Origin: Faecousia sp.
GTDB taxonomy: Bacteria > Bacillota > Clostridia > Oscillospirales > Oscillospiraceae
Assembly (NCBI GenBank): GCA_045580125.1
Contig: JAZNNE010000022.1
Location: 30-64,029, forward strand
DNA: 64,000 nt
Reading direction: 5' to 3'
The notes beneath the pieces were generated by a model. The model was not told where the DNA came from. It saw only the letters and a program-made list of their open reading frames with translations, and made no database searches. Of this stretch, positions 1-64,000 are shown piece by piece. The translations under genes were made by a program, and so were the position numbers. Positions within the stretch are counted from its first letter, which is position 1. The number at the start of each line of letters is the position of its first letter.

Positions 1-625
1 CCCGTTTGACATAGTGGTACAGAATGTCTTCCGTTTCCACAATTTTTTCTGCCTTCAGGCAGACCTTATAGGTCTGCATTTCGTCCTCGTAGACCTGTCC
101 TACGGGGAAACGGATATTTTGCCATAGTTCTTTGCGGTAAATTTTGCTCCAAAGCGCGACTTGATTTGTATAATCGCCACCCTGCTTGGTAAACATCCGC
201 CGCACAAAGCCTGCGCCATCCAGAAACTTCACACCATCGCTTCTGTCGCTTCCGTTTAAAGCAGAAGCACGATCATGCTGGCATTGGACAATGTCCGCGT
301 TATGAGTTTCTGCTAACGTCATCAGTCGCTGGAACATATCTTTTTCAACAATATCGTCAGAATCCACCCAACCGATATACTCGCCCTGCGCGGCATCCAA
401 GCCCGCATTTCGAGCGGCAGATACGCCGGCATTTTTCTGATGAATCACCCGCACGCGGCTATCCGCAGCAGCGAAAGCATCACACAGTTCTGCGCTGCCA
501 TCGCTGGCACCGTCATCCACCAATATCAATTCAAAATCCCGAAATGTCTGGTTGAGAACAGACTGCACCGTCTCCTCCAGCCATTGCCGCACATTATATA
601 CGGGGATGATAATGCTTAGTTTCAC
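1..625 (-). CDS. Glycosyltransferase family 2 (partial, runs off left edge; not in ORF track)
   Basis: Manual translation from GTG at 625: MKLSIIIPVYNVRQWLEETVQSVLNQTFRDFELILVDDGASDGS...AARNAGLDAAQGEYIGWVDSDD, a GT-A/GT2 N-terminus with a DxD motif. Confidence 0.9.
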   Translation of the reverse strand, partial: MKLSIIIPVYNVRQWLEETVQSVLNQTFRDFELILVDDGASDGSAELCDAFAAADSRVRVIHQKNAGVSAARNAGLDAAQGEYIGWVDSDDIVEKDMFQRLMTLAETHNADIVQCQHDRASALNGSDRSDGVKFLDGAGFVRRMFTKQGGDYTNQVALWSKIYRKELWQNIRFPVGQVYEDEMQTYKVCLKAEKIVETEDILYHYVKR

Positions 626-629
626 ACAA

Positions 630-1265
630 TCACTTCCAAGTTACATTCTCTCGAATAACCTTTGCGGGAACTCCGCCCACAATTGCATTGGCTGGCACAT
701 CTTTGGTAACCACAGCACCTGCTGCAACAACGGCATTATCACCAATGGTAACGCCCTTCAATATCGTGGCTCGTTGTCCGATCCAAACGTGGTCTCCTAT
801 GACCACCGGAGCTGTTTTCTCATAGCCGTCATATTGGATATCGTGGTCGTCACAATCTCGAATCAAAGCTCCATCAGCAATTGCAACACCGTCGCCAATA
901 GTAATGCTCTTGCTACACACAATTTGTGAATTGCTGTTTATGTATCCACTGCCTATACGTAATGATGCATTCTTGCGAACGATAACATAAGCATTGTCAC
1001 CAACAGAGAAACTGCCGGCAACAGCGATAGACGCATCCGCACCCATACCCAAGTACGACGGTCTGCAAAAGCCAACACCGCTACTGGCGCCAAACACAAA
1101 GTGTGCTTTCTTTCCTAACACAAATCTTGCTCTGGGAGAAATATTCAGCGTCGCTTTTCTGGACAGCTTTAACGGCATCCGATTCTCCGATTGATTGCTT
1201 CCCTTGGATAAATACCGGCGCGCTGTAAACACGCGATAATTTTTCAGAAGCTCTATTGCGTGCAT
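630..1265 (-). CDS. Hexapeptide-repeat (LbH) O-acyltransferase
   Basis: [49 protein letters not shown]; start moved to ATG 1265 (AGGTG RBS). Confidence 0.9.
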
Positions 1266-1269
1266 AATA

Positions 1270-1875
1270 TCACCTGATCTCATTCAACAAATCTTCGTTA
1301 TCATCAATGGTTTTGATGACCTTAGCAGGATTGCCGACCACAACAACATTATCCGGCACATCCTTCGTCACAACGCTGCCGGCACCGATGATCACATTGC
1401 TGCCAATGGTGATGTCGCCTACCACCGTGGCATTCGCCGCCACATACACATTGTCGCCAAACACGGGGAAATCACCGTTGCGGCCGATGACCACACCGGG
1501 TCCTACCCGAAAGTTCTTGCCGGTCAGCTTAGGAAATACGACACAATGGTAGTGCGATACCATAAGCCCGCCACCAATACCGCCGTTGCCAAACTCGATT
1601 GTTTTCATCCGTGGCAGGAATATATCGTTCACGCCACACAGGAACTTGTGATGGCGCATCCGCAAATGAAATATGCTGCGGAATTCTTTTTTGGTCAGAA
1701 GACAGTAGTTCATAAGGAGCACAGGGGAGCTGTGCTCCTCTTTGAAGTGGTCCCACTTCAAATTTCGCGCCACATCCGCATCCACTAGCTCTTTAATAGG
1801 CTTTCCACTAAGTGTGTACAGCACGTCCGCCACCACGCAGCGCCACATTTTCAAATACAAACAAAATGTTTTCAT
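1270..1875 (-). CDS. Serine-acetyltransferase-like LbH acetyltransferase (polysaccharide O-acetylation)
   Basis: [47 protein letters not shown]; lies inside the polysaccharide operon. Confidence 0.85.
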
Positions 1876-1904
1876 ATGTATTCCCTTCCGGATTTGGTAT
1901 CATC

Positions 1905-2678
1905 TTACTTGCCCAGTTTCTTTTTCAGCTTTTCCATAGCATCATCGCCAAATACTTTGCGAAATGCCTTCTGGGGCAAAATTTTAACCTGCTCCCACGC
2001 GCGATACCAGCCTCTCTGATGCCGCTTCACACGAGCAAAATCCTTCTTCGCCTTCTCGGTGCGCCAAGTCATTGCCCAGTGATGGAGAGCCACAGTATCG
2101 GGACCCGTTTTATCTTCTATACTGACGCAACTGGTAGGGCAAAAGTAGGTCTGTGGATATACGACCACATTTCCTAGTTCCTGATAGCTGTCATCCAGTT
2201 TCAGCCCCCGCTCCAGTAGGATGTCTGTCATCCAGTTGGTGTTGGGCTTGATGTCCTCGCCGTCGGCAGTTAAAAACGACTTTTCTTTATAGTAAGAAAG
2301 CATTTGCTGCATCACAGGATGGTCTTTTTCTGTTCCAATTACGCCGGCACTGATATTTGTAGCATCCATAAAGCCCAAAAATGCGCTATGCTGCATAAAC
2401 GGCTCTAACGGTTTGATCAGTTCCTGATCTGTGTCCAAATAAACACCGCCCTGGCGGCACAATACCAAAATACGCACATAATCTGCTACAAACGCATATT
2501 TCTTGGCTTCATAGGCCTGCTTAGTCCAAAGTGTGGAGTTGACATCAAAATTATCCTCATTCCACTCGACAATCTCCCAATCCGGGCAAAATTTCTTCCA
2601 GCTCTTGATGCACGTTTTCATCAGCTTTGGCATTTCGCCCCTGCCAAACCAGCAGTAATGAATAATCTTGGGAATCAC
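1905..2678 (-). CDS. GT32-type DxD glycosyltransferase
   Basis: MIPKIIHYCWFG...AFVADYVR...GGVYLDTD signature. Confidence 0.9.
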   Translation of the reverse strand: MIPKIIHYCWFGRGEMPKLMKTCIKSWKKFCPDWEIVEWNEDNFDVNSTLWTKQAYEAKKYAFVADYVRILVLCRQGGVYLDTDQELIKPLEPFMQHSAFLGFMDATNISAGVIGTEKDHPVMQQMLSYYKEKSFLTADGEDIKPNTNWMTDILLERGLKLDDSYQELGNVVVYPQTYFCPTSCVSIEDKTGPDTVALHHWAMTWRTEKAKKDFARVKRHQRGWYRAWEQVKILPQKAFRKVFGDDAMEKLKKKLGK

Positions 2679-3232
2679 TCCATTCCCTCCTTGCGGTATC
2701 GAATAACCCGCGCCGGCACACCGCCAACAATGGCGTACTCCGGAACATCTTTTGTAACAACGGCGCCGGCGGCAACTACACTATGGCTGTGAATATGAAC
2801 ATCTGCCAAAATCGTTACCCGGTCACCAATCCATACGTCATCGTCGATAATAATTTGGCTGGCACGGGTAAACCCTTGTTCTATCATTGGAATATCTGTT
2901 CTATCGAACGCATGGTTTCTTGGAATGGTTAGCAATTGTCTGCCAATCATAACATCATTGCCAACAACCGTATTTCCGCCGATAATCGATCCTTCACCGA
3001 AGCCAGAGCGATCTCCTAAGGAAATCCCACCCCAGCGCAGTTGTACATTTTTCTCAATGCTAACATTCTTTCCGCAGTTGTCTAGCAAAAACCGTGCGCA
3101 CCACGCTCTAAACTTCTTGGGAAAATTCGTTCTTGCAACGTCTGAAGACGGTAACTTTGATGCCCAAGAATAATACAAGAAATGTGCAAGCTTATGTACA
3201 AACCGTGCTTTCATTTTTTTGAGCATTACCAT
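2675..3232 (-). CDS. LbH acetyltransferase (maltose/galactoside O-acetyltransferase-like)
   Basis: [47 protein letters not shown]; start moved to 3232 (GGAGGAG RBS; 3226 also possible). Confidence 0.88.
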   Translation of the reverse strand: MVMLKKMKARFVHKLAHFLYYSWASKLPSSDVARTNFPKKFRAWCARFLLDNCGKNVSIEKNVQLRWGGISLGDRSGFGEGSIIGGNTVVGNDVMIGRQLLTIPRNHAFDRTDIPMIEQGFTRASQIIIDDDVWIGDRVTILADVHIHSHSVVAAGAVVTKDVPEYAIVGGVPARVIRYRKEGME

Positions 3233-4215
3233 TTCTCCTCCAAATACTGTGCACCGTGCACCTGCATATAGAATCTTCTGGCAATTTTCGGACTTATCCG
3301 AAACAGCATATATGCGAGTTTTTCTCGTGCACAAAGCCCTCCTGCCCGAATATATCGAGGGTACAGTTTTCGATACATTTTGACATAAGGCTTAATTTCT
3401 TTCTTGAGTTCCGGTTTTTCCTCCTGCACTCGGTAGTAATATTGCAGTACCCGCATCAGGAATTCCTTCTGGAAATGGGCAGCTTGTTTGCTTCCCCTTT
3501 CTAAAAAGAATTCCGCTTGATATCGACGCGAATCGATAATCGCAAAACTTTTAGCTGTTAAACCGGCGCGGGTTACACTGTCACGTGTTTCTCTCCAATA
3601 ATATAGCCGTTCACCACTCTTTGCGATTTTCTTAGATCGCTCAAGAATGTGCGGGAGCGACATAGAGTCTTCGTCAATATGTCCTTCCGGAATTCGCAGG
3701 CCGTCGAACACCTGTTTTTTGAACAGCTTCATACAAAGAGAGATTAGGCTGACTTTCCGGCAGTGTTCTGCAAAATTCGCCAGCATTTCCGTGCCATTGA
3801 GCAGCTCATACTCCAGCTGCGGCTCGCCGTTAAACCATTCTCCTTCTTCCGCAAAGAAGTCATAATAGCACATCGCAAAATCCGCATCTGTTTTTTGCTG
3901 CAACGCCAGCAGAAACTCCAGATACTGAGGGTGCACACAGTCGTCGCCGTCGATAAAGGCGATAAAATCGCCTTTTGCTACATCCAGACCGGCATTGCGG
4001 GCGGTGGCTGCACCGCCGTTTTCCTTGTGAATCACCCGAATACGGGTATCCGTTGCAGCCAATGCGTCGCAGATCTCACCGCTGCGGTCAGGGCTGCCAT
4101 CCTCCACCAAGATCAGCTCAAAATCGCCGTAGGTCTGGGCAAGAATGCTCCTAACGCAGCTTTCTATGTACTTTTCCGCCTTATAAACCGGCACAATCAC
4201 GCTGATCGTTGGCAT
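3226..4215 (-). CDS. Glycosyltransferase family 2
   Basis: MPTISVIVPVYK...ILVEDGSPD...ARNAGLDVAKGDFIAFIDGDD. Confidence 0.92.
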   Translation of the reverse strand: MPTISVIVPVYKAEKYIESCVRSILAQTYGDFELILVEDGSPDRSGEICDALAATDTRIRVIHKENGGAATARNAGLDVAKGDFIAFIDGDDCVHPQYLEFLLALQQKTDADFAMCYYDFFAEEGEWFNGEPQLEYELLNGTEMLANFAEHCRKVSLISLCMKLFKKQVFDGLRIPEGHIDEDSMSLPHILERSKKIAKSGERLYYWRETRDSVTRAGLTAKSFAIIDSRRYQAEFFLERGSKQAAHFQKEFLMRVLQYYYRVQEEKPELKKEIKPYVKMYRKLYPRYIRAGGLCAREKLAYMLFRISPKIARRFYMQVHGAQYLEEKW

Positions 4216-4217
4216 AC

Positions 4218-5180
4218 TTATTTCCCCCAACCGAGTTTTTTCAATACCGCCTGACAGTACAGATAAGATGTCGTTAGTCTTGGATAGAATCGCTTATAGA
4301 TCCACATATCTTTCTCGCCCACAAACACCTTGTCAGCGCGGTATTTGCGCAGAATTTTTCTGCCCCACTTTTCCAGTGTCCGAATCCCCTTCGCGTCAGG
4401 CTTTTCCATATCGGCAATCAGATTCAGTTGCCCCAGAATATTCTTCATAAATTCCCGGATGCGCCAACACCGCAATTGGGTATTTCCCCGCTGCGTAAAA
4501 TATTCGATCTGCTCCACAAACGCCTGCAGCACATCCAAACGCTTAACGGACCAACCAGATCGGATAATGCTTTTTCTATTGCAAAAATAGCCATATAATT
4601 CAGCGTCAAGGACGGCAATTTTTTCGCAGTCGAACAAAATCCGATAGGTTACAAATTCGTCCTCGTGAAGCCTTCCCACGGGATACGGCAACACCACACC
4701 GCTGTGGTAGAGCTTGCCCCAGGCAACCGTAGCATTTACATGGCGTTTGAGATACAAATCCTCAGCACCCCAAAGTCTTGCCGTCAAGTCCGGATCGTCT
4801 TCCAGAGGCTCTCCGTCAGTTCCCTTGAAGCCGCAAACGCTTATCTTAACATTGTGCGCCTGCACAGCATCGTACAGCGCCTGCAGCATCGCGGGATGGA
4901 TATAATCATCGGAGTCAATAAAGCTGATCCACTCTCCGCAGGAAGCCTCAAAGCCCACATTTCGGGCATCGGACAAGCCGCCGTTTTCCTTGTGAATCAC
5001 CTTGATGCGGATATCCTTCTCCGCCCACGCATCGCAAATCGCAGGACAGTTGTCTGGGCTTCCGTCATCTACCAAAATCAATTCAAAATCTGTAAATGTT
5101 TGTGATAAAATGCTCTCTACACACCGGTCTAGGTAGTCCTCTACCTTATATACCGGCACGATCACGCTAATTGTTGGCAT
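4218..5180 (-). CDS. Glycosyltransferase family 2
   Basis: MPTISVIVPVYKVEDYL...ILVDDGSPD...ARNVG...SFIDSDD. Confidence 0.92.
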   Translation of the reverse strand: MPTISVIVPVYKVEDYLDRCVESILSQTFTDFELILVDDGSPDNCPAICDAWAEKDIRIKVIHKENGGLSDARNVGFEASCGEWISFIDSDDYIHPAMLQALYDAVQAHNVKISVCGFKGTDGEPLEDDPDLTARLWGAEDLYLKRHVNATVAWGKLYHSGVVLPYPVGRLHEDEFVTYRILFDCEKIAVLDAELYGYFCNRKSIIRSGWSVKRLDVLQAFVEQIEYFTQRGNTQLRCWRIREFMKNILGQLNLIADMEKPDAKGIRTLEKWGRKILRKYRADKVFVGEKDMWIYKRFYPRLTTSYLYCQAVLKKLGWGK

Positions 5181-5181
5181 T

Positions 5182-6432
5182 CTAAAATCCCTTTCGTACT
5201 AGGCGTTTTATCTTATCATATCCTTGGGATCCCAATAACTTAATTGCAATTCGATTGGGCAATATTCTCAACGCATATAAATCCTGCTGTTTATGCCTTT
5301 TTTTTAGATTCGGATGATATTGTTTTTCTCTCGGCTCAGGGTACAAATACTTTTCAATAATATTTGAAAACCCCATTTCTCTGTAATCTCTCCAGAACTG
5401 CTCCCTTCTTTCTGATGGAGCAAAGCACTTGTTAAGCGCCGGATTTCCATTTACCGCTTCCTCTAATGGGCGACTAAAAATACAGAGCTGTCTCCTAACG
5501 TTTTGAAAAATATGTTCTCCATTTTCCGTATTTAGCATAACCATAGAGATTCCCTTGTCGTTATCGCGGTCTGCACGGCAGGTATCCATATATCCCCAAA
5601 AATCCGCAAGGGTAATATCCGCCACACGGCTTGTTCCTGCATAATTGCATTGGTGGCAACTGGGGCGCAAAAACAGTTCTCTCAAAAAGCCACGAATAAA
5701 TGGATCTTCATATGTATCGGCCTTATAGATTTTTTCATTCTCAAATACTATTTTCATGCCAAACACATACCAGCCAGGTTCTTTATTTCGAAAATACACT
5801 TTCTTTGCCCTGGCCCCATACTTGTCCTGAACATAATCAAGGTAATCCTTGAAAACCTTTGGTGATGGTACTCCGTGGCACACCAAATCGATAGTAAACA
5901 GCTGCCCTTCATACCGGTCTCCCAGATATGCGTACAGTCCATCAATTTGGCACGCTGTTCCAGAATACAAGACTTTCTTTCCCTCGGTTAAGCACAGCTT
6001 TACCTCTTGAAAAGTATATCCGATGTCACTTTGTACATACTTAGACCCGCGAAGTTCTTCCAGCGCCTTAATCGTCTCGACCTTTTTATGTACCACTTTT
6101 AGGTCGTTATCAAAGCCGGCTCCAAAAATAACGCCATCTTGTAATAGTATCCACTGTGCCAATGCCGAGAATGCGCCACCGGATGTGCTCATTTTGCGAA
6201 GCTTTTTATTCTTTAGCCAGCACGCATATACTTTTTTCTCTCGCTGTGATCTTGCAACCTCATTGATACGAGGACATATTTTGCGACACTTTCCACACTG
6301 TATACACTTTTCATTATTAATAACTGGGCGAATGAACCCCTCGTCATCAGGATAGCTTTGGATTGCATCAACAGGGCATACATTCTTACATGCCATGCAT
6401 CCTGTGCACGCAACCTTGTCGCACAGCAACAT
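5182..6432 (-). CDS. 4Fe-4S protein with coenzyme F420 hydrogenase/dehydrogenase beta-subunit (FrhB)-like domain
   Basis: CTGCMACKNVCP and CIQCGKCRKICP ferredoxin motifs, STSGGAFSALA, LRGSKYVQS, SGTACQIDGL, IDLVCHGVPS, FLRPSCHQC. Confidence 0.85.
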   Translation of the reverse strand: MLLCDKVACTGCMACKNVCPVDAIQSYPDDEGFIRPVINNEKCIQCGKCRKICPRINEVARSQREKKVYACWLKNKKLRKMSTSGGAFSALAQWILLQDGVIFGAGFDNDLKVVHKKVETIKALEELRGSKYVQSDIGYTFQEVKLCLTEGKKVLYSGTACQIDGLYAYLGDRYEGQLFTIDLVCHGVPSPKVFKDYLDYVQDKYGARAKKVYFRNKEPGWYVFGMKIVFENEKIYKADTYEDPFIRGFLRELFLRPSCHQCNYAGTSRVADITLADFWGYMDTCRADRDNDKGISMVMLNTENGEHIFQNVRRQLCIFSRPLEEAVNGNPALNKCFAPSERREQFWRDYREMGFSNIIEKYLYPEPREKQYHPNLKKRHKQQDLYALRILPNRIAIKLLGSQGYDKIKRLVRKGF

Positions 6433-6437
6433 CTACA

Positions 6438-7493
6438 TCACTCCTCGATCCGTTTCCGCAGGTCGGCATAATAATTCTCAATAAAATATGGTGGCAAACA
6501 GTACTCATAGGACGAGCTATAGATGCGTTTCACCTGTGTGCTTACATTGTCAATCTCCGGTTCATAGCAGACATAGTCTCTGAAACTTTCCGGAAACCAT
6601 TTTACTCCAGAGCTTAATTTGTGGTCTGTCGACGAGATCACTACCACCGGCGTACCAGCAATCAAGGAAAAAATCGTACCATGATATCGGTCTGTCACAA
6701 TTGCTCGATATCCAGCATATTCCTCCCACATCTGAGACAGGATTTTTCCCCGTTTTTTACGCACCCGATCCATATTCATAGAAATAGTCGTGTCAGACAC
6801 AGCCACTGTGTCTATCGTCTCTAATTCATTTTTAAGCGCTCTGATTTGTTCCGCAGAATAAAGCGCTTCTTTATCATTTCGCAAACAAAGAAGGATCCCT
6901 TTTCTTTCCTTCTTATAATGCTTAACGCCAATCATTGTTGTTACAACATCTGGCATCAACAATTTTCTGCACTTAGGAAACATCTCCTGTGCAGTCTCAT
7001 AGGACACCTCATCTCGGCACATTATTAGCAGATTCGGATGTTTGTTATAAATATTGCACGATTTTTCTTTCTCCTTCTCAGTCTGATAGAAAATCGTTTG
7101 CGGCAGAATAACCACTTGCCTATCCTGAAACAGCTGGATTGTCATACGTTGCATATTTTCTTCCAACATATATAAATCCGTAGTGTGATACCCGCTATGA
7201 AGAAACACTTTATCACACCGATTACAGAATCTGCGGATTTTTCTTAGGAGTGCAAAATCCCACCGTATCAAGTCTGTCGTTTCATATAGCCTAACTCGGT
7301 ATCCTGGATAGGACTTTTTCAACCACTTTTCTATGCAATAACTTTGCGCGTTATCTCCCATATTCGTGTGAAAAGGCGCTCCAAATACAAATATATTTTT
7401 ACAACTCTTTACCTTCATCCAAAACCATAGCAAACCCAATCGGTAATGTGCAGAAATATTAACTTTTTTCCACAAATCGCTTATTTTGTCCAT
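6438..7493 (-). CDS. Polysaccharide pyruvyltransferase family protein
   Basis: HTNMGD, LPQT, IMCRDEVS, MPDVV, IVTDRYHGTIFSLIAGTP motifs. Confidence 0.85.
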   Translation of the reverse strand: MDKISDLWKKVNISAHYRLGLLWFWMKVKSCKNIFVFGAPFHTNMGDNAQSYCIEKWLKKSYPGYRVRLYETTDLIRWDFALLRKIRRFCNRCDKVFLHSGYHTTDLYMLEENMQRMTIQLFQDRQVVILPQTIFYQTEKEKEKSCNIYNKHPNLLIMCRDEVSYETAQEMFPKCRKLLMPDVVTTMIGVKHYKKERKGILLCLRNDKEALYSAEQIRALKNELETIDTVAVSDTTISMNMDRVRKKRGKILSQMWEEYAGYRAIVTDRYHGTIFSLIAGTPVVVISSTDHKLSSGVKWFPESFRDYVCYEPEIDNVSTQVKRIYSSSYEYCLPPYFIENYYADLRKRIEE

Positions 7494-7505
7494 ACATAAA
7501 CCCAC

Positions 7506-8780
7506 TTATTGCTCGACATGAATTTCAGGAAACATAACATATCCCCACCAACTGTGTTGCCATACCATCGAATTATTGTCTTCTGCAGAAATAAGTTTTT
7601 CAAAAGCAAACGCCGATTCTACAACGTCGTGTAGTTGGTTGTGTCCGTATTCATTCACAGAGTAAGCCACCAAATCCACAAAATATTTTCCCGGTGCCAA
7701 CCAAGCCATAGGTAAAGAAAGCCTGACGTTATTCTCACCCTCTTGCACTGCTATGCAAGGCTTTGTCGTTGCCATACCTGCTCTTGCATCATCCGCAGAG
7801 TGGATTGTCATCCTGAACGTTATCCCCTTCGCGCTACATTTCGATGTTAGTCCTATACACATTTGAATATCCTCTCCTTGGTAGAAAATCGGATATTCGT
7901 CCCTATTCAAAATATGTACGCAATCAATACATATCTTTCCGTCAATATCTTTCCGCTTACGTTCAGTACCACATTTATTGATCAAACTCAACTGTGCAGC
8001 ATTGTCCATATAGAGCGCAATTGCTTCCTCCACATCCCCATCAAAGATGATTCTGCCCTTATCCAGCACGATGCAGCGGTCGCAGAGCTTGCGGATGGTA
8101 TTCATATTGTGAGAAACGTACAGAACAGTCTTGCCCTGGACGGTAGCGGCGTCACGCATCTTGTCCAAGCACTTCTTCTGGAACGCCATATCACCCACCG
8201 CCAGCACTTCGTCCATGATCATAATCTCGCTGTCCAAATGAGCAGCCACGGAGAACGCCAGCTTGACGTACATACCGGAAGAATACCGCTTTACCGGAGT
8301 GTCGATAAAATCCCGCACCTCGGAAAACTCGATAATATCCTCCATTTTGGCGTCGATCTCCGCCTTAGTCATACCCAAAATCGCGCCGTTCATATAGATA
8401 TTCTCGCGACCGGTCATTTCCGGGCTAAAACCGGTACCCACCTCCAGCATAGAGGCGATCCGGCCGTAAATATCCACGCTGCCCTTGGTAGGCGCCGTGA
8501 TTCGGGACAAGATCTTCAGCATGGTAGACTTACCGGCGCCGTTGCCGCCGATAATGCCCACAGCTTCGCCCTGCTTGATCTGAAGATCAATGCCGTTCAG
8601 TGCCCAGAAGCGCTGACCCAGCAGCCGCTGATCGGTGCCGATCTTGGAGTTGGGGTCTTCCTTATGGCGAACGCGCGCCCACCAGCTCTGCAGGTCGGCA
8701 GTCAGCGTGCCGCCGCCGATCTGACCCAAGCGGTACTCTTTTTTCAGACCCTTTATTTTAATTGCAAGTTGTTCACTCAT
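7506..8780 (-). CDS. wzt: Polysaccharide ABC transporter ATPase with C-terminal Wzt_C domain
   Basis: Walker A GGNGAGKST, YSSGMYVKLAFSVA signature, IMDEVLAVGD Walker B, then a ~170-aa beta-rich C-terminus. Confidence 0.93.
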   Translation of the reverse strand: MSEQLAIKIKGLKKEYRLGQIGGGTLTADLQSWWARVRHKEDPNSKIGTDQRLLGQRFWALNGIDLQIKQGEAVGIIGGNGAGKSTMLKILSRITAPTKGSVDIYGRIASMLEVGTGFSPEMTGRENIYMNGAILGMTKAEIDAKMEDIIEFSEVRDFIDTPVKRYSSGMYVKLAFSVAAHLDSEIMIMDEVLAVGDMAFQKKCLDKMRDAATVQGKTVLYVSHNMNTIRKLCDRCIVLDKGRIIFDGDVEEAIALYMDNAAQLSLINKCGTERKRKDIDGKICIDCVHILNRDEYPIFYQGEDIQMCIGLTSKCSAKGITFRMTIHSADDARAGMATTKPCIAVQEGENNVRLSLPMAWLAPGKYFVDLVAYSVNEYGHNQLHDVVESAFAFEKLISAEDNNSMVWQHSWWGYVMFPEIHVEQ

Positions 8781-8789
8781 TTTCTTACC

Positions 8790-9644
8790 TCACACCGTAT
8801 CCATAAAGGTCTTTTCCACGCGGCTGAAGATAATAACGCCCAACGTTACCACAACCGCCATCACGCCCAAGCTGATGCCCCAATACATCAGATTCAGGTC
8901 GCCCTGACCCAAGAATGCCCAACGGAAGGTCTCCGCAGCGCAGGTTACGGGGTTGAGCATCACGGCCTTGTACAGACCGCCGTTGCCAAGCTCTGAGGCA
9001 GGATACACCACAGGCGTAATGTACATCCACAGCTGAATGCCAAAGCCCACCAGCATGGACAAGTCGCGGTACTTGGTGGTCAGGCTGGAAATAATAATGC
9101 CGAAGCCCAGACCCAGCAGACCTAAGTAAACGATGATCACCGGCAGTGTTGCAATACCAGCATAGTTTGGTGCGATTTTGTTGGTAGCAATGAAGTACAC
9201 CCAGAAAATCAGGAACATCGCCAGTTGAATAAAGAAATTCAGCACACTGAACAGTACTGTAGAAATCGGGCTGACCAATCTGGGGAAATAGACCTTACCA
9301 AACACACCTGAATTTCCGGTAAAGGTATTCGCGGTGCCGTTCAGGCAGGCTGCAAAGAAGCTCCAAACCACATTGCCGCCCATATAGAATAAGATTGGGG
9401 GCACGCCGTCGGTAGAGATTTCAGCGATGCCGCCGAATACCAAGGTATGGATCAAGGTGGTCAGGAGGGGCTGAATGATGGCCCACAGCGGTCCCAAAAC
9501 CGTCTGCTTATAGCGCACCACAAAGCTGCGCTTGGTAAACAGCCAGATCAGGTCGCGATAACGCCACACTTCCTTCAGATTGATGTCAAACCATCCGTTT
9601 TTCGGCTCTAAGTGGGTATGGTATTGCTTGCTTAAATCGCTCAT
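8790..9644 (-). CDS. wzm: Polysaccharide ABC transporter permease
   Basis: RYKQTVLGPLWAIIQP, VYFPRL, YRDL, MYITPVVYP, LNP motifs; six hydrophobic segments; adjacent to wzt. Confidence 0.93.
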   Translation of the reverse strand: MSDLSKQYHTHLEPKNGWFDINLKEVWRYRDLIWLFTKRSFVVRYKQTVLGPLWAIIQPLLTTLIHTLVFGGIAEISTDGVPPILFYMGGNVVWSFFAACLNGTANTFTGNSGVFGKVYFPRLVSPISTVLFSVLNFFIQLAMFLIFWVYFIATNKIAPNYAGIATLPVIIVYLGLLGLGFGIIISSLTTKYRDLSMLVGFGIQLWMYITPVVYPASELGNGGLYKAVMLNPVTCAAETFRWAFLGQGDLNLMYWGISLGVMAVVVTLGVIIFSRVEKTFMDTV

Positions 9645-9667
9645 AATACTCGTCTTCCTTTACATTT

Positions 9668-10762
9668 TTACGTCCGCTCTAAAATATCCGCAATGCGCTT
9701 ACTGGCAAAGCCGTCGCCATAGGGATTGCTGGCGTGGCTCATTCGCTGATATTCCGCTTCGTCCTCCAGCAGCTGCTTGAAATTCTGATAAATAACCTCT
9801 TCATCGGTGCCCACCAGTTTCAGCGTGCCTGCGGCAATGCCCTCAGGACGCTCGGTAGTATCCCGCATTACCAGAACCGGTTTGCCCAGACTGGGGGCTT
9901 CTTCCTGAATACCGCCGGAATCTGTCAAAATCAGATGGCTGCGGCTCATAAAATTGTGGAAGTCCAAAACATCCAGAGGCTCAATGATATGAATTCTGGG
10001 CTCCTGACGCAGATATTTATCTGCGATCTGGCGCACCTGCGGATTCATATGGATGGGATAGATCGCCTTTACATCCGGATGCTCCTCCATCACACGGCGG
10101 ATTGCCCGGAACATATGCTCCATCGGTTCGCCCAAGTTTTCGCGGCGGTGGGCAGTGATCAAAATCAGCCGACTGTCTGCAGCCCACTGCAGCTCCGGAT
10201 GAGAATAGTCATCCTTGACCGTCGTTTTCAGTGCGTCGATCGCCGTATTTCCGGTTACATAGATAGACTCCGGTTTCTTGCCTTCCCGCAGCAGATTCTC
10301 TTTGGATTTTTCTGTTGGCGCAAAATTATATGCGCTCAAAATGCCCACTGCCTGCCGGTTGAATTCCTCCGGATAGGGAGAATAGATATTATACGTACGC
10401 AGACCTGCTTCCACGTGTCCCACGGGAATTTGCAGATAAAAACACGCCAGTGCCGTTACGAATGTCGTGCTGGTATCTCCGTGCACCAAGACCACATCCG
10501 GCTTTTCGATCTCCAGAATTTCCTTGATGCCGTTTAAGATATTTGTGGTTACATCAAACAGCGTCTGCCGATCCTTCATAATGGACAGGTCATAGTCCGG
10601 CACCACATTGAACGCCTGCAGCACCTGATCCAGCATCTGCCGATGCTGACCGGTTACACAAACCTTGGTCTGAATTCCCTTTCTGGTCTTCAGCTCGTTG
10701 ACCAGCGGGCACATCTTAATTGCCTCCGGTCTGGTACCAAACGCCAGCATAACTTTTCTCAT
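9668..10762 (-). CDS. wecB: UDP-N-acetylglucosamine 2-epimerase (non-hydrolysing)
   Basis: GTRPEAIKM, VHGDT, HVEAGLR, PEEFNR, TAHRREN, TDSGGIQEEAP, NPYGDG; true start is ATG 10762. Confidence 0.96.
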   Translation of the reverse strand: MRKVMLAFGTRPEAIKMCPLVNELKTRKGIQTKVCVTGQHRQMLDQVLQAFNVVPDYDLSIMKDRQTLFDVTTNILNGIKEILEIEKPDVVLVHGDTSTTFVTALACFYLQIPVGHVEAGLRTYNIYSPYPEEFNRQAVGILSAYNFAPTEKSKENLLREGKKPESIYVTGNTAIDALKTTVKDDYSHPELQWAADSRLILITAHRRENLGEPMEHMFRAIRRVMEEHPDVKAIYPIHMNPQVRQIADKYLRQEPRIHIIEPLDVLDFHNFMSRSHLILTDSGGIQEEAPSLGKPVLVMRDTTERPEGIAAGTLKLVGTDEEVIYQNFKQLLEDEAEYQRMSHASNPYGDGFASKRIADILERT

Positions 10763-10782
10763 AATTTCCACCTTATCCGTAT

Positions 10783-11739
10783 TCAGGTTTTCCCTGTTAA
10801 TCTTCTTGTATAATAGTACAGCCCGATGGCGGCGGGGAGCTTTCCTGCCACACGGTGCAGGATGCGATACTGTCCGCTCAGGGGCAAATTTTTCTGTTTT
10901 GATAGCTGCACGATCCGGCTTTTCAGTTCTTTGGCTTCGCAGCAGAAGCCGTTCTTGCGGGCCAGGCAGTACAGCCATACCGCAGTCTGGAACATTTTGC
11001 CTTGCGTTTCCATCGCCAGTCCGTCACAGCCAAGGGCTTGCAGCGTCTGAACACGCCGCTCCATAATGGGGAAAATATCCATCGTTTTGGGCGTGAATCG
11101 GGAGTGAATGATGCTTCCCTGCCGCATTACGTAGCCGTAAAGCACCAGATCAGTATACACCACCTTGCAGCACTTGGGCAGCAGACGGGTCATTAGCTCT
11201 TCGTCCTCGTGGCGGATGCCCTCTAGGAATCGCAAGCCTTCAAAAAGCTCTTTTCTGAAAAGCTTGGTGCAGGCAGATGCCGCCACGCCGCCCAGATCAT
11301 ACAGTTTTTGAAAAAACTCAGGCACAGAAGTCAGAACAGCTTGCTCTGTCCCCTGCGTTTCCGGCTGCCAGCTGCCATCGGTTTCCTGATAGAAAAACTG
11401 GACAAAGTCCGCATCCGGATACTGCTGCGCCACATTCAGCAGCAGTTCAACCGCATTGCTTACCAGATAGTCATCGCCATCCACGAACAAAATCCAATCA
11501 CCGGCGGCAACATCCAAGCCGGCATTTCGTGCTGAGGACAAGCCGCCGTTTTCCTTGTGGACCACGCGGATCCGGCTGTCCGTTACCGCATATTCGTCGC
11601 AGAGAACGCTGCTGCCATCGGTGGAGCCGTCGTCTACCAAAATGATCTCCACGTCAGGGCAAGTCTGTCCTTGCAGACTCTTGACGCAGGCCGGCAGATA
11701 TTCACTTATGTTGTATACCGGCACAATGATCGATACCAT
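10783..11739 (-). CDS. Glycosyltransferase family 2
   Basis: VSIIVPVYN, ILVDDGSTD, SARNAGLD, LFVDGDD. Confidence 0.92.
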   Translation of the reverse strand: MVSIIVPVYNISEYLPACVKSLQGQTCPDVEIILVDDGSTDGSSVLCDEYAVTDSRIRVVHKENGGLSSARNAGLDVAAGDWILFVDGDDYLVSNAVELLLNVAQQYPDADFVQFFYQETDGSWQPETQGTEQAVLTSVPEFFQKLYDLGGVAASACTKLFRKELFEGLRFLEGIRHEDEELMTRLLPKCCKVVYTDLVLYGYVMRQGSIIHSRFTPKTMDIFPIMERRVQTLQALGCDGLAMETQGKMFQTAVWLYCLARKNGFCCEAKELKSRIVQLSKQKNLPLSGQYRILHRVAGKLPAAIGLYYYTRRLTGKT

Positions 11740-11740
11740 T

Positions 11741-12736
11741 TTAGTCCCTACCCAGTATGTTCTTAATTATCTTCTTCAGCCGCATTTTTCGCAGTGTGCG
11801 GCGGTTCGTGTAGTGGCTGTTTTTCGCCAATTCTTTTTGTTCTTTTCGGGGCAGTTTTGCTGCCACCGCCCCGATCACGGAGCGGAAGGCTGCCGTCAGC
11901 TTTTCTTCATTATAGAAGGTCTTCTCGCAATTTGCCGCTGTAACTAGCGCAAAAAATGCGTCCAATTCCAAAATCTGCTCCGCAGAATTCAGTTTTTCAC
12001 CTTGACAATAGCAGAAAAACGCATTAGGCACTTCTGTCTCTATACCCAACTGCCGGATCTGTCGAATTTTCACTGCCCGCAGCAGGTCCAGATAGCGTGC
12101 GCTTTGGTTTTGTGTTACCTGACCGCCGTGGACACGGTATCGAAGCAGAATGTCAGGCAGTGTGGTAATTTGATGTTTTTCCAACACGCGGCACCAGAGT
12201 TCATAATCCTCCAAGCCGTGATAATCCGGCGCATATCCGCCCAGCTGTCGGATCACGTTGGTTCGCATCATAACGCTGGGGTGCGCCAAGCCGCAGGCAA
12301 ACAGCATATCCACCTTCATCTGCTCCGGATCTGTCGCAGACCAGCCGGTGCAGATCGTGCCTGTTTCATTGAAAGTTTCCACGTTTGTGCCCAGCACGGC
12401 GACATCTTCATTCGCATTCAAGAACGCCACTTGCTTTGCAAACCGTTGCGGCAGAGACATGTCGTCGGCATCCATGCGGGCGATGTATTCTCCCTTAGCA
12501 ATTTCAAGACCGACATTCAGCGTTTTTGCCACGCCTAGGTTTTGCTCGTTCTTTACATAGACGATCCGCGGATCGTCGTAAGACAGAATGATCTCCTCGG
12601 TGCGATCGCAGGAGCAGTCATTGATGATGATAAGCTCAAAATCCTTGTATGTCTGCCCCAGAATGCTCTCGATGGCCTGCGCTATGTACTTTTCGGCATT
12701 ATATGCCGGCATAATGACGCTGACCAGTTTCATCAC
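11741..12736 (-). CDS. Glycosyltransferase family 2
   Basis: VSVIMPAYN, IINDCSCD, YIARMDADD, AHPSVMMR, EDYELW. Confidence 0.92.
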   Translation of the reverse strand: MMKLVSVIMPAYNAEKYIAQAIESILGQTYKDFELIIINDCSCDRTEEIILSYDDPRIVYVKNEQNLGVAKTLNVGLEIAKGEYIARMDADDMSLPQRFAKQVAFLNANEDVAVLGTNVETFNETGTICTGWSATDPEQMKVDMLFACGLAHPSVMMRTNVIRQLGGYAPDYHGLEDYELWCRVLEKHQITTLPDILLRYRVHGGQVTQNQSARYLDLLRAVKIRQIRQLGIETEVPNAFFCYCQGEKLNSAEQILELDAFFALVTAANCEKTFYNEEKLTAAFRSVIGAVAAKLPRKEQKELAKNSHYTNRRTLRKMRLKKIIKNILGRD

Positions 12737-12745
12737 ACGTTCCTC

Positions 12746-13726
12746 TTACATTTCATTTTCCGACAGAATATGGGCATAAACCGTTTTTTGTCCATCATCC
12801 GTCTGCGTCGTTAGTTTTCCTTTGTAGCTCAATTTGAAGAATTCATTTTGCGCCAGTAGGTTTTCATAGCTTTCCTGCTTATATGCATCGTTCAAATGCT
12901 TTTGTAGCAGCCAGATATTGGGGTTATTCGGCGCAACCCCATCAATGCTCTGCCGAATCGCAGGTACACCGCAGTAGCCCGCCCATAGGAGATAATCAAA
13001 AAACACATAATCGATAATCCGATTGTGGTGTGCCCAATAATAGCACAACGCCTCAAACATAAAGGAAAAAATCTCGCAATCTGCTTGTCCGCCAATGAAA
13101 AAGCCGCACCATTTTCCTCTGCAGGCTTCTGTAGGGCAGTCTTCCCAGCTTTCGAATCGCTGAGTATAGAACTTTTCTGTCAGCAATTCGTCTGTGAATT
13201 TCTTAGAAAAGCACACCGTTGAATCCACCCACGCACCGCCATAGGTGCGCAGCAATGCAAACCGCAGCACATCAGAAAGGTGCGCAGCACCAATGATCCC
13301 TTGCTTGTGTTTTTCCAGAACAAACTCGGGAAGATCTACATACTGCGCATAATTGTCCCAAGCAACGATGTGTACCTGCGCATTGTCAGGCACAAGCTTT
13401 CGCATCCGATTCACACACGCCTTTACAATGGGCGGCATATTCTCCTCGCCCTGCCACCAGCAGACCCAAACCGGAATTTTCTCCAGCTTTTTCTTTGGCG
13501 TTGCCTTCGGGATCTCGCCTTTTGTGTATTTTCCCGTCAAGGGCGTAAGCTCCCTGATCATATACGCAGACAGTGTTTCAATATAGCGCTTGCTTTTTCC
13601 CGTAGGAATCAGCACATCCCAGAATTTGACCCGCGCAACCTTGCGACCAAACTCCCGCCGATCATTGGGATATTCCTTGCAGCAAGCAGTAAACCGCTGC
13701 ATCAGGTGCTTGATCTTTTTCAGCAT
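12746..13726 (-). CDS. Capsular polysaccharide synthesis protein (Caps_synth, GT32 clan)
   Basis: VWVCWWQGEENMPPIVKAC, HLSDVLRFALLRTYGGAWVDST, KLSYK. Confidence 0.88.
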   Translation of the reverse strand: MLKKIKHLMQRFTACCKEYPNDRREFGRKVARVKFWDVLIPTGKSKRYIETLSAYMIRELTPLTGKYTKGEIPKATPKKKLEKIPVWVCWWQGEENMPPIVKACVNRMRKLVPDNAQVHIVAWDNYAQYVDLPEFVLEKHKQGIIGAAHLSDVLRFALLRTYGGAWVDSTVCFSKKFTDELLTEKFYTQRFESWEDCPTEACRGKWCGFFIGGQADCEIFSFMFEALCYYWAHHNRIIDYVFFDYLLWAGYCGVPAIRQSIDGVAPNNPNIWLLQKHLNDAYKQESYENLLAQNEFFKLSYKGKLTTQTDDGQKTVYAHILSENEM

Positions 13727-13729
13727 TCC

Positions 13730-14707
13730 TTATCTCCCGTGTTTTTTGTTGGCCAGCCACGCAAGGGCGCATAATGGCAGCACTTTTTTGCGCTCCATCA
13801 GTTTCTCACGCAAACCGATATTGACGGTCTGTGATAATACCTGCTGCAGACATTCATCATTGCAAATGTTCTTAACCTTCTCCCGTCTTTGCCCCATTGT
13901 CAGCGGAGAGGTTTTATAGAAATAATTGCAAACTGCAGCAAACGCGCCGCTTAACAGCTGGCGGTTGTAAACCTGCGCGTAGCCCTCATGATTCCAATGC
14001 AATTCCAGTGCCTGCATGATTGCCTTATGCACCAGCACATACGCTTCAAAATAATCTTCGTGATAGCGATGCACCGCGCTTTCGCCGTGCATCAGCCGGT
14101 AATATAGGGGTGTTTTCAAATACCGCAAACTGTTGCTGCGACCCATTGCGTACAGATTGAACAGCCGATCCTCGGAGAATTTGATTCCCTGCGGGAAACG
14201 AATGCCGAAAATGCACTCTGCCCGATACAAACACCGCCAGACAGATCCAGCCATCTGTCCCAGCAGTGCCGGAGTCCAATCCGCACTGGTAATAGTGCAG
14301 TCCGCTTCCAGTAACGGAATCGTATCCGGCTCTGTCCGACCATCGCCCCATACCGTCACAGCATCCCACATCACAATGTCACAGCCGTCCGTCTGGCGTA
14401 ACGCTGTTTCGTAGGTTTCAGGCGCGATCTCATCATCCGCGTCCACAAAGCCAATAAAGTCGCCGGTTGCCAGCTCTAAACCCGCGTTTCTGGCAGCAGA
14501 AACACCCTGATTTTCCTGATGGATCACCTTAACTCGAATATCTTTTTCTGCCCAGCGGTCACAAATAGCACCGCTATTATCTTTCGACCCATCGTTGACC
14601 AAAATCAACTCGATGTCCGGATGCGTTTGACTTAAAACGGACTCTATGCACTTGTCTAAGTAGCGTTCACCGTTGTATACGGGAACGATTACACTAACTC
14701 TTGACAT
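13730..14707 (-). CDS. Glycosyltransferase family 2
   Basis: Start moved to 14707: MSRVSVIVPVYNGERYL...ILVNDGS...ARNAGL...GFVDADD. Confidence 0.92.
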   Translation of the reverse strand: MSRVSVIVPVYNGERYLDKCIESVLSQTHPDIELILVNDGSKDNSGAICDRWAEKDIRVKVIHQENQGVSAARNAGLELATGDFIGFVDADDEIAPETYETALRQTDGCDIVMWDAVTVWGDGRTEPDTIPLLEADCTITSADWTPALLGQMAGSVWRCLYRAECIFGIRFPQGIKFSEDRLFNLYAMGRSNSLRYLKTPLYYRLMHGESAVHRYHEDYFEAYVLVHKAIMQALELHWNHEGYAQVYNRQLLSGAFAAVCNYFYKTSPLTMGQRREKVKNICNDECLQQVLSQTVNIGLREKLMERKKVLPLCALAWLANKKHGR

Positions 14708-15813
14708 TTTTGCTCCTTCAGCAACGCGACCCTGCCCAACAGCAAGCCCAAAATCACGTACGGAATAATATTGGGACTGGCGGCAAATATACCCAACTCT
14801 ACAGACTGCTGCCAGAAAATTACGAAAAATGCAGAAATCGCGCCGGCGACACAGATATCGTCCCAATACGGCAGCGTTTTGCTCAGTATCACCTTAAACA
14901 TACCGATCCACAGCCCATAGCCCACAACACCGTAGGCCACCAGGCAAGCGATTGCACTGTTATGATAGTAACCGATATCCACATTGCCTGTGCCAAATAA
15001 GAAATTATTCGATACGGTGGTCAGCGCCCCAAGCCAAATCTCTTCCCGTCCGCTGAACAATACTTTGTCAAATTTCTCCTGGCTCCACGCATTCAGCGCA
15101 TCCATATCCGCATATGTTGCAATTAAGCAGCCGATCAGTGCCACGATCAGCGGTATCTGCAGTGCCAGATCGATCCGCCACTTGGCGCGGAAGATCTTTT
15201 CAAAGGGAAGGAATCGGAAAACGATCAGCAAATTCAGTATGATCGCAAACATACAAGATCGGGAATCCGTGGCGCGCAGCAAGAACACATATGCCGCGCC
15301 CACCAGTGCGATCATAATCATACTTTTTGTATTCCGGACACCGTAATAGGGAATGGTAAAAACCAAATAACTGAACAGACCGATCATGGCAATGGAATTA
15401 TCGTTCCATCCGGACAAGGCCGTCATATAATTGTAGATAAACAAAATTGCCAATCCCAAGCCGCCGTATGCAAGGCTTACCAAATACAGATCCTCGTGTT
15501 TCGGGCGTGTACGGGATACTGCGTAGGTTACCAAAAACACCCACAAATAGTGCAGGCTGACCATTCCATAACCCTTCGCCATAGAAACTGTAACAAACAG
15601 TCCTACCATAAACAGCAGTGTCAGGAAATGCTTTTTGGGAATAAGCCAGCCCTTGCGGAAGCGCCCCTCCCACAGCAGCAGCAGGAATGCCAGCGCCAGC
15701 GCCAATAGTCGGGCATATTCCGTTGTGCGGTAAGCGTTGCCTATGCCTGTGCCGTTGAGCAATGCCACAAGCCACAGCAAAACCATAGCGCCGGTATAAA
15801 GAATCGAACTCAT
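14689..15813 (-). CDS. Wzy_C-family membrane protein (polymerase, O-antigen ligase or O-oligosaccharyltransferase)
   Basis: About 10 hydrophobic segments; DSRS after a TM pair, FSGREEIW loop and YHNSAI motif, typical of the Wzy_C/WaaL family. Confidence 0.75.
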   Translation of the reverse strand: MSSILYTGAMVLLWLVALLNGTGIGNAYRTTEYARLLALALAFLLLLWEGRFRKGWLIPKKHFLTLLFMVGLFVTVSMAKGYGMVSLHYLWVFLVTYAVSRTRPKHEDLYLVSLAYGGLGLAILFIYNYMTALSGWNDNSIAMIGLFSYLVFTIPYYGVRNTKSMIMIALVGAAYVFLLRATDSRSCMFAIILNLLIVFRFLPFEKIFRAKWRIDLALQIPLIVALIGCLIATYADMDALNAWSQEKFDKVLFSGREEIWLGALTTVSNNFLFGTGNVDIGYYHNSAIACLVAYGVVGYGLWIGMFKVILSKTLPYWDDICVAGAISAFFVIFWQQSVELGIFAASPNIIPYVILGLLLGRVALLKEQKCQELV

Positions 15814-15855
15814 ACTTTCACCTTAATGCGTAGAAATGTAAAAACGTTTCGGGGT

Positions 15856-16722
15856 TCAAATCCCCCGTAAAAGCTTGTAATAAATGCGGAAGAACAATCC
15901 CGGCAGCACCGACAGTGCCACCAAAATTCTGTGTTTTCCGTCGTATTTCAGTTCTTTACGCTTGCAGATCCACCGGAAGCACCAGTACTTTCCCGCTGTA
16001 ATCATCCGTTGCTTCAAGCTCCGCTGCAGATCGATCCGCTGCAGGAAATACAGGCAATAGCCAGCGGGGTTATTTCGCATCAATCGCGAAGCGTCGCTGG
16101 AATAGCCACCCGCTTGGTATTCGCAGACCGTAACGACCTCCGGTAGCAGGGCAAATTCCCCGTTGCGATCCATACGGTCATACACAACGCACTCCGTCAC
16201 AAACCGCTCCCCATCAAATACAGGAAATGGAAACTGCCGCGCAAAGTCCGTGGCAAACGCAAGGGAAAACTCGCCTTGACAGCCGTACTCTGCTGTCAGA
16301 CGGTACATCTGCGTCTTTTGGATCCCCTCGGGGAATGCACCGCTGAGCAGACGACCGCCAAAATCTTGTTTGTAGGCAATGATGCCTTGTTCGCCATTGA
16401 GCTGCGTGCGCTTTTCTGCCAGTTTTGCAACAGCATCCGGTGCCAGCAAATCGTCAGAATCCACGCAGAGAAACCACGCCCCTGCCGCTTGCTCCAGTGC
16501 CAGATTGTGGGCGGAATGCTTGCCGCCGTTTTCTTTTTTACAGTAGCGGATATTTACCTTTTTCTCGTCGATAAATGACTGTACCACCATCGCGGTATCG
16601 TCTGTGGAGCCATCGTCGATGATCAGCCATTCAAAGTCATCACAAGTTTGCTCGCATAGGCTGCGATAAAGCCTCGGCAGCATATCCGCCCGATTGTAAG
16701 CGGGTGTAAAAACAGTCAGCAT
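15856..16722 (-). CDS. Glycosyltransferase family 2
   Basis: LTVFTPAYNR, IIDDGSTD, NGGKHSAHN, CVDSDD. Confidence 0.92.
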   Translation of the reverse strand: MLTVFTPAYNRADMLPRLYRSLCEQTCDDFEWLIIDDGSTDDTAMVVQSFIDEKKVNIRYCKKENGGKHSAHNLALEQAAGAWFLCVDSDDLLAPDAVAKLAEKRTQLNGEQGIIAYKQDFGGRLLSGAFPEGIQKTQMYRLTAEYGCQGEFSLAFATDFARQFPFPVFDGERFVTECVVYDRMDRNGEFALLPEVVTVCEYQAGGYSSDASRLMRNNPAGYCLYFLQRIDLQRSLKQRMITAGKYWCFRWICKRKELKYDGKHRILVALSVLPGLFFRIYYKLLRGI

Positions 16723-16723
16723 T

Positions 16724-17434
16724 TTATTTCCTCTTTAGCCACCGAAGGCAGTTCTTTCCAAAAACGCGCCGCAAGAATCGGGTGATCTTACTGCGGATGC
16801 GCGTTGCAGGTGATACCCAAGATTTATTGAACCAATGAATAGCTGCTGTGTTCGCAGTTTTGTGAAGCACACCAGTTGCATTGTCATAAGGGCAAAACAC
16901 ATCCTGCGGATACAACGCAAAGCCGTCCACGATCTGGAACTCACCGTTGGGAACGAACCCCTTTTCCGTTAACATCTGCGTAATGATGATGACATTTGTC
17001 GTTGTATCCAGCGTTCCGTCCTCCTGAATAAAGGGCCGATCTTTATAATAGCCCAGCAAGTCCGCAAACAGAGGAAAATTCTGCTCGCCCGCCATAATTC
17101 CAGTGGGGATGTGGATCTCAGACTCAAATCCGGAGAAACCGCGATGCTCCAAAAAAGCATCGAGATTCTTTGTCAGCTCCACATCTGTATCCATATAAAC
17201 GCCGCCCTGGGTATACATCGCATAAAGGCGGACATAGTCGGTCACAAAGGCAAACTTTTTGCTTTGATATGCTTCGTTTACGTATTGACAAGCCTCAACA
17301 TCAAAATTGCTCTCATCCCAACGGATGATCTCGTAGTCAGGGCAGTACTTTTCCCAGCTGGCTATGCATTTTTTTGCCAGCTCCGGCAGTTCCTTTCCGC
17401 CAAACCAGCAATAATGGATCTTCTTCGGTATCAT
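16724..17434 (-). CDS. GT32-type DxD glycosyltransferase
   Basis: MIPKKIHYCWFGG...AFVTDYVR...GGVYMDTDVE. Confidence 0.9.
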   Translation of the reverse strand: MIPKKIHYCWFGGKELPELAKKCIASWEKYCPDYEIIRWDESNFDVEACQYVNEAYQSKKFAFVTDYVRLYAMYTQGGVYMDTDVELTKNLDAFLEHRGFSGFESEIHIPTGIMAGEQNFPLFADLLGYYKDRPFIQEDGTLDTTTNVIIITQMLTEKGFVPNGEFQIVDGFALYPQDVFCPYDNATGVLHKTANTAAIHWFNKSWVSPATRIRSKITRFLRRVFGKNCLRWLKRK

Positions 17435-18243
17435 TTCGTCAAACTCCCAAGACGTTTTTTGTGCAGCTTTTCATACAGCCACGCAGGCATCAAGCCCACC
17501 AAAATCGGTCGCAGTGCTCGCAGATAATTGTACGCCGGCAGCTTCAGCAGCCGCACCGCTTTGCAAAGCACTCTGGCTTCATTAATGCGGAAACGGAATT
17601 TTCTGCGACCGAAAGCATTGCGGTCGTCCCGCATCTGATACAGCGGCTCATCCAGATTCATACCGCGGTAGCCTGCGGCATACAGCTTGACCCACAGGTC
17701 ATAATCCTCTACCCGCAGGTACTTATCGTCATCGGTATAACCACCGATCTGCTCCATTACCGAGCGGCGCACCATACACGGCGCGTGGCAGAAGGGTGTT
17801 CCGTGGAGGAAATCCTTTTTCTTGGGGAACGGGATCACCTGACCTCTGCCCCACTGCCCATTTTCGTCAAAATACGCCATTGCCGTGCTGACCACCGCCA
17901 TACTGGGATGCTCCCGCAGGGCTGCGATTTCTTTTTCAAACCGGTCTGCAGAGCACAGATCATCGCCGTCCATACGGGCAACAAATTCACCGGAGGCCTG
18001 CGCCAGACATCTGTTCAGCGTATAATTCAGACCCATATTCTTTTCATTCTTCAGCAGAATGATCTTCTCCGGATATTGCTGCCGGATGCTATCCGCCGCG
18101 GCGTATGTACAGTCTCTGGAGCCATCGTCGCACAAAATCAGCTCCCAGTTGGTATAGGTCTGATTCAGTATCGATTCGATCGCCGACGGCAATGTGCCGG
18201 CGCAATTATAGATACCCATCAGGATCGATATTTTACCGTTCAT
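17431..18243 (-). CDS. Glycosyltransferase family 2
   Basis: ISILMGIYN, LCDDGSRD, VARMDGDD, HAPCMVR, EDYDLW. Confidence 0.92.
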   Translation of the reverse strand: MNGKISILMGIYNCAGTLPSAIESILNQTYTNWELILCDDGSRDCTYAAADSIRQQYPEKIILLKNEKNMGLNYTLNRCLAQASGEFVARMDGDDLCSADRFEKEIAALREHPSMAVVSTAMAYFDENGQWGRGQVIPFPKKKDFLHGTPFCHAPCMVRRSVMEQIGGYTDDDKYLRVEDYDLWVKLYAAGYRGMNLDEPLYQMRDDRNAFGRRKFRFRINEARVLCKAVRLLKLPAYNYLRALRPILVGLMPAWLYEKLHKKRLGSLTK

Positions 18244-18253
18244 ACGTATCCTC

Positions 18254-19402
18254 TTATAAGCAGTTCATCAGCCACTTCCGGTCTTCCAGAATGTATCTCT
18301 TCAGCTTGGTCTGCTCAAATCTTTCAAACGCAAAGCGACGGGCTTTCTCTGCAAATTTTGCTCGCATTTCCCCATCCTCCTGCATTCTCCGCATTCCCTC
18401 GCAAAGAGATTCTACATTTTCCTTCTGTACTACGATTCCCGTTTCGTTGGGGAGCATCGCATCGGTAGGACCTGGAATGTCTGTAACAATCACGGGAACA
18501 CCCATTGCTTCCGCCTCAACTACAGCGCTGCCAAAGCCTTCCCGATGGCTGGGCAGGATATAAACATCCATTGCCGATAAATGCTGTTCTACCACTTCGG
18601 AATAACCGCAGAAAAGCATCCGCTGTTCATTTTGCGCCCAATCCAGCAGTGCCGGATCCAAAGTGTCGGTCCTTTCCAGATCGCCCACCAGCATCACCCA
18701 GGATTCAGGCTTTTCCTCCAGGATCCGCTTGCTGGCAGCAAACAGTTCGTTCACGCCTTTGTCGCCGGTAATTCGGCCTATAAAGCCGTATACAAAATCA
18801 TCTTTGCCAATTCCGTATTGCTGGCGGATGGCTTTTCGCCACTGGGCCTTGTGAGAAATATCAAACTTCTGAAGATCTACGCCGCTGGCGCTGCCGCTCC
18901 AAATCACAGAGCCCTTCTCTTTCGGATACAAGCCTTCCTCGTGGCTGAATCTCAAGTTGCCAAAGCTATCTGGCTCGATCCAGGTGGAGCGTCTGCAGAT
19001 CACCTTTTCCAGCGCCTTGAAAATTCTGCGCTTGATGCCGGTAAAGCCCACATAGGCAATGCCCCACTGGCAGTACAGCCGCACCGGAACCTTGGCGATC
19101 TTCGCCGCCATAGATGCGTAGAAAGAGGCATTGGGCGTAGAATACTGCACCATATCGAATTTTTCACTGCGGAAAATTTTGACCATTTGACGCATTGCTT
19201 TAATGCCGCTGAGGCTCACGCCCCGCTGCATAGTGACCGGGATATACCGCACGCCCTCCGGAAGCTGCTCCTGCAGATTGGGGTCTTCGTGGCAGATCAC
19301 CGTGATCTCCCAGTCCGTGTGCTCCTTAAAATAACGGATCACCGGAAGCACAAAGGCGCGGATGGTCAATGATACAGTTGTAACAAAACAAATCTTCTTC
19401 AT
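18254..19402 (-). CDS. Glycosyltransferase family 4 (GT-B); first gene of the operon
   Basis: GFIGRITGDKG, DVYILPSHREGFGSAVVEAEAMGVPVI (EX7E motif). Confidence 0.92.
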   Translation of the reverse strand: MKKICFVTTVSLTIRAFVLPVIRYFKEHTDWEITVICHEDPNLQEQLPEGVRYIPVTMQRGVSLSGIKAMRQMVKIFRSEKFDMVQYSTPNASFYASMAAKIAKVPVRLYCQWGIAYVGFTGIKRRIFKALEKVICRRSTWIEPDSFGNLRFSHEEGLYPKEKGSVIWSGSASGVDLQKFDISHKAQWRKAIRQQYGIGKDDFVYGFIGRITGDKGVNELFAASKRILEEKPESWVMLVGDLERTDTLDPALLDWAQNEQRMLFCGYSEVVEQHLSAMDVYILPSHREGFGSAVVEAEAMGVPVIVTDIPGPTDAMLPNETGIVVQKENVESLCEGMRRMQEDGEMRAKFAEKARRFAFERFEQTKLKRYILEDRKWLMNCL

Positions 19403-19514
19403 TCTATCTTCCTCGCAGGTACGAATACTGTAATTACGGGGTCCAAACGGTCAATTTGACCTTAATTTTCAATAAACTTCCATTTTTTGCAAAATGCCCA
19501 TAGTATGACACCTT

Positions 19515-19543
19515 ATTATAGCATTTTTTTGGATAGATTGCAA
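19515..19543 (-). promoter_or_regulatory. sigmaA-type promoter of the polysaccharide operon
   Basis: Minus strand TTGCAA-17 bp-TATAAT with extended -10 TG. Confidence 0.8.
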
Positions 19544-19676
19544 CAGATTTTTAATATTTCAACGCAAAATGCTCTGCTATTTCTACAGAATCCTGTGCGT
19601 TAATTGTTGAAACAGATTCTTGAAATATGTGCGGTCATTTGACAGAGAATATGTGCATCTATGCTATGTCTCCAGA

Positions 19677-19705
19677 TTGACACACGGTTTAAATTATGAT
19701 ACATT
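19677..19705 (+). promoter_or_regulatory. sigmaA-type promoter for the divergent GT-B gene
   Basis: TTGACA-17 bp-TACATT with TG extension. Confidence 0.65.
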
Positions 19706-19753
19706 TTTGTTGAAAGATTACAGACATCATTGCCGCAGTAATTTGGAGTATTT

Positions 19754-20920
19754 ATGAAAAATTTATTTCTTTATTTAAACTCTCTATTCCCATCTTTGGA
19801 TCACAATGCGCATCTTGTTTTAAAGCTTGTACCGTACTTAGATTGCAACAGCTATGCCATCGCTTTTGACGACTCCTGTGATGGACAGGCACTTCCTCGC
19901 ACAATTATGAATACTCCCGCATTCTTTATTAAAGAGCGTAATTTCATCAGCAAACTGCTGCGACGCAGCCTGCGCTTTATCCTAGGAAAAGAGCGCGGTG
20001 CCAACTATCTGACCTTTTTTCAATTCTACTTGCAAACTTTACTCCTGCGGATCAAGCGCAAGCCTCACGCGGTGCTTTCCACCTTCCATCGGTATCGTCC
20101 GCCAATGATGGGAGCTGCCGCGGGAAAATCAACCGTAAAGGCCCTTTATTTAATGGATCCTACAGAAGCAATGTGGATGCCCGGTAAGACATCCGCAGAC
20201 GAAGCCGGCTGGTTCTTGTCGGTGTTGAAAAGGCACGACGTTATATTCACAACAAAATTTATTCACGAGGCAATGCTTTCCCGCGGCTACGGGGATTACA
20301 CCAAAAAAATTGTCGATGTTTCATTTCCCATGATCACAGATTTCCCATATCGCCCCAATGTGCAGCAAGATGATAAAATCACGCTGCTTTTCGCCGGAAC
20401 TATATATTCCGATATTCGTTCTCCGGAATATTTTCTCAAACTAGTGTCAAAACTCGACGAGCGTTTTCGTGTTCTGTTCATCGGATATAATACCAAGAGT
20501 ACAAAAAGTATGGTTTTCCCGGAAACAAAAGCCGAAATAATTACAAAACCTCCCGTCCCTTATGACGAAATACTGCAGGAAATGGCAAACGCAGATATCC
20601 TGATAAACATCGGCAATTCAATACCCGTACATCTTCCTTCCAAAACATTGGAATATATTAACACCGGTAAGCCCTTTGTTAATTTCTATAAATTTGATGA
20701 ATGCCCTACTCTCTCTTTTGCTGAAAAATATCCCCTCTGCCTAAACATAAGTGAGGAAAACGATGATATTGATTTGGCCACAGAACAGTTTATCGCATTC
20801 TGTATCCGTTCAAAGGGCAAACAGCTTGATCGCAGTTTTCTAAAAGATGTATTCTGCGAATCAACCCCACAAACCATTGCCGCCACCATTTCAAACGAGC
20901 TTTTTGCCGATCGACACTAA
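19754..20920 (+). CDS. Divergent GT-B fold glycosyltransferase (GT4-like)
   Basis: LLFAGTIYSDIR, ADILINIGN...PSKTLEYINTGKP C-terminal Rossmann motif. Confidence 0.7.
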   Translation: MKNLFLYLNSLFPSLDHNAHLVLKLVPYLDCNSYAIAFDDSCDGQALPRTIMNTPAFFIKERNFISKLLRRSLRFILGKERGANYLTFFQFYLQTLLLRIKRKPHAVLSTFHRYRPPMMGAAAGKSTVKALYLMDPTEAMWMPGKTSADEAGWFLSVLKRHDVIFTTKFIHEAMLSRGYGDYTKKIVDVSFPMITDFPYRPNVQQDDKITLLFAGTIYSDIRSPEYFLKLVSKLDERFRVLFIGYNTKSTKSMVFPETKAEIITKPPVPYDEILQEMANADILINIGNSIPVHLPSKTLEYINTGKPFVNFYKFDECPTLSFAEKYPLCLNISEENDDIDLATEQFIAFCIRSKGKQLDRSFLKDVFCESTPQTIAATISNELFADRH

Positions 20921-20967
20921 CACATCGTTTCTTTCGTATTGCTTTTTGCCAATGCCATACGCAAAGC

Positions 20968-21008
20968 AAAACAGTCCCGGATCTTGATATAAGATCCGGG
21001 ACTGTTTT
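20968..21008. terminator. Bidirectional rho-independent terminator
   Basis: AAAACAGTCCCGGATCTT-gatat-AAGATCCGGGACTGTTTT between convergent genes. Confidence 0.88.
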
Positions 21009-21045
21009 AGGTTAATCGGTATGGAAAACCACCGTTATAGACTGA

Positions 21046-22056
21046 TCAATTATGTCTTTTGAAAGGTTTCTTTACCATCTTAGATATATAATTCAAAACC
21101 ACGCTACTGGCAACAGTTGCCGCTAATGCTGCCACAATGCCGACCACTATATTGGGTGATGCCCAAATCAGTGAAGTGTTATAGCCGATGAACATACAAT
21201 GCGTCAAATAAATTTCGTAGGAGTATTTGTCAGACAGCTTTAATACGACACCTTGCTTCTGAATTCGTGCAAATCCTCTATACAGCCAATAGAACAGTGT
21301 AAAGCCAACCATTGTCTGCACATAGACAAACATCAGCTCTGCCACTGCTTCTGGAATGCCAATGTTGGGAGTGTACCGAATCCAAGCTACAGCTGCAATT
21401 GCAACAATTGACAATGCAGAAAATACATACATCGTCGGCTTGATCTTGTTGTCTGTAATGCTGTATCTTTTGAACACAAAATACGGCAGATAAAACCGCA
21501 GTAATATTCCTATGCTGAGCAGCGTAATTCCTGTTAATCTTTCGACTGCCATCGTGATTCCCTGCAGCACCACTACACAGCCAGCCATAATTGCCCAAAA
21601 CGCAAATCCCGAGCCCTTCTTGCAGTTGATTTTTTGCACCAGCGGAACGGTCAGGTAGAAGAACAGCAGATATGTAATAAACCAAAGCTGCACGAACATA
21701 AACGGATTCTTGGCATATACTTCCAAACCGATGCAGGACAACACCGATCCCCAAATTATCTCTGCGTTCAGCTTTCCCATGGCCCCAAACACGCCCAAAA
21801 CAGTCGCGCCTACCAGTATGCTGGGGATAACAATTTCCAAGAACCTATGCAAATACCATCTGAATATATTCGTGATTTCTCTTTGCGAATACAGAAAAGC
21901 GGATATGCAGAAAAACATAACCAATCCCAGGTTCAACCAGTCTGTAATGATGCGAATTGGCGTGTAAATTCTTTCGATCTGCTGCGTAATATGTAAAATT
22001 ACCACAGCCGCAGTGCATATCAATCTGATTGCGGATATTCTCACATCTCGCTTCAT
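21046..22056 (-). CDS. Acyltransferase-3 family membrane O-acyltransferase
   Basis: IRLICTAAVVILH, FFCISAFL, LWFITYLLFFYL, SYEIYLTH; about 10 TM segments; start moved to 22056. Confidence 0.85.
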   Translation of the reverse strand: MKRDVRISAIRLICTAAVVILHITQQIERIYTPIRIITDWLNLGLVMFFCISAFLYSQREITNIFRWYLHRFLEIVIPSILVGATVLGVFGAMGKLNAEIIWGSVLSCIGLEVYAKNPFMFVQLWFITYLLFFYLTVPLVQKINCKKGSGFAFWAIMAGCVVVLQGITMAVERLTGITLLSIGILLRFYLPYFVFKRYSITDNKIKPTMYVFSALSIVAIAAVAWIRYTPNIGIPEAVAELMFVYVQTMVGFTLFYWLYRGFARIQKQGVVLKLSDKYSYEIYLTHCMFIGYNTSLIWASPNIVVGIVAALAATVASSVVLNYISKMVKKPFKRHN

Positions 22057-22148
22057 ACACATTCCCCCCGGCAGTCTCAGTATAATAAGCTTATCACGTT
22101 TTGTGCTCATTTGCAACAATCTGTTCAACTCCAACGTAATACATCCGC

Positions 22149-22199
22149 AAAAATAAGCGTTGCGTAATGGATTTGTCCAAAACGCAACGCTTGATTTTC
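22149..22199 (-). terminator. Probable terminator hairpin
   Basis: AAAATAAGCGTTGCGT...ACGCAACGCTTGATTTT inverted repeat downstream of the 22262-22660 gene. Confidence 0.55.
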
Positions 22200-22261
22200 T
22201 GTTGCAGTGCTGCTACTGCCGAGGCAACGGTGCACCTATGCTTTTTCAGCATTTTCAACGC

Positions 22262-22660
22262 TTAATAATAACGGTAAGAAGCAGAGCTGCCGCTTGCAAG
22301 GCTGATGCCCAGCACCACAGCGATCAGTACATAAACCAGCACGATAGCTGCCACGATGAGCAGGGCGCACCAGTAGGAGCGGGCAAAGTTTCTGCGGTTG
22401 ATGTTCGCGCCGCTGCAGCTGAACACGATGAGGAAAACAAAACCGACAATAGGAACGCTGAACAGCAACTGCAGACCAAAGTATGCCCAGGGGCTCAGCG
22501 GACGGTTTTCCGGCGGGATCTCATACTTAACAGTCGGCGCTGCCTGAACAATATTCTGAACGGGCGCAGGGGCAACAAAGCTGGGTGCAGAAGATGTACC
22601 GCAGTTGGGGCATACCACCGCATTTTCGTCCATCTCAGTTCCGCAATTTTTACAAAACAT
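22262..22660 (-). CDS. Zinc-ribbon membrane protein
   Basis: MFCKNCGTEMDENAVVCPNCG, Pro-rich linker, two or three C-terminal TM helices; true start 22660. Confidence 0.85.
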   Translation of the reverse strand: MFCKNCGTEMDENAVVCPNCGTSSAPSFVAPAPVQNIVQAAPTVKYEIPPENRPLSPWAYFGLQLLFSVPIVGFVFLIVFSCSGANINRRNFARSYWCALLIVAAIVLVYVLIAVVLGISLASGSSASYRYY

Positions 22661-22699
22661 ATTTTTTACCTCTCTTTCATATTGGGATCGGCTGTTTTT

Positions 22700-22728
22700 A
22701 TTATACCAACCCCTGGTAGATTTTGCAA
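22700..22728 (-). promoter_or_regulatory. sigmaA promoter (leftward)
   Basis: TTGCAA-17 bp-TATAAT with TGG extension. Confidence 0.8.
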
Positions 22729-22770
22729 CATTAAATATTCCTTTTGCTACTGTTTTCCTTAGAAAAACAC

Positions 22771-22799
22771 TTGCGAACAGCCAAAATCTATGGTACAAT
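22771..22799 (+). promoter_or_regulatory. sigmaA promoter (rightward)
   Basis: TTGCGA-17 bp-TACAAT with TGG extension. Confidence 0.8.
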
Positions 22800-22832
22800 G
22801 TTAGCAACCAAACATATAAGGAGGATTCTCTT

Positions 22833-23354
22833 ATGTCTTTTTGTTCTAACTGCGGCAAATCCCTGACCGAAACCGATAAGTTCTGCAAGTACTGCGGCAC
22901 TGCAGCTCCCGCAACGGCCGAGCCCGTAACTCCCGTGGCTCCTGCTCCGCAGCCGACTCCCGTAACCCCCGTGACTCCCGTAGCGCAGCCCGCCCCTACC
23001 GCTGTGCAGACTGCTCCCGTTTACACTGTACCCAGCTGCTCCAAGAAGGCTAAGGCTCTGGGCTTTGTTGGTATGGGTCTGGGTATCGGCGGTCTGGTTT
23101 TTGCAGTTCTGGGCATTCTGTACACCTTCATCGGCTTGGCAGTGGACGAGATTCTTGGCTTTACCTATGCCTTTGTTTTTGGCATTTTCTCTATGCCCCT
23201 GAGCATTGTTGGCAAGATCCTGAGCGGCAACAGCCAGGATGCGGGCAATTGCTCCGCACCTCCCTCCGTCGGCTCCAAGCTGGGCCTCGCAGGCATCATC
23301 GTTACCGCTGTAATGCTGTTCATCGGCTTTATCTGCCTGGTTTCTATCGCTTAA
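22833..23354 (+). CDS. Zinc-ribbon membrane protein
   Basis: MSFCSNCGKSLTETDKFCKYCG, PVTPV-rich linker, three TM helices; AAGGAGG RBS before ATG 22833. Confidence 0.85.
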   Translation: MSFCSNCGKSLTETDKFCKYCGTAAPATAEPVTPVAPAPQPTPVTPVTPVAQPAPTAVQTAPVYTVPSCSKKAKALGFVGMGLGIGGLVFAVLGILYTFIGLAVDEILGFTYAFVFGIFSMPLSIVGKILSGNSQDAGNCSAPPSVGSKLGLAGIIVTAVMLFIGFICLVSIA

Positions 23355-23374
23355 TACGTACTGTTCCAAATTCG

Positions 23375-23407
23375 TTTCCGCCGGTCTGCTGCCGGCGGAA
23401 ACTGTTT
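23375..23407 (+). terminator. Probable terminator hairpin
   Basis: TTTCCGCCGG-tctgctg-CCGGCGGAAA followed by ACTGTTT. Confidence 0.55.
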
Positions 23408-23425
23408 ATGATGTGAGGAAGCAAT

Positions 23426-25345
23426 ATGGACAGAGAGATCAAAAACATCATGCGCTGCAACCAGCAGCTGCTGGAAAGCTCGCCAAAAGATCTGAAATCG
23501 CTTTTCAATATCATATTCCGTTCGCCCGATTGCGTCTTGTGCGAAACCAACGACGGCTTTCGCATTCATACGCAAACCTACGGTCAGATCCATAGCCGGA
23601 TCTGTACCGCAGCAAATGCTCTGTATGCCAAGCTCGGCGCCACCCACAGCTACATCGCTCTGGAGATGGAAAACTCTCCGGACTGGATCGTAGCTTTTTG
23701 GGCTATTTTGATGAGCGGCAACAAGCCCTACCTGGTCAACACCCGCTATCCCGCGCACCTGAGCAACAGCATTCTCGGCACCCTGCAGGTGGAATACATT
23801 CTCTGCACCAAAGATACGCAGCTTTCCGGTCAGGCTATCCCTCTGTCCCAGCTGGCAGGAGATTTTCCCTGCGTCCCGGAGGATGTTTTTGAAAACGAAC
23901 TGGCTTTCTCCTCCTCTGCTACCTCTATGAAAGAGGTCATTTGCTTCTATACCGGTTTGCAAATTTCCGAGCAGGTCCTGAATTTCCCGCAAATCGTCAA
24001 AGAAAATCCCCAAATCGTCGCCCATTACAAGGGCAAGCTGAAGCAGCTGGCATTTCTGCCTTTTTACCACGTATTCGGTCTGTTTGCCGTATTTTTCTGG
24101 TTTACATCCCTTGGACGAACATTGGTTTTCCTGCCCGATTACAGTGCAGATTCCATTTTGAAAACCTGCCGACGTCATAAAGTTACCCATATCTTTGCAG
24201 TGCCCGCCCTTTGGCACACGGTTGAAAAGCAGCTTTCCTCCGAAGTCGCCAAGCTGGGCGACAAAAAACAGGCACAGCTGCAAAAATCCCTTGCATTTTT
24301 TACAACGCTTCAAAATCTTTTCCCCCGCTTGGGCGCTAAGTTGGCAAAGCGTTCCTTGCGGCAGATCACCGACAAGCTGTTCGGTCAGTCCGTTCTGTTT
24401 TGCATCAACGGTGGCAGCTATCTGCGGGACTCTGCGATGGCGCTGCTCAACGGCATCGGCTATAACCTGCACAACGGCTACGGTATGAGTGAAATCGGCA
24501 TAACCTCGGTGGAGCTGCGGCATCGTCCCAAGCACCGGAATCTGAATTCCATCGGTCACCCCTTCTCTGCGGTAGAATACCGCTTGGATGAAAACGGCAT
24601 TTTGCAGGTCAGAGGCGGAACCGTATGCACGAAAAAGCTGGTAAACGGCAGCAGCGTACAGCTGGACGACTGGTTCCACACCGGCGACCAGATGAAGTGC
24701 GTGGACGGTCATTACTACATTCTCGGTCGGCAAAGCGATGTCGTGATCGGTGAAAGCGGCGAGAACATCAATCCGGATATGATCGAAAAAGCATTTATTG
24801 TCCACGATGTTACGCAGCTATGTGTTCTGGGTCTGCCCGGTGAAAACGGTCAGGAGCTCTCGCTGGTGGCTCAAATCAGCCCCTACACCACCGGGAACCG
24901 CATTGAGCAGATCAAAAAGCGCATCTACCAAATCAACGAAACCTTCCCGCTTGCCATTGGCATCAAGCACTTCTATTTCACATACGACGAACTGGCATCT
25001 GCATCCGCCATCAAGGTCAGCAGAACGCAGTTGCTTCAAAAAATCGAGAATGCCCAGGTAAATCTGACTGCATTCCATCAATTCAAGCCCCGGGAAGCCC
25101 AGCAGGGCGAACAGTCCGCGCTGTTCCTGGCAGTTCGGAAGATTATCGCGCAGGTTTTGGTTGTCGACGAAGCGGATATTCTCGACGACACCCACATTTT
25201 CCACGATCTGGGCGCGACCAGCATCCAGTATTTTTCCATCCTTTCCGCATTGGCAGAGCAATTTTCCGTCTCCGCCTTTGACAGCAGCGATACCTATTGC
25301 TATACCCCCAGGGAAATCTGTGAATATTTAGAGAGAAAATTGTGA
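23426..25345 (+). CDS. AMP-binding (acyl-adenylate-forming) enzyme fused to a C-terminal carrier (ACP/T) domain
   Basis: FLPFYHVFG, NGYGMSE, WFHTGD, ILGRQSD..GENINP, IKVSR; C-terminal HDLGATS phosphopantetheine Ser motif. Confidence 0.88.
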   Translation: MDREIKNIMRCNQQLLESSPKDLKSLFNIIFRSPDCVLCETNDGFRIHTQTYGQIHSRICTAANALYAKLGATHSYIALEMENSPDWIVAFWAILMSGNKPYLVNTRYPAHLSNSILGTLQVEYILCTKDTQLSGQAIPLSQLAGDFPCVPEDVFENELAFSSSATSMKEVICFYTGLQISEQVLNFPQIVKENPQIVAHYKGKLKQLAFLPFYHVFGLFAVFFWFTSLGRTLVFLPDYSADSILKTCRRHKVTHIFAVPALWHTVEKQLSSEVAKLGDKKQAQLQKSLAFFTTLQNLFPRLGAKLAKRSLRQITDKLFGQSVLFCINGGSYLRDSAMALLNGIGYNLHNGYGMSEIGITSVELRHRPKHRNLNSIGHPFSAVEYRLDENGILQVRGGTVCTKKLVNGSSVQLDDWFHTGDQMKCVDGHYYILGRQSDVVIGESGENINPDMIEKAFIVHDVTQLCVLGLPGENGQELSLVAQISPYTTGNRIEQIKKRIYQINETFPLAIGIKHFYFTYDELASASAIKVSRTQLLQKIENAQVNLTAFHQFKPREAQQGEQSALFLAVRKIIAQVLVVDEADILDDTHIFHDLGATSIQYFSILSALAEQFSVSAFDSSDTYCYTPREICEYLERKL

Positions 25346-25346
25346 T

Positions 25347-25976
25347 ATGAACGAAAACATTTGGCTTGTCCGATTCTGCCTCGGCTTTGTAAAGCTTACC
25401 GGTCTTTTCCCGGCATGGCTGTATCTGAAGCCCCGGATCCGTCTTGCTTCCGGTGCAAAACGCCGGTTGCCCAAATCCTGCATTTTGGTCAGTAACCATA
25501 TCAGCCTGATGGATTTTGTGGTGTACCTGCTGGTATTTCCCTCCCGCACCATTCGGTTTTTGATCGCAGAGGTGCTGTATAACCGCGGCAAGCTCTTTGC
25601 GCGGTTTCTGAACCTGATCGGCGGCATTCGGGTGGATCGGGACGCCAAAAACTTCGACTTCGTTTCCCATTCCCTGACCGTGCTGGACAACGGTGGCGCC
25701 ATCGGCGTATTCCCCCAGGGTCGCCTGCCTGTCAAAGGACAGCATTTCCCCTTTACTGCCAGCACCGCATTTATCGCCCTGCGCACCGATGCGCCCATCA
25801 TTCCGGTATACACCGACGGCAATTACGGTCTTACCAAGCGTGCCGGCGTTGTTATCGGCGCCCCCCTCTATCTGCATGAGCATTGCTTGGACAACGTCAG
25901 CGAACAGGAACAGCTGACCCATCTGACAAAACTGCTGGAAGAGAAAGTTTACGCACTGAAAGAGGAACTGAACTGA
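25347..25976 (+). CDS. plsC: PlsC-type lysophospholipid acyltransferase
   Basis: SNHISLMD (HX4D), VFPQG, APIIPV. Confidence 0.85.
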   Translation: MNENIWLVRFCLGFVKLTGLFPAWLYLKPRIRLASGAKRRLPKSCILVSNHISLMDFVVYLLVFPSRTIRFLIAEVLYNRGKLFARFLNLIGGIRVDRDAKNFDFVSHSLTVLDNGGAIGVFPQGRLPVKGQHFPFTASTAFIALRTDAPIIPVYTDGNYGLTKRAGVVIGAPLYLHEHCLDNVSEQEQLTHLTKLLEEKVYALKEELN

Positions 25977-25978
25977 CT

Positions 25979-26617
25979 ATGGGCAAGACAAAGAAATTAT
26001 GCTTCCGCCACAATATGCCGGCTATGGATGCCGCGCGGCTTGTTTGTATGCCTTTGCTGCTGCTGTGGCGTATGAAGCGGCTGAATCCCGACGGCACAAA
26101 ATATACCGGCCGCATCCGCGGCGGTGCGATCGTTGCCGCCAATCACACCTCTTTTGCAGATCCCTTTCTTGTAGGTGTTGCCGTTTGGTACCGCCGGCTG
26201 TTTTTCCTTGCAGCCGAAGCAGTTATGGGAGGGAAACTGCGCACCTGGCTTCTTAAGGGCGTAGGCGCCATTAAGATCGACCGCAACTGCGCCGATATCG
26301 AAGCAATACGCAAATGCGTCAGCGTGCTGAAAAGCGGCTACCTGCTTTCCGTTTTTCCCCAAGGTGGCATCACCGGCGAGGATACGGTCTCGTCCATCAA
26401 ATCCGGCGCGATTCTGATGGCGCTGCAGGCGGGTGTTCCCATCGTACCGATGCACATCTGCCCTCCCAAGCACTGGTACAGCCGCCGGGTGGTCATTATC
26501 GGCAATACCGTCGATCCCAAAAATCATGTGGCAAACAAATTCCCCTCCACCAAGGACATCGAGAAGATCTCTCAGATCCTGATGGAGGAAATGAATCACT
26601 GTATGATATCTCAGTAA
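25979..26617 (+). CDS. plsC: PlsC-type lysophospholipid acyltransferase (second copy)
   Basis: ANHTSFAD, VFPQGG, IKSGAILMALQAGVPIVP; true start 25979. Confidence 0.85.
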   Translation: MGKTKKLCFRHNMPAMDAARLVCMPLLLLWRMKRLNPDGTKYTGRIRGGAIVAANHTSFADPFLVGVAVWYRRLFFLAAEAVMGGKLRTWLLKGVGAIKIDRNCADIEAIRKCVSVLKSGYLLSVFPQGGITGEDTVSSIKSGAILMALQAGVPIVPMHICPPKHWYSRRVVIIGNTVDPKNHVANKFPSTKDIEKISQILMEEMNHCMISQ

Positions 26618-26629
26618 GGAGCAAGCATT

Positions 26630-26872
26630 ATGCAAACACTGGAACGGTTGATCAAAGTCTTCAATGTTGTATTCGAAGACAGCATTGATATCAGCGCATT
26701 CAAGCCGGAAGCCTCTCTTCGTGAGGACCTTGGTATGAACTCCATCGGTCTTCTATATATGGCAATGGCCGTTGAAGAGGAATTCGGCATTAAGTTCAAT
26801 AACGACGATTTCGCTTCCATCTGCACTGTAGCAGATGTGGTTGCGTGCATCGAAAAGAAATGTCAGAGATAA
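26630..26872 (+). CDS. Stand-alone acyl carrier protein
   Basis: 80 aa, acidic, EDLGMNSIG motif, VEEEFGIKF, TVADV. Confidence 0.9.
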   Translation: MQTLERLIKVFNVVFEDSIDISAFKPEASLREDLGMNSIGLLYMAMAVEEEFGIKFNNDDFASICTVADVVACIEKKCQR

Positions 26873-27273
26873 GCTGGTCTGAAAAGACCCCTGTTTTCGG
26901 GGACATCGTCCGCACAAAGGTACAGTTTTATCATCACTACGGTATTTTTGTGTCTGAAAACGAGGTGATCCAGTTTGGTCTGCCGGACGATCCCTTTCGC
27001 CCCGCCTGCCAGATCCGTGTGATCAGCACAGACGTTATGACATTTCTGCAAGGCGGCGATCTGGAGGTCTTGACGCCCGATCGCAGCACCCGCAGTCAAA
27101 TGCGCAGTCCGGAGCAGATCGTATCCATCGCCCGCGGACGCCTTGGCGAAGACGGATATGATATTTTGCACAACAACTGCGAACACTTTGTAAATGACTG
27201 TGCCTTTGGAAAACCCCACTCCTCCTTTGTGCAGGACGTGCGGGAAAAACTGCGAAAAAAACTGGGAAAATAG
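26860..27273 (+). CDS. LRAT/PLAAT (permuted NlpC/P60) family acyltransferase or phospholipase
   Basis: N-terminal GDIV...YHHYGIF and C-terminal YDILHNNCEHF catalytic motifs. Confidence 0.85.
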   Translation: MSEISWSEKTPVFGDIVRTKVQFYHHYGIFVSENEVIQFGLPDDPFRPACQIRVISTDVMTFLQGGDLEVLTPDRSTRSQMRSPEQIVSIARGRLGEDGYDILHNNCEHFVNDCAFGKPHSSFVQDVREKLRKKLGK

Positions 27274-27284
27274 ACGTTTTCGTC

Positions 27285-27869
27285 TTATTCTCCCAGTATC
27301 TGTATGAAATAATCATCTACAACGCATAATTGCCGTTGTAGCGGCAGGATGTTGACTGCTTTCAAGTCGGTGATTCCGGTGCCGCATTTTTTGTAGTACG
27401 CCTCTTTGGCTGTCCAAATTTCAAAAAACCGCCGCAGGATGCTTTCATCGCAGCACAGCTGCTGCCAGGTTTCCTCCGCCCCTGCCGCCAGATATTCCAT
27501 CTCCTCCGGCACGCATACGTGCTTGCAAATGTTCAGTTTAATGGGTCGAATGCGCTCAATATCGATCCCCACCGGGGCATCGCTGATGGCGCACGCTACC
27601 ATTTGGTCGCAGTGGGATATGCTCACGTGCATTTCGCAGCCGGTGAGGTATGGCTGACCTTTGCTTGTGCAATGCAGCTTCGCAGAATCGGTATTCGCCT
27701 GCTTTTGCAGCAGTTCATAGACCAGACATTCCGCCGCCAAAGACCGTTTTCGGTCCTCTTCCCGGCGCAGGCGGTCGATACGCTCTTTTCTGGATGGCGA
27801 CAACTGCCGGTAAATGCATTGCAGCTGCGCCTCGGTATATTCTGTTATTTTACGGCAAGCCCAATGCAT
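27285..27869 (-). CDS. Sfp-type 4'-phosphopantetheinyl transferase
   Basis: KGQPYL, VSISH, VGIDIE, WTAKEAYYK..GTG. Confidence 0.93.
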   Translation of the reverse strand: MHWACRKITEYTEAQLQCIYRQLSPSRKERIDRLRREEDRKRSLAAECLVYELLQKQANTDSAKLHCTSKGQPYLTGCEMHVSISHCDQMVACAISDAPVGIDIERIRPIKLNICKHVCVPEEMEYLAAGAEETWQQLCCDESILRRFFEIWTAKEAYYKKCGTGITDLKAVNILPLQRQLCVVDDYFIQILGE

Positions 27870-27894
27870 TCTCTCACCCCAGTGCTAATTTTTG

Positions 27895-27923
27895 TTGAAA
27901 TCTGTTGACCGGTACCCTATAAT
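27895..27923 (+). promoter_or_regulatory. sigmaA promoter
   Basis: TTGAAA-17 bp-TATAAT upstream of the AGGAGG RBS of 27956. Confidence 0.7.
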
Positions 27924-27955
27924 GGTAATCATCTGAAACAAGGAGGCAATTGGAT

Positions 27956-28582
27956 ATGTGGATTGTATATTCCCTACTTGCGCTCCTGGCGATCATCATT
28001 ACCGTCATATTGGTATTGCCGGTAAAGGTGATCATAAAGAATGATAAGGATGACATTCTCATCCTGCGTTACCGGCTGCTTTTTAAAACCTACGGCGAAG
28101 ATCCGGACCCCAACGACCCCATTCTCAAGGCTCTGAAAAAAGCCGGCGGTATCGATCGGTTGGAAAAAGCCGCTGTGCAGCAAAACATCCAAACGGACGG
28201 TCTGCAGGAAACGATTACGGAAAGCTATTCCCTTTTGATCGACCTTTTGAAAGAACTGCTTTTCCTTCTAAAAAATTGTACGGTAACAAAGCTGGATATT
28301 CACATTCTCAGCGCCGGCGATGATCCTGCCCAGGCAGCCATCAACTACGGCATTTACCAGGCCGCGACCCACACGCTTCTGTCTGTGCTGGGTCAGTTCC
28401 TGAAAATCCGTAAGCGGGCCCGTAAAATCGACATTCGCTGCGATTTTAATGAGCCGGCTCCGGTCTTCCGCTATCACGTCGTCCTGGCAGTGCCCTTCGC
28501 CCGAGTGTTAGCCGCCTTCTGGCGTGCCACTATGGCAGAAGTCAAGCGCACCGCCGAGGAAACGAAAAATCAGCAAAAATGA
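27956..28582 (+). CDS. Membrane-anchored conserved hypothetical protein (DUF2953-like)
   Basis: N-terminal TM helix; DDPAQAAINYG and IDIRCDF segments resemble DUF2953 proteins (from memory). Confidence 0.6.
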   Translation: MWIVYSLLALLAIIITVILVLPVKVIIKNDKDDILILRYRLLFKTYGEDPDPNDPILKALKKAGGIDRLEKAAVQQNIQTDGLQETITESYSLLIDLLKELLFLLKNCTVTKLDIHILSAGDDPAQAAINYGIYQAATHTLLSVLGQFLKIRKRARKIDIRCDFNEPAPVFRYHVVLAVPFARVLAAFWRATMAEVKRTAEETKNQQK

Positions 28583-29544
28583 TCCAGCACCTGCTGCACG
28601 TGGGCAGCAACGGTCTGCTCTTTATCGCATAATATGGCGTGAGTGGCGCCCGGCTGCACGATCCGGCGGCACATTTCGCATTTCTCTGCAAATTTCTGCT
28701 GCACCTGATTGCATACGGTTTTGTCGTTTTCTGCGCTGATCATCAAAATCGGCGTGCGGATCTTTTTCAAAAATCTTCTGCTGGTCAGCCTGCCGCGCAA
28801 GCTCACAGACTGCTGTACCCAGCGAATGGTTTGCGGTGTGGTGCAATAGCAGGGGTTCTGGTGCCGCCGTTCCATATTGAGTTGGAAACGGGCACGGCTT
28901 CTGTCGTGGGCGCGCTCAAACGGATAATTGGGATCATATTCACCGGCTGTCCAGCTTTTCTTTTTCCCTCTGCCTGCCAGTATGTGCAATGTCATTGCCC
29001 CATAGGCAATGGGTATCGGTATGCCGTTGGTCAACGGCTGGATCATAGGCGCGGACAGCACCGCCTTTTGGAACGTGTCCGTATGCTCTGCCAGATACTG
29101 AGCTGCCACCGCACCGCCCATAGAATGGGCATACAAATACAGCGGTCCATCGGTAACCGGTCGCACAACATCGCAAATAAACTTGTGCAGATCCTTCCGG
29201 TAATCGGAAAAACGATCCACGTGGATTAGATCAAGTCGCTCCGTAAGTCTGCAGGATCTGCCGTGGCAACGCTGGTCGTAGAGGAATACATCGTAGCCCT
29301 GATTCAGCAAATACCAGGCAAACTCGTGATATTTTTCCGTAAATTCGCTAAGTCCGTGCAGAATGACCACCGCGCCGCGGCTGTCTTCTGCCTGAAAATA
29401 TTCGTAATAGAGCGATGCTCCGTCAAACCCTTCAAAATTGCCCGTCTTCCGGCACTGCAGCAACTGCTGCGTGATGGCAGTCATCTGCTCCCGAAAAGTT
29501 TCCTCGGGCAGAACAGAAAACTGATAACTAGGTTTGATTTTCAC
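28570..29544 (-). CDS. Lysophospholipase L2-like alpha/beta-hydrolase
   Basis: VILHGLSEFTEKY, YDQRCHGRS, YAHSMGG nucleophile elbow, LSAPM, AENDKTV, GATHAI; GTG start 29544 with GAGGTG RBS. Confidence 0.88.
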   Translation of the reverse strand: MKIKPSYQFSVLPEETFREQMTAITQQLLQCRKTGNFEGFDGASLYYEYFQAEDSRGAVVILHGLSEFTEKYHEFAWYLLNQGYDVFLYDQRCHGRSCRLTERLDLIHVDRFSDYRKDLHKFICDVVRPVTDGPLYLYAHSMGGAVAAQYLAEHTDTFQKAVLSAPMIQPLTNGIPIPIAYGAMTLHILAGRGKKKSWTAGEYDPNYPFERAHDRSRARFQLNMERRHQNPCYCTTPQTIRWVQQSVSLRGRLTSRRFLKKIRTPILMISAENDKTVCNQVQQKFAEKCEMCRRIVQPGATHAILCDKEQTVAAHVQQVLDHFC

Positions 29545-29576
29545 AAAATCACCTCTGCTTATAATTTCCAGAAAAG

Positions 29577-30527
29577 TTGGTGATAATCTTGATATCTGCA
29601 AAGAAATCTCGCTTCAAAAGGATATCGGTTATCATTATTGCCATTATTTTCTCTTTTTGTGCCGTTTCTCTGGTGGCAACAAAATTTGTTTACGACAGCA
29701 TTTTTGCCCGCTACGATCAGCCCGCGGACATTCCCCAAGCGCTTAACGCCACTGTGGAGCAGCGGCAAACCTGCCAATTCTCCTCCGGGGAGAATCTGCT
29801 GGCGGGCTATTATTACCGCGCAGCTCAGCCCAACCAAACCAACGCCCTGGTGGTGCTGGTTCCCGGCTTCCACGCCGGCGGGGACGACTATTTGTGGCAG
29901 ATCCACGAACTGCTGGAATACGGCTGGAACGTTTTCACCTTTGATACCACCGGCACGCTTCAATCCCAGGGCGACAGCCAAATCGGCTTTTCCCAATCCC
30001 TGCTGGATCTGGAGGCTGCCTTGGAATATATTCGGAATAACCAAAAATTCGGTCATTCCCAGCTCGTCCTGATGGGACACAGCCGGGGCGCGTATGCCGC
30101 CTGCTGCGCTTTGTCCCGGGAGCAGGATATTGCCGCCGTTGTTTCTGTCAGCGGTGTCAACAGTGCTATGGAGGCCATTATGCAAATGAGCGTCCAGGCG
30201 GTCGGTCCTGTCAGCTACGGTAACTACGGCTTTCTTTGGCTCTATCAGGTCTCCCTGTTCGGCGCCGACACCCTGAATCAGGACGCAGCCCAAGCCATTT
30301 CCGACAGCGACGTGCCTGTGCTTATGATCCACGGCACCCGCGATACGCAAATCCCAATGGACGACAGCTCCATTATTTCCTACAAAGAGCAAATTACCTC
30401 CACCGAGGTAGAATATCTTCTGTGCGATGCCGGGCATACAGATCTGCTGTACGATGCCGACGGCACAGCCAGTGACACACTCATCGCCTACGTTCACGAT
30501 TTCCTGCTTCGCAGCTTAAATAAATAA
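29577..30527 (+). CDS. Membrane-anchored alpha/beta-hydrolase
   Basis: N-terminal TM, VLVPGF, GHSRG elbow, IHGTRD, AGHTD; exact start uncertain. Confidence 0.82.
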   Translation: MVIILISAKKSRFKRISVIIIAIIFSFCAVSLVATKFVYDSIFARYDQPADIPQALNATVEQRQTCQFSSGENLLAGYYYRAAQPNQTNALVVLVPGFHAGGDDYLWQIHELLEYGWNVFTFDTTGTLQSQGDSQIGFSQSLLDLEAALEYIRNNQKFGHSQLVLMGHSRGAYAACCALSREQDIAAVVSVSGVNSAMEAIMQMSVQAVGPVSYGNYGFLWLYQVSLFGADTLNQDAAQAISDSDVPVLMIHGTRDTQIPMDDSSIISYKEQITSTEVEYLLCDAGHTDLLYDADGTASDTLIAYVHDFLLRSLNK

Positions 30528-30550
30528 CAACGAGAGATAAAGAGGTTGTA

Positions 30551-31573
30551 ATGAATGCTATTTTGATACCGGCGTATGAACCGGATGCACAGCTGATCGC
30601 ATTGGCGAAGCAGCTGAAAGAGACAGGCTTCCTTGTGGTCATCGTCGACGACGGCAGCGGTCCTTCCTATCAGGATATTTTCGATGCGGCACGAGAATAT
30701 TCCCATATCCTTACCCACGGCAGAAACCGCGGCAAGGGCGCAGCTCTGAAAACCGGTATGCGCTATATCCGGGACCATCTGCCCCAGGTGGAAAATTTCA
30801 TCACCTGCGACGCCGACGGACAGCACCGTGTAGAGGATGTCCTGCGCGTTGAAAATCAATTAAATGCCGGTCATAAGTTCGTGCTGACGATGCGGCAGCT
30901 GCATAAGGATATTCCTTTGCGCTCCCAGGTGGGCAATTCCATGTCCCGGGTCGTTTATGCGCTGCTGACTAAGCGGTACCTGTCGGACAATCAGTCCGGT
31001 CTTCGCGGCTTCCACCGCTCTCATATCAACTGGATGATAAAGGTGGAAAAGGACAACTACGACTATGAAATGAACGTCCTCTACTATGCCGCCAAGAAGA
31101 GCATCCGCATTTGCACCCTCTCCATTGAAGCTATCTACATCAACAACAATCAGTCTTCGCATTTTCATCCGGTCAAGGATACCCTGCGGATCTACAAAAG
31201 CCTTTTCAAGCTGGCCAGCGGCTTATTTGTTGGATTTTTTGTGGCTGAGCTGTGCATCATTCTCACTTCGATTTTCCTTGGCTATGACCACCTGCTCATT
31301 TCCATTCCCAGTGTCGCACTGATTTCCTATCTTGTCAACATCGGTTTCAGTAAGTATTTTATGTTCCGCAATACCCACTGCCACGATTACCTGACCCTTT
31401 TGATCCACCAGATCATATCTTACATACTCTACACGCTGGGCTGCATCGTATTTTATTACGCCTGTCCCCAGATCCCGCTGTGGCTCAGCTTCAATATCGT
31501 ATTTATGATATGCCTTCCCCTGCGGTATTGGCTGCATAAATTCACCTTTATCGCCCTGCGGACCCACGAATAA
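30551..31573 (+). CDS. GT2 (polyprenyl-phosphate glycosyltransferase-like) fused to a GtrA-like membrane domain
   Basis: ILIPAYEP, VDDGSG, NRGKGAALKTG, CDADGQH, DNQSGLRGF, YEMNVL; four C-terminal TM helices. Confidence 0.85.
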   Translation: MNAILIPAYEPDAQLIALAKQLKETGFLVVIVDDGSGPSYQDIFDAAREYSHILTHGRNRGKGAALKTGMRYIRDHLPQVENFITCDADGQHRVEDVLRVENQLNAGHKFVLTMRQLHKDIPLRSQVGNSMSRVVYALLTKRYLSDNQSGLRGFHRSHINWMIKVEKDNYDYEMNVLYYAAKKSIRICTLSIEAIYINNNQSSHFHPVKDTLRIYKSLFKLASGLFVGFFVAELCIILTSIFLGYDHLLISIPSVALISYLVNIGFSKYFMFRNTHCHDYLTLLIHQIISYILYTLGCIVFYYACPQIPLWLSFNIVFMICLPLRYWLHKFTFIALRTHE

Positions 31574-31601
31574 GCTGCCGCTGGGAAAATTCCATAAAAT
31601 G

Positions 31602-31640
31602 CAAATCGTCAAAACAATGTTTTGACGATTTGTTTTTTAT
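31602..31640. terminator. Bidirectional terminator
   Basis: CAAATCGTCAAAACA-a-TGTTTTGACGATTTG plus a T tract, between convergent genes. Confidence 0.82.
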
Positions 31641-32614
31641 TTGCTTAATTCCTCTGCCACAGCTTGGGTAAAGCCTGCTTTTTCCAGACGGAAGGCTTGC
31701 TCAATGGAAGCAACCACCGTATCCGCATTGGCTTGTCCGTGCATTTTCAGCACAGTTTTCTTCGGTCCCAAGAATGTGGCGGCGCCGCGGGAATTGAAAT
31801 CAAAGGTCTCCAGCAGAGCTTGGCGGCATTTCTCCATTTCCGGCGTGCCGTTACCGATCCGCCGTACAATTTCTGCCGCAGCTTTGCCCACGGACTCTGC
31901 GCATTTCAGCAGGAGATTTCCGCTGAAACCGTCGGTAACGATGACGTCGGCGTAATCGCTGACCAGATCGCAGCCTTCCACATTGCCCACAAAGTTCAGA
32001 TCCAACTGACTGATGCGCTCATGCGCCTGCTGGATCAGGGCTGTTCCCTTTTGCCGTTCCTTGCCCACGCTCATCAAGCCGATCCGCGGACGCGCAATGC
32101 CGCAATAGCATTTTGTAAAGGCGTGACCCATTTTTGCAAACCGGACAAGATCATCCGGCGTACACTCAATATTTGCGCCGCAATCCACAAGACACAGCAA
32201 ATTCTCCCCGTTGCAGGGCAAAGCGCTCAGCAGCGCGGGGAATTTCAGTCCCGGCAGCAGACCCAGCCGGCAGATCGAGCCCACCAGCAGCGCGCCGGTA
32301 TTGCCTGCCGAGAGCATAACGCGGCAATCTGCATCATTTTTCAGGCAGCTGTAGGCCTTGACCATAGTCGTATCCTCAGCGCCGCCAAAAATGCAGGTGG
32401 GCGGGTCTTCGTTGCGGATATACTCGCAGGCATCCACGATCTCATATCGGGACGGATCGATACCGCGCTGCGTCATGATCTTCTGCAGCGCCTGCTCCGG
32501 TCCAATCAGAACCGGAAAGATATCCAAACCCTTTTCCAGCGCCATTGCCGCGCCGGTTACAATAGGTTCATAGCCGGCATCTGCACCCAGGGTGTCAATA
32601 ACGATCTTTGTCAT
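31637..32614 (-). CDS. plsX: Phosphate acyltransferase (acyl-ACP:phosphate transacylase)
   Basis: IVIDTLGAD, SAGNTGAL, DCGANIEC, GNVEG, DVIVTDGFSGNLLLK, GAATFLG, KMHG. Confidence 0.9.
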   Translation of the reverse strand: MTKIVIDTLGADAGYEPIVTGAAMALEKGLDIFPVLIGPEQALQKIMTQRGIDPSRYEIVDACEYIRNEDPPTCIFGGAEDTTMVKAYSCLKNDADCRVMLSAGNTGALLVGSICRLGLLPGLKFPALLSALPCNGENLLCLVDCGANIECTPDDLVRFAKMGHAFTKCYCGIARPRIGLMSVGKERQKGTALIQQAHERISQLDLNFVGNVEGCDLVSDYADVIVTDGFSGNLLLKCAESVGKAAAEIVRRIGNGTPEMEKCRQALLETFDFNSRGAATFLGPKKTVLKMHGQANADTVVASIEQAFRLEKAGFTQAVAEELSK

Positions 32615-32619
32615 AGTGC

Positions 32620-34257
32620 TTACTCCAAAGAAATAATGAAGTCATAAACGCCCTGCTTGCCGTCTACAAAGCCGGTATCCACCAGAGGATATTCCGTCTG
32701 CATAAACGCCTGCAGCTGCTGCGCCTCATCTTCGGACACACTTTCTCCATAGAAGACGATGACAACATCCTTCGGTTCCGCAGTCATCAGCTTGGTGATC
32801 AGCGCCTTGGCCGTTTCCAGATTGCTGCTGCCGGTGGAGAGTACGTGATGCCCGTCCAGACCGATATAGTCGCCCTTTTTGATATTGATGCCGTCCAGAT
32901 GCGCATCACGGACAGCGGTGGTTACGTATCCGGTGGTAACCTGACCCAGGTTCATAGACATATCTTCCACCAGTTCTTCCACCGTATCGCTCCACAGATT
33001 CATCATAGAAAGTGCAGAATAGCCCTCAGCAATGGACTTCGTGGGGATCACCCGCACATCGGAATCGGTATAGGCGTCTGCAGCCTGATTGGCTGTCAGA
33101 ACGATATTGGAGTTGTTGGGCAGCACCACAATATGCTCCGCATTGACGCTTTTGAACGCGTCCAAAAATGCGTTTACGGAAGGATTGTTGGTCTGACCGC
33201 CGTCAATGATGTATGTGGCGCCGATTTCACGGAAATAGTCCTGAATGCCCGCGCCGGATGCCACGGCAACAACTGCGTATTTTTCTTTCTTGCGCTCGAC
33301 CTGATTCTGGCTGTGCTGGACAGACATATTTTCGATCTTGACGCTGACGAACTCGCCAAACTGTCTTCCATAGCCCAGAACTTCTTCCGGAGCGAAGGTA
33401 TGGATATGGATCTTGACAATGCCGTCGTTATGGACGGAAACGATCGAATCGCCCATTGCCTCCAAAGGCTTGGTAAAGCTCTGCAGATCAAATGCAGCCA
33501 AGTCGGTTTTGTAGTTCATCAGCTGCAGCACAAACTCCGTGCAGTAGCCGTATTCCAGCCGGGTATCCGGACCGAAATCGCTGTCGCAGGCAGCAGGTGC
33601 CGACCAATCCGCAACATCTGTGCTGTCTGTAATTTCTTCGCCGTGCAGGCAGGCGCAAATACCCTCGACAAAGCACACCAGTCCTGCACCGCCGCTGTCA
33701 ACCACATTGGCCTCTTTCAGCACCGGCAGCAATTCCGGTGTTCTTTTCAGCGTAGCGGTCATCACATCCCGCAGGGCATCAAAGCCCTCTTCAAAAGAGC
33801 TGAAGGAGGTTGCATTGTCTGCCAGATATTCCGAAGCTTCCCGGATAACTGTCAGAATTGTGCCTTCTGTGGGGGTGATAATGGAATGATATGCGTCCTC
33901 AGTAGCGCAGGCAAAGGCTTGCGCCATATCCGCAAAGGTTACAGTCTCTTTTTCAGAAAAGCCGCGGTAAAGGCCGTGAACAAACTGGGAGAAAATCACG
34001 CCCGAATTGCCTCTTGCAGACAGCAGAATGCCTTTGGACAGGCCTTTCATATACTGCCCGACGTTGGTCTGCTCCGGGTCGGCAGCCTTAAGACCGCCAC
34101 CGAAGGTCATCGCCATATTGGCACCCGTATCGCCATCCGGTACAGGGAACACATTCAGGTTGTTGATCGTCTCCATATTTCTCGTCAAGTTGCTGTATCC
34201 GCTGAGAAACAGCTTGTGAAGACCGATACCGTCCAACGAATTTGACATATTACTCAT
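32620..34257 (-). CDS. fakA: DAK2-domain fatty acid kinase catalytic subunit
   Basis: INNLNVFPVPDGDTGANM, ARGNSGVIFSQ, EGTILTV, VDSGGAG, YGYCTEF, KIHIHT, GGQTNNPS. Confidence 0.95.
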   Translation of the reverse strand: MSNMSNSLDGIGLHKLFLSGYSNLTRNMETINNLNVFPVPDGDTGANMAMTFGGGLKAADPEQTNVGQYMKGLSKGILLSARGNSGVIFSQFVHGLYRGFSEKETVTFADMAQAFACATEDAYHSIITPTEGTILTVIREASEYLADNATSFSSFEEGFDALRDVMTATLKRTPELLPVLKEANVVDSGGAGLVCFVEGICACLHGEEITDSTDVADWSAPAACDSDFGPDTRLEYGYCTEFVLQLMNYKTDLAAFDLQSFTKPLEAMGDSIVSVHNDGIVKIHIHTFAPEEVLGYGRQFGEFVSVKIENMSVQHSQNQVERKKEKYAVVAVASGAGIQDYFREIGATYIIDGGQTNNPSVNAFLDAFKSVNAEHIVVLPNNSNIVLTANQAADAYTDSDVRVIPTKSIAEGYSALSMMNLWSDTVEELVEDMSMNLGQVTTGYVTTAVRDAHLDGINIKKGDYIGLDGHHVLSTGSSNLETAKALITKLMTAEPKDVVIVFYGESVSEDEAQQLQAFMQTEYPLVDTGFVDGKQGVYDFIISLE

Positions 34258-35137
34258 TTCCTTCGATCAGTACTTCTTTTCCGTAGCTAAACGCGACGAC
34301 TGTGCCGGGACCAACGGAAGCGCCAACAATGGGTCCGATGGCGCTGATATAAACCTGCTTAAACGGAGCCAGCTTCAGGATCTCAGCCTTCAGCAGTTCC
34401 GCCTCTTCCAGGCAATCCGCATGGGTGATCAGCAGCTCGTTGTAGGTGCCGTCGGCGGCATCTACGATATGCTCAGCAATTGCTGTGCGGGCATTGGCAG
34501 CGCCCTTTGCCTTCTTGTGCGCATAGTTCTGACCCTTCCGGTCGGAAATGATCAGGGGCTTAACGCCGAACAGATTGCCGAAAAATGCCTTGGAGGCCTT
34601 AACGCGACCTGCACGTCGCAGATATTCCAGAGAAGCAACCGTGCCGCACTGATTGACGCACAGCTTGATGCTTTCAATGTACTCCGCAGTTTCCGCAGCG
34701 CTCAAACCGGCGGAACGCTTCCGGGATGCTTCCATCACCAGATAGCCCTGACCCAGAGAGCTGATCAGAGAGTCGATGCAGTAAATACCGGCATCGGGAT
34801 ATTCCGCTGCCATCTCCTGTGCCACCAGACGGGCTGCATTGATCGAAGCGGACAGAGCAGAGGAGCAGGAAATATACACAATATCCTTACCTGCATCCAA
34901 CGCACTCTTAAATGCATTGTAGTAAGCGTCCTTGGGAACCTGGGTGGTGAAAACCCGCTTGCCGTTGCGCATCAGATCGTAAAAGTCCTTAACTGTGTGA
35001 GACTCCCAGTCCAGAGAAGCCTTATACTCCGTGCCGTCCACAACATAATTCATTGGGACATATTCTACACCATACTCCTGACGCATCTGCAGCGGCAGAT
35101 CACAAGTAGAATCGGAATAAATAACAAATTCTCTCAT
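34250..35137 (-). CDS. fakB: DegV-family fatty acid binding subunit
   Basis: SDSTCDLP, FTTQV, CSSALSAS, IDSL, LEYLRRAGRV, GPIVGASVGPG. Confidence 0.92.
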   Translation of the reverse strand: MREFVIYSDSTCDLPLQMRQEYGVEYVPMNYVVDGTEYKASLDWESHTVKDFYDLMRNGKRVFTTQVPKDAYYNAFKSALDAGKDIVYISCSSALSASINAARLVAQEMAAEYPDAGIYCIDSLISSLGQGYLVMEASRKRSAGLSAAETAEYIESIKLCVNQCGTVASLEYLRRAGRVKASKAFFGNLFGVKPLIISDRKGQNYAHKKAKGAANARTAIAEHIVDAADGTYNELLITHADCLEEAELLKAEILKLAPFKQVYISAIGPIVGASVGPGTVVAFSYGKEVLIEGNE

Positions 35138-35149
35138 ACTAAAATCTCC

Positions 35150-36091
35150 TTATTTTTTCTGAGCACTGATAATGCTGTCCATCAGTGCCTGTTCATATTT
35201 CATATCCTCGCTGATTTCCTTGCCCCAGTAAAATGCTGCGCACAAACCGGGACCGATGGAAGCACCGCAGGACATACCAACGTGGTTAATAATAATTTCC
35301 TTGGGAGAAAACTCCTCCTGAATACGCTGAGCAAGCACCTCTGCCGACTTTTCCCGATCGGAATGGGCTACAAAAATGATCTGCTCGCCGGGATTTTCGA
35401 TGGTGCCCTTCATATATTCAATTACGGCGTCAAAGGCATTCTTCTTGCCCTTAAACTTTCCCAGCACCTGAGACAGTCCCTTGCGGTTAAAGTCCGCCAT
35501 AGGGTTAACGCCGATCAGGGTGCCGAAGAACGCCTTGAAATTGGAGATACGGCCGGTCTTCACCAGGAAGAACAAGTCGTCCATCGGACCGATCTGGTGC
35601 ACGCGGTGCTTATTCGCCTCCACATACGCCGCCGTCTCTTCCAGAGAACAGCCTTCCTGCTGCAGCTGCGCAGCCTTTACCACCAGAAGCGTCAGAGCCG
35701 TGGAATACCGCAGCGAATCCACAATAACGATCTTGCGCTGGGGATACTTTTCCAGCAGCTCCTGGGCAACACCGTGGCAAACCTGATTGGTGCCGGACAA
35801 GGCAGAGGAAAGTGTGATCGCCAGGATATCCTTGCCTTCTTTCAGGAAGTGCTCATAGACGGAGAATACCTCGCCTCTTTGTGCGCTGGCCGTCTTATAC
35901 GGAGCTCTCCGACCGGACATAGATTTATAGTATGTTGTGGGATCGAGCAGTTCCCAGTCCAGATCTGCCAGATACTCTTTGCCATCCTGCAAATAAATCG
36001 TTCCGTGAATATATCCGGGCACGCCAAAGCGTTCCCGCAGTTCTTTGGTCATATCAGATGATGCATCGGGGATAATCACAAAATCAGACAT
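35150..36091 (-). CDS. fakB: DegV-family fatty acid binding subunit (second copy)
   Basis: PDASSDM, YKTAS, LSSALSGT, VDSLRYS, LVKTGRI, SIGPG; true start 36091. Confidence 0.92.
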   Translation of the reverse strand: MSDFVIIPDASSDMTKELRERFGVPGYIHGTIYLQDGKEYLADLDWELLDPTTYYKSMSGRRAPYKTASAQRGEVFSVYEHFLKEGKDILAITLSSALSGTNQVCHGVAQELLEKYPQRKIVIVDSLRYSTALTLLVVKAAQLQQEGCSLEETAAYVEANKHRVHQIGPMDDLFFLVKTGRISNFKAFFGTLIGVNPMADFNRKGLSQVLGKFKGKKNAFDAVIEYMKGTIENPGEQIIFVAHSDREKSAEVLAQRIQEEFSPKEIIINHVGMSCGASIGPGLCAAFYWGKEISEDMKYEQALMDSIISAQKK

Positions 36092-36145
36092 TGAACTCAG
36101 CCCTTTCTTGTTTGTGTTCACAATGTGTTCATAAGCATCTGTGTA

Positions 36146-36174
36146 ATAATACCACACTCTCCCTTTCTTTTCAA
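36146..36174 (-). promoter_or_regulatory. sigmaA promoter of the fakB-fakB-fakA-plsX operon
   Basis: TTGAAA-17 bp-TATTAT with TGG extension. Confidence 0.72.
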
Positions 36175-36279
36175 CATCTTTTTCATTTTTTCGACGTTTT
36201 GCGACAAAAAACAGATGCATTTTTCCAAAAGCTGTGATATAATGTTTTATCGATATATTAATGTTTTTGGGAGGCACTT

Positions 36280-37236
36280 ATGGAGTACCTGATTCCCCTG
36301 GCTATCGCGCTGGCTGTTTTGCTGTCAGGTGGCCTGATTTTTATGCTGATTTACACATATCCCATCTCGAAACGGGTCTACGAAGACCAGCTGGTACGCA
36401 CATCCCCGGAAAAGTGGGGCTACGCCTGCACCTTCCCTGACGATGCTGAGCAAGTGCAAATGTGGCACGACGGCATTGCGTGGATGGAACAAAACCGGGA
36501 TCGCATTACCGAGCTGCAAATCGAAAACGAAGGTCTGCAGCTGTTTGGTCAGTATTTTGACTTTGGCGCGGATCGCTGCGTGATCATTCTGCCCGGTCGC
36601 TGCGAAAGCCTGATTTACTCCTACTATTTTGCGCCCCCTTATGAAAAGGCCGGCTTCAACGTTCTCGTGATCGATACGCGCTGCCACGGCAGAAGCGACG
36701 GCAAATACAACACCATCGGTCTGCAGGAAAGCAAGGATGTCCTGGCCTGGGCAAAGCTCGCCCACGAACAGTTCGGCAATCAGGAGATCTACTTCCACGG
36801 CATCTGCATCGGCACCTCCTCGGGTCTGTTTGCCCTGACCTCCAAAAATAGCCCCAGCTATCTGCGGGGTCTGGTCACGGAAGGCTGCTACGTTTCCTTC
36901 CCTGAAACCTTCAAGCGCCATATGATGGCGCTGAAGCGCCCGCTGTTCCCGGTGCTGCAGCTGGTTATGATGCATATCTATCGCCACACCGGCACCAATG
37001 TCTACCGCTACAAGCCCATTTCCGCTATTCGCCGGCTGAAGCCCGACTGCCGTGTTCTATTCTTATACGGCGAGCAGGACATCTTTTCCATTCCGGCGAA
37101 AAGCCGCAAATTATTCGCCGCCTGCTCCTCTCAGGACAAGAAGCTGATTTGGTTCAGCCGCGGCGGCCATTCCCATCTGCGTATCAACAACACCGAAGCC
37201 TACGACCGGGCAATTATTGATTTTTTAGGGAAATAA
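36280..37236 (+). CDS. Membrane-anchored alpha/beta-hydrolase with a Cys at the nucleophile elbow
   Basis: N-terminal TM, IILPG, IDTRCHGRSDG, FHGICIG, YGEQD, GGHSH. Confidence 0.8.
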   Translation: MEYLIPLAIALAVLLSGGLIFMLIYTYPISKRVYEDQLVRTSPEKWGYACTFPDDAEQVQMWHDGIAWMEQNRDRITELQIENEGLQLFGQYFDFGADRCVIILPGRCESLIYSYYFAPPYEKAGFNVLVIDTRCHGRSDGKYNTIGLQESKDVLAWAKLAHEQFGNQEIYFHGICIGTSSGLFALTSKNSPSYLRGLVTEGCYVSFPETFKRHMMALKRPLFPVLQLVMMHIYRHTGTNVYRYKPISAIRRLKPDCRVLFLYGEQDIFSIPAKSRKLFAACSSQDKKLIWFSRGGHSHLRINNTEAYDRAIIDFLGK

Positions 37237-37240
37237 CTGT

Positions 37241-38107
37241 ATGACACGAAAGAAGTACGCCGTCTTTACCATGGATGTGGAAAGCTTTGCCGATACCGAA
37301 TGTATCCGCAACTCTGGCATTCAGATAGAAGATGACCTGATCGACGGCTTGGACGAGTATATCCGCATATTGGACGATCACGGCATCAAGGGCACCTTGT
37401 TCACCGTAGGTGATTTTGCTCCGAAAATCGCCGACACCCTCCGGCGCCACATCGCCAACGGGCACTCCCTTGCGCTGCACAGCTATACCCATATTCCCCC
37501 TATGTCCATCCCTCTGGATCAATTCCGCGAAAACACCCTCCGGGCCAAAGAGCGAATGAAGGAGCTTTTCGATATTGATGTTGTGGGCTTTCGCGCTCCC
37601 TGCTTCAGCATCGACAGAGACCGGCTGAACGTGCTGGAGGAGCTGGGTTTTCTTTACGACTCCAGTCACCTGGACTATCTGCCCGCTCAGCATACTGTAA
37701 AGCTGGATCTGGAGGATTTTCAGCCGGTGCGCGGCAGCATATTCCGCAAGCAGGATTTCTACGAGTTCGGTCTGTCCAAAGGCCGGGTATTCGGCAAGCC
37801 CTTCCCGGTTTCCGGCGGCGGCTATGTCCGGCTCAATCGCTGGGGCATCGTAAAAACAATGATCAACCATTGTATCCACGACAACGATTACTATGTGTTT
37901 TACCTGCATCCGTTTGAGCTGACAAAACACAAAATTCCCCTTTTCAAAGAACTCAAGGCCTATGACAAATATTACATCAGCCAAGGCATTCGCAGCTATC
38001 AGCGCCGTATTGAGCATATCATCCGGATGCTCAAAAACGACAATTATGAATTTGTTACCTTTGAGCAGCTGGTACGCATTTTGAACCGCGAACAAGAAAA
38101 TGCATAA
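37241..38107 (+). CDS. Polysaccharide deacetylase (CE4/NodB type with DUF3473-like C-terminus)
   Basis: FTMDVE, GTLFTVG, ALHSYTH, GFRAPCFS, YDSS, SGGGYVR, FYLHPFE. Confidence 0.88.
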   Translation: MTRKKYAVFTMDVESFADTECIRNSGIQIEDDLIDGLDEYIRILDDHGIKGTLFTVGDFAPKIADTLRRHIANGHSLALHSYTHIPPMSIPLDQFRENTLRAKERMKELFDIDVVGFRAPCFSIDRDRLNVLEELGFLYDSSHLDYLPAQHTVKLDLEDFQPVRGSIFRKQDFYEFGLSKGRVFGKPFPVSGGGYVRLNRWGIVKTMINHCIHDNDYYVFYLHPFELTKHKIPLFKELKAYDKYYISQGIRSYQRRIEHIIRMLKNDNYEFVTFEQLVRILNREQENA

Positions 38108-38120
38108 AGGAGGTATACCG

Positions 38121-39038
38121 ATGGAAAATGTACTTACCACCAACGCACTTTGTAAAAAGTATAAGAAGCGAATGGTCGTTGACAGCGTAAATATGCACAT
38201 CGACCGTGGAGATATCTACGGCTTTGTCGGCGAAAACGGCTCCGGAAAAACCACCATTATTCGCCTGATCACAGGGCTGATCTCCCCTTATGCCGGCAGT
38301 TTTACTGTTTTCGGCGCAGACAGTCAATCCCGGGATATCCGCCAAGCCCGTCGCCGTATGGGTGCCATCGTGGAAAGCCCTTCCATTTACCTGAATCTGT
38401 CCGCTTACGACAACTTAAAAACCCAGTGTGCCATTTGCGGCATTGACGACGACGAGAAAATCCGCGCCGTTTTGCACGATGTGGGTCTGGAGGATCTGAT
38501 CGGCGACAAAAAGCACGCCGGCAATTTTTCCCTGGGTATGCGGCAGCGGCTGGGTATTGCCATGGCGCTTTTGCACGATCCGGAATTTCTGATTCTGGAT
38601 GAACCGATGAACGGTCTGGATCCTGCCGGCATTGTGGAAATCCGGGAGCTGATCCTGAAACTGAATCGGGAGCAGGGCATCACCTTCCTGATCTCCTCCC
38701 ACATTCTGACGGAGCTTTCCCTGATCGCCACCAAATACGGCATCATTTCCAAGGGCAAGCTGATCAAGGAAATCACCTCTGAGCAGCTGCACAACGAATG
38801 CTCCCAAACCACCTGCATCGCTGCAGATGATCCCGACAAGCTGCTGGCAGTTGTGCAAAATTGCATTGCAAACCCCTGCCAGCGCACCGATACCGGTGTC
38901 AAGGTCCTTGGCGATGTCGATCTGAATGCGCTGCTGGGCGCGATCCTTGCTGAAAATATCCGCATCCGCAGCGTCAACTGCAGCGAACCCAGCTTTGAAG
39001 CGTACTATCTGTCCTTGATTGGGGGTGCGGCGCAATGA
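38121..39038 (+). CDS. ABC transporter ATPase (BcrA-like)
   Basis: GENGSGKTT, FSLGMRQRLGIA, ILDEPMNGLDP, ISSHIL. Confidence 0.92.
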   Translation: MENVLTTNALCKKYKKRMVVDSVNMHIDRGDIYGFVGENGSGKTTIIRLITGLISPYAGSFTVFGADSQSRDIRQARRRMGAIVESPSIYLNLSAYDNLKTQCAICGIDDDEKIRAVLHDVGLEDLIGDKKHAGNFSLGMRQRLGIAMALLHDPEFLILDEPMNGLDPAGIVEIRELILKLNREQGITFLISSHILTELSLIATKYGIISKGKLIKEITSEQLHNECSQTTCIAADDPDKLLAVVQNCIANPCQRTDTGVKVLGDVDLNALLGAILAENIRIRSVNCSEPSFEAYYLSLIGGAAQ

Positions 39039-39859
39039 GAGGTTTGATAAAAGCGGATTTTAAGCGCATCGCAAAGGATAAGCTGCTGCTGGTTATGGGA
39101 ATTCTCGCCGTTGTATTCGCCGCCATCACGCCGCTGCTGTATGCCGCGCTGTTTTCTGACCCAATATTTGCAGAGGATCCTATGTTCTCCTCCTTCATTT
39201 TTGCGAAGGATCAGTTCTTTGACAGCTTCTCCATCGGCAACAATCTGGGTCTGATCGCCCCGGTTTTGCTGGGCATTGCCCTGTGTAAGGATTTCTCTTT
39301 CGGCACAGTCCGCAATAAGATCATCGTAGGCAAGAGTCGCAGCGCGATTTTCCTGTCGCTATTCATTACCTGCGCAACGGTGCTGGTTTCCGTTATGCTG
39401 CTGCACGCCTTTGCAACGCTGGGTATCAGCCTGATCTTCTTTGATTATCAGCCCGAGCCCTTTACCTTCTCTGACTTTTGGTATTTCCTGGCATCGTTGG
39501 GCTTTGCGATCCTGACGCTTTTGTGGGTGGCAGCGCTGCTGTCCTGCCTGTGCGCAAGTATGAAAAATGTAGGTCTGGTGATCGTGCTGTATATCGCCTC
39601 GTCCTTTGTCCTTGTCATCGCCGGCAGCGTCGTGAATACATCCCTGTTTTTCCTGGAAGCCTCCGAAGCCCAAAAAAGCCTGATCGCTATTTTGGACTTT
39701 GTGGACCGGATCAATGTAGGAACCGCCATCAACCATATCGGCAACGGCAACAGTTACACGCTGGAGGATGTTTTGTACCTGACCCTCCCCGCCATTGTCG
39801 GTATTCTCAGCTTCCTGGGATTGGGTCTGTGGCGCTTTAACAAAAAGGACCTGAAATAA
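39035..39859 (+). CDS. ABC-2 type transporter permease
   Basis: Six TM segments, DFSFGTVRNKIIVGKSR; ATGA-overlaps the ATPase. Confidence 0.88.
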   Translation: MRGLIKADFKRIAKDKLLLVMGILAVVFAAITPLLYAALFSDPIFAEDPMFSSFIFAKDQFFDSFSIGNNLGLIAPVLLGIALCKDFSFGTVRNKIIVGKSRSAIFLSLFITCATVLVSVMLLHAFATLGISLIFFDYQPEPFTFSDFWYFLASLGFAILTLLWVAALLSCLCASMKNVGLVIVLYIASSFVLVIAGSVVNTSLFFLEASEAQKSLIAILDFVDRINVGTAINHIGNGNSYTLEDVLYLTLPAIVGILSFLGLGLWRFNKKDLK

Positions 39860-39862
39860 AAT

Positions 39863-39905
39863 AAAACAGCTAGTCGAAAGGCAACGTTTCGACTAGCTGT
39901 TTTTT
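39863..39905. terminator. Bidirectional terminator
   Basis: AAAACAGCTAGTCGAAA-ggcaacg-TTTCGACTAGCTGTTTT. Confidence 0.88.
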
Positions 39906-39916
39906 ATTGCGATCGC

Positions 39917-41452
39917 TCAGGGCTCATTGACCACACCTGCAAACAAAGGCAGATTGTCCCGGCTGCTGACCACGAACAGGAAGGGTCTGTCCAGCACCAG
40001 GTCGACCTCGTCCACCTGCGGCGGCGGAGCCATACCGGCCAAGAACATAACCGTAAATGCCGCGCCCTTGCAGCCCTCCTCGTCAATGACTACCCGGGCG
40101 GCATGGTTGATCCCATCCACAAATATGGGCTCATCTTCGGTAAGCGCACTGAAATCAGATACGTTCAGATCAAAAATATCCGTTACACCCATTGCCTGCA
40201 TACCGGAAATCAGATCCTGCTGCTGGGTAACATCAAATTTAGGCAGGCTCAGGTTGATCAGCATTTCCCGCTTGTTCTCCCAGGCACCGGGGTTCAGCGT
40301 CATTTGCAGATACTCGCCGCTTGCCAAAATATCTTCTGCAGTGTAGCCTTCGTCCGGCAGGATCAGCCACATTCCATTGTCCCCCGTCAGCTCCAGCTTG
40401 ATGGCGGCAAAGTTCTCCGCCCAATAATACTCCTGACGCAGGCTCCTATTCATAAAGGGAACGTTTCTGTCCACATCGGCACTGTGAAACAGCGCGTTTT
40501 TCGTTTCATCCTTCCCGAATTTCTTGTCCCAGGAAGCGGTGAAATAAACCGAAGAAGCCAGGGCAAAGGCAGAATTTTTGTGCAGAGAAATGTTATTTGC
40601 CTGCTCTGTCAGCATTCCGCCGGTACTTTCATTGAGCCAGCTTCGCAGCTGCTGATTCATCTCTTCTGTGCCCAGATCGCCGCTGAAGGAGGACGCATAG
40701 TAGCGATCCGCCAAAAGCTGCGCCGTTTCCGTGTTGACGGTGTACCCTTCATCCAGCCACAGAGAATTGGCAAGCAGCGTGGAAGTTACACCGTCCTCGC
40801 AGTAATGGGCATTCCACAGGTTATCCGCCTGCTCCCGCAGCTGCTCAATGGTATCCAAGCCGAACAGATCCAGGATCTGCTGCCGGGAATTGCCCTCCGC
40901 AGTTTCCGCCAGCATCGCCATCGCCAGATACACATTCACCGGAGAACAGACCTGATTGCCATTCCCCTGCAGAAATTGCTGCATACTGGTTTGGAAAAAG
41001 TCCGTCAGGCTGTCTGCATAGCCGTCGGGCTGGATATACTGCCGCAAACGCTCTGCTTCCCAGGCGTTGCACGCATTGTAAAACTCCATAGAGCTGGTAT
41101 TGTACTCTTCCTTTGTGGGATATTGGGGCATCTGCGGGTACGCAGGCTCTGCCACCAAATTGGTCAGCGGCACGATCACCGGCTCCGGGGCCGGTGTTGT
41201 AGGCGGATTGGTTACCACCGGTCTTGTTGCCGTCGGCTCTGTGGCAGGGAGTGGCTCCAGAATGGGTGGGTCGGCAGGCAACACGCCCCTGCCCGCCAGC
41301 ACACCGATACCGATAGTCAGCGCCAATGCCGCCGCCACCGTCGCCCTCCAATAGGGACGGCGGGGTTTCTTTTTGTCTTTTTTTGCAATATGCTCTGCCA
41401 CCAGGTCTTGATCCAGGTGGCTTAATCCTTCATTCCACTGCTTTGAATTCAT
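39917..41452 (-). CDS. Anti-sigma-like N-terminus, TM helix, Pro/Thr linker and extracellular serpin domain
   Basis: SPVNVYLAMAMLAETAEGNSRQQI, ANSLW, LASSVYFTASW, LSLPKF, NHAARVVIDEEG, LDRPFLF; N-terminus MNSKQWNEGLSHLDQDLVAE then a TM helix. Confidence 0.88.
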   Translation of the reverse strand: MNSKQWNEGLSHLDQDLVAEHIAKKDKKKPRRPYWRATVAAALALTIGIGVLAGRGVLPADPPILEPLPATEPTATRPVVTNPPTTPAPEPVIVPLTNLVAEPAYPQMPQYPTKEEYNTSSMEFYNACNAWEAERLRQYIQPDGYADSLTDFFQTSMQQFLQGNGNQVCSPVNVYLAMAMLAETAEGNSRQQILDLFGLDTIEQLREQADNLWNAHYCEDGVTSTLLANSLWLDEGYTVNTETAQLLADRYYASSFSGDLGTEEMNQQLRSWLNESTGGMLTEQANNISLHKNSAFALASSVYFTASWDKKFGKDETKNALFHSADVDRNVPFMNRSLRQEYYWAENFAAIKLELTGDNGMWLILPDEGYTAEDILASGEYLQMTLNPGAWENKREMLINLSLPKFDVTQQQDLISGMQAMGVTDIFDLNVSDFSALTEDEPIFVDGINHAARVVIDEEGCKGAAFTVMFLAGMAPPPQVDEVDLVLDRPFLFVVSSRDNLPLFAGVVNEP

Positions 41453-42024
41453 AAGGAATATCCCTCACTTTCCAGTTTCTGTCGCAGGGCTTTTCTGACC
41501 GCCGCCAGCTCCTTGTTGACCATAGACCGGCTCAAATTCAGCTCTTTGGCGATGGTTTCGATGGGCTCTGCCATATAGTAGCGGCTGATAAAAACGTATC
41601 TCTTGCGGCTGGACAATTCCCGCAAAAAGTCGCTGATGACCCTGCCCAATTCTCTTGCCTCCGCTTTTGCGCTGACATCCTCCTGACCGGAGAGAAAATC
41701 CTCCAGCTCGGTTAAAGACACCGCCATTTCGCTGTGGCGGAGATTCTTGTGATAACGGTTCACGGCGATCCTGCGAATAATGGCGGTTAAAAATGCCTTC
41801 AGCACCGCAGGCTTTGTGGGAGGAATTGCGTTCCAGGTGGCAAGATAGGTGTCGTTTAGACATTCTTCGCAATCTTTTTCGCCACCGACAATGTTATGCG
41901 CCACCGTGTACAGATACTTTCTGTATTTGAAATCCGTTTCGTCGATGGCGCTCTCATCCCGCGACCAGTAAAGTGTAATGATCTTTTCGTCGTCAAGCGG
42001 CAGCTTAACCGTTTGCAGTGCCAT
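41449..42024 (-). CDS. ECF RNA polymerase sigma factor
   Basis: DDEKIITLYWSRDESAI, DCEECLNDTYLATWNAIPP (region 2), RYVFISRYY...IETIAKELNLS..V (region 4 HTH). Confidence 0.92.
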   Translation of the reverse strand: MALQTVKLPLDDEKIITLYWSRDESAIDETDFKYRKYLYTVAHNIVGGEKDCEECLNDTYLATWNAIPPTKPAVLKAFLTAIIRRIAVNRYHKNLRHSEMAVSLTELEDFLSGQEDVSAKAEARELGRVISDFLRELSSRKRYVFISRYYMAEPIETIAKELNLSRSMVNKELAAVRKALRQKLESEGYSL

Positions 42025-42196
42025 ATTTCTCCCCCTTTCGCCGCATTGAAAGGCCCTTCATAACTATAAGTCAAGAAAAACTATGAAAGTGTGTAATCCT
42101 TTGTTTATTTTCATTATAACACAAAGGCGCATCGATGACCAGCAAATACCAAAATTCCCGAAATGCATCAGCATTTCGGGAATTTAATGTATAGGA

Positions 42197-43021
42197 TTAC
42201 ATCGTCTTGCGATAATTTTCCAGATTCAGATCTGTGTTGTAGGTAGGATCGCCGGGATTGATGCCGTTCATCACCTGCATAATGTGGTACGCATCCTGCT
42301 GCATTTTCTTCACAGCCTCCAGCTTCGGCAACGACTTGTCCCGATAGATCGGGTCGCCGATATTCACATCCACCAGCGGCGTCTTGCCGATCAGCTTCCA
42401 CAAGCCCGTTCTGGGGCGGAAGGAAAAGGTGATGGGCAGGATCGGACGGTCATAGCTGACGGCGTACTTAAACACCGCTTTTTTCAGCGGGCGAATATCC
42501 GGATAGTAGTACCACATAGAGCCCTCCGGGAAAAAGTGCAGCCACTCCTTCTTTTCCAGGACCTCTTCGATGGCTCCCATAAACTTTGCCATAGACCGGT
42601 GGTTGTCTGTCGGAACCGGAATGCCGCCGGACATACGGATCCACGTTTTGTTGGAGCCTTCCAGATTGGTCTTCCAAACCGGAAAATAGCCAATATGAGG
42701 GCGCAGAACAACCAGAAGCGTGGCATAGTCCATAAACATAACGTGGTTAGAGATGGTGATCAAGCCCTCTTTAAACAGTTCCTTATAGGATTTTACCTTT
42801 TTTCTGTCGTGGACGCGTATGCCATAGGCCAGCCAGACCACCAATGGCAGCAGCGTATTCTGAAGCGCCCGCAGCAGTACCCGCTGACACCGGAACCAGA
42901 AGCCCTTCGGTAAATAAGGATAATTTTCGTCCAGATTCACATCCCGCAGATGCTTTACCTTCAGCATATGCCCATCGCATTTATCCGGATATGTATAGTC
43001 AAGGTTGTGTCTGTAATACAT
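42197..43021 (-). CDS. PlsC-type acyltransferase (third copy)
   Basis: SNHVMFMD (HX4D), HFFPEG, RPILP. Confidence 0.82.
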   Translation of the reverse strand: MYYRHNLDYTYPDKCDGHMLKVKHLRDVNLDENYPYLPKGFWFRCQRVLLRALQNTLLPLVVWLAYGIRVHDRKKVKSYKELFKEGLITISNHVMFMDYATLLVVLRPHIGYFPVWKTNLEGSNKTWIRMSGGIPVPTDNHRSMAKFMGAIEEVLEKKEWLHFFPEGSMWYYYPDIRPLKKAVFKYAVSYDRPILPITFSFRPRTGLWKLIGKTPLVDVNIGDPIYRDKSLPKLEAVKKMQQDAYHIMQVMNGINPGDPTYNTDLNLENYRKTM

Positions 43022-43063
43022 TACAAGGCCTCACTTTTTTATGTATTGCGCATTTCCTTTCCG

Positions 43064-43092
43064 ATTATATCACACAGACGCCTTTGACTCAA
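43064..43092 (-). promoter_or_regulatory. sigmaA promoter
   Basis: TTGAGT-17 bp-TATAAT with TG extension. Confidence 0.68.
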
Positions 43093-43115
43093 GCATTAAA
43101 TTCCCCACCCAAAAA

Positions 43116-43141
43116 CGGAGCTGTTGCGTTTGCAACAGCTC
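43116..43141 (-). terminator. Probable terminator hairpin
   Basis: GGAGCTGTTGCG-tt-TGCAACAGCTCC downstream of the 43192 stop. Confidence 0.55.
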
Positions 43142-43191
43142 CGCCTGTTTGGTTTTCTTTTGCCAAGTGTCATTTCTCCGCGCCGTCAAAA

Positions 43192-44286
43192 TTACGGCAG
43201 CGCCTTATTGAACATATTCAGAATATCCTGCATCATTTCCCCATTGACCTCACTGTACAAGGCGTGGTCAACACCGCTGCAGAATTCCGCCTGTTCTTCC
43301 CAGGTCAGATCCCGGTCGTATTCCTTCTTCAGCTGTTTCAGGTCTTTTGCAACCTTTTCCTGATAGGCAACGGCGCGCAGCGAGTGCAAAATCGTATTGT
43401 GTCCCGCCTGAGGACCGGTGCCAACGTAATACGTTACATTTTTACTCCGGATCTCATCTTTGTGAGAAATAACGGATTGATGCGCATAGCCAATAACGAA
43501 ATCACGGGTTCCGTGGGCAATATAGACCGGAATGTCGGTGCTGTTAATACCCCGCACGGCATCGTATTTTGTGTAGTCCTTAAACAGCAGCTTTTGATAC
43601 GCATTCAAAAAGTCCTTGGGAAAATCAAATTTCACCATATCTGCGAAGGGCGCCATATATTGGTCTCCCTTTTCCACGAACAGCGTATAGCCGCTGTTAA
43701 ACGGAGCTACCGCTGCGCATCCGCGGACATTTTTGTGGATAGAAAGCACCGATGTTGCCGCGTAGCCGCCCCAGGAATGTCCGAACAGGAACAGCGGGTA
43801 TTTAGACAGCCGCTTGTTGCTTTTGATATAGGTCAAGGCGTGATCCAAATTCACCAAGGGCGTGCACATACCCACGGTAGAATCGCCCTCAGAGGCGTAT
43901 GTACCCTGACAATCGTAGGAAAACACAGCATATCCGTTGTTGACAAAGTATTCAATAAACGGAATGTAATCGTCTGAGCCGGCATGCATACCGTGGCAAA
44001 CCACGACCATTCCCTTGGCGTTGGGGCAGGGATAGAAATAGCCCTGAAGCTTCAACCGACCGCTGGGAAAGAAAAACGTGGTCCGCTGCAGCTTATTTTC
44101 CACGCGACTGTAATCAAATTCACCGAATACCGTATTGATATCCCGTTTTTCATATCTTTTGAAGAAGGAATCGTACGCAGTCTTCGCTCCCAGGATCGTT
44201 CCCAGCTGAAGACCTGTGCGCAGCGCGAGCCCCGCAAGCGCTTTTGCGTCATTCATAAAGCGTCCGCTTTGCTCTTTGTTTTCCAC
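43192..44286 (-). CDS. Alpha/beta-hydrolase (serine aminopeptidase/lipase-like)
   Basis: VVCHGM, YDCQGT..SEG, FGHSWGG, AHGTRD, AGHN; GTG start 44286. Confidence 0.85.
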   Translation of the reverse strand: MENKEQSGRFMNDAKALAGLALRTGLQLGTILGAKTAYDSFFKRYEKRDINTVFGEFDYSRVENKLQRTTFFFPSGRLKLQGYFYPCPNAKGMVVVCHGMHAGSDDYIPFIEYFVNNGYAVFSYDCQGTYASEGDSTVGMCTPLVNLDHALTYIKSNKRLSKYPLFLFGHSWGGYAATSVLSIHKNVRGCAAVAPFNSGYTLFVEKGDQYMAPFADMVKFDFPKDFLNAYQKLLFKDYTKYDAVRGINSTDIPVYIAHGTRDFVIGYAHQSVISHKDEIRSKNVTYYVGTGPQAGHNTILHSLRAVAYQEKVAKDLKQLKKEYDRDLTWEEQAEFCSGVDHALYSEVNGEMMQDILNMFNKALP

Positions 44287-44454
44287 TGTGCAAACCCCCT
44301 TGTTTAGATTATTGTTTGCCGGCTTTGTGCCGGTAACATCTGCTTGCCCATTCAGTTTAGCACAGTTTTTTGGATTTTTCAACAGCTCGGTTTGCGGTAT
44401 CCGACGGGCACTACGCCTGGTGAAGCTACTTCGCATTCATCTAACCGTTATTGC

Positions 44455-46647
44455 TCATTCAGGTATGTCATCTTCTGCAATCGTCTTCCCGGTTTTAACA
44501 AACGACATCGTTGCAGCGTCAAACTCTAGAATATCCGCTGTGTCGGTTCGTTTCTCGCCTGCATAAATCATACCGCTTTCAGGATGCTGGGAAATCCAAT
44601 AATATCCATAAGGATATGTCACCAATACGGGGGCGCCGTTCTTTACGCCATAGATCTCTCCCGCACCATGGCGTGCTTCTGTTTGGTAGAGCTTATAGTC
44701 CCCGCATTCAAACCAAATTCCACCAAAATTTCTATTCTCATTATGGTCAATAAGACACTCGGCATGGCCTGTAGCGCTTATATACCACAATGATCTTGGC
44801 GAATAAACATCATAGTATGTAGCAACATCACCAGAACTTATGAAGGCCTCCTTCTTTCCGTCGCTGTCAAAATCATCATAGCACCATTCCATGATTGTCT
44901 CTGGAATAACTGCTGCAGCTATTTTATATAGTTCGGTATCCAGGAAGTTTTCTTCTTGGGTCGGCATATTCGGATCCACCGATTCTACTAACAAGTTTTT
45001 TAGATTTGCGTTCAAATATGCCTTCGTTTTCTCGTAATAATCAGTTGAATCACATTCTACGCCGTCAGCCGCAAGGTATAGCTTCATTAGTGCCTCATTA
45101 ATCTGGGGTACTTTCTCATGTGTATAGTCTTTTCCCCAAAGTGTCGTGTATGCTTGTTTTGATGCTACCAATGTAAAAATGGCACACAAGCGCAAATTGT
45201 CCAGCGATTCTGTTGTGTATTGCTCTGAGTAACGCATCGCAAAGTAGGAGTTCGCAACTAACTGAGCGTTTTCATCAATTACGTATAACATCGCATCCCC
45301 TTTTAGTTGTTCCACAGCATCTCTAAAGTCTTTGTTGACTAGCATAAGCGCATTATAGCTAACCTTATACGGTGCCAAAGCATACCCGGATACGGTATCA
45401 GCAGTCCCCTCCAGGAAACGTGTTCCAAGATCCAGCATAGCAGTTCCTGCCGTTGCGACCAACTTATCAGCAACTTCGTTTCCATAAAGCGCCTGAACTA
45501 ATTGTGCCGCATGATATGCATCCGAATCCGCTTCCCGTAGCATTTGCGCAAGCGGACCATCAACATAAACAGCTCCAAGCATTTTGCTATGGTCACTAAC
45601 CTGATTTTCGTAGTGGTACCAATAATCAAATATTTTATATGCGCCGCTATAAATATCCGAAACGCCTACATCTTTAAATTTGGTGCACATTGCCTCCCAA
45701 CTCGGATTCTGAACATCTAGCGTTTTTGCGCCGTTAATATATTCGTACAATTTGCCCGTATTGGTTACTACAGATATTGCACTTTTGCCAAGGGTGTTCG
45801 TATCCGATGCTAAGCTATATATAGCTGAACTGGGAGTAATTCGCTTGTCAAAGGCTGCAAGATAGGTCGCATCATCAATTAAGTATCCCTTGAAAAGCTT
45901 TTTATAGTCATTCAACTTGCCGTAACCTAACAAACGATCAAACCGCAGATTTAATACATTGAACGTATCGAGGATATATGCTGAAAAAGTAATGAAACCT
46001 TTTGCTTTCATATCAGAGGAAGCATTAAATGCTAATTCCGCAATATCAATGCTATACAAGGCTTCCGAAATCGAAATAGGGTTGGGCGAGATAATCAATT
46101 CGTTGTTGCTTGAAATTTGAACCTTCGCATTAAAAAACGGCACCACTTCCGATAAAGGCAAATATAGTGTGCCTCCTTCAAAATGTTGATCGGAAAAAGT
46201 TCCAGATAGAACCGGTTGATAAGTTGCGCTGTTAGGAAATGTTCTGTTTAAGTAAGCAATTGCCTTGTGCGCCGCATCGGTATCTTGATATGTAAAACGG
46301 CTTTTGTTGAAACCTTCTGCGTCTGTATAGTAACTTAAAACAAATGCTGTGCCGTCTTTGGAAATGAAAATCCGTTTAGCGAAATCATGATTTTCCTCCT
46401 CTCCCTTTGGGAAAAAAACATAGCTATCATCAGATTCCCTATAATCATACAGACCGAAATATGTCATCCAGGTGATTGGCACAAACAAAGTTCCGTCGTC
46501 ATCAGAGAGAACGTCTGCAGACAAACGTTCACCGCCATAGATGATCGGAATTTTCTTTTTTGTGAAATTTCTGGTTGCAGAAACTTCGACGGTAATTGAC
46601 GCAATTATGGCAAGAAAAAGAATTGCAGAAATGAATTTTTTCATCAT
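44455..46647 (-). CDS. Large secreted protein of unknown function
   Basis: Signal peptide MMKKFISAILFLAIIASITVEVSA; 730-aa open frame; C-terminal DFDSDGKKE motif. Confidence 0.8.
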   Translation of the reverse strand: MMKKFISAILFLAIIASITVEVSATRNFTKKKIPIIYGGERLSADVLSDDDGTLFVPITWMTYFGLYDYRESDDSYVFFPKGEEENHDFAKRIFISKDGTAFVLSYYTDAEGFNKSRFTYQDTDAAHKAIAYLNRTFPNSATYQPVLSGTFSDQHFEGGTLYLPLSEVVPFFNAKVQISSNNELIISPNPISISEALYSIDIAELAFNASSDMKAKGFITFSAYILDTFNVLNLRFDRLLGYGKLNDYKKLFKGYLIDDATYLAAFDKRITPSSAIYSLASDTNTLGKSAISVVTNTGKLYEYINGAKTLDVQNPSWEAMCTKFKDVGVSDIYSGAYKIFDYWYHYENQVSDHSKMLGAVYVDGPLAQMLREADSDAYHAAQLVQALYGNEVADKLVATAGTAMLDLGTRFLEGTADTVSGYALAPYKVSYNALMLVNKDFRDAVEQLKGDAMLYVIDENAQLVANSYFAMRYSEQYTTESLDNLRLCAIFTLVASKQAYTTLWGKDYTHEKVPQINEALMKLYLAADGVECDSTDYYEKTKAYLNANLKNLLVESVDPNMPTQEENFLDTELYKIAAAVIPETIMEWCYDDFDSDGKKEAFISSGDVATYYDVYSPRSLWYISATGHAECLIDHNENRNFGGIWFECGDYKLYQTEARHGAGEIYGVKNGAPVLVTYPYGYYWISQHPESGMIYAGEKRTDTADILEFDAATMSFVKTGKTIAEDDIPE

Positions 46648-47180
46648 TCTAGCCCCTTCCATAAAGACGATAAGTATTCTTGTTGAAGTTTCGTAATATT
46701 GCCGTAATAGGCATTATAAAAATCCTCGGTCAAAATTGCTGAGTAGCCATCTGGCCCCTCTAACAATACCACTTCAATTTCCGTTTCCAAAATGTCAGTA
46801 TTCCTTAATTCTTCGGTGATAACGCGATCCATCTCTTCAGTCGAGGATACGTTTATGTAGGTTTCATCTAATTTTTGGGCCAGACTGTAGAGATCAATTG
46901 ATTTAACCGTAATTTGCGCAACTGTTACGCCGTCTTTTTCTTCTATTCCTAGAATCTCATAATCAATCTTTTCCAGCAATGAGGAAAAAAACTCTGGTGT
47001 CAGTTCTGAATTATTAATCGAACTGAAATCCTTTGAGAGTGCATTGGCTATTGCAACTTCAGCCATAACTAATTTATCGTTTTTCTTTTTATTGCCAAAA
47101 TACAGGCAACTCAATACAACTGCAGTAAATAAGCAAGCAACTGACAGCCAAAATACCATCTTCATCCTTTTGTTTTGCAT
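46644..47180 (-). CDS. Membrane-anchored acidic hypothetical protein
   Basis: N-terminal TM; stop overlaps the next ATG (ATGA). Confidence 0.78.
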   Translation of the reverse strand: MQNKRMKMVFWLSVACLFTAVVLSCLYFGNKKKNDKLVMAEVAIANALSKDFSSINNSELTPEFFSSLLEKIDYEILGIEEKDGVTVAQITVKSIDLYSLAQKLDETYINVSSTEEMDRVITEELRNTDILETEIEVVLLEGPDGYSAILTEDFYNAYYGNITKLQQEYLSSLWKGLE

Positions 47181-47224
47181 GCAAAAACCTCCCCACGAAA
47201 AATAATGTAATTTTGTACACAGAG

Positions 47225-47252
47225 ATTATATCACAAATTTTGTCTATTGCAA
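47225..47252 (-). promoter_or_regulatory. sigmaA promoter (leftward)
   Basis: TTGCAA-16 bp-TATAAT with TG extension. Confidence 0.62.
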
Positions 47253-47343
47253 CTGTACTGACGGCATAATCTAACAATGGTCTTTAATAGTTGGAGGAAC
47301 GACTACTGTTGATTTGTGCCTGCTGCGGTGTCCGATGCGCGCC

Positions 47344-47372
47344 TTGACTTTTCTGCAGGTTCGCTATATTAT
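47344..47372 (+). promoter_or_regulatory. sigmaA promoter (rightward)
   Basis: TTGACT-17 bp-TATTAT. Confidence 0.68.
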
Positions 47373-47402
47373 ATTACCATCACACAGTTGGAGGTAATAT
47401 GG

Positions 47403-48407
47403 ATGAGTTGCTTATTAAGCATCGTAATTCCCGTATACAACGCTGAGGAATTTCTGGATTTCAACTTTGCATCCTTGTTAGATCAAGATGTACCCGCTGA
47501 TTCTTACGAAATTATTTGCGTCGACGACGGTTCTAAGGACGGCAGCGGCGCACTTTTGGATCAGTATGCCGGTCAGCATTCCAACATCAAAGTAGTCCAC
47601 CAAGCGAACGCCGGCCATGCCAATGCCCGCAACACCGGTATGGACATCGCACAGGGCAAATACATCTGGTTTGTGGATGCTGATGACTGCATAGACAGAA
47701 AATGCGTTGGCTTTATCGTCGATAGCATGGAAACACACCAGATCGGCGTTATGAGCATTCGCCACGCCCTATTCCATAACGACAACGAAGTCCCCACCAC
47801 TGCAGGCAACTACAAATATTCGCCCAACGCTAAGCAAAACCCCTCCCCCTGCAGCGGTATTCGGATCTTTGACCTGAATCTATTGCGTGAGCACAATATC
47901 CGCTGGAGACCGGAGCTCGGCGCAAGTGACGACCTCATTTTCTGTTTCTTTGCCGAATCTTACGCCAAAAATGTAGTTTACATCGACTCTGTCAACTACT
48001 ATCACAGAAAATGGAGTGGCTCGGTCACAGGCAGAAAAGATTTGGGCACAGATAAGAGATTTATTGAATCTCATATTATGATTGCAAATATCTTCAAAGA
48101 GGAATTGTCCAATCCCAGATATACCAAAAAACAGCAACAAAATCTAAAGCTCAGAATCAGGCACTGCGCGCAGGCTGTTTTGATTATGTGCGCTATGATT
48201 GGCGACAAAGACTTCACAAGCGAGATCTTGAAAACGCTTCGCGAGCAAAACCTATATCCATATGCACTCATCTGGAGTAATCTTGCTCCCCACATTTCTT
48301 TTAAGAGAACCGTGCTTGATTGGTCTATCTTCCTGTTCCCGTTAAGTATCTACTATCGTTTCTATTGCTTCGTTTACCGCAAGTTTAACTTGACCCATAA
48401 ATATTAA
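47403..48407 (+). CDS. Orphan glycosyltransferase family 2
   Basis: LSIVIPVYN, CVDDGSKD, ARNTGMD, WFVDADD; GGAGG RBS before ATG 47403. Confidence 0.9.
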   Translation: MSCLLSIVIPVYNAEEFLDFNFASLLDQDVPADSYEIICVDDGSKDGSGALLDQYAGQHSNIKVVHQANAGHANARNTGMDIAQGKYIWFVDADDCIDRKCVGFIVDSMETHQIGVMSIRHALFHNDNEVPTTAGNYKYSPNAKQNPSPCSGIRIFDLNLLREHNIRWRPELGASDDLIFCFFAESYAKNVVYIDSVNYYHRKWSGSVTGRKDLGTDKRFIESHIMIANIFKEELSNPRYTKKQQQNLKLRIRHCAQAVLIMCAMIGDKDFTSEILKTLREQNLYPYALIWSNLAPHISFKRTVLDWSIFLFPLSIYYRFYCFVYRKFNLTHKY

Positions 48408-48413
48408 TTGGTG

Positions 48414-48445
48414 AAAGGCACCGCCCGTTTGGGCGGTGCCTTTTT
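48414..48445 (+). terminator. Rho-independent terminator
   Basis: AAAGGCACCGCCC-gttt-GGGCGGTGCCTTTTT. Confidence 0.85.
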
Positions 48446-48481
48446 GTGGTTATGGGAGTGCACTCGAACCAGCGCCATATA

Positions 48482-48513
48482 AAAAACGGCAAGGATTTCT
48501 CCTTGCCGTTTTT
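48482..48513 (-). terminator. Rho-independent terminator of the large surface-protein gene
   Basis: AAAAACGGCAAGG-atttct-CCTTGCCGTTTTT. Confidence 0.82.
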
Positions 48514-48522
48514 GCTTTGCAT

Positions 48523-51500
48523 TTAGCGCTTGATGCTTGCGCTGTTAATGTACCAGCTCTTGAAATTACCGTTGTAAGCGCGGACGGTGTACTGGTAAAA
48601 TACGCCGGTCTTTGCGGTGGTGTCGGTAAAGCTGGTAGCCGTGGTGGTCTTGACAGCTTCCCAACCGGTCCACTTGCCGTTTACATAGGCTCTGCGGTAG
48701 ACGATGTAGCCCTTGGCGCTGCCAACCGCATTCCAGCTGGCCTTGATGCCGGTGGTGGTTCTTGCCACCGTTACCGTAGGTGTTGCCAGGAACTTGATGG
48801 AGTTGCTTGCCTTGATGTAGCCGGTAAAGTTGCCGTTGATGGCCTTGACCGTATAGCGTACATTGGCACCGGACTTGACGGAAGTATCCGTATAGGATGT
48901 GCCGGTTACGCCGGTGGCAACTCTTGTCCAGCCGCCCCACTTGCCGCCGCTGTAGACGCTCTTGTAAACGATGTAGCTCTTTGCGCCGGTAATCTTGTTC
49001 CAAGTGATGCTTGCGCCACCTGCGGCATTGGTCGCCTTAACGGTAGGTGTCGCCAGGAACTTGATGGAGTTGCTTGCCTTGATGTAGGACGTGAAGTTGC
49101 CGTTGATCGCCTTGACGGTGTAACGAACATTGTCCGCAGACTTGACCGTAGTATCGGTATAGGTGGTGCCGGTTACGCCGGTCTTCAGTCTTGTCCAGCT
49201 GCTCCACTTGCCGCCGGAATAGGTGCTCTTATAGACGATATAGCTCTTTGCGCTGCCCACGGCATTCCACGTCAGCTTCACGCCGTCAACTGCATTGCTT
49301 GCCTTGACAGTGGGCGTTGCCAGGAACTTGATGGAGTTACTTGCCTTAAAGGTAGAGGAATTGCTGCCGTTGAAGGCACGGACAGTGTAGCGCACATTAT
49401 GACCGGACTTGACAGTCGTGTCGACGTAAGACGTTCCGGTGTAGCCGGTCTTGATGGCAGTCCAGGAAGACCAGCCGCTGCTGGTATAGACACTCTTGTA
49501 GACCTTGTAGCTTGTTGCACCGGCAATGGCGTTCCAGGTGATCTTCACGCCGTCAACTGCGTTGGAAGCCTTGACAGTAGGCACTGCAAGATTGATCTTG
49601 AAGGTCAAGGTCTTGGTGCCGCTGTAATTACCCTTCATCGTGATGGTAACATTGTAGCTGCCCGGATTGATACGACCGCTGGGATAGGTAACGGTGTAGT
49701 CTGTTCCCTTAACCAGAGTCTTGCCGTTGGCATCCTTGACTGTAACGCCGGGGGTCTTTACCACGCCATTGTAGGTGTAATTAACAGTGGATAGAGTGAA
49801 GGTGGCAGGACGTGCGATGACCGTGGTGCTTTCCACATCGCCGCAATCAGAGCAAGCCTTTACGATCTTGCCATCCTTTGTCAGGGTTGCCTTTGTAGTG
49901 GTTGTGGTGTAAGAATGTGTAACAGGACGATCTGCACCGCAGGTGTTGCAGGAGGTGTCGCAATCGTCGTCATAGGTGTGGTAGTGTTCCGCAGTAAATA
50001 CGGCTGTATACTCCGCATCTCCGACACAATCCACTACGGTCTTATCCCAACCTGCAAAGGTGTATGTGTAGCTGCCGTCAGAAGCCTTGGTGGGGTCGCC
50101 GGGTACGGTTACAGTATCGCCATAATGGTAGGTTGTGCTGCTGATCACAGAGCCGTCCCAGTTTCTAAAGGTAACGGTATAGACGGGTTCCTCTACGCTG
50201 GTGTCCCGATACAGCTCAAACTCGCCAAAGGTAACGCTGCTGCCGGCTGTAACGGAGTCCGCCCAGACATAGATGCCCTTTACATTGTAGGTCTGCTCAA
50301 AGGTCCACTCCAGAGGTGTTGCGTAAACGCCCCAGTTGGGAGAGAAGGTTTGTGTTACCTGCGTACCGTCTGCCAATTCCAGAACGATGGTAATGGAGGT
50401 CATTGCGTAATTGCCAACACCGCCGTAGTACAGCTTTAGCTGGTCAACCGCAACGGCACCGCCGTAACCTCTGGTCAGGTCTACGTAGAAGTCTGCTCTT
50501 TCACCGGGAGACACGGTGTAGGAGATATCGTTCAGATGGTCGCCGTCGACAAAGTTCTCCAAGTCTCTCCAATCGGGATATGCGGAGGACCACCAGCTCT
50601 GGTTTGCGTAGCTTACGCTTGCATCGTAAGCACTGCAGGTGCCGACTACGCAGCCGCTCAGGTCGATCTTCTCCATAGGATCCACGACGGGCTCGGTTGC
50701 GGGAGGATTGGTGGGTACCGGCGTGGGGATGGGATCGGAAGGCGGCAGGGGGATTCCCTGGGTGTCTTCGCCGACGATCACCCGAACGAGCCATTCCTTT
50801 TCGGTGCCGTCGGAGGTGAGGGTGTAGGCAACGGGCTCAGTAAAGTTCTGTGCAGTGCCGTTGTTGGGCGTAACCGTCCAGCCGCCCTCGGCGGTGTAGC
50901 GCAAGGACATAGAGGACAGATCTGTGCCCTCAGGTACAACAATGGTGGCGACCCGGTTGATATCGTCATAGTAGGTACGACCGATCTGACCGGAGATGTT
51001 AACATCGTACCAGCCTCTTTCTTCGGTGTTGTATCTGGCGCAGTCAGAGTTGGTCCAGTAATCCTGAGAGAAATTATGGCGCAGCCAGAAGCCCTTGTCC
51101 TCACCACGCTTGACGCTCTCGTCGGTCAAGCCGGCATTGTTTGCAATGGACAGCGCAGCAGCATTGCTGGATAAGCTGTCGAAAGCAATATTGTTCTTGG
51201 TGCTGTTGCTGACATTTACATAGTAGCCGCGGGTGCTCAGGCTGGAATTGTGGTAGTTATCGTGGGTCTTGTTGTTGTGGATGGTTTCGAACCAGATCTG
51301 CAGCCAGGACTGTGCCTCGGTATCGATAACGTTGTGGTGGATATCCAGATAGGCAGTGCCTTCATCCAGATAGATGGCGTTTTCCGTCTTGCTGGCGAGG
51401 GTGCCGGAATCGTGGATGTAGTTGTAGGCAATCTCGGAATCCGACTGTTCAGCCAGCGTGTAGATCGCGCCGCCGTCATAGTTGGTCTTACAGACATCGT

Positions 51501-54500
51501 GGACATAGTTATAGGTGATCTTATTGTTGCCAACATCGTCGTTGTTAGTTTCGGCACTCCAGCCCCAGCCAAGGCTAATGCCGGTATAGGGGGTGTAGGA
51601 AACTTCGTTGTGGTCGATCAGCACGCCATTGGTGTATCCGGCAAAGATACCGACAGAGTCGTACATATCGATACCGATACGGGTTACGAAATTGTTCTGA
51701 ACGGTGGCGTTCTTAACCAGCTGCCAATCTCTGAAGCCTGCCTGGGCAACGATCTCGCCGATCACGATGCCGTTGTAGGAGATGTCGCAGACCAGGGAGT
51801 TGATAATCTTACAGCCATCGGAAATGACGACGCCGTCACTCTTGATGCGGATGCCGGCAGTGCCCATATTGCGGATCTGGCAGCCGTCAAAGACCACATT
51901 CACGCAGCCGGACAGCTCGATGCCGCCGGGCACCTGGGTCCAGGTGTTGTTGAGCAGGTAGCAGTTTGCCTGCTCATCCACATACTGATTCTCGCTGGGG
52001 AAGGTGAAGGTGGTGTGGGAGAAGGTAATACCCTCAAAGGTGATGTTGCTGGCATATTCCATATCGATGACGTGCTCTGTCACGGGCAGGTAAGCTTCCA
52101 CGTCCTCCATAGTGTCCTGCGCCATATAGTAGATCTTACCCTCGTGGCGGTCAATGTACCATTCGCCGGGGGTGTCGATAAACATATAGTCGTTGGACAG
52201 CCAGGTGGGCATGAGAGGCGTTCCCGACAGCGATGCCATACCGTCATCCACATAAAGCTCCGTGCCGTCCATAGATGCGCCGACGATGTGCTGAATTCTG
52301 TGATACCACAGATACAGGCTGTGCATCTCCACATGCTCGGGGTTCTTCAGGTAGGAGAAGTTGTATTTTTCATCAGAAGAAACGCTGAGACCGGCGTTGT
52401 ACATAGACTCAATAAAGCCGTCAACCGCGCGGTTGGGATTGAAATCGGAGGAGTAGCTGCTGGTAGCGGCAGCACCCTTGGCATCGTAAGTGATCGTGCC
52501 GCTGGCGGTTTCGCCCTGGGTAACGATATCTGTTGCGATGGGGTTGTTGGGATCGTGGATGTTCAGCAGCGTCAGCTCGCTGATGTGCAGATAAGTAACA
52601 GTGGAGCTTCTCCATTCACTCTTGGGGATATTGCTCATAGGTGTCAGCAGAGTGGCGACCAGACGCACCTTGTAAACCTCCACGTCCGAGAAAGTAAAGG
52701 TCTTGACGTTTTTGATCGTCCAATCCTGCTCTGCGCCTTCTGCAACGGTGGTCCAGTTATCCCGTTCGGCAGAAGTGGTAACCTGGATCTTGTAATCGTA
52801 AGGTGCGCAGAAGCCGTCGTCCCGGACAGCCAGCTCGATGGTGTTGATCAAAGAGGGCTTGCCGTTCTCGGTGGCATCCAGTACAAGGGCGGGAATATTG
52901 GGACCGTAAGGCGGCATCCACTGATACTGCTGGCCGTAGGTTGCGCCATAGTTTTCGTAGTTGCCGTCAAACATCTTGGCGCCGGTACCGTCATTGTATT
53001 CAACCAGGGTAACCAGATCGGCACCGCGGTAGTAGCCGAATTCGATAATATCATCGGCGGTCAGGTCTACCTTGTCGTGCACAACGGTGTCGGACTCGAT
53101 GGTCTCGTCCACCTCATAGGTAACCTTATCAACGGTATACAGCGTAAATTCGTTCAGGCAGAAGTCGGTGGTGAAGCCGGCAGGATTTGCGCTGATGTCC
53201 GCTTCGGGATAGGTGCCGTCCTCCTCGGTCAGGTTGTAGACCAGAATACGGGCAGCGGTAATAACGACCTCGTCAAACTTATAACGCTGGGCATAGTGGG
53301 CATCGGGCTGAGTCTTGTCTACCCACTGGGGATCGTCCTCGGAAGCGACGGTCTTCCATACACCGCCGGTGAGGACCTGAATCTCATAGTTCAGAGGTGC
53401 GGACCAAATGTCGGGGTCGATGGCCACCTCAATGGCGCCGATCTGTGTAGCAGTACCCAGCTGAAGCAGGAAGGCAGGAACCTTGCTGCCGCCCCACTGC
53501 ACCAGTTCGTTGTAGGTGAACTGACCGGTGTAGCCGTAGGAGCGCAGGCCGTCGATGATGCATTCCGCTTCGCCGGAAGCTTTTTCATAATCAACGAAGC
53601 TGCCATTGACGTTGGTATAGTAACCCAGACGGGGGGTCAGACTGCTTGCAGGCAGGGCGGTGTAGATGTTCTTAACGGCATAGCTGGGAGCATCCTCCTC
53701 AGCCAGAATGCCGGTAACGGTAGAAGGAACGATATCCAGCTCGTCCAGCTGCAGGCTGTATTCGCCGTCGCCACGCAGCATCAGGGGCTGGAGCTTAACG
53801 TACTGCGCCTTATAGCCCTTGGGCAGCACCAGAAGCTGTGCGCCGCCGGTAGGTGTCTGGATGTCAGGCAGCTCCATCAGGGTGTGATAGTTCACACCGT
53901 CGGTGGAAACCTGAACACGGGCCGCCTTCATATAGCCGGCAGTGACACCGTCGACGTAGGTGGGATACAGACGAATTGCGCCCACATCCTGAACAGAGCC
54001 CAGATCCACAATGAATTCTCCCTTGTAGACGGGAGAGGACTGGACGCCGCTGTTAAAGCCGTCGGCAAAGCCGTTATCCATCAAATAGTTTTCACCGGAG
54101 CCGTTAACGGTTATGGTACCGCTGAGTTCGGCAGGAGCATGCACCTTCAGCTGGCTGACGGTAACGGCAGCACCGCTGGTGATGCGAAGCTGGGTGGCGG
54201 CAACAGGATTGATGGCAAAGGTGTTGCTACTCTTCCAGGTATAGTCGGTCTTGCTGTAGACAGTGTTCCAGACAGTGCCGTCGGCAGAGGCCTCGATCTG
54301 AATATCGCCCACAGTATCAACCGCGGCGGCATCGGCAGTCATAACCACAGCACCAACCGCGACAGCGCTGCTGCCCACATTGACCGTATAGGCGTTACCC
54401 TTGGTCAGATTGATGTTGGCGGCGGTTGTCATGGTGCTGTCCAGATCCACGTGCTGCACAACGCCCAGATTGACAGCCTTGGTGGTGTTGGTAAAGCCAA

Positions 54501-55368
54501 CCTGCACCTCCGCAAATGCCAGGGAATACTTCCCATTTGCAGGGTTGCCCAACTTGGTTGCTTCGATCTTGATGTAGCGGGCGTCGGTAGTGGAGAAGTA
54601 GAATTCCACACCGCCCATAGCCGCGGGCGCGACAAAGCCGGTTTCGGCTGCCTGGGTTGCCCAGGTGCTGCCGTCGGAGGAGGTCTGAATGGTAAAGTTC
54701 TCCGGGAAGCCCAATGCCTTGCCCGTAGCGGAAGAGGTATCGGTATAGCCGTACAGCATAACGTTGGAGATCAGCTTGGCTTCGCCCAGATCAACAATCA
54801 GATACTGGGTGGTATTGGCAGAGGAAAACTCAGCAGATTGGAAGCCGTAGGAGGAGAAGGTCTCCAGATCCGTGGGCGTCAGCTCCATAGCAGCCACGGG
54901 TTGGGGCTCGCCATTGACATAGAACTGGCGGGTCAGCTCTGCGCCCTTGGGGATGTCCGCAACATAAATATTGTGCGCGGCATCGTGCAGCGTCCAGCTG
55001 TCCAGCTGTACACCGCCGGAGATCAGGGCAGTCTCACCGGATGCGGCCCGGTATGTAATGGTGTGTCCATTCTGACCGGACTCAGCCTCGCCAAATGTGA
55101 TGGACTGGGTCGCGTCGTATGTGCCACCCTTCAGGATGACGACCACATCGCCGTCGGCACTCAATGCGGCAGCCTTTTTCTTGGCAGCCTGGAGGGTCTT
55201 GAGTGCAGTTTGCTCTGTGGTGCCGTCATTGGAATCGCTGCCGTTGACGGGGTCGATCCACAGATCAGCGTCTGCTTCCGTTGCGCTTGCGATGGTGATC
55301 GCCGGCATAACCGACAGCACCATACACAGCACCAAAAGAAGAGAAAGGATTCTGGTGAGCTTTTTCAT
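48523..55368 (-). CDS. 2281-aa secreted right-handed beta-helix protein (GH141-like) with F5/8 (discoidin/CBM32-like) inserts, DUF5018-like, InlB-B-like and four FN3-like repeats
   Basis: Signal peptide; DPVNGSDSNDG, TITYRAASGE..ISGG, RQFYVNG, PGEWYID, IDHNEVSYTPYTGISLGWGW, DGGAIYT, IYLDEG; repeated IVDLG...IQ.S.DG..W modules. Confidence 0.85.
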   Translation of the reverse strand: MKKLTRILSLLLVLCMVLSVMPAITIASATEADADLWIDPVNGSDSNDGTTEQTALKTLQAAKKKAAALSADGDVVVILKGGTYDATQSITFGEAESGQNGHTITYRAASGETALISGGVQLDSWTLHDAAHNIYVADIPKGAELTRQFYVNGEPQPVAAMELTPTDLETFSSYGFQSAEFSSANTTQYLIVDLGEAKLISNVMLYGYTDTSSATGKALGFPENFTIQTSSDGSTWATQAAETGFVAPAAMGGVEFYFSTTDARYIKIEATKLGNPANGKYSLAFAEVQVGFTNTTKAVNLGVVQHVDLDSTMTTAANINLTKGNAYTVNVGSSAVAVGAVVMTADAAAVDTVGDIQIEASADGTVWNTVYSKTDYTWKSSNTFAINPVAATQLRITSGAAVTVSQLKVHAPAELSGTITVNGSGENYLMDNGFADGFNSGVQSSPVYKGEFIVDLGSVQDVGAIRLYPTYVDGVTAGYMKAARVQVSTDGVNYHTLMELPDIQTPTGGAQLLVLPKGYKAQYVKLQPLMLRGDGEYSLQLDELDIVPSTVTGILAEEDAPSYAVKNIYTALPASSLTPRLGYYTNVNGSFVDYEKASGEAECIIDGLRSYGYTGQFTYNELVQWGGSKVPAFLLQLGTATQIGAIEVAIDPDIWSAPLNYEIQVLTGGVWKTVASEDDPQWVDKTQPDAHYAQRYKFDEVVITAARILVYNLTEEDGTYPEADISANPAGFTTDFCLNEFTLYTVDKVTYEVDETIESDTVVHDKVDLTADDIIEFGYYRGADLVTLVEYNDGTGAKMFDGNYENYGATYGQQYQWMPPYGPNIPALVLDATENGKPSLINTIELAVRDDGFCAPYDYKIQVTTSAERDNWTTVAEGAEQDWTIKNVKTFTFSDVEVYKVRLVATLLTPMSNIPKSEWRSSTVTYLHISELTLLNIHDPNNPIATDIVTQGETASGTITYDAKGAAATSSYSSDFNPNRAVDGFIESMYNAGLSVSSDEKYNFSYLKNPEHVEMHSLYLWYHRIQHIVGASMDGTELYVDDGMASLSGTPLMPTWLSNDYMFIDTPGEWYIDRHEGKIYYMAQDTMEDVEAYLPVTEHVIDMEYASNITFEGITFSHTTFTFPSENQYVDEQANCYLLNNTWTQVPGGIELSGCVNVVFDGCQIRNMGTAGIRIKSDGVVISDGCKIINSLVCDISYNGIVIGEIVAQAGFRDWQLVKNATVQNNFVTRIGIDMYDSVGIFAGYTNGVLIDHNEVSYTPYTGISLGWGWSAETNNDDVGNNKITYNYVHDVCKTNYDGGAIYTLAEQSDSEIAYNYIHDSGTLASKTENAIYLDEGTAYLDIHHNVIDTEAQSWLQIWFETIHNNKTHDNYHNSSLSTRGYYVNVSNSTKNNIAFDSLSSNAAALSIANNAGLTDESVKRGEDKGFWLRHNFSQDYWTNSDCARYNTEERGWYDVNISGQIGRTYYDDINRVATIVVPEGTDLSSMSLRYTAEGGWTVTPNNGTAQNFTEPVAYTLTSDGTEKEWLVRVIVGEDTQGIPLPPSDPIPTPVPTNPPATEPVVDPMEKIDLSGCVVGTCSAYDASVSYANQSWWSSAYPDWRDLENFVDGDHLNDISYTVSPGERADFYVDLTRGYGGAVAVDQLKLYYGGVGNYAMTSITIVLELADGTQVTQTFSPNWGVYATPLEWTFEQTYNVKGIYVWADSVTAGSSVTFGEFELYRDTSVEEPVYTVTFRNWDGSVISSTTYHYGDTVTVPGDPTKASDGSYTYTFAGWDKTVVDCVGDAEYTAVFTAEHYHTYDDDCDTSCNTCGADRPVTHSYTTTTTKATLTKDGKIVKACSDCGDVESTTVIARPATFTLSTVNYTYNGVVKTPGVTVKDANGKTLVKGTDYTVTYPSGRINPGSYNVTITMKGNYSGTKTLTFKINLAVPTVKASNAVDGVKITWNAIAGATSYKVYKSVYTSSGWSSWTAIKTGYTGTSYVDTTVKSGHNVRYTVRAFNGSNSSTFKASNSIKFLATPTVKASNAVDGVKLTWNAVGSAKSYIVYKSTYSGGKWSSWTRLKTGVTGTTYTDTTVKSADNVRYTVKAINGNFTSYIKASNSIKFLATPTVKATNAAGGASITWNKITGAKSYIVYKSVYSGGKWGGWTRVATGVTGTSYTDTSVKSGANVRYTVKAINGNFTGYIKASNSIKFLATPTVTVARTTTGIKASWNAVGSAKGYIVYRRAYVNGKWTGWEAVKTTTATSFTDTTAKTGVFYQYTVRAYNGNFKSWYINSASIKR
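48526..49590 (-). repeat. Four tandem FN3-like coding repeats, 267-bp period
   Basis: CCAGGAACTTGATGGAGTT recurs at 48786, 49053 and 49320; 89-aa units LATPTV...ASNSIKF. Confidence 0.9.
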
Positions 55369-55520
55369 AAAGTATCCTCCTTGCTGAATATTGGGAAAAT
55401 TTTCAAGTGCACCTATGTATATTGTTAATATATCACAAAGAATTTGGAAACGGAATACTAAATTTGCAGAAATTGCATAAATTTACCACAAAAGGATTGC
55501 AAAGTTGCGTTTGTTGGGCG

Positions 55521-55540
55521 TTGGTGTCAAAATTGGTGTC
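55521..55540. repeat. Direct repeat TTGGTGTC x2 (12-bp period), possible integrase arm-type site
   Basis: gcgTTGGTGTCaaaaTTGGTGTCcaa; homologous to 58616-58635. Confidence 0.45.
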
Positions 55541-55722
55541 CAACCGATTTGATTCGTTTCTGTTCGTCCTGAAAAGTCAGAAAAACAACCGGCTCGGATA
55601 TCATTCCTTAAATAAAAAATAATATCAAGAAAAAGTCGAAAATGCTTTCCTTTGTCGAAAAAGTGTGGTATAATAATTTAATACTGCGAAAAACATATTA
55701 GCTTACAGGAGTGTAATGGAAT

Positions 55723-57081
55723 ATGACGGATAAACCTTGCTACAATTTAAGTCCCACGCAAGACGTGGTATATATGCAAAGCCAGTACAGTTTATATAAA
55801 AGAGTGATCAACATCCTTTCCTCCATCGCCATTGATGAGGAAGTGGATTTCCAGCTTATGAATCAGGCTTTCAAGCTTCTGGTTGAACGAAATGACTGCC
55901 TCAGAATCAGATTCTTCAAAAAGAGAGGAAAGCTGATGCAGTACTTTGGCGATTCCGGAAATAAGATCAAGAATGTGCCTGTTTTGTCCTTTGAAACCAA
56001 GCAGCAGCAAGACGCCTTTATCGATAAGGTTAGAAAAAAAGCCATTGACTATATGCACGGCGTTGTCATCGAGCCTTATTTTATTCACACCTATGACAAT
56101 CGTTATATGGTGTTTATCAAGATCTGCCATTTGGTTAGTGACCTTTATGGAATCAACGTTTTGTATACGGATCTTTTAAACGTGTATCATGCGCTGAAGA
56201 AGGGCGAGCCGTTGCCCCCTGCCCCGGCAAGTTTCGAGGAGATTATTAAAAAGGATATTGAAAAGAACGCCAACAGCAATGTGACGGAGAAACATCTGGA
56301 GTACTTCACCGATCTGCTCACCAATAATCCCGAGCCGTTCTATGCCGGTATTCACGGCCCCAACAATCCCATTTGGCAGAAGCAGCTCAAAAAACACCAA
56401 CGGGGCATGCCCATTTTCCTTGTCCGTAACAGTACGCAGACCTACCGCCACAAGATCGACAAGGATCTGGTAGAGAAGGTGCTAAGCTATTGTCAGAACA
56501 ATGTATGCTCACCTGCGAATTTGTTTTTCTGCGCAAGCTCCGTAGCCCTGGCTAAGCTAAACGGAAACCTCAAGAACATAATGCCCATCGGTCTTTATCA
56601 TTGCCGCCATACCGCACAGGAAAAGCACTGTGCAGGTCCCAAGGTGCAAAGTGCTGCTTGTTATACCAAGATCGATTATGCCCTTTCCTTTGAGGATAAT
56701 CTGAAGGCATACTCAGCTGCGCAGTACGGTCTTTACAAACATATCAAGTTTAAAGACAGAGATTTTGAGGCCTTAGTGCACAACATCTACCGCTCTTCAC
56801 CTCTTACGATGTACTATTCGTTTTCCTACTCGCTCTTACCCGTTGATATGCCCGATGGCGTGGAGTTTAATGTGTATACCAACGGTAATGGCGCGCTTCC
56901 TGCCTATGTCGTTCAGGTTTTGAATGCCAAGACCAAAGAAGTTGAGATGGCTTACGATGTACAGACCAGGATCACCAGTGAAGATGATGTCAGCAAATTC
57001 CATACCTACTATCTGAATGTACTGAAGCAGGTGCTGGACGATCCCGGCATCAAAGTTGCGGATATTCAGCTTTCGCTGTAA
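55723..57081 (+). CDS. Stand-alone NRPS-type condensation domain protein
   Basis: YNLSPTQ, LVERNDCLRIRF, ICHLVSDLYG (HHxxxDG variant); no A or T domain in this ORF. Confidence 0.82.
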   Translation: MTDKPCYNLSPTQDVVYMQSQYSLYKRVINILSSIAIDEEVDFQLMNQAFKLLVERNDCLRIRFFKKRGKLMQYFGDSGNKIKNVPVLSFETKQQQDAFIDKVRKKAIDYMHGVVIEPYFIHTYDNRYMVFIKICHLVSDLYGINVLYTDLLNVYHALKKGEPLPPAPASFEEIIKKDIEKNANSNVTEKHLEYFTDLLTNNPEPFYAGIHGPNNPIWQKQLKKHQRGMPIFLVRNSTQTYRHKIDKDLVEKVLSYCQNNVCSPANLFFCASSVALAKLNGNLKNIMPIGLYHCRHTAQEKHCAGPKVQSAACYTKIDYALSFEDNLKAYSAAQYGLYKHIKFKDRDFEALVHNIYRSSPLTMYYSFSYSLLPVDMPDGVEFNVYTNGNGALPAYVVQVLNAKTKEVEMAYDVQTRITSEDDVSKFHTYYLNVLKQVLDDPGIKVADIQLSL

Positions 57082-57112
57082 TGACATATTTTCAAAAAGC
57101 GTTCTATATATG

Positions 57113-57147
57113 CAGCACCCCAAAAGCGTTTCGCTTTTGGGGTGCTG
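57113..57147. terminator. Bidirectional terminator hairpin
   Basis: CAGCACCCCAAAAGC-gtttc-GCTTTTGGGGTGCTG between convergent genes. Confidence 0.78.
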
Positions 57148-57166
57148 TTCATTTTATCATGTGGGT

Positions 57167-58018
57167 TTATAAAATCTTTCTTCTGGTTAATTTTTGCGTT
57201 ATTTTATTAAAGTTGGTAATAATCACGTCGCCGGTTAAGCGCAGACGGCTATCTTTATTATTTTTGTTAATGACCTCTATATTGCGGTAAATTTGTTCCA
57301 GATCATCATAGCCATCGCCAAAATACTCTTTTAAGATGTTTTTCGTTCTTTCATAACCGACTTCCAACATATTATCAATGCTGTCCTGTTGGAACACAAA
57401 TGATTGTCTTAACGAAGTTTCGTCCGGGAAGGTTATTTTAATAATTTTGTTGTCAAACTCTGTGCTTTCAAATTTATAGCAAATATCATCAAAATATATA
57501 CAGATGATATAATCTATCTCACGATCTAAAAGCGGAAAAACGGGAATGTTGTCGACCACAGCTCCATCAAAATATCCCGAGCCGTCAACCTGAACGGAAC
57601 GGTTGCAAACAGGTAACGCAACCGCTGCTTTTAAGTATAGCGGTATTTTATCTTTGTCCACCTTGGATAAATCTTTATATGCGATATTTTTGGCGCTTAA
57701 CTCAAGCAAAGAACAGTAAAATTCAGAAGATATTGAATCGTTGGGATCATACAGATTGATGATATCTTGTTGCAAAATATCGCTTCTAAGGAATCGGGTC
57801 AAGCCCATCTTCTTGCCATTGCTGCAAATCTCACTCCACATTTGCTTTGCCCGCTCAAGCTTGTTTGTCATATAGGCATAACCATTGAGCGTGCCTACGG
57901 AAGCGCAAGATACATATTTAATTTCTTCAGACGGTATAATTTCGCTTAATGCATATAAAGCGCCAAGCTGAAGTGCGCCTTTAGCCATTCCTCCGGCCAA
58001 TACAAGTCCTATATTCAT
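57167..58018 (-). CDS. Patatin-like phospholipase
   Basis: LAGGMAKGA glycine loop, CASVG nucleophile elbow, YFDGAVVDNIP (DGA/G motif). Confidence 0.88.
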   Translation of the reverse strand: MNIGLVLAGGMAKGALQLGALYALSEIIPSEEIKYVSCASVGTLNGYAYMTNKLERAKQMWSEICSNGKKMGLTRFLRSDILQQDIINLYDPNDSISSEFYCSLLELSAKNIAYKDLSKVDKDKIPLYLKAAVALPVCNRSVQVDGSGYFDGAVVDNIPVFPLLDREIDYIICIYFDDICYKFESTEFDNKIIKITFPDETSLRQSFVFQQDSIDNMLEVGYERTKNILKEYFGDGYDDLEQIYRNIEVINKNNKDSRLRLTGDVIITNFNKITQKLTRRKIL

Positions 58019-58218
58019 TCGAGCGCTCCTTTAAACAAATAACAGCAAAAATTATTGTTTTGCTACTATGATCATAATGTTTGAATGATTATTTGGCTAC
58101 TATTATACCAAATACATTTAAAATAACAAGTGTTTTTACTCAAATAGTATTATTTTAAAGATAATTGTCAGATTTTGAAAAGTACAAGTACCGAAAACAA
58201 GTCGTTTGGGTGTTTTCT

Positions 58219-58463
58219 TTGGTTGCGGAAGGCACACTCGAACCTGCGCCCTGTTGCGGTGCCCGATAAAATCTTCGGGCTTACGCTTTTCCTCGGTTTT
58301 ATCGACCGCTGCCACTCGCTCGCCTTCCTTCCTCCGCCACTGGCGGCGGTCGGCTCGCTCCCCCAACGAGCTACGCTCGTCGGTCTCATAACCCGGAAGT
58401 CGCTTGAAGCTTGCTTCATAACCAAAGAAAACACCACCCGTTTGGGTGGTGTTTTCTTTGGTT
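58219..58463 (+). repeat. tRNA-Met-derived structured repeat, copy 1
   Basis: Inverted degenerate tRNA 3' end, nested hairpins, GCTCGTCGGTCTCATAACCCGGAAGTCG...ACCA, then a 20-bp-stem hairpin. Confidence 0.7.
58420..58463. terminator. Perfect 20-bp-stem hairpin following the tRNA fragment
   Basis: AACCAAAGAAAACACCACCC-gttt-GGGTGGTGTTTTCTTTGGTT. Confidence 0.8.
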
Positions 58464-58503
58464 GCGGAGGCAGGACTCGAACCTACGACCTCCGGGTTAT
58501 GAG
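58459..58503 (-). other. 3' half of tRNA-fMet (anticodon loop to CCA); putative att core at a genomic island boundary
   Basis: Reverse complement CTCATAACCCGGAGGTCGTAGGTTCGAGTCCTGCCTCCGCAACCA; the D-arm and 5' acceptor strand are absent. Confidence 0.88.
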
Positions 58504-58615
58504 TAAACGCGCCCAGGTATATTTGTACTTTTTGTGCTGCATTCCAACGCATTTATTATGATTCGGGTATGTTTGATCAGCATTTACACTATGGAAATTA
58601 GAAAATAAAGATGCG

Positions 58616-58635
58616 TTGGCGTCGATATTGGCGTC
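58616..58635. repeat. Direct repeat TTGGCGTC x2 (12-bp period), possible integrase arm-type site
   Basis: gcgTTGGCGTCgataTTGGCGTCaa, about 113 bp inside the att-like core. Confidence 0.55.
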
Positions 58636-58672
58636 AAATGATAGCGCATCTGCTTTTTGTGGCATTCACTGT

Positions 58673-58930
58673 TCAATCGCCAAATTCTGCTTTGATTCTT
58701 TCATTAGCCTTCGCATCCAAACCCTTAGGCAAAAGTTTCAGATCATCTTCCTTGATTGCAATTGTTGCAATATTATCCTTATCGCCGTACTGTGGAAAAC
58801 AAACAAGATGCATTCCGTTAATGCCGCGAGGATCGCAAATCCACCCTTGCATCCCTTTGTGAACGCCTTCTTTCGCATACTTATTTTTTTCAACTATAAG
58901 TTCTACACAATCCATTTCCTTCATTATCAT
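58673..58930 (-). CDS. Small conserved protein (DUF4926-like, putative immunity protein)
   Basis: MDCVELIVEKNKYAKEGVHKGMQGWIC...ATIAIKEDDL; family resemblance recalled from memory. Confidence 0.7.
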   Translation of the reverse strand: MIMKEMDCVELIVEKNKYAKEGVHKGMQGWICDPRGINGMHLVCFPQYGDKDNIATIAIKEDDLKLLPKGLDAKANERIKAEFGD

Positions 58931-59104
58931 TTTCCTCCATAAGGCGTGTTCAACTTTATTTTTCCGCCGGCTTCAACCATCCAGCTGAAGGCATTCAAAA
59001 CAATGTATAATACCCTCTACCTGATGTACCCACTTTACCCAATAATCGCACCAAAATTTCTTTCTTGTGGCAAGCGGGGCATTCCATATTTTCTCAATTA
59101 GCAT
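58927..59104 (-). pseudogene. Internally deleted toxin-like gene
   Basis: GGAGG RBS and ATG 59104 give MLIEKIW...HCFECLQLDG*; the +1 frame continues WMVEAGGKIKLNTPYGGK* with an ATGA overlap into 58930. Confidence 0.6.
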
Positions 59105-59256
59105 CCTATCCCTCCAAAACGATAATAAGAACAAGTTGTTCTCCTAACCTTAGCTGGTGAAAGATACTAAGTTGCACAAAATATACAACTATCATAAACT
59201 TTGAGATAGGAAAAATCAATACCTTGCAATTTGCCTGACCGGAAGATTTCCTTTCT

Positions 59257-59482
59257 CGTTTCTGCAGCCCGGTTTGCGGTGCCCTATATTTTCGGCGGCA
59301 GGCAAAGCCGCCTTGAAAATATAGACCGCTGCACTGCGCTCGCCTCCTTCCTCCCGCCACCGGCGGCAGTCGGCTCGCTTACCCAACGAGCTACGCTCGC
59401 CGGTCTCACAACCCGGAGGTCGTTTGAATTCTACTTCATAACCAAAGAAAACACCACCCAAACGGGTGGTGTTTTCTTTGGT
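59257..59482 (+). repeat. tRNA-Met-derived structured repeat, copy 2
   Basis: Colinear with 58237-58462; GCTCGCCGGTCTCACAACCCGGAGGTCG...ACCA followed by the same hairpin. Confidence 0.7.
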
Positions 59483-59642
59483 GCGAATGTTCTCAATGGA
59501 TTCGAGAAAATAAACATAAAACAACCGACAATCACACATATATTCAAACCGTATCTAATTGGCACATTGGTGTTTTCAAAAATAGAGATATAAAATGTAT
59601 ATACAAACTAAAACGTATATACGAGTCAAGGAGGAAAACACA

Positions 59643-60026
59643 ATGGAAAAATTACCGAAATTTATTACTGACAAAAGAACGGGACTCCGGTATGAATTAT
59701 GCGGTGATTATTATATCGTCGCCGGTGAGGACGAGCCTGAACGAGAGCCAATCGGCATGTGGGGTCAATGGCATTTAAAGCATATTCAAAAACACAGTAA
59801 AGCGTTTTATAACAAAATGCTAAACGAGCATACTCTTTATGATTACCTCTTACAGTTGAATTGCGATGCCGAAGACACCTTTAATCGTTTGGTTAAACAA
59901 ATGGCCAAGCGTGAGGATGTGACCGAAAACATCAAAGCAGATAACCAAATGGATTGGGTTGGTAAGATGAATAATATTCGTCAAAGGGCAGCAGAAATTG
60001 TTTTTCTGGATTTGATTTATAACTAA
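59643..60026 (+). CDS. tnpV: TnpV-family protein
   Basis: GLRYELCGDYY, PIGMWG..HL, L..YL..LN.DAE, MAKREDVTENIKADNQMDWVGKMNNIR..A.EIV...LIY. Confidence 0.88.
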   Translation: MEKLPKFITDKRTGLRYELCGDYYIVAGEDEPEREPIGMWGQWHLKHIQKHSKAFYNKMLNEHTLYDYLLQLNCDAEDTFNRLVKQMAKREDVTENIKADNQMDWVGKMNNIRQRAAEIVFLDLIYN

Positions 60027-60028
60027 CA

Positions 60029-60066
60029 AAAAAGTATCGAAGTTCGAACAAACTTCGATACTTTTT
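60029..60066. terminator. Bidirectional terminator
   Basis: AAAAAGTATCGAAGTT-cgaaca-AACTTCGATACTTTTT. Confidence 0.85.
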
Positions 60067-60086
60067 ATTGATGAATTTTATCATCG

Positions 60087-60443
60087 CTATTTCATGATTT
60101 TTTTAGAAGAAAGTTTATCGATCAAATACCATACCTCATTGTTTTTTCTGTAGCATGAATATAAATCTTGAAGTTTTTTGTTAGTCTCTGATAACAAAAT
60201 AAATTCCGGGCATGTTTTGTCGTCGCAACTTTTAGAACGAAAATCTTCAATTGTTTTATCAAATTCTTCTCGAAAAGCAGTTGTGCTTTCATAAACTTCT
60301 TCAAAAGCCTTTCTGCGCAATTCGACAGCCATCTGCCAGGCAACATAATCTACATCATTTGATGCATGCTCAGATAAAAAACTTCTCATTTGTTCTAAGG
60401 TTTCTTCTTTAATCGTTTCTATAAACAACCCTTTTTCACTCAT
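60087..60443 (-). CDS. Hypothetical helical protein
   Basis: Open frame of ~118 aa ending at the terminator; no recognisable motif. Confidence 0.65.
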   Translation of the reverse strand: MSEKGLFIETIKEETLEQMRSFLSEHASNDVDYVAWQMAVELRRKAFEEVYESTTAFREEFDKTIEDFRSKSCDDKTCPEFILLSETNKKLQDLYSCYRKNNEVWYLIDKLSSKKIMK

Positions 60444-60502
60444 AGTATTACTCCAATGTAGATACACATCTCAAATTTAATATATGTGCTATTTCTTGCG
60501 CG

Positions 60503-62473
60503 TTAATTCTCCAAAGGTATATCGGTTAGGCAAATCCAACCTGTTGTATCGATAACTTTGCCCCATAAATTTCCGTCTTGATTTTTAACAGTCTCAATGG
60601 AGTAGTGCCATCCCTCCGACAAAGTTTTTATAATTTTGCTTTCGTATGATGGCTCGCTATAAATTTTATAATCTTCACTACGAACATAAAATTCAAATAC
60701 CTCCATATGATCTACAATTTCATATGTTTTATTATCAACTTTATATGCACGTCCGGATCCATAGTCCTCGAGCATAATGTAACCATCCTTCACTTCGGAA
60801 ATTATGGGTCCACAGTATGAATACATTGCATCATATTGGTTGCTTTTATGAAGAAGAACACTTCGAACGAAAAAGCCATTTCCGACTATCTTTCTACAAA
60901 TAGCACCCACCTTGGTATTTGATTTGATTGTTTCGATAGAAGAAGATAAATCATCACCAGTTGCAAATTGAATATAAATATCAGTTCCACCCCAATCTAT
61001 GTCCATTGACTTTCCACCGGGGACAAAAAGCGTATCATCCTCAATATACATTTGACATTTATTATTAATTTTATCTGGAATTAAATATTCGGCATCAGAG
61101 AACACCGCACATACAATTTGTTTGTCTGCACCTTCACCATAATCATAAAGAACTTTTTGATTTGATAAATCTTTTGCATAGAAAAGTATTTGAACATCTG
61201 TATTTGCAATACGATAAAGATTCGCTTCTGATAACGTACCTCCACCCGCTGTAATTTCTGAATTGCTATCTTTTTCAAGTTCGAATCCTAAAGATGTAAT
61301 ATCATCTGCCGTGGTTGGCGTTTTAAGCCATGACAATAGCAATTCTGACGTTACCTGTAAAATAGCAGGTTTATCACTTTTTTCCGACAACTTAAATTCA
61401 ACATTTTGATTGCCTATTGATGCAAAGTCGCCAGTATTCTCCATTTGAACTACAATAGATATACCATCATTTTTTAACATTATACTGACTTTACCCGAAT
61501 TACCAAATGTATCCGTAAATGAATACGACTGTTCTTTCCCGTTCCAAACGCCTTCAACATTTGCCTTGGAAGTGCCGTTCGAAGATTCCGTACTCATTTC
61601 CAGCAATACCTCAGTGGCGTTTTTAATATCAAGATAAAGCGAAAACTTCTTATCCATTGTTTGATAGTATCCATCGTAGCGGTTAAAAATAGCTTTGACT
61701 TGTTTTTTACTATCCTTATATTCAAGTATGCTTGAATATAAATCATATGCCTCAAGAAAACTTTCATTTTCCACCAGATTTTGAGCATTATCATATATTT
61801 CTTGATTTGATTGCTGAACAGGTGGTTGAGGATCATCTGATTTGTTTAAATATGAGAAACCAAATATTCCAATCGCTATCAAAAATAGTACACTAGCTAT
61901 GCCCAAAACTATGTTTCTCAATTTTTGGATTTTTTTATTGGAATTAAGTATATCAAGTTCTTTTTCTCGGCCCAGTAATCTAAGTACACCCTTTTCTAAA
62001 TCCATTTCCCAACCAATTGATGAGAAATCCAAAGCTTGAATTTTGCTTAACTCTTTCGGAATATCTGACGGCTTTATATCTGCAACAAGAGGGATAACCG
62101 TCTTGTCAGAAATATATTGTCCGTATTTTTCTAAAATGAGTCTAAAATTGTCAACATTAGCTCCTACTACCAAAATAATTTTCGCGGCACGAACAGAAGA
62201 GTATCTAAGCAATTCTAATTCATCACCAATAATATTTGTTGCAGAAACTCGTTCATAAAATGTATTAATCTTTTTGGACTCCAACTTCCGAAAGATTTCT
62301 TGTGCCACAATACTATCTTTAGTTCTTCTGCCACTAGAATCACTTTCAATATAACAAATATGAACGTCAATGTCTTCATAAACATGATCTATTTTATAAG
62401 AGGTATTACAAACATTGCATATAGCAACACCGTTTTGAAATTCAAGAGTCCCCCCACAATTTTTACATTTCAT
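60503..62473 (-). CDS. Zn-ribbon, degenerate TIR, TM, TPR-like, extracellular region and SH3b-like domain protein
   Basis: CKNCGG...CNVC; DVHICYIESDSSGRRTKDSIVAQEIF; TM IVLGIASVLFLIAIGIFGFSYL; YDNAQNL..YKDS; C-terminal YKIYSEPSYESKII...WGKV..TGWICL. Confidence 0.8.
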   Translation of the reverse strand: MKCKNCGGTLEFQNGVAICNVCNTSYKIDHVYEDIDVHICYIESDSSGRRTKDSIVAQEIFRKLESKKINTFYERVSATNIIGDELELLRYSSVRAAKIILVVGANVDNFRLILEKYGQYISDKTVIPLVADIKPSDIPKELSKIQALDFSSIGWEMDLEKGVLRLLGREKELDILNSNKKIQKLRNIVLGIASVLFLIAIGIFGFSYLNKSDDPQPPVQQSNQEIYDNAQNLVENESFLEAYDLYSSILEYKDSKKQVKAIFNRYDGYYQTMDKKFSLYLDIKNATEVLLEMSTESSNGTSKANVEGVWNGKEQSYSFTDTFGNSGKVSIMLKNDGISIVVQMENTGDFASIGNQNVEFKLSEKSDKPAILQVTSELLLSWLKTPTTADDITSLGFELEKDSNSEITAGGGTLSEANLYRIANTDVQILFYAKDLSNQKVLYDYGEGADKQIVCAVFSDAEYLIPDKINNKCQMYIEDDTLFVPGGKSMDIDWGGTDIYIQFATGDDLSSSIETIKSNTKVGAICRKIVGNGFFVRSVLLHKSNQYDAMYSYCGPIISEVKDGYIMLEDYGSGRAYKVDNKTYEIVDHMEVFEFYVRSEDYKIYSEPSYESKIIKTLSEGWHYSIETVKNQDGNLWGKVIDTTGWICLTDIPLEN

Positions 62474-62474
62474 A

Positions 62475-64000
62475 TTAATCTAACCTCGATATCCATTCTG
62501 ATTGTACCGTTGTTTTTTGCTTTGTTTCACCATTTATCAACCCAGAACGAGTCACATAATAATCCAAAGAACCTGTAATGTTTTCAGCGAAAATTACATC
62601 CTGTTCGTACACTCTATGCCCATCTATGGCGACTATTTTGCCGGCACTGGTAAGCAATTTGTTGATGCTAACAACATCTACAATTTCGCTTGCTTCACGT
62701 TCGCTAAATGTTCCGTTGATATATGTTTGCAACTTGCCATCTTTGGTTAAAGCCACGATAGAAAACTCGGAATTTTCTTCTCCTGGTGCAACAGCTTTCA
62801 AACATTTCACATTAGAAAACTTTGATAAGGTATTATTGAAACCAATATCTTCTCCAGTAATTGTTTGTGACACACTATTGCTAATAAATTCAACGTTATC
62901 TATATAACCGCACAGCGTCCCATCTGATTTGATTGCAATTATCATTTCGTTTTGTGTGCCTTGATAAAAACCTTCATAGTAAAATTCGAAGTCAACAATG
63001 TCTGTAAACTTTGAAATAACGCTTTCCCAATTATCCTGTGTTTCATTAGCGTAATCGTCATCTCGTACAGCGCGTGCAACACTCATAGTTCCATCCGAAT
63101 GAAGAGCAACCCAATGAGAATAACTGATTTCTCCTGAAATTTTAATTACGTCACTTAAAGGTTTTTGCAACTCTATATTAGAGACATATCCATCTTCATG
63201 TACAACGGCAAGATCCCCGCCCATCCCTAAAGAGGCAACCTTCCCATGTTCTTGAAGAGATATATTTTTGTGTGCTATACCCTCGCTCATTGGACTTACT
63301 GCTCCGTTATTATTTATATAATAACAGTCATTTTTTTGGTATACACTATATCCATCCATTACAGCCAAAACAGCGGTAGCACGTCTCCACGATAATGCGG
63401 ATTTTTCTTTTTGTTCAGTGGCATCTTCATAATCGCCAAGTACATCAAAAGCCCAAGTTGCCTCAGCATAATTGCCATCATAGTAAAGTTGCATGGCAGC
63501 ATCATATTTAGGTTGAACGGAGCATTTTTCAACCATCTCTTTTGAGTCTTTATAATCGCTAAGTTTTTCAAATTCTTTTGCTGCATCCTCATACTTGGCG
63601 TTTTCAAACAGTTCTTGAGCATATAAATATGCGGCTTGATATTTTTTATCTTCTAAATATCCGGGCAGGAAAATCGCGGTAACAGCAATGGCAACTGCAC
63701 AAACTATTGTTGCAATTATGCCAATTGTTTTACTTATTTGCTTACGTCTTTTTGCCTTCATAATCGGCAATGGTATTAGTTTTTTAATACCTCTAAGCAG
63801 TTCATCTGTAAAACCGTCAGCAGACATATCATAGGCAGACAAAAGTGCAAATTCTTCAGGTAGATCCGCTTTGTCCATATCAAAATACAAAGGCAATAAT
63901 GTTTTAGAATTATCGTTTTGTCTAAACCCTAAAAATCTCGCCCATTCATTTTTAACCCATACTGCATTGATGTTTTCCTTGGAAGAGCAAATTGTCAGCA
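62475..64000 (-). CDS. TIR, TM, TPR-like and RCC1/BLIP-II-like repeat protein (5' partial; frame stays open past 63896 to the window edge)
   Basis: Manual translation of 63998-63897: LTICSSKENINAVWVKNEWARFLGFRQNDNSKTL, joined to LPLYFDMDKADLPEEF; TM IIATIVCAVAIAVTAIFLP; DYKDS repeats; VALHSDGT, IAIKSDGT, VALTKDGK repeats. Confidence 0.85.
   Translation of the reverse strand, partial: LTICSSKENINAVWVKNEWARFLGFRQNDNSKTLLPLYFDMDKADLPEEFALLSAYDMSADGFTDELLRGIKKLIPLPIMKAKRRKQISKTIGIIATIVCAVAIAVTAIFLPGYLEDKKYQAAYLYAQELFENAKYEDAAKEFEKLSDYKDSKEMVEKCSVQPKYDAAMQLYYDGNYAEATWAFDVLGDYEDATEQKEKSALSWRRATAVLAVMDGYSVYQKNDCYYINNNGAVSPMSEGIAHKNISLQEHGKVASLGMGGDLAVVHEDGYVSNIELQKPLSDVIKISGEISYSHWVALHSDGTMSVARAVRDDDYANETQDNWESVISKFTDIVDFEFYYEGFYQGTQNEMIIAIKSDGTLCGYIDNVEFISNSVSQTITGEDIGFNNTLSKFSNVKCLKAVAPGEENSEFSIVALTKDGKLQTYINGTFSEREASEIVDVVSINKLLTSAGKIVAIDGHRVYEQDVIFAENITGSLDYYVTRSGLINGETKQKTTVQSEWISRLD

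Follow-up and report, generated by a model that had tools for sequence, protein, structure and literature searches.

The closest described relatives of the locus analysed here are the SigmaV/RsiV systems of Bacillus subtilis, Enterococcus, and Clostridioides (ECF30), in which an ECF sigma factor shares its transcript with an anti-sigma factor of single-pass, N-in topology. The RsiV ectodomain is a receptor for a host defence protein, and site-1 followed by site-2 (RasP) proteolysis releases the sigma factor (PMC6066255, PMC8767453). Clostridia also have many paralogous pairs with swapped sensing ectodomains of the kind described for SigI/RsgI in Clostridium thermocellum (PMC3413522, PMC7826278), although SigI falls outside the canonical ECF sigma factors, and RsgI has an N-terminal domain of its own (Pfam RsgI_N) and ectodomains that bind carbohydrate. 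Proteolytic cascades on single-pass anti-sigma factors, initiated by the cell's own protease, also operate in the SigmaE/RseA/DegS-RseP and SigmaW/RsiW/PrsW-RasP systems.

Serpins are one-shot protease traps. Gut and oral bacterial serpins of the Siropin/miropin type inhibit elastase-like proteases and are already of interest in inflammatory bowel disease (PMC5127057, PMC13376542), so the regulation of such serpins matters. In Bifidobacterium breve, the SerRK two-component system controls a serpin operon and the serpin is induced in response to proteases. The B. longum serpin is membrane-anchored and stays cell-bound through its N terminus (PMC8012564 and references therein).

The window (the whole 64,000-nucleotide stretch of DNA that was analysed) encodes an ECF sigma factor followed by a membrane protein with a serpin ectodomain. 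In our main reading, which we hold at a probability of about one half, the pair is an ECF sigma/anti-sigma cassette in which the anti-sigma ectodomain is an inhibitory-type serpin, held by a stalk at the cell surface and working through the release cycle proposed below. RsiV binds lysozyme without a covalent bond, and signal peptidase cuts it; by contrast, the ectodomain here, a putative suicide inhibitor, would be consumed covalently, and the tail has no recognisable anti-sigma domain. Unlike the RseA and RsiW cascades, the proposed initiator is a foreign protease attacking a bait. SerRK senses through a separate histidine kinase, whereas in the window the predicted regulator of an ECF sigma factor carries the serpin as part of its own chain. 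Like the Siropins (Eubacterium siraeum), B. longum BL0108, miropin, and BMG-1, it is a serpin of a host-associated anaerobe with a small or Met P1, but those have been studied as soluble or secreted inhibitors, and a sigma link is not mentioned for them. Literature searches combining serpin with anti-sigma or ECF, and macroglobulin with anti-sigma, found no relevant paper. We regard the pairing as a variant of receptor-type ECF anti-sigma systems for which we found no published description.

Layout and distribution of the sigma-serpin pair

The pair and its boundaries lie as follows.
42152..42185, minus strand: intrinsic terminator of the upstream acyltransferase gene (15-pair stem, then a T run); upper boundary of the unit
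41449..42024, minus strand: ECF-type sigma-70 family gene (191 aa, sigma2 and sigma4 only; Pfam, TIGR02937)
39917..41452, minus strand: serpin-bearing partner gene (511-aa ORF)
39863..39903, minus strand: strong intrinsic terminator (17-pair stem, then a T run); lower boundary of the unit

The sigma factor matches Pfam Sigma70_r2 (2e-7) and Sigma70_r4_2 (1.4e-7) and scores 64.5 bits against TIGR02937 sigma70-ECF, for which the cut-off is 42.9. Its distant PDB matches are SigJ and SigL. With sigma2 and sigma4 only in about 190 aa, it has the architecture of ECF (group 4) sigma factors, and it alone has ECF size among the nine sigma-70 matches of the genome. A second ECF-size sigma paralogue was sought in this genome and none was found. 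Therefore, the comparison of partners was moved to related genomes.

On the minus strand, the sigma and partner ORFs overlap by four bases, ATGA (reading ...TCC TTA TGA, with the ATG one base upstream), and GAGGG precedes the partner ATG by about 10 nt. The two genes are translationally coupled. The earlier note had described this overlap, and no point of its sequence description needed correcting. The partner is thus placed like a single-pass ECF anti-sigma factor, directly downstream of its sigma factor and co-translated with it. The lower terminator begins 14 nt past the partner stop codon. Terminators at both ends set the pair off as a self-contained unit of two genes. In relatives at 60-70% identity only this pair is kept, with the same 4-nt overlap, and the flanking genes vary. 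The ATGA overlap is also found in most homologous and paralogous sigma-partner pairs.

The earlier note had proposed a survey of sigma-serpin synteny, and the pairing does recur. The 24 named genomes are of Faecousia and further Oscillospiraceae MAGs from goat, yak, and sheep gut; 20 of them have a sigma gene directly upstream of the serpin gene, and one more is a weak case. Among loci sampled across the family, this holds in 17/29, plus 4-5/20. The same serpin clade is also found as plain lipoproteins in many relatives, and a second, unrelated ECF sigma class with a different tail precedes serpins in four loci. The serpin tree has 13 changes of anchor type, at least 3-4 of them forced by well-supported branches. 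On this tree, anchor type thus switched at least 3-4 times, with independent recruitment to sigma classes. The tail also carries ectodomains of the alpha-2-macroglobulin family, which in distant lineages stand behind other ECF sigma factors. A second bait-and-trap inhibitor on the same module fits a protease-sensing theme.

These distributions bear on another possibility, which we consider rather unlikely. The genes might be a genuine sigma/anti-sigma pair with the serpin as cargo, so that some other envelope signal or growth conditions free the sigma factor and the fusion merely anchors and co-produces the inhibitor. The lipoprotein forms suggest that surface inhibition is the basic role of this serpin clade, the partners of this sigma family bear many unrelated ectodomains, and serpin output in B. 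longum tracks carbon source rather than proteases (PMC8012564). However, receptor-type anti-sigma factors such as RsiV use the ectodomain as a sensor (PMC6066255). Furthermore, serpin and alpha-2-macroglobulin, both cleavage-triggered, have been recruited repeatedly behind different sigma classes, which is hard to explain if the ectodomain is irrelevant to signalling.

The constant head of the partner

The N-terminal part of the partner consists of two elements.
41348..41452, minus strand: residues 1-35, cytoplasmic tail, with the motif (K)QWNEGLSHLDQDLVAEHIA and then the basic patch KKDKKKPRRPYW
41285..41347, minus strand: residues 36-56, predicted single TM helix; the sole hydrophobic window above 1.6, with invariant A40 and A41

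The hydrophobic segment lies at about residues 36-55, is directly preceded by KKDKKKPRRPYWR, and is modelled as an AF2 helix at 36-52. Seven Lys/Arg at positions 24-36, immediately before it, mark a protein with one TM helix and its N terminus inside, and about 25 residues of the cytoplasmic part are ordered. Among the sampled sigma paralogues, the same module (M..E.L...lG.IDd.lIeeA, basic patch, P.W, TM) heads all 29 genes that follow, and nearly all of these follow the sigma gene at -4. Ala-Ala at positions 40 and 41 is invariant in 41/41 module sequences, and L10, L13, D14, L17, and V18 of the tail are conserved. The ectodomains behind the module are serpin, DUF4179, alpha-2-macroglobulin, or unknown. 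By these alignments, tail and predicted TM helix form the constant head of every sampled partner in this sigma family. A search of 1.84e9 representatives matched the module to 13,444 protein clusters, always at residue 1.

Anti-sigma factors of the RsiV type have DUF4179 next to the membrane (PMC6066255). This domain was found in 3 of the 29 paralogous partners, a likeness to RsiV that the window protein does not share, having no DUF4179 by Pfam. Pfam and NCBIfam gave no match to partner residues 1-150, so no known anti-sigma domain (zf-HC2, RskA, RsgI_N) was detected. The module profile had only spurious matches in the PDB and none to a solved anti-sigma domain. A tail with no apparent similarity to Pfam families or solved anti-sigma domains counts against the cassette model.

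Divergence of the tail correlates with that of the sigma factor (r 0.75; partial r 0.68 given the serpin), a value matched in none of 2000 permutations. The partial r between the tail and its own serpin is 0.19. This co-variation might reflect the physical linkage of adjacent DNA rather than contact. Its constant head, its co-variation with sigma, and the DUF4179 domains of some of its paralogues make the partner look like a membrane regulator cognate to the sigma factor. The earlier note had called the N terminus one of anti-sigma type. The short tail and single TM helix that it described were found, but "anti-sigma type" was an interpretation rather than an observation.

At locus L025, the sigma and partner genes are in one frame with two TAG codons between them. 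We read TAG as Q and folded this sigma-linker-partner read-through by AlphaFold with 62 sigma rows. The sigma factor formed two helical domains (pLDDT 87-98), whereas the partner helix reached pLDDT 47-61 and the tail was not confidently docked on sigma. The low confidence of this modelled helix counts against the cassette model. Candidate natural sigma-partner fusions were also considered, but their long open frames proved to be upstream extensions.

The uncertain docking, the absence of homology to known anti-sigma domains, and the shortness of the cytoplasmic part would all suit a module that is a mere type-II membrane anchor or a positive co-factor, with the sigma factor driving whichever surface protein follows. 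We consider this improbable. A plain anchor needs neither a cytoplasmic motif conserved over thousands of clusters nor a strict start-stop overlap with sigma, as seen in all 29 cases, and its divergence would not be expected to follow that of sigma. Short class-II anti-sigma domains are also known, CnrY being an example.

The serpin ectodomain and its bait loop

The ectodomain is built from the following parts.
41141..41284, minus strand: Pro/Thr-rich stalk, residues 57-104 (44% Pro+Thr; predicted disordered)
41000..41140, minus strand: conserved pre-serpin segment YPxMxxYP...AW...QPxGYADSL, residues 105-151
39920..40999, minus strand: serpin domain, residues 152-511 (Pfam PF00079, 1.4e-62)
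40019..40081, minus strand: hinge and reactive-centre loop, residues 458-478, EEGCKGAAFTVMFLAGM followed by APPP; predicted P1 Met474

Homologues have stalks of 0 to more than 100 residues. The pre-serpin segment, with an AF2 helix at 122-137, is common to the sigma-coupled and lipoprotein forms. The Pfam Serpin match spans model positions 6-370 of 370, placing the domain in the serpin superfamily, and the best PDB matches are conserpin and alpha-1-antitrypsin (E 4e-33 to 1e-27). No gap is needed to align the loop, from the hinge EEGCKGAAFT (which begins at residue 458) onwards, with the alpha-1-antitrypsin loop carried by conserpin-AATRCL, and this alignment gives Met474 as predicted P1 and Ala475 as P1'. 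Pfam and the loop alignment agree with the full serpin, the hinge, and the predicted P1 Met of the earlier note, and the TM helix and Pro/Thr stalk that it had described were found as well. An AlphaFold model of the whole 511-aa partner (23 rows) was poor (pLDDT 54) and was left out of the fold search.

The loop has the canonical length and the variable P4-P1' of inhibitory serpins. Mean entropy is 0.76 bits in the hinge and 0.98 bits in the serpin domain upstream of it, compared with 2.1 bits over P7-P4' and 2.2-3.4 bits per position over P5-P1'. In this alignment, the predicted bait loop is the most variable stretch of the serpin domain. The hinge fits the inhibitory consensus at P17 Glu, P15 Gly, P12 Gly, P11 Ala, P10 Ala, and P8 Thr. 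It is atypical at P14, where the consensus has a small uncharged residue but 113 of 120 homologues have Cys, and at P9, which is Phe or Tyr instead of one of the small residues expected over P12-P9. The P14 Cys and P9 Phe, unusual in inhibitory serpins, count against the cassette model. Taken on its conserved hinge and hypervariable P5-P1', the serpin looks inhibitory.

Those two departures from the textbook hinge and the poor full-protein model could point to a non-inhibitory, ligand-binding or chaperone-like fold that senses something besides proteases, but this is very improbable given the retained P17 Glu, P15 Gly, P12-P10 Gly/Ala-Ala-Ala, and P8 Thr, a loop as long as that of alpha-1-antitrypsin, variability concentrated at P5-P1' (the signature of inhibitors tracking their targets), and the inhibition of elastase and proteinase 3, at a stoichiometry near 1, by the related Siropins of gut Clostridia (PMC5127057).

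The proposed release cycle and its promoters

In the cassette model, the 35-residue tail would keep the sigma factor at the membrane at rest, and the serpin would protect the cell surface against serine proteases. The ectodomain would then be consumed or removed by proteases, through a covalent serpin-protease complex at Met474, through the ensuing conformational change, or by clipping of the stalk. The residual stub might be cut inside the Ala-rich TM helix by an M50 site-2 protease, for which the genome has a gene (C12:12374-13372, 191 bits), as the RseA and RsiW cascades would lead one to expect. The freed sigma factor would transcribe its own operon from a conserved ECF-like promoter and so replace the spent single-use inhibitor. 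By restocking the serpin, the system would be sensor and response at once, a demand-coupled resupply of a suicide inhibitor.

We infer protease attack as the trigger, with the hypervariable bait loop and the parallel alpha-2-macroglobulin fusions in support. However, a cleaved serpin loop leaves almost the entire ectodomain attached, which counts against a loop cut exposing a site for site-1 cleavage. The earlier note had proposed a protease-sensing receptor in which such an attack triggers sigma release. That proposal is supported in part. The receptor part gains from a partner that looks like a cognate regulator, from an inhibitory-looking serpin, and from the alpha-2-macroglobulin parallel; sigma release might come from a cut in the bait loop, from any loss of the ectodomain, or from another signal. 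Host elastase or chymotrypsin, which it had named, is just one candidate attacker. P1 Met and P4 Leu would equally suit subtilisins, and a giant S8 subtilase is encoded in the same genome.

If the cassette model is right, the receptor is a single-use inhibitor and its consumption is the signal, a new input for bacterial signalling. Gut anaerobes could in this way match a stoichiometric inhibitor to the load of pancreatic, neutrophil, or rival bacterial enzymes, an answer to a question that the protease-inducible bifidobacterial serpin had raised. A very large unannotated family of sigma-coupled Clostridia membrane proteins would also gain a function, and the system might be engineered as a modular protease-responsive switch. 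A wider proposal is possible but doubtful. Cleavage-triggered suicide inhibitors (serpins and, in parallel, alpha-2-macroglobulins) may form a general class of sensors among the ectodomains of ECF anti-sigma factors. Each bait-taking protease would irreversibly use up one anti-sigma and set one sigma free, so that a cell could gauge hostile proteolysis stoichiometrically and remake the inhibitor on demand. The short tail, without a Pfam match and present in 13,444 clusters, may mark out a large anti-sigma class of Clostridia that has yet to be described.

Three elements lie between the upper terminator and the sigma gene.
42113..42141, minus strand: housekeeping-type promoter with an extended -10 (TGGTCA-17-TATAAT, TG in front; 10/12 consensus matches)
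42064..42096, minus strand: candidate ECF-type (autoregulated) promoter, TTACACAC (42096-42089), 13 nt (42088-42076), CTTGACTTATAG (42075-42064)
42047..42060, minus strand: small inverted repeat TGAAGGGCCTTTCA in the leader

The ECF-type candidate is almost invariant in relatives of about 70% identity; the intergenic DNA around it diverges. Most paralogous sigma genes have a related bipartite motif upstream (TGTaAgAT-N16-CGTgTATATAGGTGAA), to which the site in the window is a weak match. This site may act as an autoregulated ECF promoter. Neither search of the genome for further sites found a convincing one. A motif HMM of the paralogue promoters had no significant match, the operon's own site included, and a pattern from the three closest relatives found the operon itself alone, at chance background. 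Consequently, no regulon could be defined. The weak match to the paralogue consensus and the failure of the HMM at the operon's own promoter count against the cassette model.

The TTTGTGcTATAAT of the housekeeping-type promoter is kept in relatives L062 and L064, in which the inverted repeat is invariant. Similar GAAGGnCCTTTC hairpins lie 3' of the promoter motif at the paralogue loci L046, L047, L050, L056, and L058.

An ECF sigma gene and its serpin-tipped partner

The pair and the elements that flank it are as follows, with the parts of the partner listed from its N-terminus.

42185-42152: intrinsic terminator, upstream boundary of the pair
42141-42113: housekeeping-type promoter with an extended -10, upstream of sigma
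42096-42064: bipartite element TTACACAC-N13-CTTGACTTATAG, upstream of sigma
42047-42060 (window): small hairpin TGAAGGGCCTTTCA, just after the bipartite element
41449-42024, minus strand: sigma ORF, 191 aa, ECF-type
39917-41452, minus strand: partner ORF, 511 aa
Partner part 1: N-terminus of 35 residues, its C-terminal end being KKDKKKPRRPYW
Partner part 2: one hydrophobic segment, about residues 36-55
Partner part 3: 48-residue stretch, 44% Pro plus Thr
Partner part 4: conserved segment of about 45 residues
Partner part 5: complete serpin domain (Pfam 1.4e-62, model positions 6-370 of 370)
39903-39863: intrinsic terminator, downstream boundary of the pair

The end of the sigma ORF and the start of the partner ORF share four bases, ATGA, just as the earlier note had read them. 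The layout that it gave for the partner (short N-terminus, one transmembrane [TM] helix, Pro/Thr stalk, and full serpin) was right in every checkable detail. The 191-aa ORF matches Sigma70_r2 and Sigma70_r4_2 in Pfam and scores 64.5 bits with TIGR02937, against a cut-off of 42.9; its sole solved relatives, SigJ and SigL, are both distant. For the serpin domain, the top PDB matches are conserpin and alpha-1-antitrypsin. The 4-nt overlap is preserved in relatives that are 60 to 70% identical, where the neighbouring genes are not the same. The window's genome (1.54 Mb, 94% complete) encodes one serpin, and no second ECF-size sigma was found in it.

Comparison of relatives revealed that both upstream blocks are preserved where the proteins are only ~70% identical and the surrounding DNA has diverged. 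Most sigma paralogues in related genomes have a similar bipartite motif, TGTaAgAT-N16-CGTgTATATAGGTGAA, upstream. We read the bipartite motif as a putative autoregulated ECF promoter. Hairpins like TGAAGGGCCTTTCA, and variants of it, lie directly after the ECF-like motif in the upstream regions of five sampled loci (L046, L047, L050, L056, and L058). The hairpin, shared by the leaders of many paralogous sigma operons, might stabilise the 5' end or serve as a regulatory site.

The N-terminal tail as a candidate anti-sigma module

We put at about three in four the probability that the two genes form a sigma/anti-sigma cassette whose ectodomain is a serpin. The family to which the window's sigma belongs is highly paralogous, with members in 95 of 151 genomes and as many as eight copies in a genome. 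At each of the 29 paralogue loci sampled, the gene that follows begins at the sigma stop, mostly at -4, and opens with M..E.L...lG.IDd.lIeeA, a basic patch, P.W, and a TM helix with AAC, in which Ala-Ala is invariant. Behind these 29 paralogues, the ectodomain is a serpin in five cases, includes DUF4179 in three, and is an alpha-2-macroglobulin in one; the others have no Pfam match. DUF4179 is the RsiV juxtamembrane switch and is said to be restricted to Firmicutes anti-sigma factors (PMC6066255, PMC7826278).

In a search of 1.84 billion representatives, a profile built from the tail and TM helix (A4) matched 13,444 clusters, and 1,020 of these matched at E<=1e-10. The match lay at the extreme N-terminus in 150 of the 150 matches listed, and the ectodomains are nearly all unannotated. 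Profile searches of Pfam and the PDB found no similarity of the tail to any Pfam family or solved anti-sigma domain. The tail and TM module is a very large family without a Pfam model.

Among 34 sigma-serpin pairs, the tail diverges in step with the sigma (r, 0.75; partial r given the serpin, 0.68; 0 of 2,000 permutations as high) and not with its own serpin (partial r, 0.19). Three sampled loci (L074 to L076) have serpins 64 to 68% identical to the window's, but their sigmas are only 39 to 43% and their tails 27 to 32% identical. Linkage of adjacent DNA could explain the co-variation of tail and sigma. Bearing on the cassette reading, there is also a locus (L025:1102-1131) where the usual ATGA overlap is absent and the sigma and serpin partner share a frame, the spacer being TAG, four codons, TAG, and four codons. 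This was read through as TAG=Q and folded on an alignment of 62 sigma sequences. The sigma domains had pLDDT values of 87 to 98 and the partner helix 47 to 61, in a fold with no alignment for the partner, a short tether, and no contact output.

Recurrence of the pairing and exchange of anchors

Of the 151 genomes sampled from the same family, 74 encode serpins. The survey of sigma-serpin synteny that the earlier note had proposed found the pairing to recur. Among the 29 best serpin loci of the family, a window-like sigma lies directly upstream in 13 and a different ECF sigma in 4; the remaining 12 have no sigma, and there the serpin begins with a lipoprotein signal peptide. Twenty additional loci yielded 4 or 5 more sigma-coupled serpins and about 19 lipoproteins. 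In named genomes (Faecousia sp. and other Oscillospiraceae MAGs from goat, yak, and sheep gut), 20 of the 24 loci, and one weak case besides, have the sigma directly upstream. All of the 120 closest database homologues have an N-terminus of the same kind.

A second ECF sigma class, unrelated to the window's, precedes serpins at L007, L028, L029, and L030, and the partner tail differs (M.RYK.AN..L.PS.EL.ERA). Tandem pairs of lipoprotein serpins are frequent (L101, L110, L112, and L114), and one 1273-aa open frame in another genome (G131:C4:315447-317732) holds two serpin domains.

In a maximum-likelihood tree of 81 serpin domains, lipoprotein forms are intermixed with both kinds of sigma-coupled form. 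The best tree requires the anchor type to change 13 times, at least 3 to 4 of these changes being forced by well-supported branches. The window's clade has 25 members, all of them sigma-coupled, and 22 form a core whose SH-aLRT is 99. Two members of the window's closest 12-member clade have a different sigma and tail subtype, which looks like a cassette swap. This repeated exchange between lipid and sigma-coupled anchors indicates that surface inhibition is the serpin's primary role, and it argues that its wiring to a sigma was selected more than once.

The bait loop and surface proteolysis as a candidate signal

Hinge plus loop, EEGCKGAAFTVMFLAGM|APPP, can be aligned gap-free with the loop of alpha-1-antitrypsin, giving P15 Gly, P14 Cys, P12-P10 Gly-Ala-Ala, P8 Thr, P1 Met474, and P1' Ala. 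The earlier note had predicted the same P1 Met. P17-P8 of the hinge is strongly conserved (mean, 0.76 bits); P14 Cys and P9 Phe/Tyr are atypical of the consensus for inhibitory serpins, which leaves the serpin a putative inhibitor. P5-P1' is the most variable stretch of the serpin domain (2.2 to 3.4 bits per position, versus a mean of 0.98 upstream of the hinge), equalled only in the pre-serpin segment around residues 114-125. P1 itself, Met in the window, is mostly Ala, Gly, or Thr in homologues. At the sequence level, a conserved hinge with a variable P5-P1' is the pattern shown by inhibitors that track target proteases. Related gut serpins inhibit neutrophil elastase and proteinase 3 (PMC5127057, PMC13376542). 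With Met at P1 and Leu at P4, candidate targets are elastase, chymotrypsin, and subtilisin. The window's genome has genes for one HtrA-like protease and for one giant S8 subtilase, a possible self target of the serpin. The S8 domain (G000:C47:7854-9248, in the window's genome) is the only one there and forms part of a 2455-aa open frame that probably encodes a giant protease of the cell surface.

We propose that the tail would hold sigma at the membrane while the stalk-borne serpin inhibits serine proteases at the surface. Protease attack would use up or strip off the ectodomain, and an M50 site-2 protease, for which the genome has a gene, would cut the remaining stub within the Ala-rich TM helix. 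Its Ala-Ala is reminiscent of the alanine-rich ends left on RseA and RsiW by site-2 cleavage. Freed sigma would then transcribe its own operon and so replace the spent inhibitor. It is plausible, with the odds evenly balanced, that proteolysis at the surface provides the signal and that renewed supply of the serpin is the response. It is doubtful that bait-loop cleavage specifically is the trigger. The serpin body would stay attached after such a cut; stalk clipping might expose site 1, and so might the load that a covalently tethered protease imposes.

The closest system is sigmaV/RsiV, whose anti-sigma ectodomain is a lysozyme receptor, and the closest functional precedent is the Bifidobacterium breve serpin, which is protease-inducible under two-component control (PMC8012564). 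In the literature searched, neither a serpin nor an alpha-2-macroglobulin is described as the ectodomain of an anti-sigma factor, and the searched reviews of bacterial and gut serpins did not mention sigma factors or membrane fusions. What we rate as new is the class of sensor domain on a receptor-type ECF anti-sigma factor, the receptor type itself being known.

In one related genome, a sigma paralogue is followed, with an ATGA overlap, by a 1657-aa protein and then a Memo-like gene. The 1657-aa protein has the same tail as the window's partner and an alpha-2-macroglobulin-family ectodomain; its homologues contain bait-region, MG2, bMG3, and A2M domains. Seven clusters of alpha-2-macroglobulin homologues have this tail, and far more distant homologues with other N-termini lie directly between an ECF sigma and Memo. 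Alpha-2-macroglobulins and serpins are both inhibitors that change shape once a protease cuts their bait. Of the indirect arguments for ectodomain proteolysis as the signal, the strongest is that sigma-coupled membrane tails bear both kinds in several lineages.

The Oscillospiraceae alpha-2-macroglobulin shares its N-terminal tail with the window's serpin. The three-gene module (ECF sigma, ~1650-1770-aa alpha-2-macroglobulin-family membrane protein, and Memo-like protein) was seen at L095:111-6792 (G075:C20), L096, L097, and L098. It recurs in very distant lineages, the start of the membrane protein gene overlapping or abutting the sigma stop.

Follow-up and report, generated by a model that had tools for sequence, protein, structure and literature searches.

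A lone condensation-domain protein related to the fatty acid amide synthase OaaC, its mobile lipase partners, and a candidate carrier module in gut Oscillospirales

Bacterial fatty acid amides (FAAs) bind human GPCRs as ligands, and a link with inflammatory bowel disease has been drawn (PMC13310621, PMC10871352). The NRPS-like systems that make FAAs in gut Clostridia were described by Chang et al. (2021, as cited in PMC13310621), and OaaC, the FAA synthase of Coprococcus eutactus, forms FAAs from acyl-ACP and free amines (PMC13310621); its structure, 12KH, has been solved (Singh, Grant & Gulick, JBC 2026; PMC13310621). Departure from the canonical condensation-domain motif HHxxxDG is usual among FAA-type C domains, whose CFAA motif reads (D/H)HxxxD followed by S, A or G, with the His and Asp more than 99% conserved (PMC13310621). 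The ecf and ebf clusters of Enterocloster are six-gene FAA clusters in which the stand-alone C, T and A genes are joined by genes for a PPTase and a predicted hydrolase (PMC10871352). FAA systems are currently found via such clustered C, A and T genes.

The locus described here lies in a 64,000-nucleotide stretch of Faecousia sp. DNA (the window) and centres on a gene for a stand-alone C protein. Its immediate features are as follows.

55666..55674, plus strand: promoter-like site with an extended -10 (TGgTATAAT), some 50 bp upstream of the C gene, read from the sequence
55723..57081, plus strand: stand-alone condensation-domain protein (the C protein), 452 aa, intact frame, full-length PF00668, of an OaaC / FAA-synthase-like lineage
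57112..57148, no strand assigned: GC-rich hairpin with a 17-bp stem and a T-rich tail on the plus strand, within the 86-bp gap between the convergent C and patatin genes
57167..58018, minus strand: patatin-like lipase, 283 aa, no signal peptide, PF01734 at 48.4 bits (cut-off 27.7)

The first indication that this is a genuine condensation-domain protein is its PF00668 match, which at 94.9 bits stands well above the cut-off of 30.6 and aligns residues 7-450 to positions 5-446 of the 456 in the profile. It is also the sole PF00668 match in the whole assembly (1.54 Mb, 94% complete), so that the lone C domain that an earlier note on this DNA had read from the letters is borne out, as is its convergence with a patatin gene, which lies on the minus strand. 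The AlphaFold2 model of the C protein (pLDDT 84.8) matched the C domains of LgrA, CDA-C1 and HtmB2 with TM scores of 0.78-0.80 in a Foldseek search of PDB entries up to April 2026, a set in which OaaC does not yet appear, and thus the predicted structure has the two-lobe CAT-like fold that marks the NRPS condensation-domain superfamily; no membrane segment was predicted in the protein from its secondary structure. The gene has an AGGAG ribosome-binding site at about 55706-55710, and the hairpin is likely a terminator shared with the patatin gene. The promoter-like site does not appear in the consensus-scan list because no -35 hexamer fits it. tRNA and Rfam scans of the window gave no match, and therefore the locus is not explained by any RNA feature. 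Public sequencing runs contain no more than 10% of the words of the locus, and there is no RNA run among them. The GC content of the C gene (44.9%) and of the patatin gene (37.6%) compares with 52.5% for the genome. The C gene borders a low-GC mobile region with TnpV and TIR-domain proteins.

That adjoining region raises the possibility that the C gene is a remnant in decay, or that its product forms a toxin or phage-defence pair with the patatin, and patatins do act as effectors in some defence systems. We consider this highly improbable, however, as the frame is intact and has its own promoter-like site, ribosome-binding site and terminator, the protein is kept at 80-95% identity across families with its catalytic residues in place, and PADLOC matched 0 families for the five proteins scanned, the C protein, the patatin and the hydrolase described below among them.

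The active-site motif of the C protein reads K133-I-C135-H136-L-V-S-D140-L-Y142-G143 and does not conform to HHxxxDG, in that Cys stands in place of the first His and Leu in place of the Gly; the second His and the Asp are unchanged. The earlier note had pointed to this variant active site, and CHLVSDLYG (in full KICHLVSDLYG) is indeed present, but it is not peculiar to this protein, since the motif is the norm of its family. All of 18 homologues at 47-100% identity have K-x-C-H-x-x-x-D-x-Y-G, and relatives encoded in C-A-ACP operons likewise show (C/S)HxxxDxYG as a rule. In the family alignment, the first motif position is Cys, or Ser in Bacteroidales cassette members, the Asp is followed by L, I, V or T and then by an invariant Y-G, and His136 and Asp140 are invariant throughout. 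Judged from this alignment, the family motif appears to be related to the CFAA motif but distinct from it.

When the C profile was searched against all PDB chains, OaaC (12KH) was matched over its full length at 164.3 bits (E 4.9e-47), and the second-best solved C domain, that of PvdL, reached 50.9 bits. The kinship with FAA condensation enzymes proposed earlier is upheld by this difference (164 bits against 51) and by distant relatives that sit in C-A-ACP cassettes. Pairwise, the C protein and OaaC share 24% identity over 459 aa (E 6e-35). In these comparisons, no other characterised C subtype comes as near to the C protein in sequence as OaaC does. It resembles OaaC in being a stand-alone C of about 450-465 aa from a gut anaerobe with a non-canonical motif that retains the second His and the Asp, and differs in that low identity and in having (C/S)HxxxD-x-YG where OaaC-type enzymes have (D/H)HxxxD(S/A/G). 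After OaaC, the next-best matches in sequence and fold include the PvdL C domain and the starter C domains of RzmA and CDA. A stand-alone C that acts on a free amine is known in VibH. As in VibH-type C enzymes and the starter (CS/CIII) domains of lipopeptide NRPSs, the candidate activity of the C protein would be to acylate an amine from a thioester donor. In contrast, those enzymes belong to assembly lines, with carrier-bound acceptors, or use an aryl donor, and they score about 110 bits below OaaC.

To see what accompanies the C gene elsewhere, we surveyed the neighbourhoods of 80 related genome loci and built a C tree that holds the family members and three distant stand-alone C proteins, with OaaC as outgroup. 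Relatives at 48% identity or less lie mostly in cassettes of C, A (about 575 aa) and ACP (about 80 aa) on one strand, an arrangement like that of the OaaC systems, where C, A and ACP are separate genes of a single operon; adjacent stand-alone A and ACP genes were seen in about 45 relatives at 34-48% identity. None of these C-A-ACP cassettes has a lipase partner. In contrast, a 43-tip clade (support 1.0) consists entirely of loci that have no A or ACP gene within 3 kb of the C gene (6 kb in the neighbourhood map). The sisters of this lone-C clade are C-ACP pairs without an A gene, and in the closest CAT-type relatives (L094, L095, L107 and L112) the ACP gene is still beside C although A is gone. 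Within the lone-C clade, orthologues at 80-95% identity to the C protein form a tight clade. No A or ACP gene lies within 6 kb of C in the window or in the 31 loci of this clade at 80% identity or more, except at L076, where an A-T gene on an unrelated strand lies 4.7 kb from C. On this reading, the ancestors of the C protein were encoded in C-A-ACP cassettes of three genes, and its branch has lost the adjacent A and ACP genes. That loss did not require the A-T module discussed below, because the lone-C clade at 49-63% identity, which is ancestral to the tight clade, has the module in only one of nine genomes. The branch without neighbouring A or T genes is sizeable, covering dozens of species-level gut genomes from ruminants, pigs and humans.

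A C protein without adjacent A or ACP might take acyl-CoA directly, in the manner of starter C domains, with the CoA thioester supplied by another AMP-binding ligase and carriers being irrelevant. Seven further AMP-binding loci exist in the Faecousia sp. genome, lone-C genomes encode FACL-like ligases of about 580 aa without an adjacent ACP, and starter C domains, which use acyl-CoA, are the closest to FAA C domains (PMC13310621). Nevertheless, oleoyl-CoA gave no product with OaaC (PMC13310621), close homologues (E <= 1e-30) of FAA-type or FACL-type A enzymes are absent from Faecousia sp. and 18 others of the 22 genomes with a C ortholog, and the closest CAT-type relatives have retained an ACP gene, not an A gene, next to C. 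Direct use of acyl-CoA is thus improbable in our estimation.

The tight clade that holds the C protein differs from the OaaC systems not only in lacking adjacent A and ACP genes, but also in having a patatin and an alpha/beta-hydrolase as conserved partners. The patatin has the oxyanion motif AGGMAKG, the nucleophile motif CASVG (with the Ser kept and the first Gly replaced by Cys) and the aspartate motif FDGA, and G-x-A-x-G, A-S-x-G and D-G are invariant in 13 patatin sequences; together with the Pfam match, these motifs place it among the patatin-like phospholipases. In most complete loci of the tight clade, an orthologue of 81-92% identity follows C at a distance of 39-88 bp downstream, and in L067 this distance is 362 bp. 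Over the 31 loci of this clade, whose surroundings are otherwise varied, the patatin gene is found 39-362 bp downstream in 18 and the hydrolase gene is adjacent in 13, and the pairing of C with a patatin noted earlier is therefore conserved. Further out in the family, small convergent genes (196-248 aa) 3' of lone-C relatives were considered as patatins and rejected, being neither patatins nor related to one another. The hydrolase in the window lies apart from the C gene.

43192..44286, minus strand: alpha/beta-hydrolase (Hydrolase_4), 364 aa, GTG start, hydrophobic helix at the N-terminus, nucleophile elbow GHSWG

This protein shares 78-83% identity with the C-adjacent hydrolases of 12 other loci and only 27-35% with the other hydrolases of the window. 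It is a third conserved partner, overlooked in the earlier note. An 11.4-kb block (44287-55722) lies between it and the C gene, and in the Faecousia sp. genome this block has split the three-gene unit in which a membrane-anchored alpha/beta-hydrolase and a convergent patatin-like lipase accompany C. Besides the low GC of the C and patatin genes, C orthologues occur in at least four GTDB families and are absent from the two sampled species of the same genus, and the C identity exceeds the A-T identity in 190 of 190 genome pairs, with no correlation between the two (r = -0.04). The hydrolase-C-patatin unit spreads horizontally among gut Oscillospirales; part of the lone-C branch thus moves between bacterial families together with two lipases. 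In the ecf and ebf systems all six genes are in one cluster, whereas here C and the lipases form a mobile unit of their own.

The conserved company of two lipases raises the possibility that the three-gene unit serves lipid remodelling and does not make free amides, the patatin and hydrolase supplying lysolipids or free head groups which C re-acylates, by O-acylation to an ester or by N-acylation of lyso-PE or PE to an N-acyl-phospholipid. Ester formation is found in the C superfamily, in SgcC5, WS/DGAT and PapA5. The N-terminal hydrophobic helix of the hydrolase fits such a role, as does a wider neighbourhood rich in lysophospholipid acyltransferase-like genes and including an LRAT/PLAAT enzyme. 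However, OaaC, which among characterised proteins is the nearest to C, acylates small free amines to amides (PMC13310621), the relatives in C-A-ACP cassettes have no lipase partner, and the C protein has no predicted membrane segment, and we regard lipid remodelling by C as unlikely.

A carrier and an adenylating enzyme are encoded in the same window, some distance from the C gene, in a group of genes whose content recurs in other genomes.

23426..25345, plus strand: A-T fusion, 639 aa, with a divergent ANL-type adenylating domain (PF00501, 118.6 bits) and a carrier domain (PF00550, 30.4 bits)
25347..25976, plus strand: PlsC-type acyltransferase 1 (PF01553, 58.9 bits), conserved synteny
25979..26617, plus strand: PlsC-type acyltransferase 2 (PF01553, 73.9 bits), conserved synteny
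26630..26872, plus strand: free acyl carrier protein, 80 aa (PF00550, 39.9 bits), conserved in the module, candidate donor carrier for C
26845..27273, plus strand: LRAT/PLAAT-family Cys-His acyltransferase or phospholipase, 142 aa (PF04970, 69.7 bits), position conserved
27285..27869, minus strand: Sfp-type 4'-phosphopantetheinyl transferase (PPTase), 194 aa (PF01648 and PF22624; HetI- and AusB-like by NCBIfam)
28570..29601, minus strand, and 29577..30527, plus strand: divergent pair of Hydrolase_4 alpha/beta-hydrolases (Pfam), flanking the A-T module in many genomes

The A-T fusion, two PlsC-type acyltransferases, ACP, LRAT enzyme, PPTase and two hydrolases make up the module; the hydrolase pair, at 38-63% identity, adjoins it in L167, L169-L173, L180 and L183. 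The A-T fusion is a candidate in-trans supplier of the acyl-carrier thioester, and the substrate of its A domain is not readable from sequence, as the PDB and NCBIfam matches are weak and mixed and the best NCBIfam names (long-chain-fatty-acid-CoA ligase and MenE) both score far below cut-off. The top NCBIfam name for PlsC 1 is acyl-[ACP]--phospholipid O-acyltransferase, and by such names the closest named relative of the two PlsC proteins is Aas, the acyl-ACP synthetase / 2-acyl-GPE acyltransferase, with all scores far below the family cut-offs. Like Aas, the module would join AMP-forming activation to PlsC-type, acyl-ACP-dependent acylation of lysophospholipids; unlike the bifunctional Aas, it splits these functions among the A-T fusion, the two PlsC proteins, a free ACP, the LRAT enzyme and the PPTase.

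The distance of 29-32 kb that the earlier note gave between C and the A-T, ACP and PPTase genes is close to the 27.9-32.3 kb that we measured from the C start. Its reading of the A-T locus as one half of a split A-T-C cluster did not stand, however: the locus is a conserved, self-contained module that occurs without C and lies mostly on another contig. The module is present without C in many genomes, including six of the seven sampled species of one genus, and 13 sampled genomes have an A-T at 46% identity or more and no C. It needs no C, because it brings its own acyl acceptors (the two PlsC-type proteins and the LRAT enzyme) and is common without C. The C gene lies within 54 kb of module genes in five of 21 genomes, at only 4.7 kb in a human-gut MAG; in most genomes C and A-T are on different contigs. 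The arrangement thus differs from the OaaC systems, in that the candidate A is fused to a carrier and belongs to another, self-contained module, and from the ecf and ebf clusters, in that the PPTase, carrier and A are in a separate module 28-32 kb off or on other contigs. Involvement of a hydrolase and a PPTase nonetheless has precedent, as the ecf and ebf clusters carry both.

Despite this physical separation, a full-length A-T homologue (E <= 1e-140) is present in 20 of the 22 genomes with a C ortholog, compared with 38 of 401 genomes in the order (about 9%) and seven of 201 in the family; these are raw genome counts, uncorrected for phylogeny or habitat. These counts are in keeping with the link between C and A-T that the earlier note drew. 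The A-T homologues of the C-ortholog genomes fall into at least 10 lineages at 60% identity. The sampled species of the same genus lack both C and A-T. Of the two exceptions, one (G215) carries an unlinked pair of A (570 aa) and ACP (74 aa) in place of the module. A small contig checked as a possible fragment of the module (G209:C337) held a weak ACP only.

We also looked for other sources of an acyl-carrier thioester in the Faecousia sp. genome. The earlier note had named another cognate A/T locus as a result that would speak against it, and no such locus was found: beyond the A-T module, the other carriers are an AcpP-like protein on contig C85 and one in a DltA-DltC-MBOAT set, the latter being the A and small carrier on contig C13 that had been considered as a fatty-acid system and rejected. 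With this Dlt exception, no further A/carrier pair exists in the genome, and no FAA-type A enzyme was detected elsewhere in it, only generic AMP-binding matches of about 100 bits. No ketoacyl synthase was found in this 94% complete genome. The window does contain a housekeeping pathway that converts exogenous fatty acid to acyl-phosphate and acyl-ACP and so is a source of a rival donor.

31637..36277, minus strand: plsX-fakA-fakB-fakB operon (PF02504; FakA-like domains and Dak2; two DegV proteins)

The donor for C may then be housekeeping acyl-AcpP, produced through FakA/FakB and PlsX, with the A-T module being independent and sharing only a lineage or lifestyle with C. The operon is in the same window as C, an AcpP-like carrier is present in all 22 C-ortholog genomes (Faecousia sp. 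included), the ancestral lone-C clade mostly does without the module, and the module is self-contained and frequent without C. Furthermore, a profile made from the ACPs of the cassettes gave 43 bits to the module ACP, 38 to AcpP and 31 to DltC and does not discriminate among them. On the other hand, AcpP and Fak-PlsX are near-universal and therefore cannot account for a patchy distribution; supply by AcpP leaves two things unexplained: that a module present in about 9% of the order accompanies C in 20 of 22 genomes, whose A-T proteins span at least 10 diverged lineages, and that G215 has a separate A-ACP pair. We think housekeeping supply rather doubtful, while giving it appreciable weight.

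The reading that we favour, and in which we place about even confidence, is that the C protein is a functional enzyme of the OaaC lineage, carried in a mobile lipase-C-lipase unit and taking acyl-carrier thioesters in trans from a resident module. Beyond the observed homology, fold, retained His and Asp, neighbourhoods, spread and co-occurrence, we infer the donor carrier, the acceptor, the product and the role of the lipases as follows. Acting on (lyso)phospholipids or glycerides, both lipases would release fatty acids in an organism that presumably cannot make its own; the A-T / ACP / PPTase module (23.4-27.9 kb) would activate the fatty acid and load it onto a phosphopantetheinyl carrier; and C may accept the acyl-carrier thioester in trans and acylate a free small-molecule amine to a fatty acid amide. 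A stronger form, in which the three-gene cassette works only via a resident carrier module and turns acyl chains of host or dietary phospholipids into amide lipids in fatty-acid-auxotrophic gut Oscillospirales, is less likely than not, and we hold it only tentatively.

If lone C proteins are active with carriers encoded elsewhere, then FAA-type capacity is underestimated by cluster-based mining, and if the stronger form is true, candidate host-active signalling lipids would be made by a modular route that acts in trans and that such mining does not see. Activity with such carriers would also be a natural case in which an NRPS-like C enzyme has been re-wired to a carrier system foreign to it, which bears on C-carrier recognition, a question that the OaaC structure raised. 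Attention is drawn as well to the uncharacterised A-T / PlsC / ACP / LRAT module itself, present in about 9% of the sampled Oscillospirales; in some genomes its LRAT gene is fused to the PPTase gene.

The lone condensation protein that the earlier note had picked out (C, below) is a real gene: the ORF was confirmed, its product of 452 aa is matched end to end by Pfam Condensation (94.9 bits, cut-off 30.6), and it carries the sole condensation domain of the assembly (1.54 Mb, 90 contigs, 94% complete). The claimed convergent patatin gene is likewise present, across a gap of 86 bp, as are the A-T fusion, free ACP and PPTase, which had been placed 29-32 kb away and lie 27.9-32.3 kb from C. The genes and the signals around C are as follows:

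23426-25345: A-T fusion
26630-26872: free ACP
27285-27869 (-): Sfp-type PPTase
55666-55674: extended -10 site, TGgTATAAT, upstream of C
55723-57081 (+): C
57112-57148: hairpin with a 17-bp stem, between the C and patatin genes
57167-58018 (-): patatin

An AGGAG ribosome-binding site, read from the sequence, also precedes C. Having its own -10 site, ribosome-binding site and downstream hairpin, C looks like a transcription unit of its own. A look through public sequencing runs turned up no expression of the locus.

When the C-family profile was compared with all PDB chains, 12KH stood out (164 bits, E 4.9e-47, full length), and the second-best match, PvdL, reached only 51 bits. 12KH is OaaC, which serves the oleoyl-aminovaleric-acid pathway of Coprococcus eutactus as a stand-alone C enzyme. 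OaaC joins acyl-ACP to free amines, and oleoyl-CoA yielded no product (PMC13310621). Aligned pairwise, C and OaaC are 24% identical over 459 residues (E 6e-35), and an AlphaFold2 model of C (18 homologues, mean pLDDT 84.8) superposes on NRPS C domains with TM 0.78-0.80. An exhaustive profile search retrieved relatives in 309 representative clusters at E <= 1e-30, the best 150 of which, setting aside NRPS giants and gene fragments, are stand-alone proteins of ~430-510 aa. The KICHLVSDLYG string of C had been taken for a variant active site. It is a family trait and not a peculiarity of the window gene, since the motif is common to all 18 sequences compared (47-100% identity), with Lys133, Cys135, His136, Asp140, Tyr142 and Gly143 never replaced; the His and Asp of catalysis are thus kept. 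Published fatty acid amide (FAA) C domains carry a non-canonical (D/H)HxxxD(S/A/G) motif, whereas the family of C has (C/S)HxxxDxYG (PMC13310621).

The comparison drew on 80 loci in species-level genomes, together with metagenome contigs; their neighbour genes were labelled with profiles built for this analysis, and with Pfam labels only where named. By identity to C, the loci are of three types:

34-48%: for the most part the canonical FAA-type cassette, in which C, A (~575 aa) and ACP (~80 aa) follow one another on the same strand; some loci pair C with ACP but lack A, and a few (43-48%) lack both A and ACP nearby; found in Clostridia, Christensenellales, Bacilli and Bacteroidales
49-63% (~20 loci): lone C, with A, ACP and lipase absent within 6 kb
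at least 80% (31 loci): convergent patatin 39-362 bp downstream of C in 18, and a Hydrolase_4 alpha/beta-hydrolase beside C or past the patatin in 13; several of the others are cut off by the end of their contig

In a maximum-likelihood tree with OaaC as root, cassette-type C genes form the basal grade, and the lone and lipase-linked C genes form one 43-tip clade (support 1.0) with zero cassette members, in which the lipase-linked genes are nested as a tight sub-clade. The sisters of the 43-tip clade are C-ACP pairs without A (L094, L107). The likely order of gene loss and gain is C-A-ACP to C-ACP to C alone to hydrolase-C-patatin. At loci L094, L095, L107 and L112 (39-47% identity), an ACP directly follows C and A is absent within 6 kb, an arrangement that seems to stand midway from the C-A-ACP cassette to lone C. 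That C uses acyl-CoA directly appears quite improbable, given the inactivity of OaaC with oleoyl-CoA and the retention of C-ACP pairs in relatives. Tandem stand-alone C-C pairs were also seen (L084, at 7828-11601; L122, L135, L052 and L054), some of which precede a single A-ACP; this suggests one loading system serving two acceptors or products. Genomes of the lone-C clade (L198, L199 and others) each encode a protein of ~985-1004 aa with an FAA/FACL-type adenylating domain as its N-terminal half.

The A-T fusion was found to belong to a module of its own, with the gene order A-T, PlsC-type, second PlsC-type, ACP, LRAT/PLAAT-family enzyme, PPTase and a divergent Hydrolase_4 pair. At least 20 other genomes share this order, and the whole module, including the Hydrolase_4 pair, is located at 23426-30527 in the window and also at loci L047-L050 and L167-L186; in some variants a second adenylating enzyme stands ahead of the ACP, and in some LRAT and PPTase are fused. 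For the A domain, a divergent ANL enzyme, the best names (long-chain-fatty-acid-CoA ligase and MenE) are weak, and its substrate therefore cannot be read from sequence. Because both PlsC proteins receive acyl-[ACP]--phospholipid O-acyltransferase (Aas-type) as their best model name, the module would have acyl acceptors of its own; it resembles a split, Aas-like route for the re-acylation of lysophospholipids or for a special lipid. C is absent from 13 genomes of the order-level sample with an A-T at >=46% identity, and 6 of 7 sampled species of one genus (g188) are among the A-T genomes without C. The A-T locus is not half of a split A-T-C cluster: the module is self-contained, conserved in order and found without C. 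Lysolipid re-acylation leading to an ester or N-acyl-phospholipid is, in our judgment, an improbable role for C. Genome G110, which has no C ortholog, carries at 12802-13737 of L048 a distant member of the patatin family (19% identity to the window's patatin) inside an A-T/PlsC/PlsC/A/ACP module; this is an independent link of patatins to the A-T module.

Nevertheless, C and the module tend to share genomes. In raw counts that ignore phylogeny and habitat, a full-length A-T homologue (39-68% identity, E <= 1e-140) is present in 20 of the 22 species genomes with a C ortholog (a relative at least 80% identical to C), against a background of 38/401 genomes and 18/178 genera in the order, 7/201 genomes in the family and 1/9 genomes in the lone-C clade (the 49-63% relatives). 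An unbiased order sample gave an A-T module in four of five C-carrying genomes, and both sampled same-genus species lack C and A-T alike. Absences are soft because the genomes are MAGs. Clustering the A-T proteins of C-ortholog genomes gives 10 groups at 60% identity and 16 at 70%, so the hosts of C are many long-separated lineages. Among the 22, cassette-type A homologues occur only in the two genomes without A-T (G209, G215) and in G206, which has A-T as well; in G215, this A (570 aa) and then an ACP (74 aa) lie on a contig other than that of C, and in G209 the A gene is cut by the contig end and a neighbouring carrier was not found. A non-housekeeping adenylating enzyme with its own carrier is thus present in 21/22 genomes. 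Most genomes have C and the module on separate contigs. C lies 4.7 kb (L076), 28-32 kb (window) or 41 kb (G218) from module genes, and in G203 and G205 the half of the module with the ACP is 53-54 kb away; such loose proximity, in 5/21 genomes, is above chance (~6% expected per genome).

The reading that we put first, with about half of our confidence, is that C, its own A and ACP lost, would work as an OaaC-like acyl-carrier:amine N-acyltransferase fed in trans by the A-T/ACP module. The two lipase partners would supply fatty acid in an auxotrophic host, the resident module would provide acyl-carrier thioesters in trans, and C would move the acyl group from carrier to amine; these functional statements are drawn from homology (24% identity) and gene context. 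As to the host, ketoacyl synthase (PF00109) was matched in 14/14 control genomes and was not found in the 94%-complete genome holding the window; the host is therefore probably auxotrophic for fatty acids, unable to elongate them and reliant on scavenging, in line with its plsX-fakA-fakB-fakB operon. No cassette-type A enzyme was found in this genome. The operon and the carriers are:

31637-36277: plsX-fakA-fakB-fakB operon, one co-directional block
contig C85: AcpP-like carrier, adjoining hslO
contig C13, 99-3429: Dlt set in the order A-C-B, with DltA-like ligase (505 aa), DltC-like carrier (75 aa, scoring under the Pfam PP-binding threshold applied) and MBOAT (522 aa)
A-T module: T domain of the A-T fusion, and the free ACP

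The same chemistry with housekeeping acyl-AcpP, loaded by Fak-PlsX, as donor is possible but distinctly less probable: the lone-C clade is mostly without the A-T module and all 22 C-ortholog genomes have an AcpP-like carrier, but the strong co-occurrence of C and A-T across lineages argues against it.

The partners of C appear to travel with it. Patatin orthologues are 81-92% identical and retain the Ser-Asp dyad motifs. The window's orthologue of the C-linked hydrolases does not adjoin C:

43192-44286 (-): alpha/beta-hydrolase; GTG start preceded by the ribosome-binding site AGGGGG, hydrophobic helix at the N terminus, elbow reading GHSWG

Its identity to C-linked hydrolases elsewhere is 78-83%, versus 27-35% to the remaining window hydrolases. 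The GC content of C is 44.9% and that of the patatin gene 37.6%, in a genome of 52.5%; A-T module genes are mostly at 51-54%, and the small ACP gene at 44%. Genes flanking the hydrolase-C-patatin unit vary between genomes. C orthologues span at least four GTDB families (f1, f8, f17, f19) and are absent from both sampled same-genus species and all other 200 sampled genomes of the family. Across 190 genome pairs, C is more similar than A-T in every pair (medians 86% vs 49%), and the two divergences are uncorrelated (r = -0.04). GC, changing surroundings, patchy distribution and decoupled divergence all speak for the unit having been transferred horizontally. That C is a relic or one of a defence pair is very improbable, in view of its strong conservation and zero PADLOC matches. 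Stand-alone FAA C enzymes, the non-canonical motif, and an accessory PPTase and hydrolase in FAA clusters have already been described (PMC13310621, PMC10871352); we found no paper linking an FAA-type C enzyme with a patatin. What is new is the demonstration of a nested branch of C enzymes without adjacent A or T, a sub-branch moving as a lipase-C-lipase unit, and the statistical tie of this sub-branch to a separate, apparently uncharacterised carrier-protein lipid module.

The 11.4-kb block between the hydrolase and C contains two Pfam-unmatched proteins, a GT2 glycosyltransferase and a 2281-aa surface protein. Several features of the surroundings were also recorded:

42197-43021 (-): third PlsC-type acyltransferase, 274 aa, directly downstream of the hydrolase; such a neighbour was not seen in other genomes
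44455-47180 (-): two co-directional ORFs (735 aa, 41% GC; 178 aa, 37% GC) between the hydrolase and the GT2 gene, with zero matches in Pfam or PADLOC
58303-58397 and 59332-59418: ~90-100-bp repeated element, right of the patatin
59595-60026 (+): TnpV transposon-protein gene (113 bits), in a low-GC stretch right of the patatin

The TnpV gene marks mobile DNA beside the C-patatin pair. ARAGORN and Rfam reported nothing at the repeated element, which recurs with 86% identity at L076 (9409-9505), a human-gut Oscillospiraceae MAG, at the equivalent place next to the C-patatin pair there.

Follow-up and report, generated by a model that had tools for sequence, protein, structure and literature searches.

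The window analysed in this work, a stretch of 64,000 nucleotides of contig JAZNNE010000022.1 of Faecousia sp., harbors two copies of a look-alike repeat of about 225 bp, recognised on inspection of the sequence. Each of them embeds a 113-nt unit (hereafter the module, with W1 and W2 for its two copies), and the features of the region, together with what each of them is based on, are the following:

58196..58249, minus strand: 58196-58219, partial copy of the terminator; 58220-58249, remnant of the T-arm, acceptor and CCA of a tRNA (sequence, alignment)
58250..58362, minus strand: module copy 1 (W1), 113 nt (covariance model R1, 122 bits, E 1.4e-32)
58264..58304, minus strand: variable hairpin P2 of W1, "type i" (sequence, comparison with other copies)
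58363..58421, minus strand: remains of the target, 5' of W1 (sequence, BLAST to tRNA-Met)
58422..58461, no strand: palindromic bidirectional terminator hairpin with an 18-bp stem, belonging to the minus-strand tRNA-fMet remnant (sequence, fold)
58459..58503, minus strand: 3' half of a tRNA-fMet, from the anticodon loop CTCATAA to CCA (sequence; no tRNA called)
58673..59134, minus strand: two small ORFs of 85 aa and 53 aa between the module copies (ORF list, homology)
59270..59382, minus strand: module copy 2 (W2), 113 nt (R1, 119 bits, E 1e-31; alignment, fold)
59284..59324, minus strand: variable hairpin P2 of W2 (sequence, fold, alignment)
59383..59483, minus strand: flank of W2, homologous to that of W1 (sequence, alignment)

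Composite structure of the two repeats

The initial annotation had described two copies of a 225-bp element with a conserved architecture and a changed inner stem. Both copies are real and, once the inner hairpin is excluded, the alignment revealed about 87% identity across 165 nt; however, the other members of the family have only the 113-nt core in common with them. Both copies possess the outer GCGGT/ACCGC helix, the CCGCC-ACN-GGCGG hairpin and the long terminal hairpin, while the inner hairpin is swapped wholesale: as had been claimed, the two inner stems differ and yet each pairs perfectly, CGATAAAA with TTTTATCG in W1 (58264-71/58297-304) and CTATATTTTC with GAAAATATAG in W2 (59284-93/59315-24). 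This difference is a block replacement rather than a stepwise compensatory change, true covariation being visible only family-wide. Since the two copies fold far beyond shuffled sequences (z of -7.4 and -8.4) and the core recurs in the same genome with covariance-model E-values from 1e-23 to 1e-34, they are not a product of chance.

Read on the minus strand, which is the probable sense strand of the module, W1 starts with GG|GGGAGCGA and continues with domain I (a long hairpin with the cap GCCGCC-AGT-GGCGG), GAGCGAGTGGC, domain II (GCGGT/ACCGC around the variable hairpin) and AACAGG|G. Its extent relies also on alignments A2, A3 and A4 and on the analysis of the junctions, and its boundaries carry a margin of 1-2 nt because of runs of G. 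W2 has the same domain I and P1 as W1, but a block exchange has given its domain II another apical hairpin (CTATATTTTC...GAAAATATAG). The "type i" P2 of W1 was found in many copies of other genomes (e.g., L022, L025-L027, L046 and L048), and the sequence type of the W2 hairpin was not seen among the 55 other copies examined.

What surrounds the module in the window comes from a tRNA-fMet gene. On the plus strand, 58372-58402 corresponds to tRNA-fMet positions 22-48 (28 nt at 93% by BLAST; compare the intact tRNA-fMet of locus L044). The minus strand of 58363..58421 reads as an inverted tRNA-fMet fragment (about 22-48, CGACTTCCGGGTTATGAGACCGACGAGC), GT, and a direct piece AGCTCGTTGG ending in the GG at which the module starts, so that the tRNA-Met match runs antisense to the module sense strand; the same arrangement is repeated in W2, L041 and L042. 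The "decayed tRNA-Met body" that the initial annotation read on the plus strand is an inverted fragment of the tRNA-fMet gene hit by the module. The apparent ACCA in which it was said to end is created by the outer arm of the palindromic terminator stem, being the complement of its TGGT arm; this stem takes in the CCA end of the real minus-strand tRNA. The terminator hairpin itself gave only generic, terminator-like sub-threshold matches in Rfam.

The observation that copy 1 sits between two tRNA 3' ends holds, both ends lying on the minus strand (about 58220-58249 and 58459-58503). The latter is devoid of a 5' half and thus represents a remnant of the att type, bordering a mobile island that extends to the right and carries genes such as TnpV; the former, more decayed, makes up the 3' flank of W1 together with 58196-58219. 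A metagenome contig joins 58207 directly to 58459, that is, a form without W1. In the flank of W2 the inverted fragment has the anticodon triplet CAC (CAT in W1), and the 4-nt loop of the terminator copy is inverted (aaac versus gttt). As for the two small ORFs, a homologue of the 85-aa protein is located in a 1.4-kb, module-bounded cassette within spoIVB of a sister genome. Each repeat of about 225 bp is hence a composite of a constant 113-nt element with two hairpins, the debris of a tRNA-fMet gene and the palindromic terminator of that gene.

ARAGORN called no tRNA genes in the window, and Rfam returned nothing at gathering score, nor, between 58100 and 59600, any tRNA or tmRNA match at E<=10; a tRNA, a tRNA-like RNA or a tmRNA was rejected, in that neither an ARAGORN call nor a match to an Rfam covariance model was obtained. 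The idea that the element borrows tRNA sequence did not survive the comparison between sites, as the tRNA-like parts are remains of the target and change with the site. Because they vary with the target, acting as a tRNA mimic, a decoy or an RNase P/Z substrate is not a property of the family.

A multi-copy family with a covarying fold

The initial annotation had also inferred a miniature element linked to tRNA loci, and the search for further copies bears this out. The covariance model detected eight copies of the 113-nt core in the genome of origin and more than 140 copies of the module in 25 of 61 relatives, with up to 17 copies per genome, often in tandem and often at contig ends. The replicon NZ_AP023416.1 of the cultured Vescimonas fastidiosa MM35 harbors 24 strong and 13 weaker copies. 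Named MAGs of Faecousia, Oscillospiraceae and Clostridia were among the matches listed in a contig pattern scan, a scan that is too unspecific in GC-rich phyla, and in faecal metagenomes, where it is abundant, the module reaches a summed depth about 100-fold higher than the single-copy DNA flanking it. A phage collection yielded one weak, partial match only. The copies make up a gene-less, structured family, widespread among gut Clostridia and belonging to the Oscillospirales (Faecousia, Vescimonas and other Oscillospiraceae); tRNA-derived flanks are found in 22 of 42 copies. Rfam 15 contains no family matching it at or near gathering score, and a description of the element was not found in the literature searched.

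The conservation of the fold, which the initial annotation had read from two copies, is evident in the family alignment. Double changes occur at 25 of 30 pairs, and none of 500 shuffles attained any of the observed measures; 89.8% of the cells are paired versus 69.5% in the shuffles, and slid controls collapse. At the second position of P1, for instance, C-G, G-C, U-A and A-U pairs are all found across the family. Domain I holds two conserved tandem G.A/A.G motifs, and G.U pairs account for about 1% of the cells on either strand. The strand on which the initial annotation read the structure is the less favorable one: the opposite, purine-rich strand (minus in the window) folds better in 47 of 51 copies and, at D-loop sites, is co-oriented with the tRNA genes. 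Copies of this kind, lying downstream of a native tRNA promoter and co-oriented with it, must be transcribed. Module-like sequence occurs in gut metatranscriptome assemblies, whose contigs are unstranded and might include DNA carry-over, and P2 of W1 is covered by such contigs at depths of hundreds; the module is probably transcribed.

Other known entities were considered and rejected. Protein coding is discounted by the small ORFs over the repeat, which are not conserved; an HDV-like, hatchet, twister or other ribozyme and YrlA gave no Rfam signal even at E<=10. A classical MITE does not fit, the module having neither terminal inverted repeats nor target-site duplication, and the ends of the IS200 copies are unrelated to it, for which reason an IS200-derived element was rejected. 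An integron attC is defined by R''/L''...L'/R' boxes (RYYYAAC...GTTRRRY) pairing within one hairpin; the sequence, however, shows a 3'-end CCGCAAC that has no GTTGCGG partner on the same strand.

Insertion sites and the search for a mobilizing enzyme

The analysis of the junctions revealed that every copy begins immediately after GG, whatever the flank. The flanks vary with the site and include the D-loop, anticodon or variable loops of tRNA genes (tRNA-Leu, -Pro, -Ser, -Trp and -fMet), the loops of REP hairpins, 5S rRNA and spoIVB; where they derive from a tRNA, the break falls mostly at positions 19/20. Empty and filled sites could be compared in spoIVB (GATGG|GT|GAGCC), in a tRNA D-loop (TTTGG|T|AGAGC) and in 5S rRNA (CCCGGG|CA|GTCGCC). 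In Vescimonas, the empty REP loop GATG-T(G/A)GG-CATC is present in 49 copies, and about 22 of the 25 full-length module copies listed occupy the filled form, GATG-TGG[GGAGCG..CAACAGG+2 nt]CATC. These insertions are clean, measure 117 nt, bring no cargo, leave no target repeat and are free of the tRNA-like parts.

The ends of the module, GGGGAGCGA... and ...CACCGCAACAGG, are not inverted repeats of each other, and no target duplication exists at the clean insertion sites. The base following GG (T in tRNA and in spoIVB) is lost upon insertion and one to three variable nucleotides are found at the 3' junction. The motif GAGCG recurs three to four times per module as direct sub-terminal repeats. 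Some copies have an antisense orientation, as in 5S rRNA and spoIVB, and those in REP loops occupy either replicon strand. In W1, W2, L041, L042 and L044 inverted target duplications adjoin the module.

A gene that accompanies the module was not found in the genomes searched. Across 34 loci no neighboring protein is conserved, and no autonomous copy, with the module ends split by an ORF, exists in the genome of origin or in 800 kb of the Vescimonas replicon. The reverse transcriptase family PF00078 is absent from 11 module-rich genomes (G000, G009, G012, G014, G017, G018, G023, G024, G028, G031 and G032), which speaks against a SINE-like retroelement, a group II intron or a retron. The SINE-like reading had its attraction, given the untemplated-looking nucleotides at the junctions and the truncated copies. 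TnpB (PF07282) is missing from all module-rich genomes, and with it a TnpB omega-RNA; an IS110 bridge RNA is likewise discarded, since neither 14 of the 15 module-rich genomes examined nor the Vescimonas replicon has the DEDD transposase PF01548. Among the 25 genomes with the module, 9 gave strong matches to IS200 TnpA (PF01797), versus 5 of the 36 without it; the R1 search showed no module near these genes, and the IS200 ends are unlike those of the module. Serine recombinases (PF00239) are patchily distributed, never adjacent to a module and absent from the module-rich G014, G023, G032 and G001. The MAGs being 66-94% complete, this negative and that for TnpB are weakened. Hence, none of these enzymes tracks the module; tyrosine integrases occur in all the genomes and are for this reason uninformative as partners.

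Origin of the module and its closest known systems

We consider it fairly probable that the module is mobile DNA, non-autonomous and with a GG signature reminiscent of IS607, moved in trans by a recombinase or transposase. According to this idea, the enzyme would integrate the gene-less module directly 3' of GG, in or beside the loop of hairpin-forming DNA, yielding neither terminal inverted repeats nor a target duplication and leaving one to three variable nucleotides at one junction. The two hairpins would probably be recognised as a folded single strand, which would explain their covariation. In dispensable targets such as the REP loops the insertion would be clean, whereas at essential ones (tRNA, spoIVB, 5S) the survivors might be those keeping an intact copy beside the interrupted, partial one; such a survivorship would account for the arrays of pseudo-tRNA, module and intact tRNA and for the tRNA-like flanks in the window. 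Some data count against this reading: none of the enzymes searched for tracks the module, the lost base and the variable 3' nucleotides are predicted by no standard serine, Y1 or DDE mechanism, a double-strand mechanism of the IS607 type would not need covarying hairpins, the inverted target duplications are a difficulty, and in Vescimonas REP and module could travel together as a single unit. A broader view, which we regard as rather unlikely, takes the module as what is visible of a class, so far undescribed, of structured and very small mobile elements in gut Firmicutes, whose mechanism would lie outside the known transposase families. Their targets would be GG in loops of folded single-stranded nucleic acid (the D, anticodon, variable and T loops of tRNA, and REP loops), reached possibly through a host enzyme hijacked to act on folded single-stranded DNA or through an RNA- or DNA-catalysed step. 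From such a mechanism might also come the untemplated nucleotides at the junction and the copying of the target anew, in direct or inverted orientation.

Different explanations might be advanced for the same data. The module might be chiefly a functional structured RNA issued from the purine-rich strand, with the fold kept by RNA function and the spread a secondary matter; it could be a stable small RNA derived from leaders, a protein-binding RNA or a small ribozyme from tRNA operon leaders. The strong covariation, the tandem G.A/A.G motifs (typical of RNA), the better folding of one strand, the D-loop copies downstream of native promoters and the plentiful metatranscriptome sequence all speak for it. 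Nevertheless, the copies antisense in 5S rRNA and spoIVB and on either strand in REP loops do not, the rarity of G.U is better accommodated by a DNA hairpin or a two-strand constraint, up to 37 copies in a single replicon and precise boundaries recall the behavior of selfish DNA, better folding is trivially expected of a strand rich in G, and the transcript data have the weaknesses mentioned above; we judge this explanation improbable. Another account, in our opinion also improbable, sees in the module the att or arm site at which small integrative cassettes and islands recombine through an island-borne or host tyrosine or serine recombinase, the solitary copies being scars or gene-less cassettes comparable to cis-mobilizable elements (CIMEs) or integron attC. 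The position of W1 coincides exactly with the border of a mobile island (TnpV and a TIR-domain protein pair), next to the tRNA-fMet 3' half; the two-gene spoIVB cassette of the sister genome brings its own, 78%-identical replacement of the 3' end of the gene, a classic signature of integrative elements; the layouts a-M-b'-X-a'-b and a-b'-X-a'-M-b fit a Campbell-type integration, and tandem arrays exist. Conversely, neither cargo nor a target repeat accompanies the clean Vescimonas insertions, the module has no linked recombinase, the orientation of the cargo relative to the module is not fixed (the window versus L198), and the R'/R'' boxes of attC are absent from the sequence.

Moreover, the spread might require no dedicated enzyme, if template switching during replication or microhomology-mediated repair occurred at forks stalled in hairpin-rich, highly transcribed genes. 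Although this would agree with the missing partner enzyme, the GG microhomology, the small deletions, the extra nucleotides at one junction and the partial direct and inverted target duplications, it is hard to reconcile with identical, precise ends in more than 100 copies at unrelated sites and with the Vescimonas insertions, about 22 of which are clean, nearly identical and placed at one and the same point of the loop, and we deem it very improbable. Scarcely credible, and largely refuted, is a tRNA-derived non-coding RNA working as a tRNA-Met mimic or decoy or processed by RNase P/Z at ACCA. Its basis is the 28-nt match to the region of the tRNA-fMet anticodon arm on the plus strand, followed by ACCA and the terminator; but no tRNA or tRNA-like RNA is called, the acceptor stem and the T arm are both missing, the anticodon triplet is unequal in the two copies, at every other site a different sequence replaces the tRNA-like segment, and the ACCA mirrors the terminator stem.

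If the mobile-element reading is correct, the module would be among the smallest structured mobile DNAs known in bacteria, with an unusual target rule, namely GG in hairpin loops and above all the G18G19 that is universally conserved in tRNA D-loops, and the enzyme, once found, could reveal a new mode of recognition of folded DNA targets. Since MM35 is cultured, has a complete genome and carries 24 near-identical copies, the question of mobility is directly testable. In the MAGs of gut Clostridia, many pseudo-tRNA arrays and contig breaks find their explanation in the module, and composites of module and tRNA debris should not be annotated as tRNA-like RNAs.

The module is a gene-less, 113-nt insertion element landing next to GG in hairpin loops, not previously described in the literature searched or in Rfam, and it shares traits with different known systems. 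In IS607, GG occurs at the target and at the two termini, the sub-terminal repeats are direct, and both terminal inverted repeats and a target duplication are lacking (PMC6188088). The module resembles it in all these respects, inserting at (G)GG, with GG at both termini and with its short GAGCG repeats, but the match is inexact owing to the one to three extra variable nucleotides at the 3' junction. It differs in that it is only 113 nt long and gene-less, its hairpins covary whereas a double-strand serine-recombinase substrate needs none, the target loses a base, and the targets are hairpin loops; moreover, the TnpA of IS607, usually found with TnpB, does not track the module in the genomes tested.

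The PATEs (derived from IS200/IS605) and the REP/RAYT systems are similarly small, gene-less and hairpin-based, have no terminal inverted repeats or target duplication, insert 3' of a short motif and keep their structure through compensatory change, and GTAG-tagged REPs coexist with the module in the same genomes. The hairpins at both ends of the module and the insertion 3' of GG are a possible counterpart of the sub-terminal hairpins and fixed motif of PATEs; however, one hairpin of the module does not resemble the other, and the junction nucleotides vary. As further differences, GG in a loop is all that the target consists of, the ends of the IS200 copies bear no relation to those of the module, which is tracked by no Y1 transposase, TnpB is absent, and variable junction nucleotides would not be expected from a precise single-strand "peel and paste".

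ERIC/IRU and the Rickettsia palindromic elements are multi-copy sequences of about 100-150 nt with a conserved fold and no coding capacity, which are transcribed within host RNAs and can sit inside genes; no transposase is known for them. They are imperfect palindromes or possess terminal inverted repeats, and none is known to target GG in tRNA D-loops or REP loops. The module is probably unrelated to them in sequence. Lastly, the islands in tRNA genes and their integrase-less derivatives (CIMEs and tycheposon-like satellites) share with the module the location in tRNA genes, the partial tRNA repeats, the tandem arrays and, in the spoIVB case, cassettes with a replacement piece of the target gene. 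Their repeats are the att core, whereas here a foreign, structured 113-nt module interrupts the partial copy and also enters non-tRNA hairpin loops cleanly and with no cargo.

Two repeats and the family to which they belong

Two direct repeats of about 210-230 nt are present in the window (58250-58462 and 59270-59483), and they are real: the alignment gives about 87% identity outside one hairpin, which has been swapped wholesale, and all the helices named in the initial annotation lie at the coordinates it gave. Both fold far more stably than their dinucleotide shuffles (z values of -7.4 and -8.4, respectively). ARAGORN detected no tRNA within the window, and the Rfam search that the initial annotation had proposed returned nothing at gathering score, the matches at E<=10 being all sub-threshold and terminator-like.

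Each repeat carries a 113-nt gene-less module with two hairpins. A BLAST search of copy 1 against its own genome (1.54 Mb, 90 contigs) matched a 64-nt core at three further loci, where the unit of about 113 nt occurs by tRNA-Leu(taa), as two tandem units, and by tRNA-Leu(tag); another site has a diverged copy. The pseudo-tRNA-Leu(tag) holding the module (locus L011, contig C44 of this genome, ~430-450) has the anticodon triplet TCG, not TAG, which is probably due to decay. The genome search proposed in the initial annotation did yield further copies: a covariance model trained on six copies (R1) found 8 in the same genome (E <= 1e-3), and 25 of 61 related genomes together contributed more than 140, with a maximum of 17 per genome, frequently in tandem (period 165-190 nt) and frequently at the ends of contigs. 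Confirmed copies in named records, among the matches listed, belong to Faecousia sp., Oscillospiraceae, Clostridia and Ca. Avilachnospira MAGs. Moreover, the replicon NZ_AP023416.1 (861 kb) of the cultured Vescimonas fastidiosa MM35 harbors 24 strong copies, which anchors the family in a cultured strain. The literature search retrieved no paper describing this family, which is apparently undescribed.

The same replicon holds 13 copies of a sister "family B", sharing only the first hairpin with the module. These elements, about 118 nt long (e.g., 417162-417280 and 410063-410180), exhibit a GCYGCC-AGT-GGCRG hairpin and flanking AAGCG motifs as in the module, a different second domain, and are also found inside GTAG-tagged hairpin repeats (REP; GGGCGGGG...CCCCGCCCCTAC).

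Many short contigs of gut metatranscriptome assemblies match the module (summed depths 100-700); since they are unstranded and DNA carry-over is possible, these matches show presence only. In faecal DNA assemblies, the depth of the module is about 100-fold above that of flanking single-copy DNA.

Structure and covariation of the module

On the purine-rich strand (the minus strand of the window), the module starts with GG|GGAGCGA and ends with AACAGG. Domain I is a long hairpin formed by GC, tandem G.A/A.G, three covarying base pairs, a second tandem G.A/A.G, two base pairs and an internal loop, capped by GCYGCC-NGT-GGCRG; the linker GAGCGAGTGGC joins it to domain II, in which GYGGT/ACCRC surrounds a bulge of 3 nt and a stem whose apex varies. 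The covariation check suggested in the initial annotation gave a clear outcome: in 55 aligned copies, standard pairs occupy 89.8% of the cells versus 69.5% in shuffled alignments, both-sided changes affect 25 of 30 pairs, and none of 500 shuffles equals any observed measure; sliding the partner positions destroyed the signal.

The apex of domain II falls into about five recurrent sequence types, shuffled against the domain I variants. Copy 1 of the window carries the commonest one and copy 2 a type found nowhere else among the copies examined. Thus, the changed inner stem that had been noticed between the two repeats exists, but it is a block swap of the hairpin, the real covariation being family-wide and not between these two. 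The better fold is that of the purine-rich strand in 47 of 51 copies, an outcome that G-richness by itself favours, and G.U pairs are rare on both strands, so that the constraint may act on either strand, as RNA or as single-stranded DNA.

Insertion sites and duplicated targets

The sequences flanking the module are targets, lying outside the element. GG directly precedes every copy (in the module sense orientation), and tRNA-derived flanks were found in 22 of 42 copies. In the commonest tRNA layout the left flank is tRNA 1-19/20 and the right one starts from 21/22, so that the junction coincides with G18G19 in the D-loop; modules also occur in the anticodon loop of tRNA-Pro (CTTTGG|), after GTGG by the acceptor/D junction, in the variable loop of tRNA-fMet (GAAGG|T, as seen at L044) and within T-arm regions. 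For non-tRNA sites, empty counterparts exist in the window's own genome, that is, spoIVB (GATGG|GT|GAGCC) and the antisense strand of 5S rRNA. The T following GG is missing from filled tRNA and spoIVB targets, and one junction has 1-3 variable nucleotides. Neither terminal inverted repeats nor a target-site duplication were present at any of the sites compared.

For 800 kb of NZ_AP023416.1, 25 full-length copies are listed, and about 22 of them occupy loops of GTAG-tagged REP hairpins, the main landing site in Vescimonas. Empty hairpins (n=49) read GATG-T(G/A)GG-CATC and filled ones GATG-TGG[GGAGCG...CAACAGG]+AT/AC/GT+CATC, the insertions being clean and free of target duplication; the remaining three copies lie in a different repeat (flank CATCCG), with a GT, GA or AA junction (GA twice). 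REP of the form GGGCGGATG-TGGG-CATCCGCCCCTACRA occur genome-wide in the window's own genome (e.g., contig C75, 24190-24230), which also has about 50 CCCCTACRR sites.

The window locus is organized as follows:

58503-58459, minus strand: tRNA-fMet 3' half, an att-type remnant at the island edge
58461-58422, read on minus: palindromic terminator of the tRNA-fMet remnant
58363-58421, between terminator and module, read on minus: inverted tRNA-fMet ~22-48, GT, direct AGCTCGTTGG
58362-58250, minus strand: module copy 1
58249-58196, minus strand: decayed T-arm/acceptor/CCA and partial terminator

Here the module follows GCTCGTCGG|T in the anticodon stem of tRNA-fMet. What had been described as a decayed tRNA-Met body on the + strand is tRNA-fMet sequence, but not a part of the element: it is an inverted fragment of the target (~22-48). 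Likewise, the ACCA taken for a tRNA end corresponds to the complement of TGGT in one arm of the terminator stem. The initial interpretation is half right: a miniature non-autonomous element linked to tRNA loci is supported, whereas a tRNA mimic is not, since the flanks change by site (tRNA, spoIVB, 5S rRNA, REP).

The composite of copy 1 is found again at copy 2 and, within the order, in two further families (loci L041 and L042), so that it travels as a unit, probably together with islands for which tRNA-fMet is a hot spot. Directly 5' of the module, the left flank of the target is present as an inverted copy followed by a short direct one, both in the window (58363-58421 and 59383-59444, as the palindrome CCGACGAGC-GT-AGCTCGTTGG) and at L041, L042 and L044; fold-back and template switching are both possibilities. 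The terminators with an 18-bp stem (58422-58461 and 59445-59483) are identical except for an inverted 4-nt loop (gttt versus aaac), which looks like a recombination flip within a perfect palindrome.

In metagenome contigs (runs X36 and X2), 58207 is linked to 58459 through 13 other letters, which represents a related form lacking copy 1 and the associated tRNA debris. Two small ORFs are located between copies 1 and 2, and the 85-aa product of one has a homologue in the spoIVB cassette described below. The island to the right of the tRNA-fMet 3' half encodes TnpV and a TIR-domain protein pair, the TnpV-family protein (PF14198, E 7e-33; 59595-60026) lying directly right of copy 2. TnpV supports reading the sequence to the right of 58504 as a mobile island, Tn4451-like or of another type, whose recombinase is not on this contig.

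The interrupted tRNA copy is always a partial duplicate adjoining an intact gene, in the order native promoter, tRNA 1-19, module, tRNA 21-33..47, a 20-40-nt spacer and the whole tRNA; this unit is sometimes tandemly amplified. In a sister genome (locus L198; G032, contig C115, 9813-12180), the same order is seen at spoIVB: after an intact gene come a cassette of 1.4 kb with two genes, then the module, and finally the gene's terminal 119 nt, which have been displaced. The cassette supplies its own last 119 nt (78% identity), and spoIVB thus stays intact. The cassette is inserted in the catalytic-serine codon region and encodes a DUF6883 protein and a second one of 89 aa, a homologue of window 58673-58930. 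The layouts a-M-b'-X-a'-b and, in the tRNA-fMet case of L044, a-b'-X-a'-M-b would be expected if a unit with a module-interrupted target copy had integrated through a single crossover. Survivorship is the favoured reading: insertions in essential genes would last only where an intact copy is retained, and those in REP loops would need no rescue and hence be clean.

Candidate mobilising enzymes and comparison with known systems

No recurrent protein family was found within 1.5 kb of 34 loci, and neither the window's own genome nor the 800 kb covered of the Vescimonas replicon contains an ORF bounded by module ends. Most or all module-rich genomes lack reverse transcriptase, TnpB and IS110 transposase, and several module-rich MAGs lack serine recombinases; tyrosine recombinases, present in all genomes, are uninformative. 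IS200-type TnpA is patchy across genomes; the ends of its elements are unrelated to those of the module, and no module was found near them. The junction signature of the module most closely resembles what has been published for IS607 (PMC6188088): GG is present both at the target and at the two termini, inverted repeats and duplication are lacking, and there are direct repeats (GAGCG in the module). However, the module differs in its covarying hairpins, its preference for hairpin loops and its variable junction nucleotides, features which argue for an intermediate folded as a single strand and for an as yet undescribed mechanism.
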